From positions 36,319-100,318 of the forward strand of contig JBFMHM010000002.1 of NCBI GenBank assembly GCA_040753015.1: a stretch of DNA of 64,000 nucleotides, in the 5' to 3' direction. Made by a program: the position numbers and the translations under genes. Origin of the DNA: Candidatus Omnitrophota bacterium. GTDB taxonomy: Bacteria; Omnitrophota; Gorgyraeia; Gygaellales; JBFMHM01. The notes under the pieces were generated by a model. The model worked only from the letters and a program-made list of their open reading frames with translations, was not told the origin of the DNA and searched no databases. Position 1 is the first letter of the stretch, and each line of letters starts with the position of its first letter. This document shows positions 1 to 64,000 of this stretch, piece by piece.

Positions 1-394
1 ATTTATTATGGTAAAAATACCACTTATGTAAACCGGAAAGCACAGCAGTATTCATTAAAAATGCTTGCAATCCACCAACGGATTTCATTTTTCCTTTATA
101 AAAATATTCGAGGCCCCACATACCTTTCATACCAGCAAACTTTCTTAAATTTATCTGCTGCCTAAGACAAGTCTTGAATTGGTCAATTAATGGCTGTCCA
201 AAAATACACACAATATCAACGTCTTCTGTTTCTATGGATGCACATCTTAACGCTTCAAAGATTGTTTCTCTTGGTACTCCTGCAGCCATTTTAGCTCGAA
301 CTACACGCTCGCGGGAAATAGCCGAAATAATTTTACCATCTATGCTAATTGCAACTCCTGCGTCATGATCCGCATGTGTTCCCAAAACAATCAT
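1..394 (-). CDS. Carbamoyltransferase (NodU/CmcH family), N-terminal part only; 3' end runs past the window start
   Basis: Minus-strand ORF from ATG (reverse complement of 392-394) reads MIVLGTHADHDAGVAISIDGKIISAISRERVVRAKM. This is colinear with the N-terminus of the full-length paralog at 11971-13719 (MIILGISAGHESGAALLKDGDIIFAASEERYARNKM). The frame is open to position 1. It is absent from the ORF track because it has no in-window stop. Confidence 0.55.
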   Translation of the reverse strand, partial: MIVLGTHADHDAGVAISIDGKIISAISRERVVRAKMAAGVPRETIFEALRCASIETEDVDIVCIFGQPLIDQFKTCLRQQINLRKFAGMKGMWGLEYFYKGKMKSVGGLQAFLMNTAVLSGLHKWYFYHNK

Positions 395-428
395 ATCTAC
401 CCTTTACTATTTATATATTTTTAGAAAA

Positions 429-1535
429 TTATCCGGAGCTTATGACATCAATAATCCACGAAGCACCAGCCCTCCTAGGAAAACGCTCAATAAGTTTATA
501 ATCTACGCTGCATGATTTTTCCATCCATTGTTTTAAATCATTACGAGTAAAGTAATTAATAATAGGCGTATGTAGAAAATCAAAAGAATTTACGTGAAGA
601 TAATGAAAGCTATATCCTTCATATTGACTTAAGGGTAAACTATCCGCAACTCTATTTAATTTAATAACACGAAGAAATTTTCCTATCAAAGCTAAAACAT
701 AGCGAGGAAGTGTAACAATCGTTGCCACATGCCAAATCAACTTTATAGGTAACCAGCTGCAAAACATTCTTATTGCTTGTATAACATGCGTAACCACCGA
801 AACATTATAAGTCCACGCAAACACTCTCCCGCCAGGTTTCGCCATAGAACAAAGAGAAATAAACCCCTTATACGGATCAGGGAGATGTTGAAGTACGCCT
901 ATACAAATTGCAAGATCAAATTGTTTCGCCGTAATAGGTAAGTTAAAAATATCAGTCTGCACACATAAAACTCTTTCGTCAAAGTTATATTTTTCGTAAG
1001 CAAGCTCTATAGCTTCACTAAGATCAAAACAAACAATTTTTTTAATGCCGACATCGAGAAATAACCCTGTAAATCTGCCCTGTCCTGCTCCAGCATCAAT
1101 AATAGATTTTTCTGCGTATTCATTTGTATCAAGAAGCCCACCGGTAAGACGTAAAAATTCAGCTTCATCATAAGTTGTCATATTTTGCGCATCATATTTT
1201 TTCCACTGAAAAGCGTAGTAGCTTGCTGTTTTTGCCTTTCGAGAAAAAACAACAGAGTACAATAAATTATCAAGTTTTTTAAAATATTGCTCTGGTAACT
1301 TACTACTATAAATACTAATCCAATTTTTTAATTTATCCGAATCTATTACAGTGGCAAGAAGCTCCGGAGAGAGCATCCTTGGGACTCCGTTCATTAAAGG
1401 AAATAAGTGTTCCTGATTAGAACAACAAAAAATACCATCACGCAAATGAAACGCTTCGGATTTAAATACTTTAAGCGTGAGCAATTGCGAACATTGAGGG
1501 CATATAAAATAATCACTATATTTTTCGTGCATCAA
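429..1535 (-). CDS. Class I SAM-dependent methyltransferase with N-terminal Cys-rich (zinc-ribbon-like) extension
   Basis: Gly-rich SAM motif DAGAGQGRFTGLF followed by acidic FDLSE. N-terminal CPQC...CCSNQEH cysteine cluster. 4-nt overlap with upstream AsnB gene. Confidence 0.7.
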   Translation of the reverse strand: MMHEKYSDYFICPQCSQLLTLKVFKSEAFHLRDGIFCCSNQEHLFPLMNGVPRMLSPELLATVIDSDKLKNWISIYSSKLPEQYFKKLDNLLYSVVFSRKAKTASYYAFQWKKYDAQNMTTYDEAEFLRLTGGLLDTNEYAEKSIIDAGAGQGRFTGLFLDVGIKKIVCFDLSEAIELAYEKYNFDERVLCVQTDIFNLPITAKQFDLAICIGVLQHLPDPYKGFISLCSMAKPGGRVFAWTYNVSVVTHVIQAIRMFCSWLPIKLIWHVATIVTLPRYVLALIGKFLRVIKLNRVADSLPLSQYEGYSFHYLHVNSFDFLHTPIINYFTRNDLKQWMEKSCSVDYKLIERFPRRAGASWIIDVISSG

Positions 1536-3451
1536 GCATACTCCAAATTGCCATAATTGTTAACATCAGAAATATTATTATTTAACAAAAGTTCTTCGTG
1601 CCATATTATTAAGGACACCACCGCGGACACCTGTCTACCTCTATTAATTCTTCCATTACAATGATCTCGCCAATATTCCAAAACCTTATCGCCATTTAAC
1701 CCAATATCGCAGAGTTTATCTCTATCTAAAAGCTTATTCACTTGCTCCTTGAATTCACCTCTGAACCATTGATCTATTGGATATACAAAGCCACGCTTTG
1801 GAGCATTTCGTATGCTCTTAGGAATACGATTTACTAAAGCCTTTCTAATAAGCGGCTTTGTCTGATTCTTTGAAAATTTAATGTTTGGCGATAGTTTCAA
1901 AGAAAAATCATAAAAATCATTATCAAGAAACGGCACCCTCATTTCTACGCCATAAGCCATAGACGCCGCATCAAACCCAGCCAAAACATTTGACTGCATA
2001 AATGTATTAAAATCAATCCATAAAAGACGTTCTTCACCCTGAGGCTCTCTAAGATGGTCTATGTTTTTTAAAATATCCTCAAGACCAAAAGATGGTTTCT
2101 TTCCAAGTAAGCTCTCTTTTTCAAAATCATTAAAAATCTCCTTATATTTCAAATGTCCTAAGAAGGGTTCATAATCCGCACCATAGAGAAAACGGCGAAT
2201 TTTGAAATCAAAACTCATATTCTTATCTGAATAAGAAACTTTATCTATCAAATATTTTAGGACATTTTTAAAAAACCTGGGTAATTTCCTATACTGTTTA
2301 GCATAATAGTATGCATTTAAAGTAGGATATCCGGCAAACAACTCATCTCCTCCGGATCCAACAAGAATGACTTTATGACCTTCTTTTTTTGAAAACTGAC
2401 TGACAAGAGCAACAAGGCCAACCCCCCAGTCACCTATTGGTTCACCATAATTGCCAAGAATAAATCGCATTTGCTCCCAGAGATCTTTTGGTGTCATCAA
2501 TTTAGTCATGACTCTTGTATTAGAATAACGAGCCATTTCGACAGCTAAGCCAGACTCATCAAAAGATGGTTCATCAAATTGGAGGGAAAAACTTAAAGGC
2601 TTTTTTCCAAGTTCTTGAGCCGAATAAGACAAAATAGAACAAGAATCAAACCCCCCACTCAAAGATATGCCGACTGGCACATCTGAACGAAATTGTCTTT
2701 CAAGCGATTGTTTCATGTATTTATCAAAAAGTCCCAGCGCCTCGTTGAAGTTGGTAATTTCAGGCTTCCACTGAGGCGACCAATAACGGACAACTTCTTT
2801 TTTATTTCTTTTTAGACGTATAAAATAAGCTGGACGTAGTTTTTCAACCCCTTCTATCATGGACCATGGAGCGGGTAAAGAATATTGAGACAAGTATAAT
2901 TCCATAGCCGGTTGACTTATTTTTTTACTAGTCAAACCCAATCTTATCAATGCACCTAATTCTGAACTAAAATAAACACTATTTTCTTTTTCAACAATGT
3001 ATATGGGCTTAATACCGAAGCGATCCCGCGCTAAAACAAGCTCCTCTCGCTCTGGACAATAAGCAGCAAAAGCAAACATACCGTTAAATCGTGGTATGGC
3101 CTTTTCTGCTCCCCATTTAGAAATAGCTGTTATAAGCACTTCCGTGTCTGACTCTGTGTTAAACTGACACCCTTCAGATCTAAGTTCATCCCTTAACTCA
3201 ATATAATTATAAATTTCACCGTTAAAAATAACCACCCAGCGTCGCTTAGCATCCCACATTGGTTGATTACCGGCTTTCAAATCTATAATAGAAAGCCTTG
3301 TATGAACCAATAAAAGTTCTCTCTTGTCAGGCAAGATAGTTTTAAATTCTCCGTCTCCATCAGGGCCTCTATGCTTCAAAAGATTCTTTGCCCTAGTAGT
3401 AAGATCTGGATTAATTTTTTTGTCTGAAATGATTCCAAAAATTCCGCACAT
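1532..3451 (-). CDS. Asparagine synthetase B-like glutamine amidotransferase (class II GATase + PP-loop ATP pyrophosphatase), paralog 1 of 4
   Basis: N-terminal MCGIFGI (Cys2 nucleophile), SGGFDS PP-loop motif, ~640 aa typical AsnB length. Confidence 0.85.
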   Translation of the reverse strand: MCGIFGIISDKKINPDLTTRAKNLLKHRGPDGDGEFKTILPDKRELLLVHTRLSIIDLKAGNQPMWDAKRRWVVIFNGEIYNYIELRDELRSEGCQFNTESDTEVLITAISKWGAEKAIPRFNGMFAFAAYCPEREELVLARDRFGIKPIYIVEKENSVYFSSELGALIRLGLTSKKISQPAMELYLSQYSLPAPWSMIEGVEKLRPAYFIRLKRNKKEVVRYWSPQWKPEITNFNEALGLFDKYMKQSLERQFRSDVPVGISLSGGFDSCSILSYSAQELGKKPLSFSLQFDEPSFDESGLAVEMARYSNTRVMTKLMTPKDLWEQMRFILGNYGEPIGDWGVGLVALVSQFSKKEGHKVILVGSGGDELFAGYPTLNAYYYAKQYRKLPRFFKNVLKYLIDKVSYSDKNMSFDFKIRRFLYGADYEPFLGHLKYKEIFNDFEKESLLGKKPSFGLEDILKNIDHLREPQGEERLLWIDFNTFMQSNVLAGFDAASMAYGVEMRVPFLDNDFYDFSLKLSPNIKFSKNQTKPLIRKALVNRIPKSIRNAPKRGFVYPIDQWFRGEFKEQVNKLLDRDKLCDIGLNGDKVLEYWRDHCNGRINRGRQVSAVVSLIIWHEELLLNNNISDVNNYGNLEYA

Positions 3452-3466
3452 AAATGACCTATTTAG

Positions 3467-4465
3467 TTATTTATTATAGTGTCGCCTTGTACTAAGATTT
3501 AAAGTACTTCTTCCATACCCCATACCCTCTTGCATGTCAAAAAACATCGCAAAAAAGATAGATTGAATACCTATAGAAACAAAAAGCGAACATATAACGG
3601 TAGTTCCTGCAGATGGTATGATATTATTGAAAAACTTCATAAATAAAATATAAGAACCTATGCCTAACCCTGTTAAACAAAAAATCATGCCAAAAAAGAA
3701 CAGAAACACTAATGGATGAAAATTTGAAAAAATATATTTGTAAAACATCCTATAGAAAAAATTTCTAAAAAGCATCGGAGAAACACTTAAGGCATACGAA
3801 AAACCTTTTATTTGAGATTGCCTCTCGTTAGGTAAATATATAGCACGCCGTGGTACATCAATAACCCTAAAACCTTCGATATTAAAACGCATCAAAAAAT
3901 CCATTGGATAGCCATATTTTTTCCATGCCTTATCCCAATCTATGGCTAAGAGCGCTTGTTTATTTATAGCCGTATATCCATCTACCACATCAAAAATATG
4001 ATAATATCCTGACGAAATTTTAGTCATCAAAGAAATTAGAGTATTTCCGAAAAGCCGTATTTTTGGCATATCTTCAAATGCATTACCTTTTACCATAAAA
4101 CGATTTCCTTTTACATAGTCAGCACAATCATCAACAATTGGATCTAAAAATCTAGATAATTCATCAAGTGGCATTTGATTATCACCACCTACAACAACCA
4201 CAATATCAAAATTTTCTTTTATTGCTGCTTTATAACCAGTTATAATAGCTGCTCCTGGACCCTGATTAACGCTATGTTTTATTAATTGAATTCTTGAATC
4301 GCTTTTTGCGCATTGCATTATTACGGCATTTTGATTATCAGGGCTCTTATCATCAACAACATAAACACTATCAATAACACTAGGCATACTTTCTAATGTT
4401 GGTTTTATCAATTTTTCTTCTTTGTAAGCAGGAATAACCAAGGCTATTCTTTTATCTCTATACAT
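3467..4465 (-). CDS. Family 2 glycosyltransferase with C-terminal transmembrane segments
   Basis: IALVIPAYKEE ... VVDDKSPDN (GT2 DxD region). Hydrophobic C-terminal third. Start moved to internal Met14 (ATG at 4463-4465 preceded by GGAGCG), which gives an 8-nt overlap instead of the 47-nt overlap of the longest ORF. Confidence 0.7.
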   Translation of the reverse strand: MYRDKRIALVIPAYKEEKLIKPTLESMPSVIDSVYVVDDKSPDNQNAVIMQCAKSDSRIQLIKHSVNQGPGAAIITGYKAAIKENFDIVVVVGGDNQMPLDELSRFLDPIVDDCADYVKGNRFMVKGNAFEDMPKIRLFGNTLISLMTKISSGYYHIFDVVDGYTAINKQALLAIDWDKAWKKYGYPMDFLMRFNIEGFRVIDVPRRAIYLPNERQSQIKGFSYALSVSPMLFRNFFYRMFYKYIFSNFHPLVFLFFFGMIFCLTGLGIGSYILFMKFFNNIIPSAGTTVICSLFVSIGIQSIFFAMFFDMQEGMGYGRSTLNLSTRRHYNK

Positions 4466-5579
4466 TTCGCTCCTTATTTTTAAAAAATTCGATAACATAG
4501 GCAATTATATAATCGTGTTGTTCTTTATCCATCTCTGGAAAAATTGGTAAAGATAATATTTTTTTTGCCTTATTGCACGAAACAGGAAAATCTGCTTCTT
4601 TTAATTTAAGATATTCATATGCTGGTTGCACTGGTAACGGAATAGGATAATGAATCCCAGTAGAAATACCTTTTTCTAAAAGATACTTTCTTAGTTCTTC
4701 GCGGTAACGCGTTTCTACTACATAAAGATGATATGCGCTTTTAAGTCCTTCCGGTTCTTTATAAATTTTCAAATCGCCAATACCATTTAATCGTTGAGAA
4801 TAGATATCGGCCAATTCCCGCCTTGATTGATTCCAGCCTCGTAAAAATGGTAATTTTACAGCAAGTATAGCTCCTTGAATCTCATCCATCCGCATATTAT
4901 AACCCTCAAAATCATGAATATACTTACCGCCTCTTCCATGGTTTCTAAGTTTTGCAACGTATTCAGCTATTATTGAATTATTTGTAGCAACTGCTCCAGC
5001 ATCGCCAAATGCTCCTAAATTTTTCCCCGGGAAAAAACTATATGTAGCAATATCTACCATTCCTGCAATACTCTTTCCATTAATCTCGGCTCCATGCGCT
5101 TGAGCGCAGTCTGCCACAACTCTTAAATTGTATTTTTCTGCTATTTTATTTAAACTTTTAATATCTACTGGTAAGCCATAAAGACATACAGGCAATAAAA
5201 CCTTAGTTTTATCGCTAATCTTTGATAAAACATCTTCCGGAGAAATATTGTTAGTTTCTGGGTCGACATCTGCAAAAACAACCCGTGCACCCGTCATTGT
5301 AATGGCTTCGGATGTTGCTATAAAGCTATTTGCTGCAGTAATAACTTCGTCACCGTAACCAACATTTAAAGCTTTTAACGCCAAATAGATAGCATCTGTT
5401 CCATTTGCACAACCAATGACATGTTGTACATTTAAATATTTGCTGAAAGCCTCTTCAAATATTTTTACATGCCGACCCTGAATAAACTCTACGTTATTTA
5501 TACACTCAGCTATCGCAGAATCAATTTGCATTTTAATTTTATTATATTGTATTTTTAAATCAACAAATGGAATCCTCAT
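4458..5579 (-). CDS. DegT/DnrJ/EryC1/StrS-family PLP-dependent sugar aminotransferase (ArnB/WecE/WbpE-like)
   Basis: MRIPFVDLKIQY...QGRHVKIFEEAFSKYLNVQHVIGCANGTDAIYLALKAL...DEVITAANSFIATSEAI. This is the characteristic family N-terminus and length (373 aa). Confidence 0.85.
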   Translation of the reverse strand: MRIPFVDLKIQYNKIKMQIDSAIAECINNVEFIQGRHVKIFEEAFSKYLNVQHVIGCANGTDAIYLALKALNVGYGDEVITAANSFIATSEAITMTGARVVFADVDPETNNISPEDVLSKISDKTKVLLPVCLYGLPVDIKSLNKIAEKYNLRVVADCAQAHGAEINGKSIAGMVDIATYSFFPGKNLGAFGDAGAVATNNSIIAEYVAKLRNHGRGGKYIHDFEGYNMRMDEIQGAILAVKLPFLRGWNQSRRELADIYSQRLNGIGDLKIYKEPEGLKSAYHLYVVETRYREELRKYLLEKGISTGIHYPIPLPVQPAYEYLKLKEADFPVSCNKAKKILSLPIFPEMDKEQHDYIIAYVIEFFKNKERNV

Positions 5580-7198
5580 GTTTTTATTTTTATTTTATTG
5601 CAATAATAAAATGTTATAAATTTATCAATTGAAAAATTTATAAGCCTAATTAATGTTAAAAACCCTAAGAAATAAAAAATCACCATAAAAGGATCAATAG
5701 GAATACGCATTCTGTATGTTCCGGGAACGAATAACATAGGTATGATTAAATTATAAATAATAATCCCGCTAAAAATAAACCATACAAGCTTGTTAGGGCT
5801 CTTAAAAATATTAATAATTGAAACACAAAACCCAATAATCAAAAATAAGAAGAATAGTATTTTTTTATTATCGCTCATAATAAAATAATAATATGTGCTA
5901 GCTATGTATGCATAAATTTTGGTAAAAATATTTGGTTTCGCGTTAAACTTAACGTATCTTTTAGTTGGATCGTGCACCCAAACATCGAGAACATCTCTAT
6001 GTGCTTTTTCAGCATCTAGTAAGCCCTTATAAGGATATTTACCCGTATTATATGACCTTAACCCCGGTATATATAAAACTGTGGGCTCTACGACTAGTTG
6101 CATTAGAACTACATACCTAAAGGTATTTTTAAAATATTCAAAAGGGTACTTTTTTATGCAATCTAAAGAAGCTCGAAGAAGAACATCATCTACATCTGCT
6201 GCTAGTTTAATTTTCTTATCTTGGAAATAAGAACAAAAAGCAGGAATATGACGCTTCCATGCATCAGGACCGAAATAATAATCATAATATTTCCATGATT
6301 TTCTTTGTTCGAGCCCCTCTTTTTCTTTGCGAAAAGCAATATTCCTCTCAAATGATTCCTTGATATCTTTAATATAAACACTATCGTAATCTACTATTTT
6401 TTCATATTCCACAACACGTGAATACAAATTAAGCCCAACACATTTAGTCATAGCAAAAAATCCATTATGTTTAGAATTGTAAATCATCCATGGCAATATA
6501 CTACTTAGATAAAAAACTGCTCCTATCAAAAATAAAAAAGTTGATTTAAGCTTATTAGCATTTTTTTTGTTGAGTAAAAAGATAGTGAATAGAACACAAA
6601 GAAATACAACTAATAGTTGTGCTATAGGCCTAATATTAGTTGCAAAACCAGTAAAAACAAAGGAAAATAATAAAAATTTATACTTCTTTGTTTCAGCATA
6701 TTGCATATAAAAATAAATGATAAAAGCTAAAATGAATGAATAAAAAAGTTCAGTCATAACATAATTTGCATATGACCAGATTTGCAAAGAAAAACAAGAT
6801 AATAAACCGCATAATAAACTTTTTAGCCTATCCTTAAAAAGCAAGAAAGAAATAAAATATACCATTAAAATTATAATTACAGCCATTAAATGCTGCGTAA
6901 AACGTAAAGCAAAAGTAAAATTTTCGGGAAAAATTTTAAGCAAACCTACTAAAAGAAGCGGATAACCGGGTGTTCGATTAATGCTTAACGAGGAAAAATC
7001 AAAAAAATCTTTTATTCGAACAGCAGCTACAACATAAGTACCTGAATCAGAAAAAACCATAATAGTAGTTCCTAAAAAAATAATAGTTTGAGTTAAAATT
7101 GCAACCGCGAGTAAAAAATAGAAATGTTGAAACCCAGAATTACACCAATTCTCTAGACTAATAACTATAGAGTTTATATATTTTTTAAAGTTGATCAT
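5576..7198 (-). CDS. Polytopic membrane protein, GT-C-fold glycosyltransferase-like (ArnT/PMT-like); function not established
   Basis: 540 aa with >10 predicted TM helices and a short periplasmic-loop acidic motif (FSDSGTY) near the N-terminus. Sits between an ArnB-like aminotransferase and an ArnC-like GT2. Confidence 0.4.
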   Translation of the reverse strand: MINFKKYINSIVISLENWCNSGFQHFYFLLAVAILTQTIIFLGTTIMVFSDSGTYVVAAVRIKDFFDFSSLSINRTPGYPLLLVGLLKIFPENFTFALRFTQHLMAVIIILMVYFISFLLFKDRLKSLLCGLLSCFSLQIWSYANYVMTELFYSFILAFIIYFYMQYAETKKYKFLLFSFVFTGFATNIRPIAQLLVVFLCVLFTIFLLNKKNANKLKSTFLFLIGAVFYLSSILPWMIYNSKHNGFFAMTKCVGLNLYSRVVEYEKIVDYDSVYIKDIKESFERNIAFRKEKEGLEQRKSWKYYDYYFGPDAWKRHIPAFCSYFQDKKIKLAADVDDVLLRASLDCIKKYPFEYFKNTFRYVVLMQLVVEPTVLYIPGLRSYNTGKYPYKGLLDAEKAHRDVLDVWVHDPTKRYVKFNAKPNIFTKIYAYIASTYYYFIMSDNKKILFFLFLIIGFCVSIINIFKSPNKLVWFIFSGIIIYNLIIPMLFVPGTYRMRIPIDPFMVIFYFLGFLTLIRLINFSIDKFITFYYCNKIKIKT

Positions 7199-8624
7199 TT
7201 TTTACCCGTAAAATACTAAGACATCCTTTAAAAATAAATTTTAAAAAAAGATTTAACATTTCAATCAATCCAAGCATTTTAATTACAGTAAAAATTCTTC
7301 TTGGAGTTAAATGAATTCTTAACAAACCAATTTTTTGTAAAGAAATAAGGTCTCTTGAAGTTAAATCATTAACCGATATTGGGCTAGAATCATAACGCCT
7401 GTATTCAGAAAAGTCGTTTATTGAAAGCCGCATTCCATGCTTACCACTAACTGCCCAATCATACATAACAGAACCCGGATAAGGATTTGCTATTGAAAAA
7501 TTTGAATACAAAACCTGCGGAATACTTTTTACAAAACGAATAGTTTTCTCAACAGATTTTTTTGTTTCACCAGGTAAACCCAACATGACAGAACAAGCTG
7601 GCTCAATTCCAAGCTCCTCGGTTATTTTAAAAGCATCTAGCATGGCTTCATGAGTAACATCTTTGCGAATTATCTTTAAAATTTTTGGATCTCCACTCTC
7701 AATGCCATAGCTAATCCTTATTAGACCGGCTTTCTTCATTAGTTCTAATATTTTTTTATCTACAAGATTAGCTCTTGTCCACCCTTCAAATGTGATCTTA
7801 ATATTACGCCCCAAAATCTCATCGCAAACTCCTTTTATCTGTTCTTGCTTTAAAGTTAAATTCGAATCCATAAAAAAGAAATGCGATATACCTAATAAAT
7901 CTAGCCATTGCTCTATTTCGTCTACGATGTTTCTCGGTGAACGAAATCTAATACTTGGATTAGTTAATGGCTCGCTACAAAAAACACATTTAAACGGACA
8001 CCCCCTTGTTGCCATAATCGGTAAGTAATTGCGTGATTTAAACTTAGCAAATGTCATAACATATTTTTTATGATTTATTAAATGCATTGCCGGGAATTGA
8101 AGCTCATCTAAACTATTTATTCGGTTTGCGGGTTCGGTCTCAATAATTTTTCCGTTTTCCCTATAAATAAAACCTTTTATCGAATCATAATTATCTAATT
8201 TGTTTTCAATAATATTTAAGAAATAATTAAAAGAATTGTCGCTTTCTCCAAAAAAACCATAATCAAAACAGTCAAAAAATGCCTCTTTTTTAAAAATATT
8301 AATATGCTCTCCGCCAATTAAAACTGGAGATTTAAATCCTTTCGCTTTAATCTCTTTGGCTAAGATAACAGCTTTATGAAATATAGGTGAAGTCGCCGTA
8401 ATACCAACAAGATCGAAATTATGCCTAATAACAGTATCAACTAATGACTTCGTATTATAATCTTCAACGTCGGCATCTATAAATCTCACTTTGTGCCCTC
8501 TTTTTTCGGCAACTGAAGCGAGATATAAAATTCCAAGCGGTGGCTGTGAATTACGTTTTTTTGCAATTTTTGCAAATATACCTAAATCTTCAGTCCATGT
8601 AGGACTTACAAACAAAATTTTCAT
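7185..8624 (-). CDS. Cobalamin-binding-domain radical SAM enzyme (class B rSAM), paralog 1 of 4
   Basis: N-terminal B12-binding Rossmann-like region (KILFVSP...GILYLASVAEKRGHKVRFIDADV...LVGITAT). Radical SAM cluster motif TRGCPFKCVFC. Confidence 0.8.
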   Translation of the reverse strand: MKILFVSPTWTEDLGIFAKIAKKRNSQPPLGILYLASVAEKRGHKVRFIDADVEDYNTKSLVDTVIRHNFDLVGITATSPIFHKAVILAKEIKAKGFKSPVLIGGEHINIFKKEAFFDCFDYGFFGESDNSFNYFLNIIENKLDNYDSIKGFIYRENGKIIETEPANRINSLDELQFPAMHLINHKKYVMTFAKFKSRNYLPIMATRGCPFKCVFCSEPLTNPSIRFRSPRNIVDEIEQWLDLLGISHFFFMDSNLTLKQEQIKGVCDEILGRNIKITFEGWTRANLVDKKILELMKKAGLIRISYGIESGDPKILKIIRKDVTHEAMLDAFKITEELGIEPACSVMLGLPGETKKSVEKTIRFVKSIPQVLYSNFSIANPYPGSVMYDWAVSGKHGMRLSINDFSEYRRYDSSPISVNDLTSRDLISLQKIGLLRIHLTPRRIFTVIKMLGLIEMLNLFLKFIFKGCLSILRVKNDQL

Positions 8625-9502
8625 TATTTATTATTTTTATATATCTTTCTTAATTGTTCGGCTAGTAATCCCATCGAAAAAATAGGAACAAAACTAGCAA
8701 CACAGATCCCAGAAACTATATTAATAACTTGTGAGTTTATATAATAGCTATTCAGTATCCATAAAAACAAACCAGAAATAGCATTAAAAATTGCTATAAG
8801 AAGAAATAGCTTTAAGGGGTTGTAGTAAATAAAAGCTTCTATTATTATTTGAGCCGCCCTAAGAGTATCTTTAAAATGTCTAACTTTTGATTTCCCTTCC
8901 CTCTTAAAATAATCAATCGGAATATATTTTACGTAAAAATGATTTAATAAAAATATTAGCGTTAAAGTGGTTGTAAAAGAAAATCCTGTGCATAAAGAAT
9001 CCTGGAATGTTAATACAATTTCTTTATTAAATATCCTTAATCCCGAATTAACATCGGGTATCTTTCGACCGCAAGCATATTCAGTTAAATGTTTAAACAA
9101 TATCCTAGCAGGCCTTTTTAGCATTCCTTTATTGTATTCTCGACCTTGCCTTGCCCCAACAACCATATGATACTGAGGGTAATACTTATACAACTCTTTG
9201 ATGCTTTCAGCAGGATAAGATCCATCGCCATCAATTATGGCTATACAGCTATATTTTGCAGCGATAATTCCATTAAATAAAGCTTTGCCATAACCGAGAT
9301 TTTCTACATGATCGATTACGGAGAAATTTTTTAATTTTAGCTCTTGTAATATCTTGACTGTATTATCGGTTGAGCCATCATTCACAACAATAAGTTCATA
9401 TTCATTAAAGTCTTTAAATTCAGTTGCAATATCGGTTAAAGTTTTTGAAATAGATTTTTCTTCATTATAAACAGGAACGATTATACTAATCATTTTCACC
9501 AC
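8624..9502 (-). CDS. GT2 polyprenyl-phosphate sugar transferase-like (ArnC/DPM1/GtrB-like) with C-terminal TM helices
   Basis: ISIIVPVYNEEKSI ... ELIVVNDGSTDNT. Two to three C-terminal hydrophobic helices. Confidence 0.7.
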   Translation of the reverse strand: MVKMISIIVPVYNEEKSISKTLTDIATEFKDFNEYELIVVNDGSTDNTVKILQELKLKNFSVIDHVENLGYGKALFNGIIAAKYSCIAIIDGDGSYPAESIKELYKYYPQYHMVVGARQGREYNKGMLKRPARILFKHLTEYACGRKIPDVNSGLRIFNKEIVLTFQDSLCTGFSFTTTLTLIFLLNHFYVKYIPIDYFKREGKSKVRHFKDTLRAAQIIIEAFIYYNPLKLFLLIAIFNAISGLFLWILNSYYINSQVINIVSGICVASFVPIFSMGLLAEQLRKIYKNNK

Positions 9503-10899
9503 CTTGTTTTTAAAAAAGCGCTTATATGTGCAAATATGGTACGGTTTAATAGTGTTTTATAAATCATACGCAAAATATAGTCTATCCGAAAATAAAATTT
9601 TTTATGGGAAAGGTTGTAGTATTTATAAATAGTATTCCAAGAAAGAACATCATGATCATAAAGATATTGTGGTGATACCGAAAAATTATATTTTTCCCAA
9701 TCTTTTGTTTTTATCTGCCCGCGAGATAACATTAAATTAAACATTTGAGTGCCTGGAAGCGGAATAGCTATCGCAAATTTAGCATAATCCGGATTAAGTT
9801 TTATTGCGAAATCGATAGATTTCTTAATATCTACTTCATTCTCTGTTGGATTACCCAGCATAAAATAACACTCAGTTTCTAATTTTGCATTCTTGGCCGA
9901 CTCAACTGCTTCTTCAACCTGTTTAAGCGTTATCATTTTATTTACAATATTCAAAATCCTTATTGAACCAGATTCTACACCAAAAGGAATCCTGTAACAT
10001 CCGGCTCGTTTCATAATCCTTAAAAGTTCAATATTAATTCTATCTACTCTTATGCCTCCCCTTGGATACCATGGAAACTTTAATTTCTTTTCAATTATTA
10101 TTTCACATATTCTAAACGCTCTTTTCATGTCCACTGTGAATATATCATCAATAATTTGTATTTCTTTAAATCCTAATTCAAGCATCTTTTCGATTTCTTC
10201 CACAACCTTCTCAGGAGATTTCATTCTTACTACATTCCCATGTATATTTTTATTACAAAAAATACACCTTCCATAACATCCCCTAGATGTTTCAAGATAG
10301 CCTATTGGATCTTTCCTGCTTGAGATTTTTGGCTGACGACAGCTCTTAATATTCAATAAGTCATAAGCAGGAAATGGAAGAGAATCAAGATCCTTTACAA
10401 CAAAATTCTGAATCTTGGAGGCCACAACTTCGTTATTTTTTTTAAAATAAATATTAGGTATATCGACATTAATGCCTGATTCGGCAATCATCTTTAATAT
10501 ATAATCCCCTTCTCCTCTAACAACACAATCTATTTGGCTTTCTATTAAAACTTCTTCCGGAAGAGCTGAAACATGAGGCCCGCCTACAACAACTAAAATT
10601 TTATTATTGATTTTTTTAACTAAAGAACTGATCCTGTAAGCATTATATATAAGCGGGGTAGTAGTTGTAATTCCAACGATATCTGGTTTAAAATTAATAA
10701 TTTCGTTATGTAAAGTATTATCGTTTGCATTTAGATTATTTAAATCTATAATTTTAACTCTATGCCCAGCATTAACTAAAGGGGCTGCTACAGAAATTAA
10801 TCCTAATGGTGTTATACCTCGAGATATCGCGCTCTTGACCTTTGAATGCGAAAATATTTCTTCGTAATAGTTTGGATTAACTAATAGAACTTTTTTCAT
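9496..10899 (-). CDS. Cobalamin-binding-domain radical SAM enzyme, paralog 2
   Basis: KKVLLVNPNYYEE...GLISVAAPLVNAGHRVKIIDLN...IVGITTTT. rSAM motif TSRGCYGRCIFC. Confidence 0.8.
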   Translation of the reverse strand: MKKVLLVNPNYYEEIFSHSKVKSAISRGITPLGLISVAAPLVNAGHRVKIIDLNNLNANDNTLHNEIINFKPDIVGITTTTPLIYNAYRISSLVKKINNKILVVVGGPHVSALPEEVLIESQIDCVVRGEGDYILKMIAESGINVDIPNIYFKKNNEVVASKIQNFVVKDLDSLPFPAYDLLNIKSCRQPKISSRKDPIGYLETSRGCYGRCIFCNKNIHGNVVRMKSPEKVVEEIEKMLELGFKEIQIIDDIFTVDMKRAFRICEIIIEKKLKFPWYPRGGIRVDRINIELLRIMKRAGCYRIPFGVESGSIRILNIVNKMITLKQVEEAVESAKNAKLETECYFMLGNPTENEVDIKKSIDFAIKLNPDYAKFAIAIPLPGTQMFNLMLSRGQIKTKDWEKYNFSVSPQYLYDHDVLSWNTIYKYYNLSHKKFYFRIDYILRMIYKTLLNRTIFAHISAFLKTRW

Positions 10900-10904
10900 T
10901 TAAC

Positions 10905-11951
10905 TCACATAACCCTTAAAGGGGTATTATACGCAAAATAACAATACCTACAAAAATTATTAATGAATATATTTTCCATGTCTTTTCTCTTAAAAGCTTC
11001 TCGCAAAGAAAGATAAAAATCGTTATTAAACGGATCTGCTTGAGTAAAAATATTACCATATTTAATATCAGGTGGGACCATGAAACAGCATGGTGCAACA
11101 CTACCCTCGATATCAACCGAAATCATATTCTTTAAAAAAATGCAAAATTTAATATTTTTCGTTTCCCTTGGAATCAATACCGGGTAAGTAATATCTATAG
11201 GTGCTTTTCTATATTTGTTTTTCAAGCGATTAATATATTCAGTAATTTCAATATTATCACCATAAATTAATTTTGTCTTTGCTTCTTCTTGGTTTCGTGG
11301 AAAATAATGGTTAAAATTTATAGCGTCGACCCCGAGCTCAATGCTTTTATCTATTAACTGGCTCATTATTGTATAATTTTCTCTTGAAATAACCTTGCAT
11401 AAAAGAATGTAAAGTTTTATTTTCCTCTCATTTCTTTCCTTTATTATTTTCTCAATCTGCGGCTGGACTATAGAAAAGTATTCGTTATAATGGCTCACCA
11501 TTAAGGAATCAATACCAGAACTAAATAGCTGTTCACGATAATTTTTAAGCAACGTGCCATTTGTCACCAAAGATACGGCGATTCCCTTTTGAGATGCTAA
11601 ACGAGCAAATTCAAAAAATTGTGGATGCAATAGTGGCTCACCTCCAGTTAGAGAAACCCGAATCACATTTTTGAAAATATCGTATTCTAAAAACTTTTTA
11701 AATTCTTCGATGTTCATATCTCTCTCGCACATTTTCTCCCAAGGAAAATAGCAAAAATCGCATTTTAAATTACATTTATTATTTATAAAAACGCCCATAA
11801 CTGTCGGTGTATAATTAACTACTATTCTCTTGAAAAGAAGAATATCAATACCTTGCTTAAACAAATTACTAAGTTGATTGGGTTTTAACCCCTTTCTCAA
11901 ATACCACACTGCTGTTTTTTTTAATTTATTTATACTGTCTAATAAGAACAT
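10905..11951 (-). CDS. Radical SAM enzyme with C-terminal SPASM/twitch-like Cys-rich domain
   Basis: CNLKCDFCYF (CxxxCxxC), GGEPLL SAM-binding motif. C-terminal CCFMVPP...CRYCYFAY cysteine cluster. Confidence 0.7.
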   Translation of the reverse strand: MFLLDSINKLKKTAVWYLRKGLKPNQLSNLFKQGIDILLFKRIVVNYTPTVMGVFINNKCNLKCDFCYFPWEKMCERDMNIEEFKKFLEYDIFKNVIRVSLTGGEPLLHPQFFEFARLASQKGIAVSLVTNGTLLKNYREQLFSSGIDSLMVSHYNEYFSIVQPQIEKIIKERNERKIKLYILLCKVISRENYTIMSQLIDKSIELGVDAINFNHYFPRNQEEAKTKLIYGDNIEITEYINRLKNKYRKAPIDITYPVLIPRETKNIKFCIFLKNMISVDIEGSVAPCCFMVPPDIKYGNIFTQADPFNNDFYLSLREAFKRKDMENIFINNFCRYCYFAYNTPLRVM

Positions 11952-11970
11952 ATTAAATCCGTATTCATAT

Positions 11971-13719
11971 TCATTTACTATGAACTAAATAATTCCCAAT
12001 TGCAAGATACTTTAATCCCCCTTCTAGGTGACTTCGTAAAGCATCTTCGGGTATGCCTACTATTGGTTCATTATGTATGTTAAAACTCGTATTAATCAAA
12101 ACTGGTATGCCAGTTTTTTCATAGTACTTATGTAAAATATCATAGAAATGGGGATTATTCTCTTTATAAACAAGCTGGGGACGCGCTGTCCCATCAATAT
12201 GAACAACGGCAGGACATTTTTCTTTCATCCAATCAGAACAATTACAAGTAATAGTCATAAATTCTGCAGTATACTCCTTACCCTTTATATCTGTAAAAAG
12301 CTTTGAGGCATGCTCCGCTAAGATGGCTGGAGCAAATGGCATAAATTCAGATCTTTTAAGCTTATGATTCAACCAATTGTTTACCTCTGGATCTCCCGCA
12401 TGATAAAGAATCGACCTATTGCCAAGGGCGCGTGGCCCATATTCCATACGCCCATTGTACACCGCTATCACCTCATAATTACTGAGTAACCGCGCTATTT
12501 CGTCATTAATATCTTCGAAATAATCATAAGCCGTAATTCCTAATTTTTTAATCGCCAATAATATATCTTCGTTTGAATAGGTACCTCCAAAAAATACATT
12601 CTTGATTCGTTTGCGTTCTCCATTAAGAATATCGCCATTCGCACAAGCAAGAAGGGCTGCTCCTAATGGTTGCCCGCAATCACTCATCCCGGGATGGATA
12701 TAAATATTATCTACCTCGGTTACGTTATGAAGTTTTTGATTAAGCCTAACATTTGCAGCAGTACCACCTGAAAAAAGAATATTTTTTGCGTTATATTTTT
12801 GACAAATTTGTGAAACTATCTGAATAATACAATCTTCTAATCTTTTTTGAAAAGCAGCCGCGATGTTTTCCTTTGATTCATTTTTGAAAAAATCCGGCAA
12901 TCTTCCACTTTTAGCATATTCCACGCCCAAAGTATAAACAAGTGGACTTAATTGAATATTCCATCCCGAAACCCACATAAGTTTTGAAACCTCAGAATAT
13001 AATATATCCGGGTTTCCGTAAGCAGCAAGACCAGTAATCTTTCCACAATGGATAACAGGATTAAACCCAAGTATTTCAGCACTTAGTTCGTAAAAATGAC
13101 CTGGAGAATGAGGAAAATAAGAAGTACAAAGCCGAGTAAACTTCCCTTTATCTATTAGATCAACCTTAAAACATGCTTTGCCATCTGTTCCTTCCGAAAC
13201 AACAGAAAGACAGGAAGTTTTAAAATCAGAAGTTAAATATGCTGTTGCAACATGGCAATCATGGTGATCATAATATTCAATCTTACCCCTAAAACCTTTA
13301 AGTATTTTTTTTAGCTTCCATAATTGAAACACATAACAATAAAGATAACGCGGCAATCCAGTTGCACAAATTAGATTAATCAAAACCGACTTTATGCCAA
13401 TCTTTACTATGCGCTTTTTTTGTGCTGGATAATAGAATTTCCAAAGATTCTTACCTTTTGTAAACGGAATTAATTTGTAATAAACATCCCCATTACCTAG
13501 TATGGGGTTATTTTTATTTAATATCGAAACAGCGATGATATCGATATCTTCTGGTTTAATTTTTGTAAATGACAACGCCTCTTTAACTGCAAGAAACGGC
13601 ATTGAAGTAATCATTTTATTGCGCGCATACCTTTCTTCACTAGCGGCAAAAATAATGTCACCATCTTTTAGAAGCGCCGCCCCGCTTTCATGGCCGGCAC
13701 TAATACCTAAAATAATCAT
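11971..13719 (-). CDS. Carbamoyltransferase (NodU/CmcH/NovN family; Kae1/HypF-like fold)
   Basis: 582 aa. N-terminal MIILGISAGHESGAALL...EERYARNK acetate/sugar-kinase-like fold. Length and overall architecture typical of O-carbamoyltransferases. Confidence 0.75.
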   Translation of the reverse strand: MIILGISAGHESGAALLKDGDIIFAASEERYARNKMITSMPFLAVKEALSFTKIKPEDIDIIAVSILNKNNPILGNGDVYYKLIPFTKGKNLWKFYYPAQKKRIVKIGIKSVLINLICATGLPRYLYCYVFQLWKLKKILKGFRGKIEYYDHHDCHVATAYLTSDFKTSCLSVVSEGTDGKACFKVDLIDKGKFTRLCTSYFPHSPGHFYELSAEILGFNPVIHCGKITGLAAYGNPDILYSEVSKLMWVSGWNIQLSPLVYTLGVEYAKSGRLPDFFKNESKENIAAAFQKRLEDCIIQIVSQICQKYNAKNILFSGGTAANVRLNQKLHNVTEVDNIYIHPGMSDCGQPLGAALLACANGDILNGERKRIKNVFFGGTYSNEDILLAIKKLGITAYDYFEDINDEIARLLSNYEVIAVYNGRMEYGPRALGNRSILYHAGDPEVNNWLNHKLKRSEFMPFAPAILAEHASKLFTDIKGKEYTAEFMTITCNCSDWMKEKCPAVVHIDGTARPQLVYKENNPHFYDILHKYYEKTGIPVLINTSFNIHNEPIVGIPEDALRSHLEGGLKYLAIGNYLVHSK

Positions 13720-13729
13720 ACAATACCCC

Positions 13730-15058
13730 TCAGATCAGATGATTATGCTTCTTAACTGAATTGACAAATTCTTTTGCAACACTTACAGATGTATTCAATA
13801 CGGTTGACCGCGGATAAAACTGAGAAGTATTAACAAGAAAACCATTATTAAAAATAGTTTTTCTTTCTGGTATAAGCTTCGAGTAACCTATTGAGCGAAA
13901 AGTTTCAATGCGCTTTCCTCTGCTTAATTCAAAACCAGCTATCCACGATTCATTAAATTCTTTATTAATTTTTTTAAGATAAGGTAAATATAGTGAGAAT
14001 ATTTCTTCCTTAGTTTTATAAAAAAATGTATCTCCGTCAAAAATATATTTTGATATATAAAAAATTGAATAATCATTAAAATCTACTTTTGGATAAACAT
14101 TAGTAAGACCAATAACACCGGTAAAAGGCATTGATGAATCTTGCAAATTTAACATATAAAAAGGGGTGAGCGGCTTTGTTAATTTTAAAATAAACGATAA
14201 ATTATCGAGATAAATAATTTGTTTCAGTTTATTTTTATAATCTAAATAATTTCCTTCAATAAGCTCGCTAAAATCAAGATTTGATATAGTAAAAATATAA
14301 TTTTCTGACTTTATATTACCATCTTCTAATTCTATTCTATCGATTGTATTATTTTTATCTGCAATAACTTTCTGAACAGCATTTCCTTTTATAATTTTTA
14401 CACCGCTTTTCTTCAAATAATTCTCTAGAGCGTCTATCAATGTTTTAGGGGTCCCTTTTATATAACCCATCTTTTGAGAAAAATTTGTTCTTCGCGAAGA
14501 AGATAGCCTATTCATGCGGCTCCACATATCAACAGCGGTTAAGGATTTAATAGTATTGCCAAACTTTGATCTCATAATTGGTTGCCACAATAATCTATAA
14601 TTACTTTCTCCTCCAATTGAAATTAACCATTCTTTTACAGATGTTGACTCTATCGCTTTCCAATCCTTTTGACATTTAGCATAGAATAAAGTATACATTA
14701 ATCGAAATTTATCAATAATGGAAAGATTTGGATAAGTAAGAAGTTCTTTGAGCGTGCTAATAGAATAAGATTTTTGACCATCGAATACTCCCATGCGTGT
14801 AACATTAAATCCATAAGAGTTTTTAATCCCCAATTCATCCATTAGATTAAAAATACAACTATCTTCAAGAAGTAAAATATGATAAAAACGACTAACGATT
14901 GTTTCATCAACTTTTATCCATGAGCATGCTCCGCCTAAATTGTTTTCTTTTTCAACAACAGTTATATCGGTATAGCCGCTTTTATCTAGAAAATATGCGA
15001 TTGATAAACCCAAAAGCCCTCCGCCGATCACAGTTATTTTTGTTTTTAAAGTAGGCAT
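13730..15058 (-). CDS. FAD/NAD(P)-binding oxidoreductase (amine-oxidase / UDP-galactopyranose-mutase-like fold)
   Basis: N-terminal dinucleotide-binding motif KITVIGGGLLGLSIAYFL...VVEKENNLGGAC. Confidence 0.55.
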   Translation of the reverse strand: MPTLKTKITVIGGGLLGLSIAYFLDKSGYTDITVVEKENNLGGACSWIKVDETIVSRFYHILLLEDSCIFNLMDELGIKNSYGFNVTRMGVFDGQKSYSISTLKELLTYPNLSIIDKFRLMYTLFYAKCQKDWKAIESTSVKEWLISIGGESNYRLLWQPIMRSKFGNTIKSLTAVDMWSRMNRLSSSRRTNFSQKMGYIKGTPKTLIDALENYLKKSGVKIIKGNAVQKVIADKNNTIDRIELEDGNIKSENYIFTISNLDFSELIEGNYLDYKNKLKQIIYLDNLSFILKLTKPLTPFYMLNLQDSSMPFTGVIGLTNVYPKVDFNDYSIFYISKYIFDGDTFFYKTKEEIFSLYLPYLKKINKEFNESWIAGFELSRGKRIETFRSIGYSKLIPERKTIFNNGFLVNTSQFYPRSTVLNTSVSVAKEFVNSVKKHNHLI

Positions 15059-15060
15059 AT

Positions 15061-16527
15061 TTAATCTCGCATGCTTAAAAATGGACTCTTAATGGATATA
15101 CCAAATAGCCCTTTAATAGAACAAAAGCCTCTAAAATATTTTTTAAAATCGCTTAGTGTTCTTATTTTTCTAAAACTTTTCAAAATATATTTTGGTGATA
15201 AATAAAATGTCCTAAAAGCATGTTGATATAATGCTATCATCTTTTCTTTACCAATCTTAGGATTTATATATAATGGATTTTTTTGATCCATCCATTGCCG
15301 ATAGTCTGCCCAATCAATATTTTCTATAAGCCCGCCGTCTTGTTTGCAGAGATCGTATAGTTCTGTTCCCGGAAATGGTACAGGCATAAAAAATACGGGA
15401 AAATCAATATTCATAGCTTTGACGAAATGGATCGTGTTCTTAACCATCGTCTCATCTTCTCCTGGAAGACAGAGAATAACGCTTCCTATTGTTTCAATAC
15501 CAGCATTATGTACAGCTTCTATCCCACAAACTATCTGGCTGACCGTAATATTCTTCTTTATTAAGTCGAGACTAGCTTGATTAGCACTTTCGATACCCAA
15601 AGATATATTCCAGCATCCTGCTTTTTTCATAAGACGACAAAGCTCATTATCAACCAGATCACATCGCGTGTAGCATGACCAGTGTATATTTATCTTGTTT
15701 TCAAGCAATTTTTCGCATAGACTCATCACCCAATTTCTATTAATGGTAAATACGCTATCATGAAATATAACACCTTTCATTCCATAATAATCACAAAGAA
15801 ACTTAATCTCCTCAATAGCTCTTTTAATGCTTATTTGTCGCAGCTTTTTTCCATGAATTCTCGAATCGCAATAAACGCAACCATAAGGGCATCCCCTTTG
15901 AACAAGCATACCGTATGTTGGTAATTGTTTATAATTACTTGGTGGCGGTATATATTTATCCATATGAAGAAGGTGATAAGGAAACAAGGGAATGTCGTCA
16001 ATATTTTCGATTGGTAAAGGCAACACATTACTCCTTATACCATCCTTGCTTCTAAAAACAAGGCCTTCAATTATCGAAAAATCAAAATCGTCGTTAGATA
16101 ATGTCTCGGTAAGCTTTAGAAATTGGCATTCTCCTTCACCTCGTACGGCAAAATCAATATAAGGACATCTTTCCAATGTCTCTTGGGCGAATAATGTCGG
16201 ATGCGCGCCTCCTATGCATATTTTTGTGTTCGGCAAAACCTCTTTACATATTTTTGCTGTTGTAAAATAATTATCTGTTTGGCTCGTATAACAATTACCT
16301 AAACCAATAATATCAAACTTGTTGGCAATTAAATAACTCTTATAAGCGGCTTCATCCATCCCCATAGCGTAAGGATCGCAAATAGAAACATCATGCCCAT
16401 GTTTTCGCAAAACAGAAGCAATAGATAAAAGGCCGTGTGGCAAATATGCACCTGCGCCTTTACTATACTGCCCAAACATGTCTTCGGCATTAAGAAGCGC
16501 GGAAGATAATAATATTTTTATTTTCAT
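15061..16527 (-). CDS. Cobalamin-binding-domain radical SAM enzyme, paralog 3
   Basis: B12-binding-like N-terminus (LLSIASVLRKHGHDVSICD...IIGLGNCYT). rSAM motif VQRGCPYGCVYC. Confidence 0.8.
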   Translation of the reverse strand: MKIKILLSSALLNAEDMFGQYSKGAGAYLPHGLLSIASVLRKHGHDVSICDPYAMGMDEAAYKSYLIANKFDIIGLGNCYTSQTDNYFTTAKICKEVLPNTKICIGGAHPTLFAQETLERCPYIDFAVRGEGECQFLKLTETLSNDDFDFSIIEGLVFRSKDGIRSNVLPLPIENIDDIPLFPYHLLHMDKYIPPPSNYKQLPTYGMLVQRGCPYGCVYCDSRIHGKKLRQISIKRAIEEIKFLCDYYGMKGVIFHDSVFTINRNWVMSLCEKLLENKINIHWSCYTRCDLVDNELCRLMKKAGCWNISLGIESANQASLDLIKKNITVSQIVCGIEAVHNAGIETIGSVILCLPGEDETMVKNTIHFVKAMNIDFPVFFMPVPFPGTELYDLCKQDGGLIENIDWADYRQWMDQKNPLYINPKIGKEKMIALYQHAFRTFYLSPKYILKSFRKIRTLSDFKKYFRGFCSIKGLFGISIKSPFLSMRD

Positions 16528-18473
16528 AAATTACCTTTGTGTAAAAACGAATATGCACTATTTTTATCTATAAAAATTTGATGCCACAATTCCAGGCACA
16601 ATATACCCCAAATCTGACGAACGTAATTACCTTCTTTTTCTAACAATTTTTCAACCTCTTTAACATTAAATAAGCCTCTCTTTCGAGCAGAATCGCTTAA
16701 AATAATACTTCTAACAAAATCACAAACGGGACCCTTTTTGAGCCATTCTTTCAAGGGAACAGGAAACCCCATCTTATCGCGCCGATCAAGTATTAAAGAA
16801 GGCAAAACATTTTTCATTGCTTCACGTAGGATATGCTTTAATCTCCCGCCATGAAATTTTAATGCGGGTGGTAGCGTATTTGCAAACTCTACGATTCGAT
16901 AATCTAAAAGTGGTACCCTAGACTCAAGTGATGCTGCCATGCTTACACGATCTTCTATATGCATAAGGGCTGGCAATAACGTCTTCTGATCAAAATGCAA
17001 CATTTTATTTATATATGATTTTGTGCCTGCGCTATTAAATACTGAAGCAAAATGTTCAAACATTTTCTCCTTACTATGCAAGGATTGCATTTCTTTACTA
17101 AGAACTGATTTTAAATCTCCGCCTCTATCGATTAGCTTAAAATATCTACTATCCATGGACTCGAAAAGGCCGGTTTTCCAAAATTCCTTAAGCATTGGCA
17201 CATATTCTTTTAAAGCAGGAAGATTTTTAATAATCGAATTTAAAGTTACAATATGCCTGCCTTCCTCTTGACTTTCATAAATTGCTCCCTTAATACATTG
17301 TTCTAGATAAGCTATTGCATAACGAGTATAACCTCCAAAAATTTCGTCACCGCCATGGCCGCCTAAAACAACTTTTACATGTTGCGCAGCAAAGCTAGAA
17401 ACAACATATTGCGGTAAAAGGCCAGGGCCAGCCACCGGCTCATCCATACAATAAATAAGCTTTGGCATTAATCGTATAAAGCCATTTTCTTCTATCGTAA
17501 CAAAATGAAGTTTAGTATTTATGTTTTTAGCTACAACCTTTGCGTACTTACTTTCATCAAACAAAATACCTTCTTTAAACTTTCCAGTAAAACATTGAAA
17601 ATCGTTGCCGTATAACCGACCAGCCAAGCTCGCTACAACACTAGAATCAATACCACCGCTTAAATATGCCCCTAAAGACACATCGCTACGCAATTGAAGC
17701 TGTATAGAATCCTCCAAGAGAAACTTCAATCTATCTATTGAATATGCCTTACTATGCCTTGTGTCAACTTTATAATTCTGCTTCCAATATTCTTGTATCT
17801 GAAATTTATCACCATCTGAAAGAAACCAATTAATTTTATGCGCAGGCTCTAATTTCTTTATTCCCTTAAATAAAGTTTTATTATTAAAACAAAATTGGAA
17901 TGTAAGATACTCCTCTAATCCATCATAATTAACTTCGGCACGAATGCGAGGATGCTGAAGTATAGCTTTTATTTCTGAAGCAAATACAATGTTTCCGTTG
18001 GGAAATGCGTAGTAATAAAATGGCTTAATACCGAATTGATCACGTGCGGCAAAAAAAATCTTTTTTCTGCTATCAAAAATCGCAAAAGAAAACATACCAT
18101 TAATATATTCTAGGCATTTTGGGCCTTTTTGTTCATACAATTTAAGCAATACTTCAGTGTCTGAAGTAGTTTTAAACTTAACCCCTTTAAGCGATAATTC
18201 TCTTTTAAGTTCAAGATAATTATATATTTCTCCATTCAGAACCAATACCACTTGCTTATCATCTGTCAACATTGGTTGATGACCATGGTTAATATCAATA
18301 ATAGATAGACGCTGATGTCCAAATATAAAATTTTTACCTTTTTCTATACCACAATCATCTGGCCCTCGATGAATAAGTGTTTTCATCATGGCGCGCACAA
18401 TGAGCTCATTTTTACTAGTATTTATATTTTCTCCGACAATTCCACATATACCGCACATAACCCTAACCACCAC
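16524..18473 (-). CDS. Asparagine synthetase B-like amidotransferase, paralog 2
   Basis: MCGICGIVG N-terminus, YLSGGIDSS PP-loop. 4-nt overlap with downstream rSAM. Confidence 0.85.
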   Translation of the reverse strand: MVVRVMCGICGIVGENINTSKNELIVRAMMKTLIHRGPDDCGIEKGKNFIFGHQRLSIIDINHGHQPMLTDDKQVVLVLNGEIYNYLELKRELSLKGVKFKTTSDTEVLLKLYEQKGPKCLEYINGMFSFAIFDSRKKIFFAARDQFGIKPFYYYAFPNGNIVFASEIKAILQHPRIRAEVNYDGLEEYLTFQFCFNNKTLFKGIKKLEPAHKINWFLSDGDKFQIQEYWKQNYKVDTRHSKAYSIDRLKFLLEDSIQLQLRSDVSLGAYLSGGIDSSVVASLAGRLYGNDFQCFTGKFKEGILFDESKYAKVVAKNINTKLHFVTIEENGFIRLMPKLIYCMDEPVAGPGLLPQYVVSSFAAQHVKVVLGGHGGDEIFGGYTRYAIAYLEQCIKGAIYESQEEGRHIVTLNSIIKNLPALKEYVPMLKEFWKTGLFESMDSRYFKLIDRGGDLKSVLSKEMQSLHSKEKMFEHFASVFNSAGTKSYINKMLHFDQKTLLPALMHIEDRVSMAASLESRVPLLDYRIVEFANTLPPALKFHGGRLKHILREAMKNVLPSLILDRRDKMGFPVPLKEWLKKGPVCDFVRSIILSDSARKRGLFNVKEVEKLLEKEGNYVRQIWGILCLELWHQIFIDKNSAYSFLHKGNL

Positions 18474-19326
18474 CTATTCTGCAAGCAGCCGTCTTTTTTT
18501 TGTTACAATATGCATATTTTCTAATTGCTTCTTCTTTTGATTCATTATAAGTTTTTGAAAGGTTTCTATAGAAAATTTTCCATCCTCCAAATGGCCAATG
18601 ATAAAGCAATGCCATAACTAAATACCCAATTGTAGTTACGCTGCTTACCATCTTGCTATTACCTACCTTTTGGTCATACCGAAGGACAAACGGTATTTCT
18701 GTAAATTTACAACCTAAAAGATTTAATTTTATAACAGTCTCCAATGTTGAAGTAAAGCCCAATCCTTTAAGTTGTATAAAACCATTACCAAATATTTTAA
18801 CAGCATATTTTATAGCATGGCCGCGATAAGCCCTATATCCACAGGAATACTCTCTAACTCCTTTAACACCAAAAACCATCTTCATGAATAGATTAGCAAA
18901 ATAACTTACTAACGCCCTATAAACATTAACGCCTTTTTGACCACCGCCTGGCTTGAATCGTGAAGCAATAACAACATCATATCCATTCATAATTTGTTCA
19001 ATTAAGTATAAAAAATATCGAGGTTCGTGTGTATCATCGCAATCCATACGGATAACAATATCATCATTATCGCAACGCGAAGCAATATATTCAAACCCAT
19101 CCCTCTCCGTCTCTCCTAAACCCCGATTAATAACGTGATCAATAATATCTAAGGGTAATATATTAGTGTACCCTTGTAACACTAAAGATGTTTTATCTCT
19201 TGAGCCATCATTAACCACAACAATGCGATACTCAAATCCAATATTTTTGATACTATTCTCTATTTTAGGAAGCAAGCGAGGCAAAGAACCTTCTTCGTTA
19301 AAAACCGGTAACAGTATCCAAATCAT
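18463..19326 (-). CDS. GT2 polyprenyl-phosphate glycosyltransferase-like (DPM1-like)
   Basis: MIWILLPVFNEEGSL ... RIVVVNDGSRDKT. One C-terminal hydrophobic segment. Confidence 0.7.
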   Translation of the reverse strand: MIWILLPVFNEEGSLPRLLPKIENSIKNIGFEYRIVVVNDGSRDKTSLVLQGYTNILPLDIIDHVINRGLGETERDGFEYIASRCDNDDIVIRMDCDDTHEPRYFLYLIEQIMNGYDVVIASRFKPGGGQKGVNVYRALVSYFANLFMKMVFGVKGVREYSCGYRAYRGHAIKYAVKIFGNGFIQLKGLGFTSTLETVIKLNLLGCKFTEIPFVLRYDQKVGNSKMVSSVTTIGYLVMALLYHWPFGGWKIFYRNLSKTYNESKEEAIRKYAYCNKKKTAACRIGGG

Positions 19327-20660
19327 TATTTTCTATACTCCTTTTTATACATATCTTCATATATATAAAGATTGTTAAAAGTAAAGTATGAGCGATAAAG
19401 TAATTCTATTGGCGTTGGTGCCATCATAACAAAAGAATAATATTTATTACCTATTAAAGCTAAATTAGCAACAATCAGTGTAACAATTATAAAAACGCTT
19501 GCGATAAAACGTTTAAAAATTAATAAAAATCTATTATTATTTCGAATATCGAATATTAAAAAATATAAAAATTTCGCATTCAAAAGATATAATGGAAATA
19601 AAATTTGTAAATAATAATGAGCGGGTGTATAAGACTGGTACGGATTAGCACCAACCATTATAAATTCCGAAGCAAAAAATACGGTTAATATACATAAAAT
19701 CAATTTTAGTTCTCTCTTATTTAATAGAAATAAGCCCCCAACAGCACCAATCCACAAGTAATATGGAACAATTAGAATAAAATGGTTGGCTATTCTCAAC
19801 TTAAAAGAAATCCACCATTTTATAAGATCGAAATGCTGCGAAGTCACCCAGCGAAACATAGTATGGGTTAATGGCTGTTTTATAAAAGGCGTAACGAGAG
19901 AATAAACTGCTATAAGTCCAAGTAAGAGTACCGCATTTCTTTTAATAAATATCTCAAACCGCGAAGTAGCAATACCGTAAAAAAATAGAAATGGTAAGAA
20001 GTATATAGAACTAAAACTGGCAAATAATAATATTCCACTGAATAAGCCTAATATAAACGAATCACGTAATGCGTAAAATGAATCATTATTTGCAAAATGG
20101 TTAAGACGCAATGATAATGCGATTAATAAAACATAAGAAGCCAGCTGAAAAATTTCTGCCTTCCCTCCTGCGATTAGCGCTATAACAGCATAACTTGTCG
20201 CACATAAAAAACCAGCAAGGAGCCCAATTTTTTTCAAATTAAATATATAGCAACCAAGCCACCACATTGCATAAGAAACAACAGCCCATAAAATAATATT
20301 TATTATAAGATACGAGTTTTTTAATGTTGTAAAAAAAAGAAAAAAAGAAGATAGGAAAGGAATTAATATCCGATATTTATCTGGAGGATAATCGCAATAT
20401 ATGGCCGGTGATTTACCAGGAAAAATACCACCTAAAAAATACGCATTGCACATCAATCCATAACCTTCGGGATGCATCATTTCATTATCAATATCATTGT
20501 CATAACAATAACCGTGAGGATAATACGAAAGCACCTTACTCAATGTTGTATGTTGTAAACAATTAGTAATTAAAGGATCGATCTCTTTATGCAAAAATCC
20601 TTCCGTAACACATATAATTGCAAAAAACAAAAAAACCATAAAAGAAATATTTTTCTTCAT
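19326..20660 (-). CDS. Polytopic integral membrane protein, family A copy 1 (paralog of 22950-24317); candidate GT-C / polymerase-ligase-like, function unknown
   Basis: 444 aa, ~12 predicted TM helices. Clear sequence similarity to 22950-24317 (shared FLH..D.L...C....L...LSYYPHGY ... YTPDKYR...F motifs). Confidence 0.5.
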   Translation of the reverse strand: MKKNISFMVFLFFAIICVTEGFLHKEIDPLITNCLQHTTLSKVLSYYPHGYCYDNDIDNEMMHPEGYGLMCNAYFLGGIFPGKSPAIYCDYPPDKYRILIPFLSSFFLFFTTLKNSYLIINIILWAVVSYAMWWLGCYIFNLKKIGLLAGFLCATSYAVIALIAGGKAEIFQLASYVLLIALSLRLNHFANNDSFYALRDSFILGLFSGILLFASFSSIYFLPFLFFYGIATSRFEIFIKRNAVLLLGLIAVYSLVTPFIKQPLTHTMFRWVTSQHFDLIKWWISFKLRIANHFILIVPYYLWIGAVGGLFLLNKRELKLILCILTVFFASEFIMVGANPYQSYTPAHYYLQILFPLYLLNAKFLYFLIFDIRNNNRFLLIFKRFIASVFIIVTLIVANLALIGNKYYSFVMMAPTPIELLYRSYFTFNNLYIYEDMYKKEYRK

Positions 20661-21490
20661 AACAAAGCCCCGAGTATCAATAAATTATTTTCCATCAATG
20701 AATTCTTATTAGCTGCAGTGTGTTTTTTTGAAATAAAATATATAACGTTTTGAAATCTAAAACGCCGATTATAATATCTATCCGATATATCCTCAACTAT
20801 TCCATCAGTTTTAATTAATCGGCTATGCGGTATCTTTGGTAAAGGATGAACGCCGCTACTATAGCCAATCTTAAAAGCTTTTTTAGAAACAATTCTTATT
20901 GTAATTTTATCCTGATTCTTTAACAAATCTTTAGGCAGTTTTAATAAAAAATTATAGACTGGGAAAACATTGTAGAAAAATTTATCTGACTTATAGATTA
21001 TTAAAGATGATAATTTTCCTATATCATTTCCATTTATGTATATGCTAGAATTTTTAACATCGAAGTCTATCATCAATCGTAAGACAACTTCAATATTATC
21101 ATCGTTCATTAAACGATTAAATCTCCAATTTGATTTCGGAAGAAAAAAATCTTGTTCCATGGCTTCACCTGTATTCACTTGAAATTCCGAAAAAACAGTA
21201 GAATCTTTCCCGATGGGAAATTTTTTTACAGGATGAATGCGAGAACATAAAATAATTGCTGTAATTAAAATCAGAATGGACATTATGATTATCCTGCGAC
21301 AAAACCTAAGAGATGTAATAACCGCTGGATAATAAATAATATAAGTCATGATATATACTAACCAATGAGTCGGAGATATTACATACGCTATCAAAATTAT
21401 TAGTGGAATTATCGCATATATCCAGAATAACGAATTTTTCCTGAATCTATAACACCCCATAATCATATTACCGAATATTGTTGATAACAT
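20657..21490 (-). CDS. Membrane-anchored protein (3 N-terminal TM helices + ~190-aa extracytoplasmic domain), family B copy 1 (paralog of 24336-25139)
   Basis: C-terminal domain aligns with paralog: VVLRL..D.D..NS..YING...G...SL...K..KF...PVYN...KLPK......KITI.I.S.K.....YSSG.HP.P...H.RLIK.DG...DIS..YY.RRFRF.NVIY.ISKK. Confidence 0.5.
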   Translation of the reverse strand: MLSTIFGNMIMGCYRFRKNSLFWIYAIIPLIILIAYVISPTHWLVYIMTYIIYYPAVITSLRFCRRIIIMSILILITAIILCSRIHPVKKFPIGKDSTVFSEFQVNTGEAMEQDFFLPKSNWRFNRLMNDDNIEVVLRLMIDFDVKNSSIYINGNDIGKLSSLIIYKSDKFFYNVFPVYNFLLKLPKDLLKNQDKITIRIVSKKAFKIGYSSGVHPLPKIPHSRLIKTDGIVEDISDRYYNRRFRFQNVIYFISKKHTAANKNSLMENNLLILGALL

Positions 21491-21494
21491 ATGT

Positions 21495-22913
21495 CTAATT
21501 TTTTGAAAAAATATTAAAATTCAGAGCTCCGTAGCGTATAACACCTAAAAACGAATAACCAAATGCTTTTTTTACTGTAGCGGCTAAGCTAAGAAGAAAC
21601 ATTAAATGAAGAATACAAAAGGGTGACCGTATAACTAAAAATTTCCAGAAAAAACTAAGCTTTGGATACCAAACAAAATACACTGCTATCTTTTGTATGC
21701 GTTCCTGCATACGAATATCCTTTTGTTTTAAAACAGAATGGTGATAGTAGCTTTGTAAATTATTATAATCAATTTCCCCCAAAAGCCCTTTCTCCTTCGC
21801 AATGCGTTCTAATTCCGTACCCGGATAAGGCGTAAATATTGTCGAAGAAACAATATCGGCTTTAATGCGCTGATTAAGATGAATAAGCCCCAAGGTCTCG
21901 TCTAATGTTTCAGTTGGTAAACCAAACATATTACCCGTAGCAAGAATAATCTTCCTTTCTTTTATTTTTTTAGCAATATTTATAATTACCTCATCCTTCA
22001 TATCTCTCTTTAGAATCTCTTTCCTAAGGCGATAAGAACCAGCTTCAATTCCAAATGTAATCGTTCGACAATTTGCATCAGCAAGCGCATCTATCTGCTC
22101 AGAAGTAGTAATATCAACACGAAGATAGCAAGTAAACGGCAAATTAATATTATTTTTATAAACTGTCAAAAAATCAAGTAACCACTGATTATTTGTATTT
22201 AATGTTGAATCTGCAAAAATAATATACCTAAGCCTTCGATACCTTTTAATAAGTTCTTTCAATTCGGCAATAATATTTAGCGGGCTCCTAAATCTAACAA
22301 ATTTTCCTAAATCCTTATACATATCTTTTAGCTTATGGCTGTAGCAATAGTTACAGTTGAACGGACAGCCCCGAGAGGCCATAACTGACATTGTCTCAAG
22401 ATTAGTAAAATACCGATACTTATCATAAATACTGCGGTCTGGGGTTGGCAATGAATCTAAATTAGCTATAAGCGGTGATAATGGATTCTTATGTAAAACT
22501 CTATTTTTTAAAATACAGATATTGTTCAAGTCGTAAATCGATTCTACAGTACCATTATATTTTTCGCATAATTCTACAATCGCATTCTCTGACTCTCCCA
22601 TTGATATTGCATCAATTCCCTGTTCAAAAACTACCTCAGGAAAAAAAGTAGGATGTGGGCCACCTAAAAGCGTAAGACAGCGCGGATTATATTTTTTATA
22701 CTCGCGCATTAAAGATAAACCCCAATTTAGATTACCAGTTACACAGTAGAAACCTAAAACATCAGGACTAAACCTTTTTAATCCATCGACAATATTCTTT
22801 TCAAAATTATCCACAAAAATTTCGCTAACGTGTCCATGCGTTTTCAAAGAAGAAGACAAGAACATATAGCCCTGCAATTGCTCGGTAAGATTTTGGATAA
22901 AAGCTACTTTCAT
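21495..22913 (-). CDS. Cobalamin-binding-domain radical SAM enzyme, paralog 4
   Basis: B12-binding-like N-terminus. rSAM motif ASRGCPFNCNYCYS. Lies between the two copies of the duplicated membrane module. Confidence 0.8.
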   Translation of the reverse strand: MKVAFIQNLTEQLQGYMFLSSSLKTHGHVSEIFVDNFEKNIVDGLKRFSPDVLGFYCVTGNLNWGLSLMREYKKYNPRCLTLLGGPHPTFFPEVVFEQGIDAISMGESENAIVELCEKYNGTVESIYDLNNICILKNRVLHKNPLSPLIANLDSLPTPDRSIYDKYRYFTNLETMSVMASRGCPFNCNYCYSHKLKDMYKDLGKFVRFRSPLNIIAELKELIKRYRRLRYIIFADSTLNTNNQWLLDFLTVYKNNINLPFTCYLRVDITTSEQIDALADANCRTITFGIEAGSYRLRKEILKRDMKDEVIINIAKKIKERKIILATGNMFGLPTETLDETLGLIHLNQRIKADIVSSTIFTPYPGTELERIAKEKGLLGEIDYNNLQSYYHHSVLKQKDIRMQERIQKIAVYFVWYPKLSFFWKFLVIRSPFCILHLMFLLSLAATVKKAFGYSFLGVIRYGALNFNIFSKN

Positions 22914-22949
22914 AATTAGATTAATCCTAGAATTAATTGATATAGTATT

Positions 22950-24317
22950 CTATAATTTTTCTTTACTAACTTTTTCATAAAGATAAATATTGTCAAATGT
23001 AAAATAAGAATGATGAAATATTTCTACTGGTATTGGTGAAAGCGCGTTATAAAAAAAATATTTGTTGCCAATTAACCTGATATTGGACATAAAGAGTATA
23101 AGTAAAATAAATATTGCTGCTAATACTCTTTTAATAAAGATTAAAAACGACTTGCTATTATTACGTCTTTCGAGTATCAAAAAATAAATAAATCTAGCAT
23201 TTAAAAAATAGATAGGGAATATTAATTGAAGGTAATATGCGGCTGGCGTATACCATTGATACGGATTAGCTCCGCACATTATAATTTCTGAAGCAATAAA
23301 AACACTAGCAATACATAAAATAATTTTAGACTCTTTTACTTTTAACATAAATAGGCCAAAAATAGCTCCAAACCAAAGAGGCAGCGGAATAAGAAAAATA
23401 AAATGATTTAATATTCTACTCTTAAAAGTATAAAACCATTTACTTAGATTAAAACCATGCCCAAAAATCCAACTCAATACAGAAGCTGATTTGCCTTGGT
23501 CAATAAAAGAATTTATGCTAAAGTAAACTAATAAACAACCAATAACCAAAAATAAGTTTCGTATCAAAAATTTTTTAAAATTCATTACCATGAGGCCATA
23601 AAAAATTAAAAATGGGATAAAATAAACAGTAGCGCCACCAGCAAAAATACCTAACCCGCTAAAAATCCCTAGTAAAAAAGAATTTATTAATCCTTGTTTT
23701 GAAATATCATCTGAAAAATGTTCTAAAAACAACGCTAATGCAATCAAAATAACATAAAAACTTAACTGAAAAATTTCAGCCTTAACACCAGAACTAAAGA
23801 TTATCATTGTATAACTTGTTGCGCATAAAAATGCTGCTATAAAACCAATTATCATAGAATTAAATATGCGCTTCCCAAGCCACCATATCGAAAATGCAAC
23901 AAGCATCCAACATAATAAATTTATAATAAAATAGGCATTATTTAAACTAAGGAAATATAACAAAAAAGATGCTAGAAAAGATGGAAATACGCGGTATTTG
24001 TCTGGGGTATATTGAGCAGATAGTTTAGATAAATTAGATTTTTTCTTAAAAATTGTAGCCATCTTATAAGTATTTATAGCTAAAGCGTAACCCTCCGCAT
24101 GAAGTTTATGATTACCAACATCGTCATCGAACATATAACCATGGGGATAATACGACAAGCTTTGAGTTAACGAAGAATCTCGGATACAAGCCGTAAAAAG
24201 ATAATCAAAATTTCTATGTAAAAAACCTTCAAAAAAACAAATAATAAATATCAATACTAGAAATAAAGTAGTATAAAAATGTTTTCTATTTTTAGGCAAA
24301 ACAATAAATTCGCGCAT
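22950..24317 (-). CDS. Polytopic integral membrane protein, family A copy 2
   Basis: 455 aa, paralog of 19326-20660 (see above). Confidence 0.5.
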   Translation of the reverse strand: MREFIVLPKNRKHFYTTLFLVLIFIICFFEGFLHRNFDYLFTACIRDSSLTQSLSYYPHGYMFDDDVGNHKLHAEGYALAINTYKMATIFKKKSNLSKLSAQYTPDKYRVFPSFLASFLLYFLSLNNAYFIINLLCWMLVAFSIWWLGKRIFNSMIIGFIAAFLCATSYTMIIFSSGVKAEIFQLSFYVILIALALFLEHFSDDISKQGLINSFLLGIFSGLGIFAGGATVYFIPFLIFYGLMVMNFKKFLIRNLFLVIGCLLVYFSINSFIDQGKSASVLSWIFGHGFNLSKWFYTFKSRILNHFIFLIPLPLWFGAIFGLFMLKVKESKIILCIASVFIASEIIMCGANPYQWYTPAAYYLQLIFPIYFLNARFIYFLILERRNNSKSFLIFIKRVLAAIFILLILFMSNIRLIGNKYFFYNALSPIPVEIFHHSYFTFDNIYLYEKVSKEKL

Positions 24318-24335
24318 ATTTTCTTATAAACTATA

Positions 24336-25139
24336 TTAAAAAATAGTTCCCATAATCAGCGGATCTTTATCTTTTGTAAAATATTTAGTCGAAATTAAAT
24401 AAATAACATTATCGAACCTGAAACGCCTGTGGTAATAATTATTAGATATGTCCTGCATTGAGCCATCTGCTTTTATCAAACGACAATGGCTAAAAACTGG
24501 AAAAGGATGTATTCCGCTGCTATAAGCTAAACTATAATCCTTTGTTGAAGTAATTTTAATCGTAATTTTATTAACCCCAAAAAATACCTCTTTGGGTAGC
24601 TTAACTATATAATTATAAACGGGATAACTATAAAATTTTCCAGTCTTATTGACAAGCAAAGATGCTACAGTGCCAAGCCTTTTCCCATTGATATAAAGAT
24701 GTGAATTTTCTATATCAATATCAGCAACCAATCTTAAAACAACATCGCTATCTTTATTATTAAGCCAATGATTAAAACACCAGTTATTTTTTGGAATTAA
24801 AAAATCTTGTTCGATAGACTCCCCTTTTTCTACTTGAAAAATTGAAATTAAAGTTAAATCTTTTTTATCCGGCATTTTACTAGAAGACTTTAATCGTGAA
24901 ATAAAAATAAAACAGATTATAATCGATAAAATAATTGCGATCGTTCTTCGTTGAAATACTTTTTGTAAGAGACCCAACAATGCATAGTAAAAACAAAGCG
25001 TAAACATATACATAATAGGAACTACTGAAGTAAATATAAACATTACAATAATCAACGCCGGCATAAACAACCAAAGGATAAGGCCGTACCTCCTATTTTT
25101 AAGAAAAACTAGCAATGAACTCATGATATTTTTAAGCAT
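24336..25139 (-). CDS. Membrane-anchored protein, family B copy 2
   Basis: 267 aa, paralog of 20657-21490 (see above). Confidence 0.5.
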   Translation of the reverse strand: MLKNIMSSLLVFLKNRRYGLILWLFMPALIIVMFIFTSVVPIMYMFTLCFYYALLGLLQKVFQRRTIAIILSIIICFIFISRLKSSSKMPDKKDLTLISIFQVEKGESIEQDFLIPKNNWCFNHWLNNKDSDVVLRLVADIDIENSHLYINGKRLGTVASLLVNKTGKFYSYPVYNYIVKLPKEVFFGVNKITIKITSTKDYSLAYSSGIHPFPVFSHCRLIKADGSMQDISNNYYHRRFRFDNVIYLISTKYFTKDKDPLIMGTIF

Positions 25140-25177
25140 ATTTATTTATATGGTATAATTTTGCAAAAAAATTAATA

Positions 25178-26434
25178 TTATTTACTGCTAATGTAATCGG
25201 AAATAACATTTGTTAACCTTTCAGCAATTATTCCATAACCAACTTTATGGGTATGCACATTATCACCTATTAAAGTACTGTTATCGCCTTCAAAAACTCT
25301 ACTCAAGTCACAAAATATCACATTTTTTTCTTTTCTAGATAATTTCTCCAAACCTTCGATCATTCTAATATAACCTTGAACGCAGAAATTTACCTCTGGT
25401 TCATAATATTTATACAGATTTATTTTTTCTTGTTCGGATAAAGGATTTTTAAGAAACAAGGTTGGTTGCAAAGCAACTATTAAAGTTGAATCAATACTAT
25501 CGAGCGAACGTGCCATACAAGTTATATTTTTTAAATAATTTTCCACTGCTTGTCTATTGTATGGGTCAAAATCTGTTCTAGCCTTAATTACATTTAAATC
25601 AACAGGCAAAGATTGCAACTCACTGGCAAGTTTACCCGGTTCAGGTTTAAACGCGGTTTTTGGATATTTAGGCCTTTTCGACTGATCGCTTGTCTGACTT
25701 GGTTTACGATACTTACGCGTAGTTAAAAAACTCTTTAAATAAGCTATAAATTTTAAATCACGAAATAATTGTTGTGGCCCAGCACTAATCCAATCCTTAT
25801 ATCTATTGAATGCATTGACGATATGCCCATTACTATAGGATAAATTAATAGGCATATGGTAAGCATGCTGTATATCGTTAAAGCCGTCTAATGCAATTAC
25901 TAAATCAGGGTCAATATTAATCCCGAATAACTGAATCGCGATTAACTCTTGAAACGATATCCAAGCAGCTCCAGCTAAATTAAATATTTTAAAATTAACT
26001 TCTGGATGTCTTAATTTTAATCTTTCATAAAGTTGTTTATCTAAGGTACAACTCTCGCCTACAGCCCAACTTGTTGCAACCGAACCACCAGTAATTATAA
26101 TTCGGAATTCATTCTTTTTTTTAGGTGGTAAATTTTTAAATTCTGGAGAACGGAATCCATAACTGTTAAAACGCGCCTTAGCCCCTCCTAAGTCAACACA
26201 TTCGTCTTTTGAAAAATAAGACTCTAATACATTTTTAGTCTTTCCTAAAATTAAATCCGGAGGAAAGCTCGAAACAACATATTGTTGATATGTAAACAAT
26301 TCTGTATCTATTAAATAACCCGTTGGTACCTTATTTATAAACAACCTAAATGCTATTTCCGTAAAAAATAGCATACCTATACAAAAAATCAGAACAACAC
26401 ATATAATGCTAATTACTTTTAATATCTGGCGCAT
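25178..26434 (-). CDS. Membrane-anchored SGNH/GDSL-like hydrolase/acyltransferase-fold protein (putative sugar O-acyl esterase/transferase)
   Basis: N-terminal TM helix. Candidate SGNH blocks: IIITGGSVATSW (block I), ALDGFNDIQHA (block III-like), C-terminal GDNVHTHKVGYGIIAERL (DxxH block V). Confidence 0.4.
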   Translation of the reverse strand: MRQILKVISIICVVLIFCIGMLFFTEIAFRLFINKVPTGYLIDTELFTYQQYVVSSFPPDLILGKTKNVLESYFSKDECVDLGGAKARFNSYGFRSPEFKNLPPKKKNEFRIIITGGSVATSWAVGESCTLDKQLYERLKLRHPEVNFKIFNLAGAAWISFQELIAIQLFGINIDPDLVIALDGFNDIQHAYHMPINLSYSNGHIVNAFNRYKDWISAGPQQLFRDLKFIAYLKSFLTTRKYRKPSQTSDQSKRPKYPKTAFKPEPGKLASELQSLPVDLNVIKARTDFDPYNRQAVENYLKNITCMARSLDSIDSTLIVALQPTLFLKNPLSEQEKINLYKYYEPEVNFCVQGYIRMIEGLEKLSRKEKNVIFCDLSRVFEGDNSTLIGDNVHTHKVGYGIIAERLTNVISDYISSK

Positions 26435-27444
26435 TAAACTCTCCTTGCTTTTGTGCTTTTTTTTGCGATTATATAGTGATTTCTTGCATCAACGGTTCTT
26501 ATTATCTCACAAAAATCTTCTAACATAAACCATTGTTTAATTTCTTCGAAACTATATAGATCGTTTATAGATGGCGATATAGCATCAAAATATCCATCAA
26601 TATTCTCTTCCCCGCATATTCTGAATTTACGTTTTTTCATTACCTCACGAACACAATTAAGCCTTTCATCTAAACTCATATTATATGTTTTTTTTCTCCA
26701 GTACATATACTCATTTAGCGTCAAATAATCTTCTATGACGCCTGGCCTGGGCTCTCCATAGATCATAACAAATAAATATCCATTTGGACGCACCAAAGAA
26801 GCTATTTTTTTAAATGTTCCATAAGCATCACCTGTGTGGTGCAATACACCAAAACACCACACTAAATCAAATTTTTCATCTATTTGAAATGGCTTTAAAA
26901 GATCAACTTGTATTGCTCTATGATTTTTAAATTCAGCACATGCTTTTTTTGTCTTCTCAATACCATACCCAGACTGATCAATGGATAATACATTTGCCCC
27001 TAATTTAGACAAAGCCCAAGAATAACGTCCAGAACCACACCCAACATCTAGTATATTTTTCCCTTTAAACCATCCACAAGACAGAGATGTAAAACGACAA
27101 ACATTATTGGTAGCTTGTTTCAAAAAGTTATTATTTTTTAAATTATACCCATTATTCTCTATATTTTTCCATTGAAAATCAAAACTATCATTTGTCCGCT
27201 TAATAAAAGGCAAATCATTAATTCTTGGTGTAGCAATATATCTTACCAAAGAAGAAATACGGCTTACCTCAGATTCTAGATAATTAACAATTGCTTCTAA
27301 TTCTTTAACACTCCTCGTCTTATTGAGTTTTTTTTTGCGATAAATATCTTTTATTTTAAAAAGATATTTATAAAATAAGTATCTAGTTTTTTTCGCTAAT
27401 CGCACAAATATCTCCGCTAAGGTTAATAGACCTGTACAAACCAA
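26434..27444 (-). CDS. Class I SAM-dependent methyltransferase (paralog of 30496-31443)
   Basis: ILDVGCGSGRYSWAL motif. C-terminal half colinear with 30496-31443 (LVWCFGVLHHTG....F......V.P.GYLF.M.YGEPRP..IED...GYFDAISP.INDLY). The annotated start overlaps the upstream GT by ~60 nt, so the true start is uncertain. Confidence 0.7.
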   Translation of the reverse strand: MVCTGLLTLAEIFVRLAKKTRYLFYKYLFKIKDIYRKKKLNKTRSVKELEAIVNYLESEVSRISSLVRYIATPRINDLPFIKRTNDSFDFQWKNIENNGYNLKNNNFLKQATNNVCRFTSLSCGWFKGKNILDVGCGSGRYSWALSKLGANVLSIDQSGYGIEKTKKACAEFKNHRAIQVDLLKPFQIDEKFDLVWCFGVLHHTGDAYGTFKKIASLVRPNGYLFVMIYGEPRPGVIEDYLTLNEYMYWRKKTYNMSLDERLNCVREVMKKRKFRICGEENIDGYFDAISPSINDLYSFEEIKQWFMLEDFCEIIRTVDARNHYIIAKKSTKARRV

Positions 27445-28591
27445 CTAAAGATCGCGCCAACTTATCATTATTATGCAGACTAAGAATTGAGCTTCGCGCA
27501 ATCATCTTCTTTTTTTTAAGTTCGGCAGGATTAGATAAAAAATATTTAAGAGTTGTTTTTAAGTCATCTAAATTTGTAAGAATAAATCCGGAGTCCTTCA
27601 AATCATCGGTCACAAACTCATCTCTAACATAAGTTATGGCAGGCACACCAAAAAACATACTTTCAACTTGGGCATTAGCATAGTATCCCATTTTCATTTT
27701 GCCAATAGATAAATCTGCATTTTGATATTCTTTTAAAACCTCAAGATGCGGAATTTTGTTAAGAAAAAGAAATTCAATATTATAGCCATCTTGCTTTAAA
27801 CTATCTATGATGTTTCTAATCTCTTTGGTGTCTTCAATGCCGGGGTGATTTGTTGCGTGCACTATTTTGATGCTATCTTTTATTTCTTTACCATTACCAC
27901 TTGAAAAAAAGCTCGAAATATCGATTTCTGGAGTAAAAAAAGATAAACATACAGAATTATTTGGTACAAAATCTTTTAAATCTGGAGTTGTGAATAAAAA
28001 TAAATCTGCATAATTTGTAACTAAATTCCTTCGTTGTTTGACATAATCCGATTCGCAATTATATTTACCAGTATAATTAATAAAATAATCACAATTTTGA
28101 CAAATATTAACCTCGGGACTAATTTTCATATTATTTGTCCTATCCCTAATATCACATCCCCGGAAATGCACAACAACTTTCCGCTTCATTTTTTTAGCCA
28201 ATGATAACTCCCAACCTGAATACGAAATACTAAGCATAAAATGTAAATGCAAAACCTCGTAACGCGCTGCCACCTTCCAAAACCAATACATTTCTTGCAT
28301 GGGGCGTAAAAATGGTAGTTTTGAATAAGTAACTTTAAAATCAGACTTATCCCAATAACGACTAGTCCCAATAGCCAAATAATCGGCCTTTATCCCCTGG
28401 CGGCGTAAAGCAGAAACCATATAGTACGGAACATGAATCATATACGATATATGCAATACAGATTGTGAATAAGTATTATTTTTTAATAATACCAACAAAA
28501 TATAATTAATAGGATAAAATATACCGAGTGTTAATTTATAAATAAACAACCAACTTGGAAAAATATTTTTTTTAAATCTTGAATCTATCAT
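27383..28591 (-). CDS. Glycosyltransferase, GT-B fold (GT4/GT1-like C-terminal domain)
   Basis: C-terminal EVLKEYQNADLSIGKMKMGYYANAQVESMFFGVPAI resembles the GT4 donor-binding E-x7-E region. Confidence 0.45.
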   Translation of the reverse strand: MIDSRFKKNIFPSWLFIYKLTLGIFYPINYILLVLLKNNTYSQSVLHISYMIHVPYYMVSALRRQGIKADYLAIGTSRYWDKSDFKVTYSKLPFLRPMQEMYWFWKVAARYEVLHLHFMLSISYSGWELSLAKKMKRKVVVHFRGCDIRDRTNNMKISPEVNICQNCDYFINYTGKYNCESDYVKQRRNLVTNYADLFLFTTPDLKDFVPNNSVCLSFFTPEIDISSFFSSGNGKEIKDSIKIVHATNHPGIEDTKEIRNIIDSLKQDGYNIEFLFLNKIPHLEVLKEYQNADLSIGKMKMGYYANAQVESMFFGVPAITYVRDEFVTDDLKDSGFILTNLDDLKTTLKYFLSNPAELKKKKMIARSSILSLHNNDKLARSLVGLYRSINLSGDICAISEKN

Positions 28592-30480
28592 AATGAATCA
28601 GGATGGCTACGCAACCATTCTTCAAGAAAAAGTAAATTCCATAATTTTGCTGAACTATCATGAGCTTCTGAATGCCTATCCACTATTGAGGCGATTTCTT
28701 TCATATTGAATAAAAACGGCAGGTATTCGGAATCTAACAGTTTCTTTCGAATATTATTTTTTAATTTATTGGCAAACCAAATACCAAGCGGTATTCCAAA
28801 GCCCATTTTAGGCCGCTCAATAAAATCTTTAGGGTAATAACACCCTGCAATCTTTTTTAAAATAAATTTCTTATGATATTCGATGCCATTATTTATTTTT
28901 TCTTCTTTTAGTTTAAATTCGACCGGCATATTAGCTGCTGTTTCCACCATCTCATGATCTAATAACGGAGCCCTTACCTCAATAGAATTTGCCATAGATG
29001 CAATATCGACTTTCGTCAAAATATCAAACGGTAAATAGGTCATCAAATCAAGATATTGAAGCCTGCTTATCATTGGCTGATGACCTATATTCATCAAGTT
29101 TCTGCGATTTTTAGCAATATCACAAACAACGTCTCTGTATTCTTTCTTAAAAAGATTTCTTCGTTCGCCTGGAGAAAAATGTTTTGCGGTATGACAATGT
29201 AATTCATAAGCATGATTAGTAATATTTCCGGGTACGATTAGACGCTTAAATCGAAAATAATAATAATACCCTAAACTACGCAATTTTTGCTTAAATGTAA
29301 AATTCGACTGATTATTAGAAAAATCACCCTGCAAAGTTCGCATAACATATTCGTAACTGTTATACCCGGCAAAATTTTCATCACCGCCATCTCCACTAAA
29401 AACCATCTTCACATGTTTAGCAGCCATACGAGAGACATAATAAGTAGGAATACTAGATGAATCTGCAAACGGTTGACCATAGTGCCTTACTAAAAGAGGC
29501 AAGAGTCCAAATGAATCCACTTCTACAATTTCGGTATGATGTTCTGTGCGATTTATTTGAGAAGCTGTTTTTGCATAATTTAATTCTGAAAAATCACTTT
29601 CATTAAAGCCGATGCTAAATGTTTTTACTGGTTGTTCAAGTATATCCGCCATATATCCAGTGATTAAACTAGAATCAATCCCACCGCTTAAGAATGCGCC
29701 AAAAGGAACATCACTAACCAACCGTAGTTTTACTGATTCTCTTAACTTACAATCAAGCTTGTGCTCCCAATCTTCAATTGACAGAGAACAATCTTCTGTA
29801 AAATGAAGCTTCCAATATCTTTTCTTAATCATATTTCCTGTTAATAAATCAATTTCTAATAAATGTGCCGGCTCAAGAGAATATACCTCTTTATAGATTG
29901 TCCGTGGAGCATGAATATACTGCCAAGACAGATAATCATCTAAAGCATCAAAATCAACCTTAAAATCCCCGATAGTTTTATAAAGAGGCTCTAATTCGCT
30001 TGAAAAAAATAACGAGTCGTTTCTGATTGTATAAAACAGAGGTTTTTTACCTAATCTATCCCTAGCGATAATAACTTTTTGTTTTTTAAAATCTACTGCG
30101 ACAAAAGCAAACATCCCACGGAAATGCTTTAAACAATTATTGCCCCACTCTAAGTATGCATTAAGCACAACCTCTGTATCTGAACTAGTATTAAAAACAT
30201 ACCCAGTTTTTTTTAATTCTTCTTTTATAACTTGAAAATTATATATTTCACCATTGTAAGAAATTAAGCCAACCTTAGCATAATCCTGCATTGGTTGATG
30301 GCCACTTTCGAGATCAATAATGGATAGCCTAGTATGCCCAAAGCACACAGGACCGATGCTCTCTATACCGAAATCATCTGGACCGCGATGTTTAAGTAGC
30401 CCTATCCCATTTTTTACGATACCAACTGCTTTATTAGCCAGTTCTCGATTAAGACTTATTGCTCCGAAAATTCCACACAT
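28588..30480 (-). CDS. Asparagine synthetase B-like amidotransferase, paralog 3
   Basis: MCGIFGAIS N-terminus, AFLSGGIDSS PP-loop. Confidence 0.85.
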   Translation of the reverse strand: MCGIFGAISLNRELANKAVGIVKNGIGLLKHRGPDDFGIESIGPVCFGHTRLSIIDLESGHQPMQDYAKVGLISYNGEIYNFQVIKEELKKTGYVFNTSSDTEVVLNAYLEWGNNCLKHFRGMFAFVAVDFKKQKVIIARDRLGKKPLFYTIRNDSLFFSSELEPLYKTIGDFKVDFDALDDYLSWQYIHAPRTIYKEVYSLEPAHLLEIDLLTGNMIKKRYWKLHFTEDCSLSIEDWEHKLDCKLRESVKLRLVSDVPFGAFLSGGIDSSLITGYMADILEQPVKTFSIGFNESDFSELNYAKTASQINRTEHHTEIVEVDSFGLLPLLVRHYGQPFADSSSIPTYYVSRMAAKHVKMVFSGDGGDENFAGYNSYEYVMRTLQGDFSNNQSNFTFKQKLRSLGYYYYFRFKRLIVPGNITNHAYELHCHTAKHFSPGERRNLFKKEYRDVVCDIAKNRRNLMNIGHQPMISRLQYLDLMTYLPFDILTKVDIASMANSIEVRAPLLDHEMVETAANMPVEFKLKEEKINNGIEYHKKFILKKIAGCYYPKDFIERPKMGFGIPLGIWFANKLKNNIRKKLLDSEYLPFLFNMKEIASIVDRHSEAHDSSAKLWNLLFLEEWLRSHPDSL

Positions 30481-30495
30481 TATTAGTTAAACTCC

Positions 30496-31443
30496 TTATA
30501 TTTTCTTACGAGCAATTACATGGTGATTAGGGTGATCGGGTAATGTTCGTTTAATATCTTCAAACCCTGCATTTATAAGCCAAGAAACTATCTCATCCCA
30601 CCTATAGAGATCGTTTATTTCTGGAGAAATAGCATCAAAATAACCATGAATATTATCTTTACCATATTTTTCTTCAATCCGCTCTATTTTCTCAGAAAAC
30701 GGCAAGTTTTTTATTCTACACCGCATATCGTGCATCTCGTGATAGTATAAAAAATCTTCTATGTTTGTCGGCCTAGGTTCCCCATAAAGCATTAAAAATA
30801 GATACCCGCCTGGTTTTACGCATTTAACAAGATTCTGAAATCCTTTATATGTATTTCCAGTATGATGCAATACACCAAAACACCAAACAAGATCAAAATC
30901 ATCCGAAAAACTAAGTTCTTCTAAAATATTTTTTTTAATAACTGTAAAATTGCCACCAAATTCTCTAACTACTTCTTTTGTTCTTGCAACACCGTTATCT
31001 GAAATATCAAAAGAAACACAACTTGCAACATTCAATTTCCCAAAACCATATGTCCAACGCCCCTGACCGCATCCGGCATCCATCACTCGCTTACCATTAA
31101 ACCATTCGGTAGGTAGATGTGTATTTATACAAACAGTTTCGGTAACTTTTTCCTTCCAGTTTTCACTACTAAGCATTGCCGCGCCTTCTGGTAAATGTTT
31201 CCATTGAAAATCAAAGCTATCTTTTGTCTGTTGGGGTAATATAAATTTATCCATGTCATCTGCTATCAAATACCGAATTAAACTCTTTAATGCATAAGAT
31301 TCATCTAACAAGAAGGAAATTTTTGCTTCTAAAAATCTTATCCGCTCCTCTTGAGAATATTGCTCTGCCGTAAAAGTAGAAATTTCATATTGGGTATTAA
31401 CCTTTTTAGGAAATAACTTTTTAATCGTATTTAACATAAACAC
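30496..31443 (-). CDS. Class I SAM-dependent methyltransferase (paralog of 26434-27444)
   Basis: VMDAGCGQGRWTYGF motif. Paralogous C-terminal half. Confidence 0.7.
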   Translation of the reverse strand: MFMLNTIKKLFPKKVNTQYEISTFTAEQYSQEERIRFLEAKISFLLDESYALKSLIRYLIADDMDKFILPQQTKDSFDFQWKHLPEGAAMLSSENWKEKVTETVCINTHLPTEWFNGKRVMDAGCGQGRWTYGFGKLNVASCVSFDISDNGVARTKEVVREFGGNFTVIKKNILEELSFSDDFDLVWCFGVLHHTGNTYKGFQNLVKCVKPGGYLFLMLYGEPRPTNIEDFLYYHEMHDMRCRIKNLPFSEKIERIEEKYGKDNIHGYFDAISPEINDLYRWDEIVSWLINAGFEDIKRTLPDHPNHHVIARKKI

Positions 31444-31452
31444 CCCCTATTT

Positions 31453-32772
31453 TTACTTTAACACTTCTTCTAAATAATTATTAAATCTATTAACCATTTT
31501 TTCTATAGAAAATTCTTTTAGCCGTTCTTGGGCATTCTTACCTATTCTTTGCCGCTCATCCGGCCTATCAATAAGATACGCTAGTTTATCTGTTAATTGT
31601 TCAACAGAACCAACATCAATATATATAGCCTCATGATCATCTCTTGCAACATCAAGTGCACCTGTGCGATTTGTTGAAACACAAGGCAACCCGCTAGCCA
31701 TCGCTTCCATCATTGAATTTGGCATACCTTCAAAATCCGATGCCATTACAAATATATCCGAAGCAGACAAATATTGATTTACTTCGGAAATCCGACCCAG
31801 TATCAAAAATTTTGTTAGGTTATTAGTATTAATATAATTTTCAACTATCTGTTGAGTATGACCATCTCCTCCTAATAAACAATATATTTTCTTATTAGGA
31901 TATTTTTCAAGCAATCTATGATATGCCCTCGCTAGTATCATTTGGCCTTTTTCTTTTGAAAATCGACCAATATTAATAATTACAATGGCATCATCTGAAA
32001 TGCCTAATTGATTACGAATTCTATTACGTTTTAAGAATTTCTCTTCCTGAGTAAAAAATGGAATATCTATGCCGTTTGGACAAACACATATCATATCTTT
32101 TTTAATATTAAGCCACTTTGAATAATCGTCTTGAAGAATGCTACTATTCACCACAATACCATTTAAATACGGCATCATTCTATTGTGTGCTCTTTTAATC
32201 GTAGAGCCTATAGTTGTCCAGCCATAAGAAGGATTAAAAGTACGAATACAAAAAATAATTTTTGGAATCCTTGCTATCGATGCAGCTACAAAAGATAACA
32301 TTGCCACTTCATGCCCCCATCCTATGACGACATCTGGACGCTCTGCTCTAAAATCACAGACAAGTTTATATATCTCAATCATTTGAAGAGAACGGAATGA
32401 AGATAATAACGTATATTCACCCAACTTTCTGCTAAATATATTCCCCTTTACATATCTATCTCTATCTAAATACATATCTTTACGGAACAGATAATTTGAT
32501 TCTGGAAAGATTTCTATAGCATCATGATAAAAAAAATTAGAGTTGTTATTTGTGCATAAATTAATAATTTGACGCTGGGTGCCTCCGACATCAAAACTAC
32601 ATGTTACATGAAGAATTTTTTTTCTATTACCGAATACCTGTCTAGGTTTACGTAATCTTCGTATTATGTAAGCATTAATACAGAAAAAGCCAAAAGACCA
32701 ATTGCAAATACACGCTAAAATCTTTTTTACGAAATCTACTAAAGATTTATCTAATAATCGTTTTGCAGTCAT
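31453..32772 (-). CDS. GT4-family glycosyltransferase (GT-B, retaining)
   Basis: C-terminal SASDIFVMASDFEGMPNSMMEAMASGLPCVST is the canonical GT4 E-x7-E region. Confidence 0.8.
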   Translation of the reverse strand: MTAKRLLDKSLVDFVKKILACICNWSFGFFCINAYIIRRLRKPRQVFGNRKKILHVTCSFDVGGTQRQIINLCTNNNSNFFYHDAIEIFPESNYLFRKDMYLDRDRYVKGNIFSRKLGEYTLLSSFRSLQMIEIYKLVCDFRAERPDVVIGWGHEVAMLSFVAASIARIPKIIFCIRTFNPSYGWTTIGSTIKRAHNRMMPYLNGIVVNSSILQDDYSKWLNIKKDMICVCPNGIDIPFFTQEEKFLKRNRIRNQLGISDDAIVIINIGRFSKEKGQMILARAYHRLLEKYPNKKIYCLLGGDGHTQQIVENYINTNNLTKFLILGRISEVNQYLSASDIFVMASDFEGMPNSMMEAMASGLPCVSTNRTGALDVARDDHEAIYIDVGSVEQLTDKLAYLIDRPDERQRIGKNAQERLKEFSIEKMVNRFNNYLEEVLK

Positions 32773-32776
32773 ATTT

Positions 32777-34219
32777 TTAACAATCCTTTGATTCAGCTAA
32801 GGCTTTTCGATATACTGCATCATATGCCGGCCATAAGACTTCATGACTATGATAGCGTTTAATCCATTCGCGATGCTGATGGCCAAGATTTCGTAAACTA
32901 TCCGGTTTATTAACGCAAAATAATATGGCTTCAGCTATTTCGCCTTCCGAAAAACAACTAAAAATGGGAGGATTCTTCTCAAAATTAAAGTGTTTATCGG
33001 AAGAATAATAAGTAATAAGAGGTTTTGCGCAACTCATAGATTCAAGTGCAAAAGTTCCTAGCCCACCATGAGTAAATTGATCAATACACACATCAACAGC
33101 ATTAATATATTTTCGCAATGCAACTTTTGAAAGAACGCCTATTTTAGTAACTATACCATTAAGATCCAACTCTTCAATTAAATCTGACGATTGCTTTGTA
33201 TCCTGTCCATACCAAACAGTAAGAAAAATTGCGTTGTCTAATTTATTTTTAACTTTAGCAAGCGCTCGCCAAAATTTATCACTGCCTTTCCATTGCCAAT
33301 TTTGACGTGCTCCCAGTAAAAAAATAACTTTTCCCGGATATTCTGTTCTTAATTGTTTATACAAAAAATCATCTTGGCAAGGCGCATAAATATCAGTATC
33401 TATCATAAATGGTATTAAATCTATTTTTTTTCGCGGTATTCCTAGCGCATCCATATAATCCATCATTATATTCCCACCTATAATATGTCTTGTTGCTCTC
33501 CTAAATCCACGCGCCTGCATCCAACCAGACTCATTATCTTCAAAAGGCGTAATGAATAAATCGCCGCCAAAAGGAAAAGTAACATACGGCTTATTAGTAA
33601 ATGATGCTATTGCGATATGACTACCACTTGCATGTATAAGATCTACGGTTTTATATAATTTTAAAAGGTCAAGATGTGGCAATACGGTATAAGCCAAAAG
33701 ATAGGATAATTCATTGCCATAAATTATATCTACAGCAGCATCTTTTAAAATCTCCTGCATTCGACGGTATTCAAAACAATTGGAGATTTTATTCAAATAA
33801 TCTAAATCCCATCTAGCCAATTTTATGAAATCTGGCACATCCCAGGAAGGCAATGCCTTGATATTCTGGGGCATTTCGCTTGCCTTAAAATAGACCTCTT
33901 CCCATTGCGGAAAAGATGTAATGGCAACATCGGCAAAACCTGGGTCAAAGAAAAGCTTAGCATCAACTCCATTACGACGAGCAATTTTGCAAAAACAATA
34001 TGCATTATTCAGAAGATTCATGCTATACCCTAATGAGTAATCACCTACAGTAGACGTAATAAAAGAGCATGGATTAGACATTTTCTCTACGCGAAAACAT
34101 CGCTCATTTCGAAGCATAATCTTTCTTATCGCAGAAAATTGCTCTCCTATTCTTCTTTCTTCATCTTTAAATATGCGCTTAACCAAAAAATATACTAAGA
34201 CTTGAATTGTTTTTTTCAT
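32777..34219 (-). CDS. Glycosyltransferase, GT-B fold (GT4-like)
   Basis: C-terminal ...VDVCIDQFTHGGLGTFALESMSCAKPLI donor-binding-like region. 480 aa. Confidence 0.5.
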   Translation of the reverse strand: MKKTIQVLVYFLVKRIFKDEERRIGEQFSAIRKIMLRNERCFRVEKMSNPCSFITSTVGDYSLGYSMNLLNNAYCFCKIARRNGVDAKLFFDPGFADVAITSFPQWEEVYFKASEMPQNIKALPSWDVPDFIKLARWDLDYLNKISNCFEYRRMQEILKDAAVDIIYGNELSYLLAYTVLPHLDLLKLYKTVDLIHASGSHIAIASFTNKPYVTFPFGGDLFITPFEDNESGWMQARGFRRATRHIIGGNIMMDYMDALGIPRKKIDLIPFMIDTDIYAPCQDDFLYKQLRTEYPGKVIFLLGARQNWQWKGSDKFWRALAKVKNKLDNAIFLTVWYGQDTKQSSDLIEELDLNGIVTKIGVLSKVALRKYINAVDVCIDQFTHGGLGTFALESMSCAKPLITYYSSDKHFNFEKNPPIFSCFSEGEIAEAILFCVNKPDSLRNLGHQHREWIKRYHSHEVLWPAYDAVYRKALAESKDC

Positions 34220-35370
34220 ATCTTATAGTTACATAAAGCAGTTTTAAAAGTATTTGTGATATATCTAAGTTCTCGCTCTTTTATCTCGTAATAAATAGGT
34301 AAAGAAATTGTCATATCTTCTCCTAATATAGCATTAGGAAAATATGCTAAGTTAAAATTGTAGCGTTTTTTATATACATCGAGTCGCGGAATGGCATGTG
34401 TACCAGGCCTTGTCCAAACACCTTTATTGGCCAAATAAGTCATAATACTATTCCTATAATTTTTATTCTTAATTTTCAACCTCACAACATACGATTGATA
34501 AGTATGGCTTGCTTTATCTGACACATAAGGAAGTTCTAATTCATCAATATCTCTTAAGAAAAAATTATAACAGTCACCTATATATTTTCTTTTCTCTAGT
34601 AGCTTATTGAGCTTTAATAATTGTGCTATACCTACTGCACCTTGAATATCAGAAAGCCTAAGATTATAACCAATATTTGATATCGCACTCATCTCATATG
34701 GATAATTCATCACTCTTGGGCCGGGTTCAGGGCCTCGCGTACCATGATTTCTTAGGCTATTAATAATATCTGCGTAACAACGATTGTTAGTTGTTACCAT
34801 GCCACCTTCACCAGTAGTAACGATCTTACGCGGATGAAAAGAAAAACATCCAATATCCCCAATTCCGCCAACTGGTTTTCCGTTATATTTACAACCTATA
34901 GCACAAGCAGCATCCTCAATTATTTTTAAATTATACTTTTTTGCAATAGCAATAATTTTATCCATCTCAACGCTAAGACCAAAAAGATGAACTACAATAA
35001 TTGCTTTAGTTTTAGTAGTAATCGCCTTTTCGATTTCGTTGATATCAATATTATAAGTTCGAATATCAATATCTACGAATTTCACAGTTGCGCCAACATA
35101 TTCAACGCAATTTGCAGTAGAAACCCAAGTAAAAGCCGGAACGATAACTTCATCTCCTGGCTTTAATCCTAGCGCTAGACAAGCTAAATGCAATGCTGAA
35201 GTACAAGAATTAATCGCTAAAGAATATTTGACTTCGTGTAATTCAGAAAAACGCCTTTCAAACTCCGCCACCATCGGCCCTTGAGTAACCCAACCACTTT
35301 TAAGACATTTTGAAATAAATCTTATCTCTTCATTATCAAAATATGGTCGTGCTAAAGGAATCTTTTTCAT
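34216..35370 (-). CDS. DegT/DnrJ/EryC1-family PLP-dependent sugar aminotransferase, second copy
   Basis: MKKIPLARPYFDNEEIRFISKCLKSGWVTQGPMVAEFERRFSELHEVKYSLAINSCTSALHLA...GDEVIVPAFTWVSTAN. Confidence 0.85.
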   Translation of the reverse strand: MKKIPLARPYFDNEEIRFISKCLKSGWVTQGPMVAEFERRFSELHEVKYSLAINSCTSALHLACLALGLKPGDEVIVPAFTWVSTANCVEYVGATVKFVDIDIRTYNIDINEIEKAITTKTKAIIVVHLFGLSVEMDKIIAIAKKYNLKIIEDAACAIGCKYNGKPVGGIGDIGCFSFHPRKIVTTGEGGMVTTNNRCYADIINSLRNHGTRGPEPGPRVMNYPYEMSAISNIGYNLRLSDIQGAVGIAQLLKLNKLLEKRKYIGDCYNFFLRDIDELELPYVSDKASHTYQSYVVRLKIKNKNYRNSIMTYLANKGVWTRPGTHAIPRLDVYKKRYNFNLAYFPNAILGEDMTISLPIYYEIKERELRYITNTFKTALCNYKI

Positions 35371-35448
35371 ATTATAAATGATTATTTTTCAATAATTCGT
35401 AATTTCAGTAAAATCTTCGAAATGATAGTTCATTGTCTGTCTAGCCTA

Positions 35449-36237
35449 TTAAACCTTTTTAAGCGCATAAAATAAATTATAACTATATTGATCAAAACTA
35501 TTATCATTTAATAGCCTTGATACGTTCATAGCGAAACTATTAAATCTTGAATCATGCTTCGGAGATTTTGGAAAAATGGTTAAGGGATAAACAAGCCTCG
35601 AAAGTAACAAATAAAAACCATAATTTTTTATTTCTATAATCCTAAAATATTTTTCTATAAAAGATTTCATTTTTTCTTGATAAAAATTTCTATTATAATT
35701 TACTACTTTAATTTGCGACAAGCCCAAGGTTACCCTTAATCTATTAAGCCTGTTAAGCTCATCTTGAAACCCTTCGCTAAGTAATAGCAAGCCACCTTTT
35801 TTGAGAATGCTATGAATTTGCCTTAAAGCTTTACATTGCATTTCCCAAGAAGGCAAATTGATTAAACATCGCTGTGATATAACGCAATCGAATTTCAATG
35901 AATCTTTAAAAATATTATTTAGATTTGTTACTGAAGAAACAATAAAACTAATATTTTTTATATTATTTGATTGGGCTCTTCTTCTTGCGATTTTAATTAA
36001 ATTGTAAGAATAATCTAATCCAAAAATATGCTTAACTTTTTTAGCATAATTAATTGTGTGAGCCGCATCACCGCATCCTAACTCCAGAACATTAAAATTT
36101 TTTTTAAGATACTTCATAATATTGTCCATTTCTAACTTTGCAAGAAACGGATCTCTAGAAGTAGGAGTTGTTGATTTTAAAAAAGAAAATTTTTCCCCTT
36201 TATTTTCCCAAAATCTTTTTATATCTATTAATTTCAT
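35449..36237 (-). CDS. Class I SAM-dependent methyltransferase (candidate chain-terminating methyltransferase; immediately downstream of wzm-wzt)
   Basis: LELGCGDAAHTINYA...GLDYS SAM-binding motifs. Confidence 0.65.
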   Translation of the reverse strand: MKLIDIKRFWENKGEKFSFLKSTTPTSRDPFLAKLEMDNIMKYLKKNFNVLELGCGDAAHTINYAKKVKHIFGLDYSYNLIKIARRRAQSNNIKNISFIVSSVTNLNNIFKDSLKFDCVISQRCLINLPSWEMQCKALRQIHSILKKGGLLLLSEGFQDELNRLNRLRVTLGLSQIKVVNYNRNFYQEKMKSFIEKYFRIIEIKNYGFYLLLSRLVYPLTIFPKSPKHDSRFNSFAMNVSRLLNDNSFDQYSYNLFYALKKV

Positions 36238-36253
36238 TTTATTTATATATAAA

Positions 36254-37555
36254 CTAAAGGCTAGAGATATGACTTATTTTAATAGGATGCTCAACAATAT
36301 AATTATACTGATATTTGCTACTTTTAATTTTAATACTATAAACTCTATCATGATAATCCAACCACCTGAATTCGCCATTTTTTTCCATCAAAATAAACGC
36401 TGATAATTTATATTCTCCTTGCCCTAACAATAAAGGAGAAAAAATAAATCTAAATTCTCCATTCTCAAATAAGGATTCTTGCCGCTGGCAACCATCGTCC
36501 ATGCTGTTTGGAGTAAAAACTAATAAACCATTACTTGTAAATATTCGACAAGCACCGTGCAGTTTCCAATCAAAATATTTATAGCCCTTATATTTCAAAG
36601 AGATCTCTATGTGCTCCCCGGATAATAATTCATACCGCTCTTTCCCTTTATTGTCGAAAATTTTAAATTCGGTAATAACAGCTTCTTTGCTGCCGTATTT
36701 AAAAAAATCTTGATTATCTTTTAAATCTAAATAACCTCCTTTTTCTCTTAATTCAATAAGATCGCGTGAACAGAAAGAATCATTGTTACCAACCGAGCTC
36801 CTTAAATAAGAATGGCTTTGTTCATTAATATAACGCTGATAGGCTTTAATTACCAAATCTGCAACGTCATTAGCTACGATCATGCCATCATGCAACCATA
36901 TTGCTTTGTTACAAAACATATTAATCATCTCTGTAGAATGACTGACAAATAAAACCGTTGTATCACTTTGACAAATCTGACGAATTTTCGCCAAACACTT
37001 ATTAACAAAAATTGCATCTCCCGCAGACAAGGCTTCATCTATTATTAGAATATCTGGCTCTTGATGAATAGCAAGACTAAAGCTCAACCTAGCTTGCATT
37101 CCTAATGAATATGTTTTGAAGGAATTATCTATATATTTATAAAGACCGCTAAATTCAATTATCTCATCCATCTTTTTATCTATTTCGTCCTTACTCATAC
37201 CTAAACACATTCCACCCATATAAATATTTTCGCGCCCGGAATGCTCGGGATGAAAACCTGTACCTAATTCTAAGATGGCAGATACTTTACCATTTATGGC
37301 TACTTCGCCACTTGTCTTATCAAGCGTACCAGCTAGAATTCTTAATAAAGTGCTCTTGCCTGCGCCATTTCGTCCAATAACACCTATAACTTCTCCGCGT
37401 TTTAATTCAAAATTTATATCACTTAGCGCCCAAAATTCTTGATGATGCCGCTTTCCAGTTAAAATTTCCCAAACCATATCTGATGGTTTTTTGTACATTT
37501 TAAATGCCTTAGAAAGATTGGACGCCTTAATTGCAATATCTGATTTATCGTTCAT
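36254..37555 (-). CDS. wzt: ABC transporter ATP-binding protein, Wzt/TagH type, with ~200-aa C-terminal extension (candidate glycan-terminus-binding domain)
   Basis: Walker A GVIGRNGAGKST, signature YSLGMQARLSFS, Walker B ILIIDEALSAGD. Start set at internal ATG 37553-37555, which forms an ATGA overlap with the wzm stop. Residues ~260-433 form an extra non-ABC domain. Confidence 0.8.
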   Translation of the reverse strand: MNDKSDIAIKASNLSKAFKMYKKPSDMVWEILTGKRHHQEFWALSDINFELKRGEVIGVIGRNGAGKSTLLRILAGTLDKTSGEVAINGKVSAILELGTGFHPEHSGRENIYMGGMCLGMSKDEIDKKMDEIIEFSGLYKYIDNSFKTYSLGMQARLSFSLAIHQEPDILIIDEALSAGDAIFVNKCLAKIRQICQSDTTVLFVSHSTEMINMFCNKAIWLHDGMIVANDVADLVIKAYQRYINEQSHSYLRSSVGNNDSFCSRDLIELREKGGYLDLKDNQDFFKYGSKEAVITEFKIFDNKGKERYELLSGEHIEISLKYKGYKYFDWKLHGACRIFTSNGLLVFTPNSMDDGCQRQESLFENGEFRFIFSPLLLGQGEYKLSAFILMEKNGEFRWLDYHDRVYSIKIKSSKYQYNYIVEHPIKISHISSL

Positions 37556-38388
37556 AATACATCCCCAAAAGAAACCTTTAATTTTCGAAACATTCGATAC
37601 CCTAGGCAAAATATAGTTAAACTTATTACAATAAATGTTACCCACGCCTGATAATGCTCAAATCTACCAAAATAAAACACATCTTGATAGCACCAAACCA
37701 TATAACTAAATGGATTTAAATATACTACTGGCCGAAAAATATTTGGCACCATTTCTGGAAGATAAAATATAGGCATGGCATACATACCAACAACGCAAAA
37801 TACCTGAACAAAATCTTTAATATCACGAAAATATACTCCTATTGATGATAGAATATAAGAAACACCAATCATCGCAAGTATCTGAAATAAGAAAAGCGCG
37901 GGAATCAAAATATACGTCCAAGGTAATAATCCGTTTTTTATTAAAACATATAAAATTAACATCGTGGTATAAATTATCTGTGTCAAAAATGCCGCAATTA
38001 CGCCTTTGACCGGCAAAATTTCAATAGGAAAAATAACTTGTTTAACTAAATTTGCATTACCAACAACTGCCGAAGAAGCCTTGTTCATAGACTCCTGAAA
38101 CGACATCCAAGGGATAAGTCCAGAAAGAATATAGGTTGTATAATCTAATGGCATCTCTATTGTGCCGCCAATCTTTATTTTAAATACAAAAGCAAAAACA
38201 AAAACATATATGCCCATCAAAACCATTGGATGACCGATAACCCAAAACAACCCAAGCACTTGCCCTGCATAACGGTCTTTAATTTCCCGCTTTGCCATCT
38301 CACAAGTAAGCTGACGATACCTAGTTAAAAGCGCGATAATCTCGCGGAATGCCTGAAAGTGATTTTTAAAATTAAACAGAGACTTCAT
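37552..38388 (-). CDS. wzm: ABC-2 type transporter permease, Wzm/TagG type
   Basis: 6-TM ABC-2 permease pattern with N-terminal FQAFREIIALLTRYRQLTCEMAKREIKDRYAGQVLGLFW. Start trimmed to Met28 of the long ORF (ATG 38386-38388) to avoid ~100-nt overlap with AsnB-4. Confidence 0.75.
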   Translation of the reverse strand: MKSLFNFKNHFQAFREIIALLTRYRQLTCEMAKREIKDRYAGQVLGLFWVIGHPMVLMGIYVFVFAFVFKIKIGGTIEMPLDYTTYILSGLIPWMSFQESMNKASSAVVGNANLVKQVIFPIEILPVKGVIAAFLTQIIYTTMLILYVLIKNGLLPWTYILIPALFLFQILAMIGVSYILSSIGVYFRDIKDFVQVFCVVGMYAMPIFYLPEMVPNIFRPVVYLNPFSYMVWCYQDVFYFGRFEHYQAWVTFIVISLTIFCLGYRMFRKLKVSFGDVL

Positions 38389-40312
38389 AACATTCTTTAT
38401 TAAAATTCGGTGTTGTAATCGTTTTTGTCTCATAGCTACCGCAAAGAAAAATCTTACACCACCACTCAAAATTCAACAATGACCAAATAAAAAGACGGCG
38501 GTTTTGTTTTCCTTGTAAATGATCATTAATTAAATTATTGGTTGTTTTGTAATCAAAAAAATTGTATATATTTGCTTTCTTGTCCATAAGCAGTTCTTTT
38601 ACATATTCAACGCTTTCTCCTTTAAACCAACTTGCATCCGGGCCACTAAAACCCTGTTTATATTGATTTGTAATACTGTCTCCACTATACTTCCTAAGGG
38701 ATTTCCGCAGAATAACTTTTCCATCGTTCATCTTCTCAAAATATTTTTCTTTCTTCACAAACTCATCTTCATCAATATCAAGAATACTATTTATATTTTT
38801 AAGTTTTAACTTTACTGGAACTTTTAAACCAAAATCTACCAAATTATTATCTAAAAATGGAACTCGCTCTTCGAGTCCTTGAGCCATGCTCAATTTATCG
38901 CTCAAAATTAATAACCCGTGTAAAAAAGTTTTTGCTTCAAAATACAATGAGTGATTTATGTAATCTTCTGGCTTTTGAGGAACTAGCTTATGACTATTAA
39001 AAACATTCTTAAAAATATCTTCTGTCCAAACACCGTTTACGTCTTGCCAAATTGGCGCAAATAAGCCCTGTAATGTTTTATTCGGAACAAGCCTCTGCCA
39101 ATATTTATAGTAACCCTGCGTATATTCATCGAAGCTTTTTGCTCGTAATGCTTTATAATATCTCCATGGGTACCCTGCAAAAAGTTCATCGCCACCACAT
39201 CCCGAAAGACAAACCTTAACAAATCGAGAAGCAAGCTTTGCTGCATAAAAATTAGGATAACACTGCCCAAGCCGTAAATCTTCTAAAGCCCAAACCAGAT
39301 TCGGAATACAGCGCTTCATATCACCCGACTTTAAAACCATCTCATAATGTTCGGTCTGGTATAGATAAGAAATGTGCTCTGCTTTTTCTCTCTCATCAAA
39401 AGATAATTCTAAACCAGACGCTGACGATAAATCAAAACCAATACAAAAAGTCTTAAAATCCTTAAGATGTTGAGATGCAATTGCAACTATTGAACCCGAA
39501 TCTATACCGCCGCTTAGATAAGAACCCACTTCTACATCACTGACTAATTGTCTCTTTACTGCCTGGTTAAATAATCTATCAACCTCTTCTAAATACTCAT
39601 TTTCCGATTTTATATTTTTTTCTTCTTCAAAATGAAAATCCCAATATTGCTTTTGTTCAGCTTGTATGCACTCCCTTATGTTAATTTTTAAAAAATTCCC
39701 CGGTGGTAAAATTTTTACGCCCTTAAATAATGTTTTATAAGTAAACGTATTTTGAAAAGTAAAATACTCCAACAGAACTTCATGATCTAATTCTCTTTTA
39801 AATTCCGGATGCTCAAAAAAAGCCTTTATTTCTGAAGCAAAAAGTAACACTTTTTCATTTTGCCAGTAATATAAAGGTTTTATCCCATATCGATCTCTTG
39901 CAAAAAATAATTTTCGCTCTATTTTATCCCAGACAGCAAAAGCAAACATACCATTAAAACGCTTAACACAATCTTCTTTCCACTGGGCATATGCATAAAG
40001 CACAACTTCAGAATCTGTGTTAGATTTAAAATAATACCCCAATTTTTCAAGTTCCTTTCTAATTTCCCGAAAATTATAGACCTCGCCATTATATGTAATA
40101 ACAAAACGCTTATCTTCTGTAGCCATCGGCTGGCGGCCTTTAACCGTTAAATCAATGATTGCAAGTCTACGATGTCCCAACCCAACATTCTCATCAATAT
40201 ACAACCCTTCACCGTCTGGCCCGCGATGACGAAGGGCGCTAGTCATTGTTTGCAATATCGAGTTGTATACTTGCTGCCCATTCTTATTAATAATCCCTAC
40301 GATTCCGCACAT
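38372..40312 (-). CDS. Asparagine synthetase B-like amidotransferase, paralog 4
   Basis: MCGIVGII N-terminus, YLSGGIDSGS PP-loop. Confidence 0.85.
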   Translation of the reverse strand: MCGIVGIINKNGQQVYNSILQTMTSALRHRGPDGEGLYIDENVGLGHRRLAIIDLTVKGRQPMATEDKRFVITYNGEVYNFREIRKELEKLGYYFKSNTDSEVVLYAYAQWKEDCVKRFNGMFAFAVWDKIERKLFFARDRYGIKPLYYWQNEKVLLFASEIKAFFEHPEFKRELDHEVLLEYFTFQNTFTYKTLFKGVKILPPGNFLKINIRECIQAEQKQYWDFHFEEEKNIKSENEYLEEVDRLFNQAVKRQLVSDVEVGSYLSGGIDSGSIVAIASQHLKDFKTFCIGFDLSSASGLELSFDEREKAEHISYLYQTEHYEMVLKSGDMKRCIPNLVWALEDLRLGQCYPNFYAAKLASRFVKVCLSGCGGDELFAGYPWRYYKALRAKSFDEYTQGYYKYWQRLVPNKTLQGLFAPIWQDVNGVWTEDIFKNVFNSHKLVPQKPEDYINHSLYFEAKTFLHGLLILSDKLSMAQGLEERVPFLDNNLVDFGLKVPVKLKLKNINSILDIDEDEFVKKEKYFEKMNDGKVILRKSLRKYSGDSITNQYKQGFSGPDASWFKGESVEYVKELLMDKKANIYNFFDYKTTNNLINDHLQGKQNRRLFIWSLLNFEWWCKIFLCGSYETKTITTPNFNKECYEVSV

Positions 40313-40313
40313 T

Positions 40314-41147
40314 TTAATTAAAGGTGTAATGTAAAATATTATTGTTAACTTTTCTAAAAGACTCCCCGCGCGTATGCCCTAACCATTGATCACAAACTAA
40401 ACAAACCTCATCGGGATAATTATTACGAATCTCGCTTAGCCTACGCGAATTCCATATTTCAGAAATACTATAATTCGCTATATTTATATCTTTTTCGGTA
40501 TTCCATACATGATTACATCTTGAAACGCATCCATCAAATGCAATAACCAACGTATCGTGCAACTTCGGGCAAAAATTGCGATTAGAATCTAAAGTCTGCG
40601 AAGACCTGCCAAAAGCGCCATCAATACTATGTTCTTCATACAATCTAACACTATCAAAACCAGCTAAATCTTTTGATTGAATTAAATCATCATAAATATT
40701 TTTAATTGTTTCTTCGCCTTGGACAAATGAAACTTGGGTTATTGGAAAATTATCATCGTTTTTAAATAATAAAAACTTCTTGGCATTTTTATAACCTATA
40801 AGATTATGTACACTAAAAGTTATAAATTCAAAATGAGATAATATTGCTGCAATCCTCTCATTAAAAATAACGCCATTCGTAGAAAAATGCATTTTTAACC
40901 CTTTACTAAAAGCAAAATTAATAATTTCCGTAAAATAAGGATGCAATAACGATTCTCCGCGCCAAAAAGGAATGACTATGGAATTAGGCGAATTGTCATT
41001 AATATCTTCGATTATCTTCTCCCATAGGAAACGACTCATAAACCCCTTATTTTTATCAATATGATTTCGCGGACACATCGAGCAGTCTAGATTACAATCC
41101 AACGAAAGCTCAACAACAATTCTTTTAGGAAATTTACTAATTTTCAT
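40314..41147 (-). CDS. Radical SAM enzyme with C-terminal Cys-rich (SPASM/twitch-like) region
   Basis: CNLDCSMCPRNH cluster motif, GESLL SAM motif. C-terminal CPKLHD...CVSRCNHVW...CLVCDQW cysteines. Confidence 0.65.
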   Translation of the reverse strand: MKISKFPKRIVVELSLDCNLDCSMCPRNHIDKNKGFMSRFLWEKIIEDINDNSPNSIVIPFWRGESLLHPYFTEIINFAFSKGLKMHFSTNGVIFNERIAAILSHFEFITFSVHNLIGYKNAKKFLLFKNDDNFPITQVSFVQGEETIKNIYDDLIQSKDLAGFDSVRLYEEHSIDGAFGRSSQTLDSNRNFCPKLHDTLVIAFDGCVSRCNHVWNTEKDINIANYSISEIWNSRRLSEIRNNYPDEVCLVCDQWLGHTRGESFRKVNNNILHYTFN

Positions 41148-41479
41148 ACATTAACTACACCCGAATTCAATAACTCTAATTCTTTTTTTAATTCGAAATA
41201 CTCTTTTTCTTTTTTTTCTAAGAAATAACGAGCGAGTGTTATTTTTTTCTCAAAGCCGTTTTTGGTTAAAATATACCTCAGTTTGTTTAATTTTCCTTTA
41301 CGGCTAGTAAAATTTTTAATCTTTACCAGACCTCTCTGGGTAAGCGCTTTTAGTAAATAATTAGTTTTACCTAAAGATATATTTAGGTATTCGGATAGGT
41401 CTCTTTGGGTGAGATCTTGACTAGTAGAAAGGATCTTTAGAATCTTGAATACATCTTCTTGAAAATAATGTTCATCCAT
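41144..41479 (-). CDS. Small winged-helix transcriptional regulator, MarR-like (EPS-associated MarR-type)
   Basis: 111 aa. LTQRDLSEYLNISLGKTNYLLKALTQRGLVKI helix-turn-helix. Sits at the head of the glycan locus. Confidence 0.55.
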   Translation of the reverse strand: MDEHYFQEDVFKILKILSTSQDLTQRDLSEYLNISLGKTNYLLKALTQRGLVKIKNFTSRKGKLNKLRYILTKNGFEKKITLARYFLEKKEKEYFELKKELELLNSGVVNV

Positions 41480-41523
41480 TGAACATTATTATACTTATTC
41501 AGAAGAAAAAAACAAGTAATTTA

Positions 41524-43077
41524 TTATTTAGGTAAGCTAGTATAAATCTTACAGCAAGAGCTACAGATTGCCTTGCTTTTTTTATATTTTAACTTTGCAC
41601 CACACTCACACACCCAACCGATTTGTTTCGCAGGCACGCCAACTACAACCGCATAATCTGGCACATCTTTTTTCACTACTGCACCCGCGCCGATAAATGC
41701 ATACCGGCCAATCGTAACCCCACAAACTATAGTTGCATTTGCGCCTATGGATGCGCCTTTTTTTACTAATGTTGGTTTAAACTCATTTTTACGCTCAATA
41801 AATGCACGCGGGTTATAAACATTAGTGAAAACACATGAAGGCCCACAGAAAACATCGTCTTCTAAAGTAATCGATGAATAAACCGAAACATTATTTTGAA
41901 TCTTGCATCTATCCCCAATAATAACATCGGGGCCTATGCAAACATTTTGACCAATGATACATTTTTCGCCTATCTTAGAATTTTTTAATATATGTGAAAA
42001 ATGCCAAATCTTAGTCCCTTGACCTATCTCAACATTCTCATCGATATAACTTGATTCATGTATAAAAAAATCGGTTGGATTGTTAAGATTCGATAATCCT
42101 TGTTTTTTATTTAATAAACTATTTTCGGCTCTTTCCAGCACGCCTAATACAGAAAGGCCTTCTTTACCACAAGTAAGCGGGTTTTGCCTTGTTAAAACAC
42201 ACTTTAAAAAATGCTTCAATTCCTCTTGCAAAGGTTCTTTCTTTTCGATTTCAAGCGGGTAGTAATCTGCCTTTTGAGCAACAGGAATCTTTCCGCTTTG
42301 CCATTCTATCTTATGAGGATAAACTAATAATTTATTCTCGGATAAATCATCAAACACTGCCATAGCTTTTGAACCAACCACAATTAACTTTTGTTCTTTA
42401 AAAGGATGCAACCAACTCACAAAAATATGCGCCTTAATACCATTTTTAAATTCCATGCCTGTTAATGTAGTATCATAATGATTAGATGTAATATAATCAC
42501 CACCAAAAGCATAGACATTTAAAGGATTATCATTGACTAATGATAAGATAACCGAAATATCATGAGGCGCAAAACTCCATAAAATATTTTCTTCAATCCT
42601 CACCTTACCGATGTTTAATCTATTAGAATAAATATATTCAATTTTTCCTAAGTCACCATTTTTTATTAACTCCTTTAATTTAATAATTGCTGGATGATAA
42701 TGAAGGATATGGCCAACCATTAGAATTTTATTTTTTTCTTTTGCTAAACTAATTAATTCTTCACCTTGCCGATAATTTAAAGAAAGTGGTTTTTCTACAA
42801 AAACATCTTTATCTTCTTGAATAGCTTTTTTTGCAATACCATAATGGGTTTCGGCAGGACTAGATATAACTAAAGCTTTTATTGTTGTATCAGCTAATAA
42901 TTCATCAATATTTAAACAGTATTTTATCCCAGGAAATTCTTTTTTTCTTTCTTCTAAAACCGTTATACTTGAGTCGCATGCACTCGCTAAAACATCTAAT
43001 CCATAAAGATTTCTTAGGATATTCTTGCCCCAACCACCAAGGCCAACTAAACCAATAAATTTATCTTTAGTTTGCAT
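41524..43077 (-). CDS. Bifunctional fusion: Gfo/Idh/MocA-family NAD-dependent sugar oxidoreductase (WbpB-like) + left-handed beta-helix hexapeptide N-acetyltransferase (WbpD-like), with Cys-rich C-terminal tail
   Basis: N-terminal Rossmann [16 protein letters not shown] and the family EKP motif (VFVEKPLS). C-terminal tandem hexapeptide repeats ([13 protein letters not shown]...[25 protein letters not shown]...[28 protein letters not shown]). Tail [20 protein letters not shown]. Confidence 0.7.
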
Positions 43078-43079
43078 TA

Positions 43080-44639
43080 TTAAAACCTGTCGCTATAAAT
43101 CGTCATGTCTAAAAATGATTTAAGCCTTCTAGACCTTGTTGGATGACGAAGTTTTCTGAGCGCCTTTGCCTCGATTTGCCTGACGCGCTCCCTAGTAACT
43201 TTGAATATATTACCAACCTCCTCTAGCGTCCTAGGAGATCCGTCTTGTGTACCAAAACGAAACTCTAGTATTCTTCTTTCTCGCTCTGACAATGTTGCTA
43301 AAGCAACTTCGATCTCTTCCTTAAGCATTGATTTAACTGTTGTGTTTGCTGGAGAAATTGCTTTTTTATCTTCGATAAAATCACCGAAATGCGTATCACC
43401 TTTATCGCCAATCGGCGTCTGCAAAGAAATTGGCTCCTGGGCAATCTTTAGTATAGACTTAACTTTGCCTTGCGACATTCTTAACTCTTTTGCAATTTCT
43501 TCGGCACCCGGTTCCCTGCCATATTCTTGGACAAAAAGACGAGAAATCCTTGTAATCTTATTAATAGTTTCTGTCATATGCACAGGTATTCTAATAGTCC
43601 GTGCCTGATCTGCTATTGAACGAGTAATTGCCTGCCTAATCCACCATGTGGCATAAGTAGAAAATTTATATCCCCTTTTATATTCAAATTTCTCAACGGC
43701 GCGCATAAGGCCAATATTACCTTCTTGAATAAGATCGAGGAAAGAAAGGCCTCTATTGGTATATTTTTTTGCGATGCTCACAACAAGTCTTAAATTAGCT
43801 TCGACTAATTTCTTTTTTGCCCTATTAAAAAATGAGTATTTTACCCTAATTGAATGAAAAATTTGCTTTATCTTATCATAGGGCATTCCTAATTCTTTAA
43901 CTATAGAACGTTTTTTTTGTAATAATTTATTTTTTCCTATTGCCTTCTTTTTGCTTTTTCTAAAACTATCTAACTGTTTATCTATGCATTCAATTTCAAG
44001 AATTAACGCACGCATTTTATCCATTATCTTCTCAACAGCAGAAACAGTCAAATTAAAATCTATAAGAATTTGCAGCCATTTGTTTTCATCTTTAGTTTGC
44101 TTCAGTTTCTTTGTCAAATAGCTAACTTTTTTTATAAATTTTTCGTCTCTTAGGAAAATATCTTCTTTTATTAAATCTTCTAGCCCAGATTTTTTTTCTA
44201 AAATCTCCTCAAATAGCTTAATAATCTCTTTCTTAGCAAACTTTGTAACCAAGACTACTTGAAATAAGTTCTTCTCTCTTTCTTCAATTTTTTTTGCAAG
44301 ATCAATTTCTTCTTCTCTCGAGAGAAGATCAATAGAACCCATTTGCTTAAGATACATTTTTACAGGATCATCCATAGGGCTTACGCGCTCCTGAGCTATT
44401 GACTCAACATCTTCCTTGTTTAACTCCTGCGCTGCATCTTGAAGATCCAGAGTATCTTTTTTATCTTCTACAATTTCAATATCTTCACTACCCAGTAAAT
44501 CAAAAACTTCATCTATTTCTTGTACACTCGTAGCATCCTCGGGTAATATTTGATTTACTTCATCATAGGTCAAAAAACCTCTTTGCTTACCAAGCGCGAT
44601 TAATTTTTCAGTATTCTGCTTAATCGTTCCTTCTTTCAT
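43080..44639 (-). CDS. rpoD: RNA polymerase primary sigma factor (sigma-70 family, RpoD)
   Basis: Region 2 [54 protein letters not shown]. Region 4 [30 protein letters not shown]. Acidic region 1. Confidence 0.92.
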
Positions 44640-44651
44640 AATACTCCTTAT

Positions 44652-46448
44652 TTATTTTAAACAATTTTTAAACTCAACCAGCAGTTCCTTAAGCCTGTCT
44701 TGATCGTTTTTTCTCTGTGCAACCATGATTTGTTCTTGAATATTTTTTCGCTTCAATTTCAGATTTTGGTCCTTTATTCTTCTTATACAATCATCTAGTA
44801 ATCTATTCAAACTCGAACTATCCTTCCCGGTACTGGTAAAATCTAACTCGCCAGATAATGATGCTTGAGATAAAATATTGATATGTTCGCTGTCTTGAAA
44901 CTGGCTAATTAATCTAGAAATAGAAATCTCTTGGTTATTATTTAATAAATTAAATATCTCGCTGATTATATCCGCAATTCGCGGATCACTAAACTCATAT
45001 GGATTAATATTTTCCTTTAATCTATATAAAAAGTCAGATTCTTTAAGCGCTAATTTTAATAAAGTCATTTCTGCAGACAAAACATTATTTCTAAATTCAA
45101 ATATAGAGTTACCTTTATTAAAATCTCCGCTCGGCGTATTTTTAAACTTTTTAAATTCATCAAAAACTGCCTGTTCATCTATCCTTAACAATTCAGATAC
45201 TTTTTTCAAATAATCCGTCTTCAGCACTTCATTATCTATTTTCTTAATAGTAAGGAGTATTTCTTTTACTACTTCTGCCTTACCATTAGATGAATTTATA
45301 TCAAAACGCGCGGTTAAAAGTTTTAATTTATAATCAAAAAAACTGTTTGACCGATTCAATAATTCTTTTAATTTTTGTATACCGTATTGATGAATATATG
45401 AATCAGGATCAAAGCCTTTATCTAAAGCTACAATCTCTAAATTTATACCCTCTTCAATAAAAATATCAAAAGCGCGCAGCGCAGCCAACTCCCCAGCCTT
45501 ATCAGCATCAAATAATACCTTTACGTTATTCGTAAACCTTTTTATTAATCTGGCATGATCATTAGTCAATGCAGTTCCAAGCGTTGCAACCGTATTAAAT
45601 AGGCCTGCCTGATAAAGACTTATAAAATCAAAATTACCTTCTACAATTATAAGATAACCGTACTCTCTTATGTTATCTTTTGCCAAATTTAATCCATACA
45701 AAAGTTTTCCCTTTGAAAAAATTGGCGTATCTGGTGAATTAATATATTTAGGTAAAATGGCATCCTTAGCAACAACTGGATTAGAAGTAGGCAATACTCT
45801 TGCACTAAAAGCAACTGGCCTCGATTTTAAATCAAAGATCGGACAAACTATTCTATTCCTAAAACGATCATAATAACCACCGTTTTGACGCGGAACTATT
45901 AAACCACATTTCTCAATAAGAGATATCGGAATATCTTTAGATCTTAAAAAATCAATCAATCCTTGCCAAGAATCTTCGGCAAATCCTAGTTTAAACTTAT
46001 TTATTGTATCCTGGTTAATATTCCTTTTCTTAAGATAATCTCTGGCTCTAAGTGCATTATCCGACTTCAATAATAAATTATGATAATGAACAACGGCGGA
46101 TTCAATAACCTTGTATAATTTTGTAACTAAGCTTGTTTCTTTGTATTCCTCTCTCTGCGGCAAGCTTACTTGTGCTTTTTTTGCCAATATCTCTACAGAT
46201 TCTTGAAAACCAATGCGCTCATATTGCATTAAAAAATTAAACGCGTTGCCACCTGCACCACAACCAAAACAATGGTAAATTTGTTTTTCCTGGCTTACGA
46301 TAAAAGATGCCGTTTTTTCATTATGAAACGGACAGATAGCCTTAAAACTCCTGCCAATTTTCTTTAATGGAATATATGAAGAAATGACTTCCGTAATATC
46401 AATTCTAGATAAAATTTCATCGAGAGTTTCCTGGGAAAGACGCGGCAT
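44652..46448 (-). CDS. dnaG: DNA primase DnaG
   Basis: CHC2 zinc finger FKAICPFHNEKTASFIVSQEKQIYHCFGCGAGGNAFNF. TOPRIM region (EGNFDFISL...DAD). Classic dnaG-rpoD linkage. Confidence 0.9.
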   Translation of the reverse strand: MPRLSQETLDEILSRIDITEVISSYIPLKKIGRSFKAICPFHNEKTASFIVSQEKQIYHCFGCGAGGNAFNFLMQYERIGFQESVEILAKKAQVSLPQREEYKETSLVTKLYKVIESAVVHYHNLLLKSDNALRARDYLKKRNINQDTINKFKLGFAEDSWQGLIDFLRSKDIPISLIEKCGLIVPRQNGGYYDRFRNRIVCPIFDLKSRPVAFSARVLPTSNPVVAKDAILPKYINSPDTPIFSKGKLLYGLNLAKDNIREYGYLIIVEGNFDFISLYQAGLFNTVATLGTALTNDHARLIKRFTNNVKVLFDADKAGELAALRAFDIFIEEGINLEIVALDKGFDPDSYIHQYGIQKLKELLNRSNSFFDYKLKLLTARFDINSSNGKAEVVKEILLTIKKIDNEVLKTDYLKKVSELLRIDEQAVFDEFKKFKNTPSGDFNKGNSIFEFRNNVLSAEMTLLKLALKESDFLYRLKENINPYEFSDPRIADIISEIFNLLNNNQEISISRLISQFQDSEHINILSQASLSGELDFTSTGKDSSSLNRLLDDCIRRIKDQNLKLKRKNIQEQIMVAQRKNDQDRLKELLVEFKNCLK

Positions 46449-46450
46449 TA

Positions 46451-47401
46451 TTATCTAGTAATTCTCGTAAAACCAGAACAATTAATAATTTCAAACTTCT
46501 CTTTTTTTCCTAGCGAGTCAAATAAAAGGTTTAAACCTAAAGTATCCGATGCTATATGACCAGCAATAATTATATTTAAATGCTCGAGGCTAGCCTTTTT
46601 AAAATGCTCTTCACTTAGATGCATGGAAATAATAGTATTAACCCCAGCACGGATAAGATAATTAAATAAATCTTTTGATCCTTCTGTCCCACCAGTCATA
46701 TCAACAAAAATTTTCCCAGCTCTATTTGTTTCTTTGCCTAACAAAACCTTCGGCCCAGATTTACCTTGTAAAGCAATTTCATACTCAGGAATATCTTCAA
46801 GAATATCGATAACATCTTTTAACTCATATGGTTTTTTCTTATCAAAAATATCCTGTAGAAAATTTGCAACGAAATTATCCGATGCTGTGTGTGCGCACAT
46901 AAATGGCATATTTAATAATCTTGCTGTATCAACAGCCCGATTATGGTTTCCGGAATGTAATTTCCTTGCAACTTCATCTATTCTTGAACTAGTCAAACTT
47001 TCTGCAACGTTAATTGGAATACCTAAACCCGCTAAGATATCAATTTGTAACTGCATTACTTCTGAAAGCCCCGCAAGGGCTTTTCCTTCTGGATGATGAC
47101 TGATTACAAGGTCAAGCCCATCCTTATTCCTAATATTATCGGCTAAGATAATCTCGGCTGATTCAATATCGATACCTACTAAAATTTTTTTTACATCAAG
47201 ACTCCTATCGCCAAATAAAATTCTCGTATCGGAATAAGGATTTATTAATGTTTCGGTATCGAAACCCTTTTTTTCTTTATCGCTAAGCGTATTAAATTTT
47301 TGTTTACGTCTAAGAAGTTCTCTTTCTACAAAATTCTTTCCTCTTAAATCTTTTTCAATCGCGGCTTTTATAACTGAATCATAAAGTTGAGATAATTTCA
47401 T
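46451..47401 (-). CDS. Nif3-family dinuclear metal center protein (YqfO/YbgI-like)
   Basis: Conserved DLVISHHP and C-terminal IIAGH...D metal-ligand motifs. In Bacillus the homolog also sits beside the sigA operon. Confidence 0.7.
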   Translation of the reverse strand: MKLSQLYDSVIKAAIEKDLRGKNFVERELLRRKQKFNTLSDKEKKGFDTETLINPYSDTRILFGDRSLDVKKILVGIDIESAEIILADNIRNKDGLDLVISHHPEGKALAGLSEVMQLQIDILAGLGIPINVAESLTSSRIDEVARKLHSGNHNRAVDTARLLNMPFMCAHTASDNFVANFLQDIFDKKKPYELKDVIDILEDIPEYEIALQGKSGPKVLLGKETNRAGKIFVDMTGGTEGSKDLFNYLIRAGVNTIISMHLSEEHFKKASLEHLNIIIAGHIASDTLGLNLLFDSLGKKEKFEIINCSGFTRITR

Positions 47402-47927
47402 TTTTCTTCTCCTCGTGGGGCAAAATATTCTTGATTATTTTTTCAAAAATAAAACTATAGGTTTTATTCGATAACGTTAAAACTCTAAGGCCAACTAAAG
47501 ATTTATTAATACTTTTATGAAAATAATCAGTATTTATTAAAATAAAAAATGCTAATATTAAACTAGCCAGTAATGCACCTCTTATGAATCCAACTATAAA
47601 ACCTAAAATTTTATCAATAACACCCGTAGACTCAAATTTAAAAATCATCACGAAGAAGCTTCGCAATAAGACAACGATTATATAACTTACGGCCACCAAT
47701 ACTAAAAAGGATATATTTTCAAGCAATTTTGCTTTTAACGGTAAGTAATCTCTCAAAAAATCGGCTAGGTTCAGATAGAATTGGAAGCTGATAAATATTG
47801 ATACAATTATCCCTAAAAATTTAAAAAATTCAACAGCAAAACCATTTTTTATTCCGACGAGAAAAGAACGTACAATTATCAAACTTATAAATAAATCTAT
47901 CCAATTAATTTTATAAATAAACTCCAT
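47379..47927 (-). CDS. cvpA: CvpA-family membrane protein
   Basis: INWIDLFISLIIVRSFLVGIKNGFAVEFFKFLGIIVSIF matches the CvpA N-terminal helix pattern. 4 TM helices. SD AGGAGA 6 nt before the ATG. Confidence 0.55.
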   Translation of the reverse strand: MEFIYKINWIDLFISLIIVRSFLVGIKNGFAVEFFKFLGIIVSIFISFQFYLNLADFLRDYLPLKAKLLENISFLVLVAVSYIIVVLLRSFFVMIFKFESTGVIDKILGFIVGFIRGALLASLILAFFILINTDYFHKSINKSLVGLRVLTLSNKTYSFIFEKIIKNILPHEEKKNEIISTL

Positions 47928-47953
47928 TCGTTTTCTCCTAAAAATGCTTTATA

Positions 47954-47982
47954 AGTATAACATATAAAAATAGGAATGTCAA
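47954..47982 (-). promoter_or_regulatory. Candidate sigma-70 promoter for the cvpA-nif3-dnaG-rpoD-glycan block
   Basis: Minus-strand -35 TTGACA (reverse complement of 47977-47982), 17-nt spacer, -10 TATACT (reverse complement of 47954-47959). About 25 nt upstream of the cvpA ATG. Confidence 0.4.
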
Positions 47983-48058
47983 GGTAGGGGACAACTTATA
48001 AAAAAACTAATTTTAAGGAAAAATAAGTAAAATTTTTATTATTAATTATAAATATTTC

Positions 48059-48087
48059 TTGACATAAAAAAATTTCTATGTTATATT
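48059..48087 (+). promoter_or_regulatory. Near-consensus sigma-70 promoter
   Basis: TTGACA 48059-48064, 17-nt spacer, TATATT 48082-48087. AT-rich upstream region. Confidence 0.55.
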
Positions 48088-48141
48088 CAAAATGTATTTA
48101 ATATATTTTATAAAAGTAATCGGTGAAAGGAGGTGAACAAG

Positions 48142-48519
48142 ATGAAGAAAATCGCTGTTATGTTGATTGCCGGAATAATGTTATTTAGTTTTATAGCACC
48201 GATTTACGCGCAGAATCCAATTATTAAATTGGGCAGAGGCGTTGTCAATACTTTTTCTGGTTTCTTAGAAATTGTTAAACAACCCTATGAAACTACAAAA
48301 CAAGAAAATTTACTAGCAGGTTGTACCGTAGGTCTAGTAAAAGGTCTCGGTATGGGCTTACTTAGAACTGGTGTTGGTCTTTGGGACTTAATAACATTCC
48401 CATTCCCAGCTCCTGCAAAATTTGAGCCTGTATTACAACCTGAATTTGTATTTAGTGGTGCTGAATTCACAACCCAAGAAAAAACAACCCCTGCTCCAGC
48501 ATCATCTAAAATTAAATAA
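48142..48519 (+). CDS. Small secreted Gly-rich protein with signal peptide, unknown function
   Basis: MKKIAVMLIAGIMLFSFIAPIYAQNP signal peptide. SD AAAGGAGG 8 nt upstream of ATG 48142 (the ORF track's 48133 is a GTG). Gly-rich core GLVKGLGMGLLRTGVGLWDL. Confidence 0.65.
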   Translation: MKKIAVMLIAGIMLFSFIAPIYAQNPIIKLGRGVVNTFSGFLEIVKQPYETTKQENLLAGCTVGLVKGLGMGLLRTGVGLWDLITFPFPAPAKFEPVLQPEFVFSGAEFTTQEKTTPAPASSKIK

Positions 48520-48541
48520 ATTATTAGTTTTAAATAAAAAA

Positions 48542-48575
48542 CCCGCATATTTTAAAAATAGTGTGGGTTTTTTAT
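48542..48575 (+). terminator. Rho-independent terminator after the small secreted protein gene
   Basis: Stem CCCGCA / TGTGGG (one G-U pair) followed by TTTTTTATTTT. Confidence 0.45.
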
Positions 48576-48600
48576 TTTATCGCTAATCATTTTTATAAAC

Positions 48601-48642
48601 AAAAAACCCCCTATTCTTATATATAAAATTAAGAATAGGGGG
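48601..48642 (-). terminator. Rho-independent terminator of the rRNA operon (hairpin could also act bidirectionally)
   Basis: Perfect 13-bp inverted repeat CCCCCTATTCTTA (48607-48619) / TAAGAATAGGGGG (48630-48642). On the minus strand it is followed by TTTTTT (reverse complement of 48601-48606). It lies 17 nt past the 5S end. Confidence 0.6.
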
Positions 48643-48658
48643 TTAATTTTAACCGAGC

Positions 48659-48770
48659 AATTTCCTACTCTCCCAATTCATTGCTAAATTAGTACCATCG
48701 GCCTCGAGAAGCTTAACTACCGTATTCGGAATGGGAACGGGTGTTTCCTCCTCGGGTAATATCACTCGGA
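48659..48770 (-). rRNA. rrf: 5S ribosomal RNA
   Basis: Reverse complement reads ...CACCCGTTCCCATTCCGAATACGGTAGTTAAGC...GCCGATGGTACT...GAGAGTAGG... with terminal helix CCGAG/CTCGG. Confidence 0.8.
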
Positions 48771-48797
48771 ATTCTAAAAAATATATTTGAAAATTAT

Positions 48798-51778
<2,981 letters not shown>

Positions 51779-51798
51779 CACAAATTTTCAAAGAACTG

Positions 51799-51871
51799 TG
51801 GACCTGAGCGGGATCGAACCGCTGACCCCCTGCTTGCAAAGCAGGTGCTCTCCCAGCTGAGCTACAGGCCC
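51799..51871 (-). tRNA. tRNA-Ala (anticodon UGC)
   Basis: Reverse complement: GGGCCTGTAGCTCAGCTGGGAGAGCACCTGCTTTGCAAGCAGGGGGTCAGCGGTTCGATCCCGCTCAGGTCCA. CCA not encoded. Confidence 0.95.
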
Positions 51872-51882
51872 GATAAACTTAG

Positions 51883-51956
51883 TGGGCCCGAGTGGATTCG
51901 AACCACTGACCCCAGTCTTATCAGGGCTGTGCTCTAACCAACTGAGCTACGGGCCC
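51883..51956 (-). tRNA. tRNA-Ile (anticodon GAU)
   Basis: Reverse complement: GGGCCCGTAGCTCAGTTGGTTAGAGCACAGCCCTGATAAGACTGGGGTCAGTGGTTCGAATCCACTCGGGCCCA. Confidence 0.95.
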
Positions 51957-52162
51957 AAAATTTACAAATGTCTCACCCATAACTCAATCTAATCTCAGCC
52001 AAAGGCTGATCCGCCTCTGGCGGAAACTGAGCTACGGGCCCATTCAAATCTAGCAAATTGCCCTGATTCAATCTGCATCATATAAATTTAATAGCCAAGC
52101 CGGAGAATTGATTCGGCTTATTATTTTGTTTTGTTACTTATTGCCTCTCTAAAAAAAATAGA

Positions 52163-53757
<1,595 letters not shown>

Positions 53758-53924
53758 AACTTGGCTATATATTTAAAAAGAACAATAAAAAAGGCACCGA
53801 CGAGATGTCAGTACCTTTATAAAAATCTATCTCGCATTATCTATCTACAAATATTGTCAACGAATTTTATTTTCACTTATAAATAAGTATACCTTAAAAA
53901 ACACTAATAAATTCAAGTTGTATA

Positions 53925-53952
53925 ATTATAACAATATAAAACTATTTGTCAA
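53925..53952 (-). promoter_or_regulatory. Consensus sigma-70 promoter oriented toward the rRNA operon
   Basis: Minus strand: -35 TTGACA (reverse complement of 53947-53952), 16-nt spacer, -10 TATAAT (reverse complement of 53925-53930). About 170 nt upstream of the mature 16S 5' end. Confidence 0.5.
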
Positions 53953-53974
53953 GGTATTTTTTTTAAGCTATAAT
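53946..53974 (+). promoter_or_regulatory. Sigma-70 promoter for the GH18-like gene, sharing its -35 bases with the divergent rRNA promoter
   Basis: TTGTCA 53946-53951, 17-nt spacer, TATAAT 53969-53974. ATG at 53981 leaves almost no leader, so the mRNA is leaderless or has a very short leader. Confidence 0.45.
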
Positions 53975-53980
53975 TAACAA

Positions 53981-54832
53981 ATGAAAAAAACATTCTTATG
54001 GTTATCTTTATTAATATTGCTAACTATTTTTACCCTAGTATTAAAACCAACCCCTCTATATATAAGCGGATGGATTGCCTATTGGGATTTTGATCAAAGC
54101 ATTAACACGTTAAACGCTAACAAACACATTCTCAATGAAATTAATCCGTTTATTTATTCCCTTGATAAACAAGGTAACATCATTTGTCTTATAAGTCAAG
54201 ATAAAATAAATGCATTAAAAAAAATAGAAATCAAAAAATTTATTCCTACAATTGTAAATGATGTTATTGATACCTCTTCTAATAAGCGCATATTAAAAGA
54301 TTCAGGCATAATCCATGAAATTTTATCAAATAAAGACCTGATGAATAAGCATATCGATCAAATAGTAGAATTAGTTAAGAATAACAACTATACTGGTATT
54401 GATATTGATTACGAAAAAATAAACCCAAAAGATTATGACATGTTCCTTGTTTTTATAAGAAATTTATCTACATCGTTGCGCGAAAATAAAAAAGAACTTA
54501 GTGTTACATTAGAGCCAAAATATATTTTAAAAAATACCGGCCTCAATATAAAACTTATCGCTAAATATAGTGATAAAATAAATATTATGTGTTACAATTA
54601 CCCATCTAACAAAACAAACCAAACCACTCCTTTATTTTGGCTAAATGAAATTATCCAAAAAGCAATAAAACTTATACCGCTTAAAAAAATTAGTTTAGCA
54701 TTGAGCATGCTTAAAGAAAACGAAGATAGCATTATAGAAAAAATAAAACTAATAAAAAAATATAAAATCCATAAAATTGCGATCTGGCGGATCGGAACGG
54801 CTGCGATTCTTAAATCTTTCCAAAAATCATGA
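53981..54832 (+). CDS. Glycoside hydrolase family 18-like (chitinase/YaaH-like) domain protein with N-terminal signal/anchor
   Basis: GH18 strand-1 pattern ISGWIAYWD. Catalytic-region motif NNYTGIDIDYE (DxDxE with the first Asp replaced). N-terminal hydrophobic LWLSLLILLTIFTLVL. Confidence 0.5.
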   Translation: MKKTFLWLSLLILLTIFTLVLKPTPLYISGWIAYWDFDQSINTLNANKHILNEINPFIYSLDKQGNIICLISQDKINALKKIEIKKFIPTIVNDVIDTSSNKRILKDSGIIHEILSNKDLMNKHIDQIVELVKNNNYTGIDIDYEKINPKDYDMFLVFIRNLSTSLRENKKELSVTLEPKYILKNTGLNIKLIAKYSDKINIMCYNYPSNKTNQTTPLFWLNEIIQKAIKLIPLKKISLALSMLKENEDSIIEKIKLIKKYKIHKIAIWRIGTAAILKSFQKS

Positions 54833-54865
54833 CAGATAAATTACTAACACATCTAAAGAAAAAGC

Positions 54866-54894
54866 TTGACAAAATCAACAAAATTAGTTATTAT
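54866..54894 (+). promoter_or_regulatory. Near-consensus sigma-70 promoter for the AbiE-like pair
   Basis: TTGACA 54866-54871, 17-nt spacer, TATTAT 54889-54894. The ORF-track start at 54866 lies inside this promoter. Confidence 0.55.
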
Positions 54895-54928
54895 TTCAGA
54901 TAATCCTATTTTTATAGGAATAATTGAA

Positions 54929-55558
54929 ATGAAATATTTAACCTTAATACAAAAAATACAAAATAGTAAATATTATATTTTTTCCCTTCGCGATTTATTG
55001 ATTTTATTCCCTCAAGAAAATAAGAAAACTTTGCAGAATCAGTTATGTGAGTGGATCAAAAAAAAATACATCATCCGTTTAAAGCGAGATTTATATGAAC
55101 TCATTGATAAAAGCAAAGAAATTATTATCCCCGATGTTTATATTGCAAATAGGCTTTATCAGCCTTCTTATGTATCCTTGGAAACCGCTCTCTCTATTTA
55201 TAATATTATTCCGGAAGTTGCATTTGCCGTAACCTCGCTAACAACTAATGTCACGCGTAAATTTAAAAATAGCTATGGCCAATTCTATTATTTTTCTTGC
55301 AAGCCGAGCGCTTTCACGGGATATCAAATACAAGAATATGCCGGATTTAAAACAGCCATTGCAGATAAAGAAAAAGCCATTGTAGACTTTTTATATTTTC
55401 GATTTAACGGTAACAAAATCCCTGATTTTAAGGAGGAAAGATTTGATAAAGATATTGTCGAGGAAATTCGCTGGGATAAATTATTTACTTATGCTAAACT
55501 CTACAACCTCAAGGTTTGGAAACTTTCTAATTTTTTAAAGGAGTTTGTCGGATGCTGA
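54929..55558 (+). CDS. AbiEi-like antitoxin/transcriptional regulator (type IV TA system) - putative
   Basis: ~209 aa protein immediately upstream of, and translationally coupled to (ATGCTGA overlap), an AbiEii-type nucleotidyltransferase. Start taken at ATG 54929 (MKYLTLIQKIQ). Confidence 0.45.
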   Translation: MKYLTLIQKIQNSKYYIFSLRDLLILFPQENKKTLQNQLCEWIKKKYIIRLKRDLYELIDKSKEIIIPDVYIANRLYQPSYVSLETALSIYNIIPEVAFAVTSLTTNVTRKFKNSYGQFYYFSCKPSAFTGYQIQEYAGFKTAIADKEKAIVDFLYFRFNGNKIPDFKEERFDKDIVEEIRWDKLFTYAKLYNLKVWKLSNFLKEFVGC

Positions 55559-56337
55559 CATGGGATGGATTAATAGAACAAGCCAAAATATTGAACTTGC
55601 CATTAAATAAACAACGGGCAATTGTCAGGGAATATGCCCAAACAATTATTTTAAAAGGAATTTATCAAGCTGATCTCGGAAAAAAATTATTTTTTATCGG
55701 CGGCACTGCCTTGAGATTCGCTTATGGCCTTAAGCGATTTTCCGAAGATTTAGATTTTGATGCCAACAAGAATTTAACTTTTATGGATTTTAAACAAATT
55801 CTAAAAGTTTGTAATACTACGTTAGAAAAAGAAGGAATAGAAAATTCCACTACCTGTAAGGAAAAAGGCAGTTTATTAATCGGCCAGATTAAACTAACCA
55901 ATATTCTACAAAATTATAATATTACAAAATTAAAAGATGAAAAATTGATGATAAAATTTGAACTAAACAGGCCAAAATGGAATCTTACGGCAGAATCTGC
56001 CGTAATTAACAGATATGGATATCTATTTACAGCTATGCTGGCAAACAAATCTGTAATGTTTTCTGAAAAAATAATTGCATTCCTTAATCGAAAACGCGGC
56101 AGGGATATTTATGATATAATTTTTATGCTTCAAAATAAATTCCCTATAGATAATCATATTTTAAAAGCAAACGGCTATGAATTAAGCACAAAAGAATTAA
56201 TTCTTAACCGTATTAAAAGTTTAAAAAATAATGACTTGCATTATTTAACAAAACAAGTCGAACCATTTTTACTTCAGGAAGAAGAAAAAGATTTTATTAT
56301 TAATTCCGCAAATTATATCAAAGCGCTTTTAGCTTGA
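55552..56337 (+). CDS. AbiEii/AbiGii-family nucleotidyltransferase toxin (DUF1814-type)
   Basis: N-terminal NTase motif FFIGGTALRFAYGLKRFSEDLDFD (GGTAL ... DLDF). Confidence 0.6.
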   Translation: MLTWDGLIEQAKILNLPLNKQRAIVREYAQTIILKGIYQADLGKKLFFIGGTALRFAYGLKRFSEDLDFDANKNLTFMDFKQILKVCNTTLEKEGIENSTTCKEKGSLLIGQIKLTNILQNYNITKLKDEKLMIKFELNRPKWNLTAESAVINRYGYLFTAMLANKSVMFSEKIIAFLNRKRGRDIYDIIFMLQNKFPIDNHILKANGYELSTKELILNRIKSLKNNDLHYLTKQVEPFLLQEEEKDFIINSANYIKALLA

Positions 56338-56346
56338 TAATGCTTC

Positions 56347-59300
56347 TTATCCAATAATCGTAATTTGTACTTGTGAGAGGTCAATGCCGCCTGCCCCGTG
56401 GGCGTCAGCCTCTACGGGGCCGGTGGCCTGTGGTATTTCTACGGCTGTGGTTGCAACTATTAACACAGGTTGCGCCGCAGATAGCTCTCCTATATGCTCC
56501 ATAGTTGTATCTGGGTCGCCTCCTGCATCTCTTACTAATGCCTCTTGCTCTAGCGTTAAGCCACCTTGTAATTCAGCTGGTACAGCTGGGCTACTTATAC
56601 CGCCTTTATCTTCCTTCCTCTCCCATACCACATACACATCTTTAAATGAATAATCTTTTGGTAATGTATTCCATTTAATAGGTTCGCCTAATGTTGTTTT
56701 AGGATATTTTTTTCTTTCGATTGTTTTGTTTATATCCGAGCGGTTGGAAAGAATATTCCTATCAGTAGGAAAATAAAGAGCTTCAAAACCACCTGCCTCT
56801 GCAATACTAATAAGCGCTTGTTCAACTAAAGGATACAGTTCGCTTGCCTTTACTTGCGAAAGAAATTCCATACTTGGGTTTATCCCAGGGCAAGTAAGGT
56901 ATTTTTTGCCTCCAATAGTTACAATGTATAACCCGATAAAACCGCAAGCCTGATTGGTAGCTGTATCGATAATTGCAAGCGGTAAGAAACTTGTATCTTT
57001 CCAAAGCTTAATGTCCGGAGCAACACATACACCTGCGTTTAAGCCCCATAAACTAAAAGGTATGCCTTTTGCAATACGAAATTCTAATTTAGCGGTTCCT
57101 TTGGTGTAAGCAATAAACTTTGCCTTTTCCTGCCTTATAGTATCTAATGTTGGTTTAAAAAATGCCTTTGTTAGGGCAGGCTTTGACGCCTTTGGATGCG
57201 GCCTACGAGCAAGTATCGCATTAATCGCTTCTATTAAATCTGAATTGTTAATTAAGGGTAATATTTGAATTGTTATTTGGAAATTTGTAAACTTGCTTAA
57301 AACACGAGTTATTGCCTGTTGTTTACGAGTATCATCCAGTGCAGCATTTGACCAGATACTTTCTAATATAGTTTTGATTGATTCTGGGTTTGCAATAGAG
57401 TCACCTTCTTCAGAAAGACTAGGAAATGTGTCCGCATCTAATTCGTCTAACACTTCTTTAAATAGCTTAGACAGCTCCTCTTTATCCGTAAACATAATCT
57501 CAAATATTTGGACGCTTGAGTAATCATCAGTAATTGCCTCAAGCCGCTGTTTTATGGCTTCATCATAACTTGCAAACTTATAGAACTTAGCTAAAGCTTC
57601 TTCCTGCTTGGTTGAATTGAGAAGATCAGCTAACCACTCAACTAAAGCTTGTTTAAATGCCTTTTTTGCTTCTCTTTGTTCTTCTGTTCGTTTTGCCTCA
57701 TCAGAAATAGAGCAACGCAGGTGGTTAAGTAAAGAAGAAAGTTTGCTATCCGGATCAAAGGTTTTTCCAGGGGCTAACCTATATTCAACAAGGTTAAGGC
57801 TGCTTTCGCCAAAGCTTCTATCTTTAAGCTCGGCTGGGATATGTTTTCTTAGGTCACCTGCTTGGCTAAAGCTATTGAAATGGTTTTGTATATCTTCTTT
57901 TTTTACAAAAGATGCCCCTGATGCCGGAATAGCCATTTGCAATACTGCAATAACTGCTTCATTAAGTTCTGTTTTAGGGATACCTTTAGCTTTTAAGAGC
58001 TGTCTTAATAATGCAAGCTCCTGTTCACCGACTTTATCTTGGACAATTTGCTGTTTAAAGGCAAACAATTCTTGTAAACCCTCTTGGCCTGTTTGTTTGT
58101 ATAACCTAAATAAGCTTGGGCTAAAAGAATGAGTTAGGTCAACAAATTCAAAGATTCGCCCTCTTTCATCATCTGATAAGCTTATATCAACGCTTCTGCT
58201 TTTAAGGCCATCTAAGATGCCATCAAGGACTTGTATTGCAATACGCCTATTATGTTCAATTACTTTTATGTAAAAATCAACTACAGCAAAAAAATTTAAT
58301 TGCTTATCTTTTATAAATGGAACATATTGTTCAACTAAGAGTTGAAGTAGAGAACCTGAAGTATACTTATCGCTAGCAGCAAATAACGCTAATAATTTTA
58401 TAACAATATCATCCCAGTTAGCTCTTAGGAAGTCTTCGCCGAGGCTGTTTTTAAGTGCGGGAAGGCTGTGCTGGAATAAATACCAGGCATTTCCTCCTGC
58501 GGCAATACCTAATCGCACAATATCATCCCAGTTAGCTCTTAGGAAGTCTTCGCCGAGGCTGTTTTTAAGTGCGGGAAGGCCGTGCTGGAATAAACCCCCG
58601 GCATTTCCTCCTGCGGCATTTGCTAATTGTACAAGCTGATTGCCTACAGTATTTAGCGATGCTGCATCAGTAATTAAGCCAAGATCCTTTGCAAAAGGAA
58701 GGCCGTAGAAGAATAAATACAAGGCATTTCCTCCTGCGGCAATACCTAATCGCACAATATCATCCCAGTTAGCTCTTAGGAAGTCTTTGCCAAGGCTGGT
58801 TTTAAGTACGGGAAGGCCGTACTGGAATAAACCCCCGGCATTTCCTCCTGCGGCATTTGCTAATTGTACAAGCTGATTGCCTACAGTATTTAGCGATGCT
58901 GCATCAGTAATTAAGCCAAGATCCTTTGCAAAAGGAAGGCCGTGCTGGAATAAAGACAAGGCATTTCCTCCTGCGGCATTTGCTAATTGTACAAGCTGAT
59001 TGCCTACAGTATTTAGCGATGCTGCATCAGTAATTAAGCCAAGATCCTTTGCAAAAGGAAGGCCGTGCTGGAATAAACCCCCGGCATTTCCTCCTGCGGC
59101 AATACTTAATCGCACAATATCATCCCAGTTAGCTCTTAGGAAATCTTCGCCGAGGCTGTTTTTAAGTGCGGGGAGGCCGTGCTGGAATAAATTCCAGGCA
59201 TTTTCTCCTGCGGCATCATATAGTTTCTTAAAATAAATATATCCGTACTCATCGATAATAAACCTATAAAGATTTTTCCAATTTGTGCCTATTTCAAAAT

Positions 59301-61134
59301 TTTTGCTAGATAAGAATTCTTTTGCTGCTTGTTCTTCGTCTGGCAATTGTTTATTTCTATTTAATATTGCCCTCTTTATTCTTAGATAAAGTTCTTTTGT
59401 ATCCTGCCACATTAGTTGTAAATTAGTGCTCCCATCTTTCCTTAAATAGGCATTGTAATTTCGTTTACATAAAAAACTTAACAATAAAATTACCGGATTC
59501 ACTCCTGAACCATAAAAAGTAATTTCGTCATTATCTTGTGCTGCTCCTCCTACTGGAAAACTTGCCTCGACTTTAATATCACCTGTAGCAACTGCCCTGA
59601 ATTGACGAGCTGAAGCTGAATCTGCTACAGTAGTTGCTCCGGCAAACGCTCCCAACTCCACACCACCACTCACATAACTTCTTCGAATTTGGCGAGCCAC
59701 TGGCGTATCGCCAATTCGATCCTGAGCACTGTCGAAGGATCTTGTAGTTTTAGTAAGGTGGTATTCTCCTTGTTTTACTGAGTCTAAGTATGCGGCAAAG
59801 ATTTGTTGCGGGGTTATTAGATCCTTAGATATTAGCCCCCTTAGATTATTAGAGTTAATTATCTGCGCAAAAGCATTTGCCCTAAACCAGTCAGACCGCT
59901 TCGCTGATGGTATAGGGTCACCCTGAACCGTGCTTTGCTCTGGTTCAGGGCTGAGTTCTTTAGAAATTAGGCCATTCAAATTGTTTGTGTTGATAATTGA
60001 TGAAAAAGAATCTGTAGGGGCGAAACCATGTTTTCGCCCATCAGTTATAGGGCGATTACGCGCCTGCCTACCGGCAAGGCAGGGAATCGCCCCTACGTTA
60101 TCTTGCCCTATACCAGAGCTCGCTTCGCTCGCACGGTATAGGGTAAGCGCTTTGCGCTTATACCATTTAGCAAGTATTATTGCATTGTAAATTTGTCTTA
60201 GTGGCTCATAGCTTGAGTCATGGTTAACTTTATAGGTTAGGTTAGGAAGTATTAGTTCTTTTAGTTGGGATTCACAGTAGGATTGTAGTTCTTCAGTTCG
60301 ACTGTTCGTCAGTTCTTCGGTTCTTCGGTTTTGTTCTTCTTTTTGATTTTTGGTTTGTATATTTGATTTTTGATATTTGATATTTGATTTTTCAAGGTAT
60401 TCACTTTCCAGTAACACTTTCAGTGTTGATTTGGTAATTACACAGCTACCTTTACCGTCTTCGTATACTTCTGCTTTGTCTGGGACAATCCAGACACGGA
60501 AGGTGATTGGAATGTTTAATTTATCTGTAGGGGCGAAACCATGTTTTCGCCCATCAGTTATAGGGCGATTACGCGCCTGCCTACCGGCAAGGCAGGGAAT
60601 CGCCCCTACGGGTTGTTTCTGCAATTCTTTTGCCTTTTCAAACACCCTATTCCAATACTCTGTTGCTCCTTGTGATAATCCTGGGAATAATGCAAAGGCT
60701 GTGTCTTTCTTTAGCTTTAGGTCTAGGAGTAATAGATGCTTACCCATGTCTGTGTAGGCAATATTTGCTCCTGTAAGCCTATTAGGCTGGTTTGGGTTTA
60801 GGTTAACCCAGAATTCAGAGTCGTTTATGGTTAGAGCTGTTAGAAAGTAGTTTATGTTGGTTGCAAGGTTTGCTCTTTGGTCTTTGGTTAGAATTGTGTT
60901 CTTTGGGATGTTTAAATGAAACGATATCGTTTCATTTAAACCCTGAACCGTGCTATGCTCTGGTTCAGGGTAGAAGTTAATGCCCAATAATGTTGGCCCC
61001 GAAAAATCCGCTAACGCGGATCTCGGGGTTATGTTTTGAAAACCATAACAAAACTGGTTAAAACAAAAAATCCCTGCTAATAATAAGATAAATATACGTT
61101 TAATCATATATAATAAGTATGCACTATAAAACAA
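56347..61134 (-). CDS. Giant (1595 aa) secreted repeat protein of unknown function; N-terminal signal peptide, in-frame palindromic insertions, ~7 tandem ~41-aa helical repeats, unknown C-terminal ~400-aa domain
   Basis: Uninterrupted ORF. Signal-peptide-like MIKRIFILLLAGIFCFNQFCYG (the true start may be Met10, ~61107). The internal repeats are described in the separate repeat features below. Confidence 0.6.
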   Translation of the reverse strand: MFYSAYLLYMIKRIFILLLAGIFCFNQFCYGFQNITPRSALADFSGPTLLGINFYPEPEHSTVQGLNETISFHLNIPKNTILTKDQRANLATNINYFLTALTINDSEFWVNLNPNQPNRLTGANIAYTDMGKHLLLLDLKLKKDTAFALFPGLSQGATEYWNRVFEKAKELQKQPVGAIPCLAGRQARNRPITDGRKHGFAPTDKLNIPITFRVWIVPDKAEVYEDGKGSCVITKSTLKVLLESEYLEKSNIKYQKSNIQTKNQKEEQNRRTEELTNSRTEELQSYCESQLKELILPNLTYKVNHDSSYEPLRQIYNAIILAKWYKRKALTLYRASEASSGIGQDNVGAIPCLAGRQARNRPITDGRKHGFAPTDSFSSIINTNNLNGLISKELSPEPEQSTVQGDPIPSAKRSDWFRANAFAQIINSNNLRGLISKDLITPQQIFAAYLDSVKQGEYHLTKTTRSFDSAQDRIGDTPVARQIRRSYVSGGVELGAFAGATTVADSASARQFRAVATGDIKVEASFPVGGAAQDNDEITFYGSGVNPVILLLSFLCKRNYNAYLRKDGSTNLQLMWQDTKELYLRIKRAILNRNKQLPDEEQAAKEFLSSKNFEIGTNWKNLYRFIIDEYGYIYFKKLYDAAGENAWNLFQHGLPALKNSLGEDFLRANWDDIVRLSIAAGGNAGGLFQHGLPFAKDLGLITDAASLNTVGNQLVQLANAAGGNALSLFQHGLPFAKDLGLITDAASLNTVGNQLVQLANAAGGNAGGLFQYGLPVLKTSLGKDFLRANWDDIVRLGIAAGGNALYLFFYGLPFAKDLGLITDAASLNTVGNQLVQLANAAGGNAGGLFQHGLPALKNSLGEDFLRANWDDIVRLGIAAGGNAWYLFQHSLPALKNSLGEDFLRANWDDIVIKLLALFAASDKYTSGSLLQLLVEQYVPFIKDKQLNFFAVVDFYIKVIEHNRRIAIQVLDGILDGLKSRSVDISLSDDERGRIFEFVDLTHSFSPSLFRLYKQTGQEGLQELFAFKQQIVQDKVGEQELALLRQLLKAKGIPKTELNEAVIAVLQMAIPASGASFVKKEDIQNHFNSFSQAGDLRKHIPAELKDRSFGESSLNLVEYRLAPGKTFDPDSKLSSLLNHLRCSISDEAKRTEEQREAKKAFKQALVEWLADLLNSTKQEEALAKFYKFASYDEAIKQRLEAITDDYSSVQIFEIMFTDKEELSKLFKEVLDELDADTFPSLSEEGDSIANPESIKTILESIWSNAALDDTRKQQAITRVLSKFTNFQITIQILPLINNSDLIEAINAILARRPHPKASKPALTKAFFKPTLDTIRQEKAKFIAYTKGTAKLEFRIAKGIPFSLWGLNAGVCVAPDIKLWKDTSFLPLAIIDTATNQACGFIGLYIVTIGGKKYLTCPGINPSMEFLSQVKASELYPLVEQALISIAEAGGFEALYFPTDRNILSNRSDINKTIERKKYPKTTLGEPIKWNTLPKDYSFKDVYVVWERKEDKGGISSPAVPAELQGGLTLEQEALVRDAGGDPDTTMEHIGELSAAQPVLIVATTAVEIPQATGPVEADAHGAGGIDLSQVQITIIG
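58389..59214 (-). repeat. Coding tandem repeat, ~7 units of ~123 nt (38-41 aa; two alternating unit types), long stretches 100% identical between units
   Basis: Units of type AAGGNAxxLFQHGLPALKNSLGEDFLRANWDDIVRLGI alternate with type AAGGNAxxLFQHGLPFAKDLGLITDAASLNTVGNQLVQLAN. Nucleotide blocks such as ATTTGCTAATTGTACAAGCTGATTGCCTACAGTATTTAGCGATGCTGCATCAGTAATTAAGCCAAGATCCTTTGCAAAAGGAAGGCCGT recur three times. Confidence 0.85.
60012..60097. repeat. GC-rich 86-nt palindromic element, copy A (in-frame inside the giant gene)
   Basis: CTGTAGGGGCGAAACCATGTTTTCGCCCATCAGTTATAGGGCGATTACGCGCCTGCCTACCGGCAAGGCAGGGAATCGCCCCTACG. Terminal inverted repeats GTAGGGGCG / CGCCCCTAC. Internal hairpins GGGCGAAA/TTTCGCCC and CCTGCC/GGCAGG. 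Encodes VGAIPCLAGRQARNRPITDGRKHGFAPTD. Confidence 0.85.
60525..60610. repeat. GC-rich 86-nt palindromic element, copy B (100% identical to copy A, 513 nt = 171 codons away)
   Basis: Identical 86-nt string, same reading frame, different flanks. Confidence 0.85.
60911..60970. repeat. Two adjacent 30-nt palindromes inside the coding sequence
   Basis: 60911-60940 TTTAAATGAAACGATATCGTTTCATTTAAA is a perfect palindrome. 60941-60970 CCCTGAACCGTGCTATGCTCTGGTTCAGGG has 9-bp arms. A second copy of the latter, CCCTGAACCGTGCTTTGCTCTGGTTCAGGG, lies at 59921-59950. Both copies encode PEPE(H/Q)STVQG. Confidence 0.85.
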
Positions 61135-61242
61135 CCAATTTCAAGGGTTTTTGGGCGAAAAATGTAAGCGCTTTCAGTATGCGCTTTTTGCAGACTGAAG
61201 ATGCGTCTCGCCAACGGGTTAATGACGGACGGTTATATAGAA

Positions 61243-64000
61243 TTAGAAACTATATCTAAGCTGGCCCAGAGCCGTTGAACTACGATAAGTAGGAGTTTTG
61301 GAAATATTGTAAGTCAAGGAAGCATCTAAATCATCCTTTATTTTATAACCTATGGACCCTGCGAATGAATTTGTGAGCCTATTTTTACTAATTTTTTCTT
61401 TACCATAACCTAGAATATAGCTTAAATCGCAGTACAATTTTTTATTAAAAAAACTGTCTGCCAACCTGAATCTAAAATTATTCATCTTTAACTGTTGTGG
61501 GCTATAATAATTATCTGAATCAATTTTTGCATCGTCGTAAATATATTCATATGCTACATATGTATGAGGCATTGGCCAGATTAAATGCGACAAGCTCATC
61601 CTAGCGCTATGCCTCTGATTCTTATCATTATAATCACTATACTGATATTTACCATAGAGAGCAAAATCCAACGGTAGATTAGAATTCAACGCAATAAAAT
61701 TTTCATATGCAGTTGTTTTAGCTCGTACCGCCTTTAGCCTTTCAATATTCTTTAGTGATGTATTAATTATAAGGTAATCAAGAAAAGCAAATTTAGTTTT
61801 ATATCCTAACGAATAATTAACTTTATTGTATTCGCAAGAATAATCCTTATATAAAATTTCTGCTGAACAAGAATTTACACCATTTTTATATATTAATCCT
61901 AAACCGTATTCATTTTCGTGAATCTTACCTGCCCCTTTTTCTTCCAAATAAACCTTCGAATAAAATGGAGTAAAAGAAAAGTTATAATAAGGGCGAATGG
62001 TGAAATAATTTGATAACTTTATATTAGATCTATTACTACTATCATCAAAATAAGAAATGCAAGGACGAAGCTCTATTTTTTTATTCCCCCCCTTCCAACG
62101 CTCAACATCCTTAAGAAGCATCTGGATTTTTACCTGGCTGGATTCAGTAATATGCTTTTTAAATTCTTCTATTTTCAAATCAAAACCAATCTTAAAACGT
62201 TTTAATAAGCAGGGATCATCGCTGGTAAAATTAAATCCGGAATTATCTTGGATAAAACTAAAAAAATAATATTTTTTTACAAACTCTAAATTATTTTCGG
62301 GGGCTTGATTAAAATTTGAAAAATCTAATTGGCCAAATGATCCTTGAGGAAACGCATAAGCATATATATTATTATTTAAAATTTGTTGAAGCTTTTGTTT
62401 TGATTCTAGATAATCTTTTTCTATCCTTAACCTGAATTCTTCACTGCTTTCAAACCTATCTTCTAGCCATTTTTTATTAGCAAGAAATAAAGATTTATGG
62501 CCTTTGTTATCAATAACTATATCTTGATGCGCAAAATCCCCATGGCTTTGAATTTCCCAAATTCCGCTATTTTGATAACTTACTAAATCATTCTTGCTCA
62601 CAAAAAATTCGTCATTGCTCCCTAGGCAGGAAACTGGTACAAACATTACTGCTTTAAAATTTAATTCTTTTAGGATTGGCGTAGCATATTCAAAAGAATC
62701 ACGCCTGGCATCGTCAAAAGTAATCAATACTCCTTTTTTAGGTAGCTTCATTTTTCCTTGATAAGCATTATTTAAATCACTAAGCGAAATTGATTCGTAT
62801 CCAGCATCTCTTAAAGCCATCAACTGCTCTCTAAAATCTTTTACCTTTAAGATATCACTACGCTCAACATCCGATAATCCATGATATAATAAAATTAAAA
62901 AATTGCCTTCTTGAGAATATTTTTTATTTAATCTGATTAAAATATCTTCTGCCTCATTATATTTAAACTGATAAGCCAAAATCCTTGCCCTTGTTATTTG
63001 ATAATCAATATTTGCCCTATCAATGGCAATCAATTGATCATTAATATTGATGGCTTTTTTGTATTGCTTTGATTCAATATATAAATGCATCAGCCCAGAT
63101 TTAGCAGATAGATTATTTGGATTCATAATAATAATGCGTTCATATTGTTTTTTAGACTCATAAAATCTCTGTTTAAAACGAAGAGCATCAGCATACAGTA
63201 ATAACACTGCTATTTGACTCGAATCTATAGATATGCTTCTCTTAGCAAGCTCGATCACCTTATCATAATCTTTTAATTCAAAATTTATGCTAATAAGTTT
63301 ATTTATAATGCTCATATTATCTGGTATTAAGTGATAAATTCTCTCAAACATATCTTTTGCGGCTACAAGATTTTGCCTATAAAAATAATCGTTTGCTTTA
63401 AATTTTAAAGCGCTTAAATTATTGGAATTATTTTCTAAAATATGATCTGCGATTAAAAGCGCTTCTTTGTATTTACCTCTTCTATAAAGACAATTAGCTA
63501 ATCCAATCATATAATTTGCATCACCGGGAGATTCTTTAATCAACTTACGGTATAATACCTCTGCCTCATAGTATTGCTTATTATCAAAATGAACTCTTGC
63601 TAATATACCCATAATCTTTAAATTATTCAGTCTCCTTATATTAATATAACCTAAGCAAAGCGGATCGGTATCTCTATTGTTATATGCATAGGAAGGCATT
63701 AATTTAAACGCGATTTTGAAATTATCTTTTATAATAGATTTATCAATTCGGGTATCTGCAATAACAGTTTTTAAACTAATGTTCTTAAATTTTTTTGAAA
63801 AAAATTTTAACTGTTGATTAAGCTCGCAGTTATCTTTAGCTAAAATGCCCAAATCCCAGTGTTTTGCATTACTCATTACTAACATATCATGCCAAGAAAC
63901 ATAATGAGTATTACGCTCTTCCATGTTTTTTAAATTTAAAATAAATACAGCTTTGAAATTTAATTTTTTAATAATCGGGTTAACGATTTCGTATGTTTGC
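61243..64000 (-). CDS. TPR-repeat + NodB-type polysaccharide deacetylase + C-terminal outer-membrane beta-barrel protein (PgaA/PgaB-like fusion architecture); 5' end probably beyond the window
   Basis: TPR-like helical repeats (residues ~100-330). NodB motif GVLITFDDARRDSFEYATPILKELNFKAVMFV. C-terminal ~330 aa is rich in alternating aromatic/polar beta-strand patterns and ends LRYSF (terminal Phe). The frame upstream of Met 63924 stays open to the window edge and reads ...NPIIKKLNFKAVFILNLK, which resembles the in-gene ILKELNFKAVMFVPV. Confidence 0.5.
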   Translation of the reverse strand, partial: QTYEIVNPIIKKLNFKAVFILNLKNMEERNTHYVSWHDMLVMSNAKHWDLGILAKDNCELNQQLKFFSKKFKNISLKTVIADTRIDKSIIKDNFKIAFKLMPSYAYNNRDTDPLCLGYINIRRLNNLKIMGILARVHFDNKQYYEAEVLYRKLIKESPGDANYMIGLANCLYRRGKYKEALLIADHILENNSNNLSALKFKANDYFYRQNLVAAKDMFERIYHLIPDNMSIINKLISINFELKDYDKVIELAKRSISIDSSQIAVLLLYADALRFKQRFYESKKQYERIIIMNPNNLSAKSGLMHLYIESKQYKKAININDQLIAIDRANIDYQITRARILAYQFKYNEAEDILIRLNKKYSQEGNFLILLYHGLSDVERSDILKVKDFREQLMALRDAGYESISLSDLNNAYQGKMKLPKKGVLITFDDARRDSFEYATPILKELNFKAVMFVPVSCLGSNDEFFVSKNDLVSYQNSGIWEIQSHGDFAHQDIVIDNKGHKSLFLANKKWLEDRFESSEEFRLRIEKDYLESKQKLQQILNNNIYAYAFPQGSFGQLDFSNFNQAPENNLEFVKKYYFFSFIQDNSGFNFTSDDPCLLKRFKIGFDLKIEEFKKHITESSQVKIQMLLKDVERWKGGNKKIELRPCISYFDDSSNRSNIKLSNYFTIRPYYNFSFTPFYSKVYLEEKGAGKIHENEYGLGLIYKNGVNSCSAEILYKDYSCEYNKVNYSLGYKTKFAFLDYLIINTSLKNIERLKAVRAKTTAYENFIALNSNLPLDFALYGKYQYSDYNDKNQRHSARMSLSHLIWPMPHTYVAYEYIYDDAKIDSDNYYSPQQLKMNNFRFRLADSFFNKKLYCDLSYILGYGKEKISKNRLTNSFAGSIGYKIKDDLDASLTYNISKTPTYRSSTALGQLRYSF

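Follow-up and report, generated by a model that had tools for sequence, protein, structure and literature searches.

Synthase-dependent systems like those for alginate, cellulose, PNAG and Pel are the models for how a polymer passes two membranes and is modified on its way. Complexes of the modifying enzyme with the TPR part of the porin have been described for PgaB and PgaA as well as for PelA and PelB (PMC5933820). In PelB-PelA and AlgK/AlgE-AlgX (PMC5933820; compare PMC9734138), a TPR scaffold holds the polymer-modifying enzyme beside an outer-membrane barrel. The protein described here has this arrangement in common with them, but they are non-covalent complexes of separate proteins and use other enzymes and polymers. 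An earlier, sequence-only reading of the locus had taken porin and modifying enzyme to be separate proteins throughout; one enzyme-porin fusion has been published, however, BcsZ-BcsC of Zymomonas (Bundalovic-Torma et al. 2020, PMC7112194). There, too, the TPR-porin of a synthase-dependent system carries a periplasmic polymer-processing enzyme in the same chain, but the enzyme is a GH8 hydrolase and the polymer cellulose, whereas the protein from Candidatus Omnitrophota has a CE4 deacetylase plus a predicted dead copy of it and probably belongs to a GlcNAc-type system. In the open-access full-text literature, no description or experimental study of this fusion or of its gene cassette was found.

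Domain architecture of the full-length protein

The window (the whole stretch of 64,000 nucleotides that was analysed) ends in a minus-strand ORF (61243-63999) that runs over 2.75 kb without interruption and is open at the window edge. Counted from the first in-window Met, it encodes 893 aa (61243-63924), and the frame stays open up to 63999 with the read-through QTYEIVNPIIKKLNFKAVFILNLKNMEERN. The expectation that the real protein is longer was borne out by an identical full-length protein of 1014 aa (P0001; NCBI 'MAG: tetratricopeptide repeat protein [Candidatus Omnitrophota bacterium]'), which has 96 residues beyond the window edge and a predicted start at ~64287. Its N-terminus looks like a signal peptide, as had been expected for the complete gene: MKRVILFLLFATFFLILSLFCNSAYA is followed by DN, the pattern is MKR-h-region-AYA before the D, and resemblance as well as putative cleavage site were judged by eye only. 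Also by eye, a lipobox (L-[AS]-[GA]-C) was absent from this N-terminus, which ends ...SLFCNSAYA. The C-terminal end is ...LRYSF, followed by the stop codon (61243-61245). A 31-mer taken at the window edge had no exact match in JGI metagenome contigs, and an exact-protein query for the upstream DNA of this genome likewise gave no record.

In P0001, the putative signal peptide is followed by a CE4 (NodB) copy that is predicted to be dead, ~7 TPRs, a PgaB-type CE4 domain and a 16-strand barrel (Table 1), and the domain junctions were modelled with high confidence in the full-length AF2 model. TPRs, NodB deacetylase and C-terminal barrel in one chain had been called from the letters before, and all three were confirmed.

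Table 1. Coordinates of the porin gene's domains and of the GH18 gene in the window
Feature	Position	Strand	Remarks
Putative pseudo-deacetylase, N-terminal CE4-like domain predicted to be dead, in-window part	63628..63999	-	P0001 residues 97-220; residues 1-96 and signal peptide beyond edge
TPR scaffold, ~7 repeats (14 helices)	62908..63621	-	P0001 residues 223-460
PgaB-type CE4 (NodB) polysaccharide de-N-acetylase domain	62143..62919	-	Residues 457-715; predicted
Short helical linker, deacetylase to barrel	62095..62139	-	Residues 717-731; AF2 helix
16-strand outer-membrane beta-barrel, PgaA/BcsC/PelB exporter type	61246..62076	-	Residues 738-1014
GH18 glycoside hydrolase, fourth gene of the cassette	53981..54832	+	PF00704, 63.8 bits; convergent with porin gene as in relatives

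N-terminal of the deacetylase, Pfam detected TPR_19 (2e-20), TPR_2, TPR_14 and ANAPC3, and the region was modelled as regular helix pairs (14 helices) with a pLDDT of 93-98. The CE4 domain matched Polysacc_deac_1 (PF01522) with 45.3 bits for the in-window part and 53.6 bits for the full protein (cut-off 23.1). All five catalytic and metal-binding residues are present, with an acid His, a base Asp and the Asp-His-His triad for the metal in permuted order: H469 (62881-62883), D525 (62713-62715), D526 (62710-62712), H582 (62542-62544) and H587 (62527-62529); the codons of the catalytic residues were verified. Across 36 family members, Y468-H469-G470, F524-D525-D526, R528 and D530 are invariant and H582 is nearly so. 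Permuted motif order and the five residues are shared with PgaB, BpsB and IcaB (H55, D114, D115, H184 and H189 in PgaB). The nearest solved relatives by sequence were PgaB (4U10, 3VUS and 4F9D), BpsB and IcaB, with WH, TFDD and SH...H aligned, and the best fold matches were PgaB 4F9J and 4U10 with a target-normalised TM of 0.82-0.83. Unlike PgaB, the protein has neither a lipobox nor the C-terminal GH153 (beta/alpha)8 domain, its CE4 is embedded in the porin chain with the barrel directly after it, and the PgaB profile TIGR03938 scores 92.1 bits against a cut-off of 321.9, covering profile positions 3-267 of 621 only. A separate GH18 protein seems to provide the hydrolase function of GH153. 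At the linker position, most relatives have a 70-130 aa insert of extra TPRs (phmmer).

The C-terminal domain was modelled by AF2 as a barrel of 16 strands with a pLDDT of 95.1 and a pTM of 0.87. The top solved fold match was PgaA (4Y25, E 5e-12, TM 0.79), next came BcsC (TM 0.77-0.80) and PelB (0.75), and general porins reached at most 0.56 (Foldseek). A soluble beta-sandwich, named beforehand as the result that would speak against a porin, is ruled out by the 16-strand model together with the fold matches to PgaA, BcsC and PelB. The beta-rich region of the earlier reading is present, but it comprises ~277 instead of ~330 aa. Since the last ~300 aa had no significant match in Pfam or NCBIfam (best Porin_4 at E 0.44) and PF21197 (PgaA_barrel) was undetected in the window protein by direct search, the homology to PgaA was shown via family profile, relatives and fold. 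Among PDB sequences, the family profile found 4Y25 as sole significant match (E 1.6e-10), in an alignment that brings the YxDxNxR and YYxP motifs into register, and relatives matched PF21197 with 24-27.8 bits (cut-off 27). Across the family alignment (36 members), the Phe at the C-terminal end is nearly invariant. N-terminal periplasmic TPRs, C-terminal 16-strand barrel, terminal aromatic residue and both motifs are common to the protein and PgaA, the PNAG porin of E. coli (4Y25, PF21197, TIGR03939), but the identity is only ~15%, the scores of 48.1 bits for TIGR03939 and 22.5 for NF007468 compare with cut-offs of 366.65 and 1043, and PgaA has neither a CE4 domain between TPRs and barrel nor a pseudo-CE4 before the TPRs. 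The protein probably works like Pga, but it scores below the family cut-offs of both PgaA and PgaB.

The N-terminal copy had been suspected from an echo between NPIIKKLNFKAVFILNLK and ILKELNFKAVMFVPV, which was read as a possible second deacetylase-like segment. BLASTP of residues 27-224 against 455-709 paired 27-146 with 457-577 at 33% identity and an E-value of 8e-21; judged by this alignment, the two copies are a true internal duplication and chance is excluded. The duplication thus stood, but deacetylase activity is not to be expected from the second segment, which has lost all catalytic residues: YHG is changed to YPK, TFDD to FSGG and the His pair is missing, so that the catalytic positions read P-S-G-gap-gap versus H-D-D-H-H in the active copy. 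By its residues, the copy is catalytically dead. It was poorly modelled (AF2 pLDDT <50 for residues 119-219) and is homologous to a separate upstream gene of relatives, 'unk' (4e-25 to the L001 protein). In most relatives the pseudo-CE4 is a separate gene; it is fused to the porin gene here and in the closest relatives P0002 (38% identity) and P0003 (35%), and the fusion recurs in P0121; all three come from other samples.

A conserved cassette in the relatives

The family comprises 190 representatives at E <= 1e-30, and the CE4 domain is present in all 92 members of at least 800 aa among the best 150 of these. A scan of GTDB species representatives gave 80 relatives, the source contig not being among them. 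Phyla and groups with the cassette include Omnitrophota, Elusimicrobiota, Nitrospirota, Acidobacteriota, Planctomycetota, Verrucomicrobiota and Methylococcales, and the same TPR-CE4-barrel order was found in isolates of Methylovulum, Methylobacter, Crenothrix and in Holophaga foetida DSM 6591. Cultured carriers include Methylovulum psychrotolerans Sph1, Methylobacter svalbardensis and Holophaga foetida. Among plasmids, no record had CE4 and barrel together, the best annotated matches being pgaB and yadE.

In relatives of many phyla, the gene order is PilZ-GT2 synthase, pseudo-CE4 protein, TPR-CE4-barrel protein and GH18 hydrolase. Where 4.5 kb or more of upstream DNA was available (44 related loci), the synthase was found in 41 loci and the pseudo-CE4 gene in 42, and a GH18 homologue lies beside the porin gene in 30/61 loci with enough downstream DNA. 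At the P0002 and P0003 loci, the gene is flanked immediately by the PilZ-GT2 synthase on its upstream side and by a convergent GH18 on its downstream side. Compared to the pgaABCD operon, PilZ-GT2, pseudo-CE4 and GH18 are the neighbours instead of separate pgaB and pgaD genes, and neither a separate PgaB nor a PgaD was seen at the relatives' loci. The relatives' synthase scored 164.5 bits with NodC and 133.5 bits with PgaC_IcaA, all below the family cut-offs (PgaC 422), and its nearest solved structures were hyaluronan synthases (E 2.6e-37). Unlike the NodC/hyaluronan synthase/PgaC group of GT2 enzymes, this partner, which is known from the relatives only, has an N-terminal PilZ domain in which the RxxxR and DxSxxG motifs are visible. 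Since the synthase gene is not within the window, its presence in the source genome is extrapolated from relatives with at most 38% identity; by analogy, it should lie just past the window edge, upstream of the porin gene. Monoderm and archaeal relatives retained the pair of synthase and CE4 without the barrel.

The fourth gene of the cassette is present in the window. Its product shares 36% identity (E 9e-40) with the GH18 protein whose gene directly follows that of the porin in L083, the closest relative; against the GH18 of L084 the E-value is 4e-39, and the catalytic motif DIDYE was read directly in the sequence. The best solved GH18 relatives include chitinases, and the spore-cortex enzymes YaaH and YdhD were found at E ~1e-8. 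The gene is ~6.4 kb away from the porin gene, an AbiE toxin-antitoxin pair and a gene for a 1595-aa protein being inserted between them, and it encodes 283 aa compared to 305-378 aa of the cassette homologues. Shortened and displaced, it may therefore be decaying.

The window also contains a large glycan locus (429-43077), and the first reading had offered two export roles, for the glycan of this locus or for a separate exopolysaccharide. The former was rejected: the locus is of heteroglycan type, rich in AsnB, GT1 and carbamoyltransferase genes, and dnaG, cvpA and an rRNA operon lie between it and the porin gene. A separate exopolysaccharide is favoured because the relatives carry their own PilZ-GT2 directly upstream and GH18 downstream.

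Proposed function and alternatives

The relatives' conserved cassette and the GH18 gene of the window argue that the protein modifies and exports the product of a separate, GlcNAc-based system to which it belongs. With a probability of roughly 0.8, we propose that it is the periplasmic and outer-membrane end of a Pga-like synthase-dependent exopolysaccharide secretion system, with its parts in one chain. TPR scaffold and barrel porin, a modifying CE4 and a displaced, cassette-type GH18, the generic parts of such systems, are present. By comparison with the relatives, an inner-membrane, c-di-GMP-gated PilZ-GT2 synthase (NodC/PgaC/HAS-like) would polymerise and translocate a GlcNAc-containing chain. 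Following the biochemistry of Pga and Pel, pseudo-CE4 and TPR modules would receive the chain in the periplasm, the CE4 would partly de-N-acetylate it and it would then be threaded outward through the barrel, while GH18 would trim or clear the polymer, the role of the GH153 domain of PgaB, of BcsZ or of PelA. In PgaA-PgaB and PelB-PelA, enzyme and TPRs touch non-covalently; the fusion would turn this contact into a covalent one. To cassette members, enzyme activity, polymer and export are assigned by analogy, and the linkage may be PNAG-like beta-1,6, chitin/chitosan-like beta-1,4 or of another type.

Tentatively, and with less than even odds in our estimate, the cassette may be taken as a distinct, undescribed synthase-dependent class that spans many phyla and makes a non-PNAG polymer, most plausibly partly deacetylated beta-1,4-GlcNAc (chitin/chitosan-like) or a hyaluronan-like polymer; the dead CE4 would be a polymer-binding co-factor and the fused form one polypeptide that handles the chain from immediately outside the inner membrane to the surface. 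The locus could instead be a diverged, rearranged pgaABCD with pgaA and pgaB fused that makes ordinary beta-1,6 PNAG, for which the nearest solved relatives of CE4 and barrel (PgaB and PgaA), TIGR03938 as best NCBIfam match and the match of the relatives' synthase to PgaC_IcaA (133 bits) speak. We consider this rather unlikely: the equivalog cut-offs are far missed (PgaB 92 versus 322, PgaA 48 versus 367 and PgaC 133 versus 422), the synthase scores higher to NodC with hyaluronan synthases as nearest solved relatives and has an N-terminal PilZ instead of PgaD, the GH153 domain is missing with a GH18 gene in the hydrolase slot, and the conserved pseudo-CE4 protein has no Pga counterpart.

It is very improbable that the CE4 acts on peptidoglycan and not on the exported polymer, for example in local wall remodelling for passage of the apparatus. 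Many CE4 enzymes are peptidoglycan deacetylases and the GH18 resembles YaaH and YdhD, but the motifs stand in the circularly permuted order of the PgaB/IcaB type, in which the catalytic His precedes TFDD, and PgaB is the best match; furthermore, the barrel-less monoderm and archaeal relatives keep synthase and CE4, and the enzyme is therefore tied to the synthase product. Still less credible is a catabolic device in which chitin or chito-oligosaccharides enter through the barrel and are deacetylated by the CE4, with the GH18 acting as chitinase. Both enzyme families, GH18 and CE4, are typical of chitin degradation and chitinases are among the best solved GH18 relatives, but a processive membrane GT2 synthase with PilZ precedes the gene in 41/44 loci, the barrel is of the exporter type (TM 0.75-0.80 to PgaA, BcsC and PelB versus <=0.56 to general porins) and TPR plus barrel is a hallmark of export termini. 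An artefact, i.e. separate genes joined by a frameshift, mis-assembly or chimeric MAG contig, is a practically negligible explanation, for although source and closest relatives are metagenomic, the ORF is unbroken over 2.75 kb in the window, TPR-CE4-barrel order is shared by 92 or more independent cluster representatives and by genomes of isolates, the N-terminal fusion recurs in other samples (P0002, P0003 and P0121) and AF2 gives the junctions high confidence.

The protein is a natural "Rosetta-stone" fusion in which the deacetylase is hard-wired to the TPR-porin, independent support for the order of enzyme, scaffold and pore that has been proposed for PgaA-PgaB and PelB-PelA. For structural studies, the entire periplasmic and outer-membrane end is available here as one chain. 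Environmental and little-studied phyla often carry the cassette, which is also found in cultured methanotrophs and Holophaga. A NodC/HAS-like, c-di-GMP-gated synthase, a GH18 and a conserved pseudo-enzyme together point to a matrix polymer, possibly chitosan-like, of which no description was found in the open-access literature, and the cultured carriers make the question of the polymer directly testable.

Domain architecture of the porin protein

The gene under study is encoded on the minus strand (893 aa, counted from the first Met in the window) and its reading frame continues uninterrupted to the window edge, where the sequence is QTYEIVNPIIKKLNFKAVFILNLKNMEERN.... A database search retrieved an identical, complete protein of 1014 aa (P0001), encoded on a 260-kb contig of an NCBI MAG of Candidatus Omnitrophota and annotated solely as "tetratricopeptide repeat protein"; therefore, 96 residues fall beyond the window and the sequence-only reading, that the real protein is longer, was borne out. 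Its true N-terminus, MKRVILFLLFATFFLILSLFCNSAYA|DN, looks, when read by eye, like a Sec signal peptide. Pfam placed several TPR families (TPR_19, 2e-20) ahead of Polysacc_deac_1 (45.3 bits, cut-off 23.1), in agreement with the TPR-NodB order noticed before, and no match in the last ~300 residues. The top NCBIfam match was PgaB (TIGR03938) with 92 bits, far under the cut-off of 322 bits, and matches to PgaA were weak. The module order was taken from an AlphaFold2 (AF2) model of full-length P0001 (mean pLDDT 84.9).

Features of the porin protein and its surroundings in the window
Feature	P0001 (aa)	Window (nt)	Strand	Basis or remark
Signal peptide	1-26	beyond window	-	N-terminus by eye, AF2 model
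Pseudo-CE4	about 27-220	63628-63999 (in-window part)	-	AF2 model, poor past ~118
TPR scaffold, 14 helices (about 7 repeats)	223-460	62908-63621	-	AF2 model
CE4 deacetylase	about 457-715	62143-62919	-	AF2 model
Linker helix	717-731	62095-62139	-	AF2 model
16-strand barrel	738-1013	61246-62076	-	AF2 model
Porin ORF from first in-window Met		61243-63924	-	
1595-aa ORF		56347-61134	-	directly downstream of porin gene
88-nt GC-rich elements, 100% identical pair		60010-60097 and 60523-60610		inside 1595-aa ORF
AbiEii nucleotidyltransferase toxin gene		55552-56337	+	PF08843, 70.6 bits
Presumed antitoxin, 230-aa ORF overlapping AbiEii start side		54866-55558	+	upstream position; no Pfam match
GH18		53981-54832	+	
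rRNA operon, complete		48652-53755	-	
16S		52162-53755	-	
Two tRNAs		51799-51956	-	
23S		48798-51779	-	
5S		48652-48769	-	
Four AsnB-like glutamine amidotransferases		1532-3451, 16524-18473, 28588-30480, 38372-40312	-	

The final ~270 aa are kept at the extreme C-terminus in dozens of homologues, and 31 such tails were aligned as input for an AF2 model of the barrel and a profile search. The model (mean pLDDT 95.1, pTM 0.87) comprises 16 beta-strands, and in a Foldseek search of the PDB the PgaA barrel 4Y25 came out on top (E 5e-12, TM 0.79), followed by BcsC (TM 0.77-0.80) and PelB (TM 0.75); general porins reached a TM of at most 0.56. The profile matched the 4Y25 sequence across most of the barrel (E 1.6e-10), with the YxDxNxR and YYxP motifs of the family lining up, and several relatives matched Pfam PgaA_barrel (PF21197) at or close to the gathering score. 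The chain ends in LRYSF, the terminal Phe being almost invariant in the family. By modelled fold and by sequence, the C-terminus forms a barrel of the PgaA type; the outer-membrane barrel proposed from the sequence thus stands, and the model does not have the form of the alternative, a soluble sandwich.

The nearest solved structures to residues 457-715 are PgaB (4U10, 3VUS, 4F9D), BpsB and IcaB by sequence and also by fold in the full-length model (target-normalised TM 0.81-0.83). H469, D525, D526, H582 and H587 align with the PgaB motifs WH, TFDD and SH...H and correspond to PgaB H55, D114, D115, H184 and H189; they are invariant or almost so in 36 family members, and their codons were confirmed in the window. 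The deacetylase is PgaB-like and looks active. Unlike PgaB, the protein has neither a C-terminal GH153 domain nor a lipobox.

P0001 carries an internal duplication (27-146 versus 457-577, 33% identity, E 8e-21), confirming the second deacetylase-like segment suspected upstream. In this copy YHG is changed to YPK and TFDD to FSGG and the His pair is gone; by its degenerate motifs it is a dead duplicate. Most relatives encode this pseudo-CE4 by a gene of its own (about 430-670 aa) directly upstream of the porin gene; these proteins have a hydrophobic N-terminal anchor, a weak PgaB/IcaB likeness in NCBIfam and no match in Pfam. Fusion to the porin N-terminus was found in P0001, its closest relatives P0002 and P0003, and the homologue P0121. 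Since none of about 55 pseudo-CE4 proteins retained the full catalytic pentad, the pseudo-CE4 is a conserved non-catalytic module. A segment rich in beta-structure (...FWIYARY...YLQQ...) that Pfam does not match, present in stand-alone pseudo-CE4 proteins (locus L001, 8037-10013) and in fused P0002 (~300-450) and missing from P0001, may be a lectin-like carbohydrate-binding module. A clade of relatives with proteins of about 1680 aa (P0165, P0169, P0184, P0201, P0216) has two full-scoring CE4 domains in the porin protein (each E about 1e-82 to 1e-92), in contrast to one active and one degenerate copy.

Gene neighbourhood in relatives

The neighbourhood was read from loci of relatives. A scan of GTDB species representatives gave 80 loci from Elusimicrobiota, Omnitrophota, Nitrospirota, Acidobacteriota, Planctomycetota, Verrucomicrobiota, Desulfobacterales, Binatota and Methylococcales, including the isolates Methylovulum psychrotolerans, Methylobacter svalbardensis, Crenothrix polyspora and Holophaga foetida DSM 6591. 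Where at least 4.5 kb upstream was available (44 loci), a GT2 synthase was encoded in 41 and a pseudo-CE4 in 42; GH18 was found in 30 of the 61 loci with enough downstream DNA, mostly convergent and right after the porin gene. At its N-terminus the synthase carries a PilZ domain in which the RxxxR and DxSxxG motifs are present; its top family matches, NodC (164.5 bits) and PgaC_IcaA (133.5 bits), are both under the cut-off and its closest solved structures are hyaluronan synthases (E 2.6e-37). The two nearest relatives (38% and 35% identity) share the N-terminal pseudo-CE4 fusion, in the order synthase, fused porin gene, convergent GH18.

In the methanotroph genomes of Methylococcales (e.g. 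L038, L042, L043, L072) the paired synthase and pseudo-CE4 genes are 3-7 kb away from the porin gene, not next to it, and GH18 was not found in the fetched flanks. In five loci, from MAGs of Micrarchaeota, Bathyarchaeia, Minisyncoccia, Saccharibacteria and an unclassified bacterium (L063, L075, L080, L081 and L082, the last being the unclassified one), a synthase of cassette type adjoins a CE4 protein about 480-550 aa long that has neither TPRs nor a barrel; this arrangement looks like a single-membrane form of the system.

The family is large: at E <= 1e-30 the barrel profile retrieved 190 representatives (50%-identity clusters), and with the threshold relaxed to E <= 1e-10 the number rose to 690; among the top 150, 92 are at least 800 aa long, and all 92 contain a CE4 domain.

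Surroundings of the porin gene in the window

The window GH18 and the porin gene converge, just as they do in relatives, and this GH18 is 36% identical to the cassette GH18 of the nearest relative (E 9e-40). Between them lie the AbiEii gene with its upstream partner (54866-56337) and the 1595-aa ORF; this stretch looks like inserted DNA, since its G+C (0.37-0.41) is above that of the flanks (0.29). The 1595-aa ORF, separated from the porin gene by 108 bp without a terminator-like site, has a signal-peptide-like N-terminus, no Pfam match and tandem repeats of 237 nt (79 aa) at 58337-59216; it is probably inserted, because it is missing at the equivalent site in relatives. The 88-nt elements, translated as ...GAIPCLAGRQARNRPITDGRKHGFAPTD..., each form a strong hairpin (RNA MFE -49.7 kcal/mol, z -4.85) and look MITE/REP-like, carried in frame inside coding sequence.

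The very long, co-directional glycan-type locus at 429-43077 (minus strand) also encodes a carbamoyltransferase, a B12-binding radical-SAM enzyme, GT1, PMT_2 (ArnT-like) and a sugar oxidoreductase/acetyltransferase, and is a heteroglycan-type pathway; the repetition of AsnB-like amidotransferases is unusual. That relatives conserve the cassette speaks for a porin protein working with its own synthase; the protein is not the export end for the 429-43077 glycan. Of the two cargoes proposed earlier, the glycan of this locus was dropped, since dnaG, cvpA and the complete rRNA operon stand in between, and a separate exopolysaccharide was retained in view of the relatives' synthase.

Proposed mechanism and comparison with known systems

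PgaB binds the TPR domain of PgaA, and the PelB TPRs bind and regulate PelA (PMC5933820). Beside the established domain identities, intact catalytic residues, barrel fold and conserved neighbourhood in relatives, a mechanism can be proposed by analogy with Pga/Pel: the synthase, activated by c-di-GMP, would extrude a GlcNAc-containing chain, which the pseudo-CE4 and TPR modules would take up, the CE4 domain would de-N-acetylate in part and the barrel would export; GH18 may trim or clear the polymer. The NodC/HAS-like synthase and GH18 point away from classical beta-1,6 PNAG, without proving it.

In its predicted working the protein resembles PgaA combined with PgaB's N-terminal half, but it scores under both equivalog cut-offs and its family sits in a different operon. 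One published precedent for a processing enzyme fused to a TPR-porin is BcsZ-BcsC in Zymomonas (PMC7112194). A full-text search of open-access papers found neither a description of the CE4-porin fusion or the cassette nor an experimental study of the TPR-CE4-barrel architecture, and a plasmid search gave no record in which CE4 and barrel occur at the same site. Within this widespread architecture, the window protein is one compact representative that bears an additional fusion.
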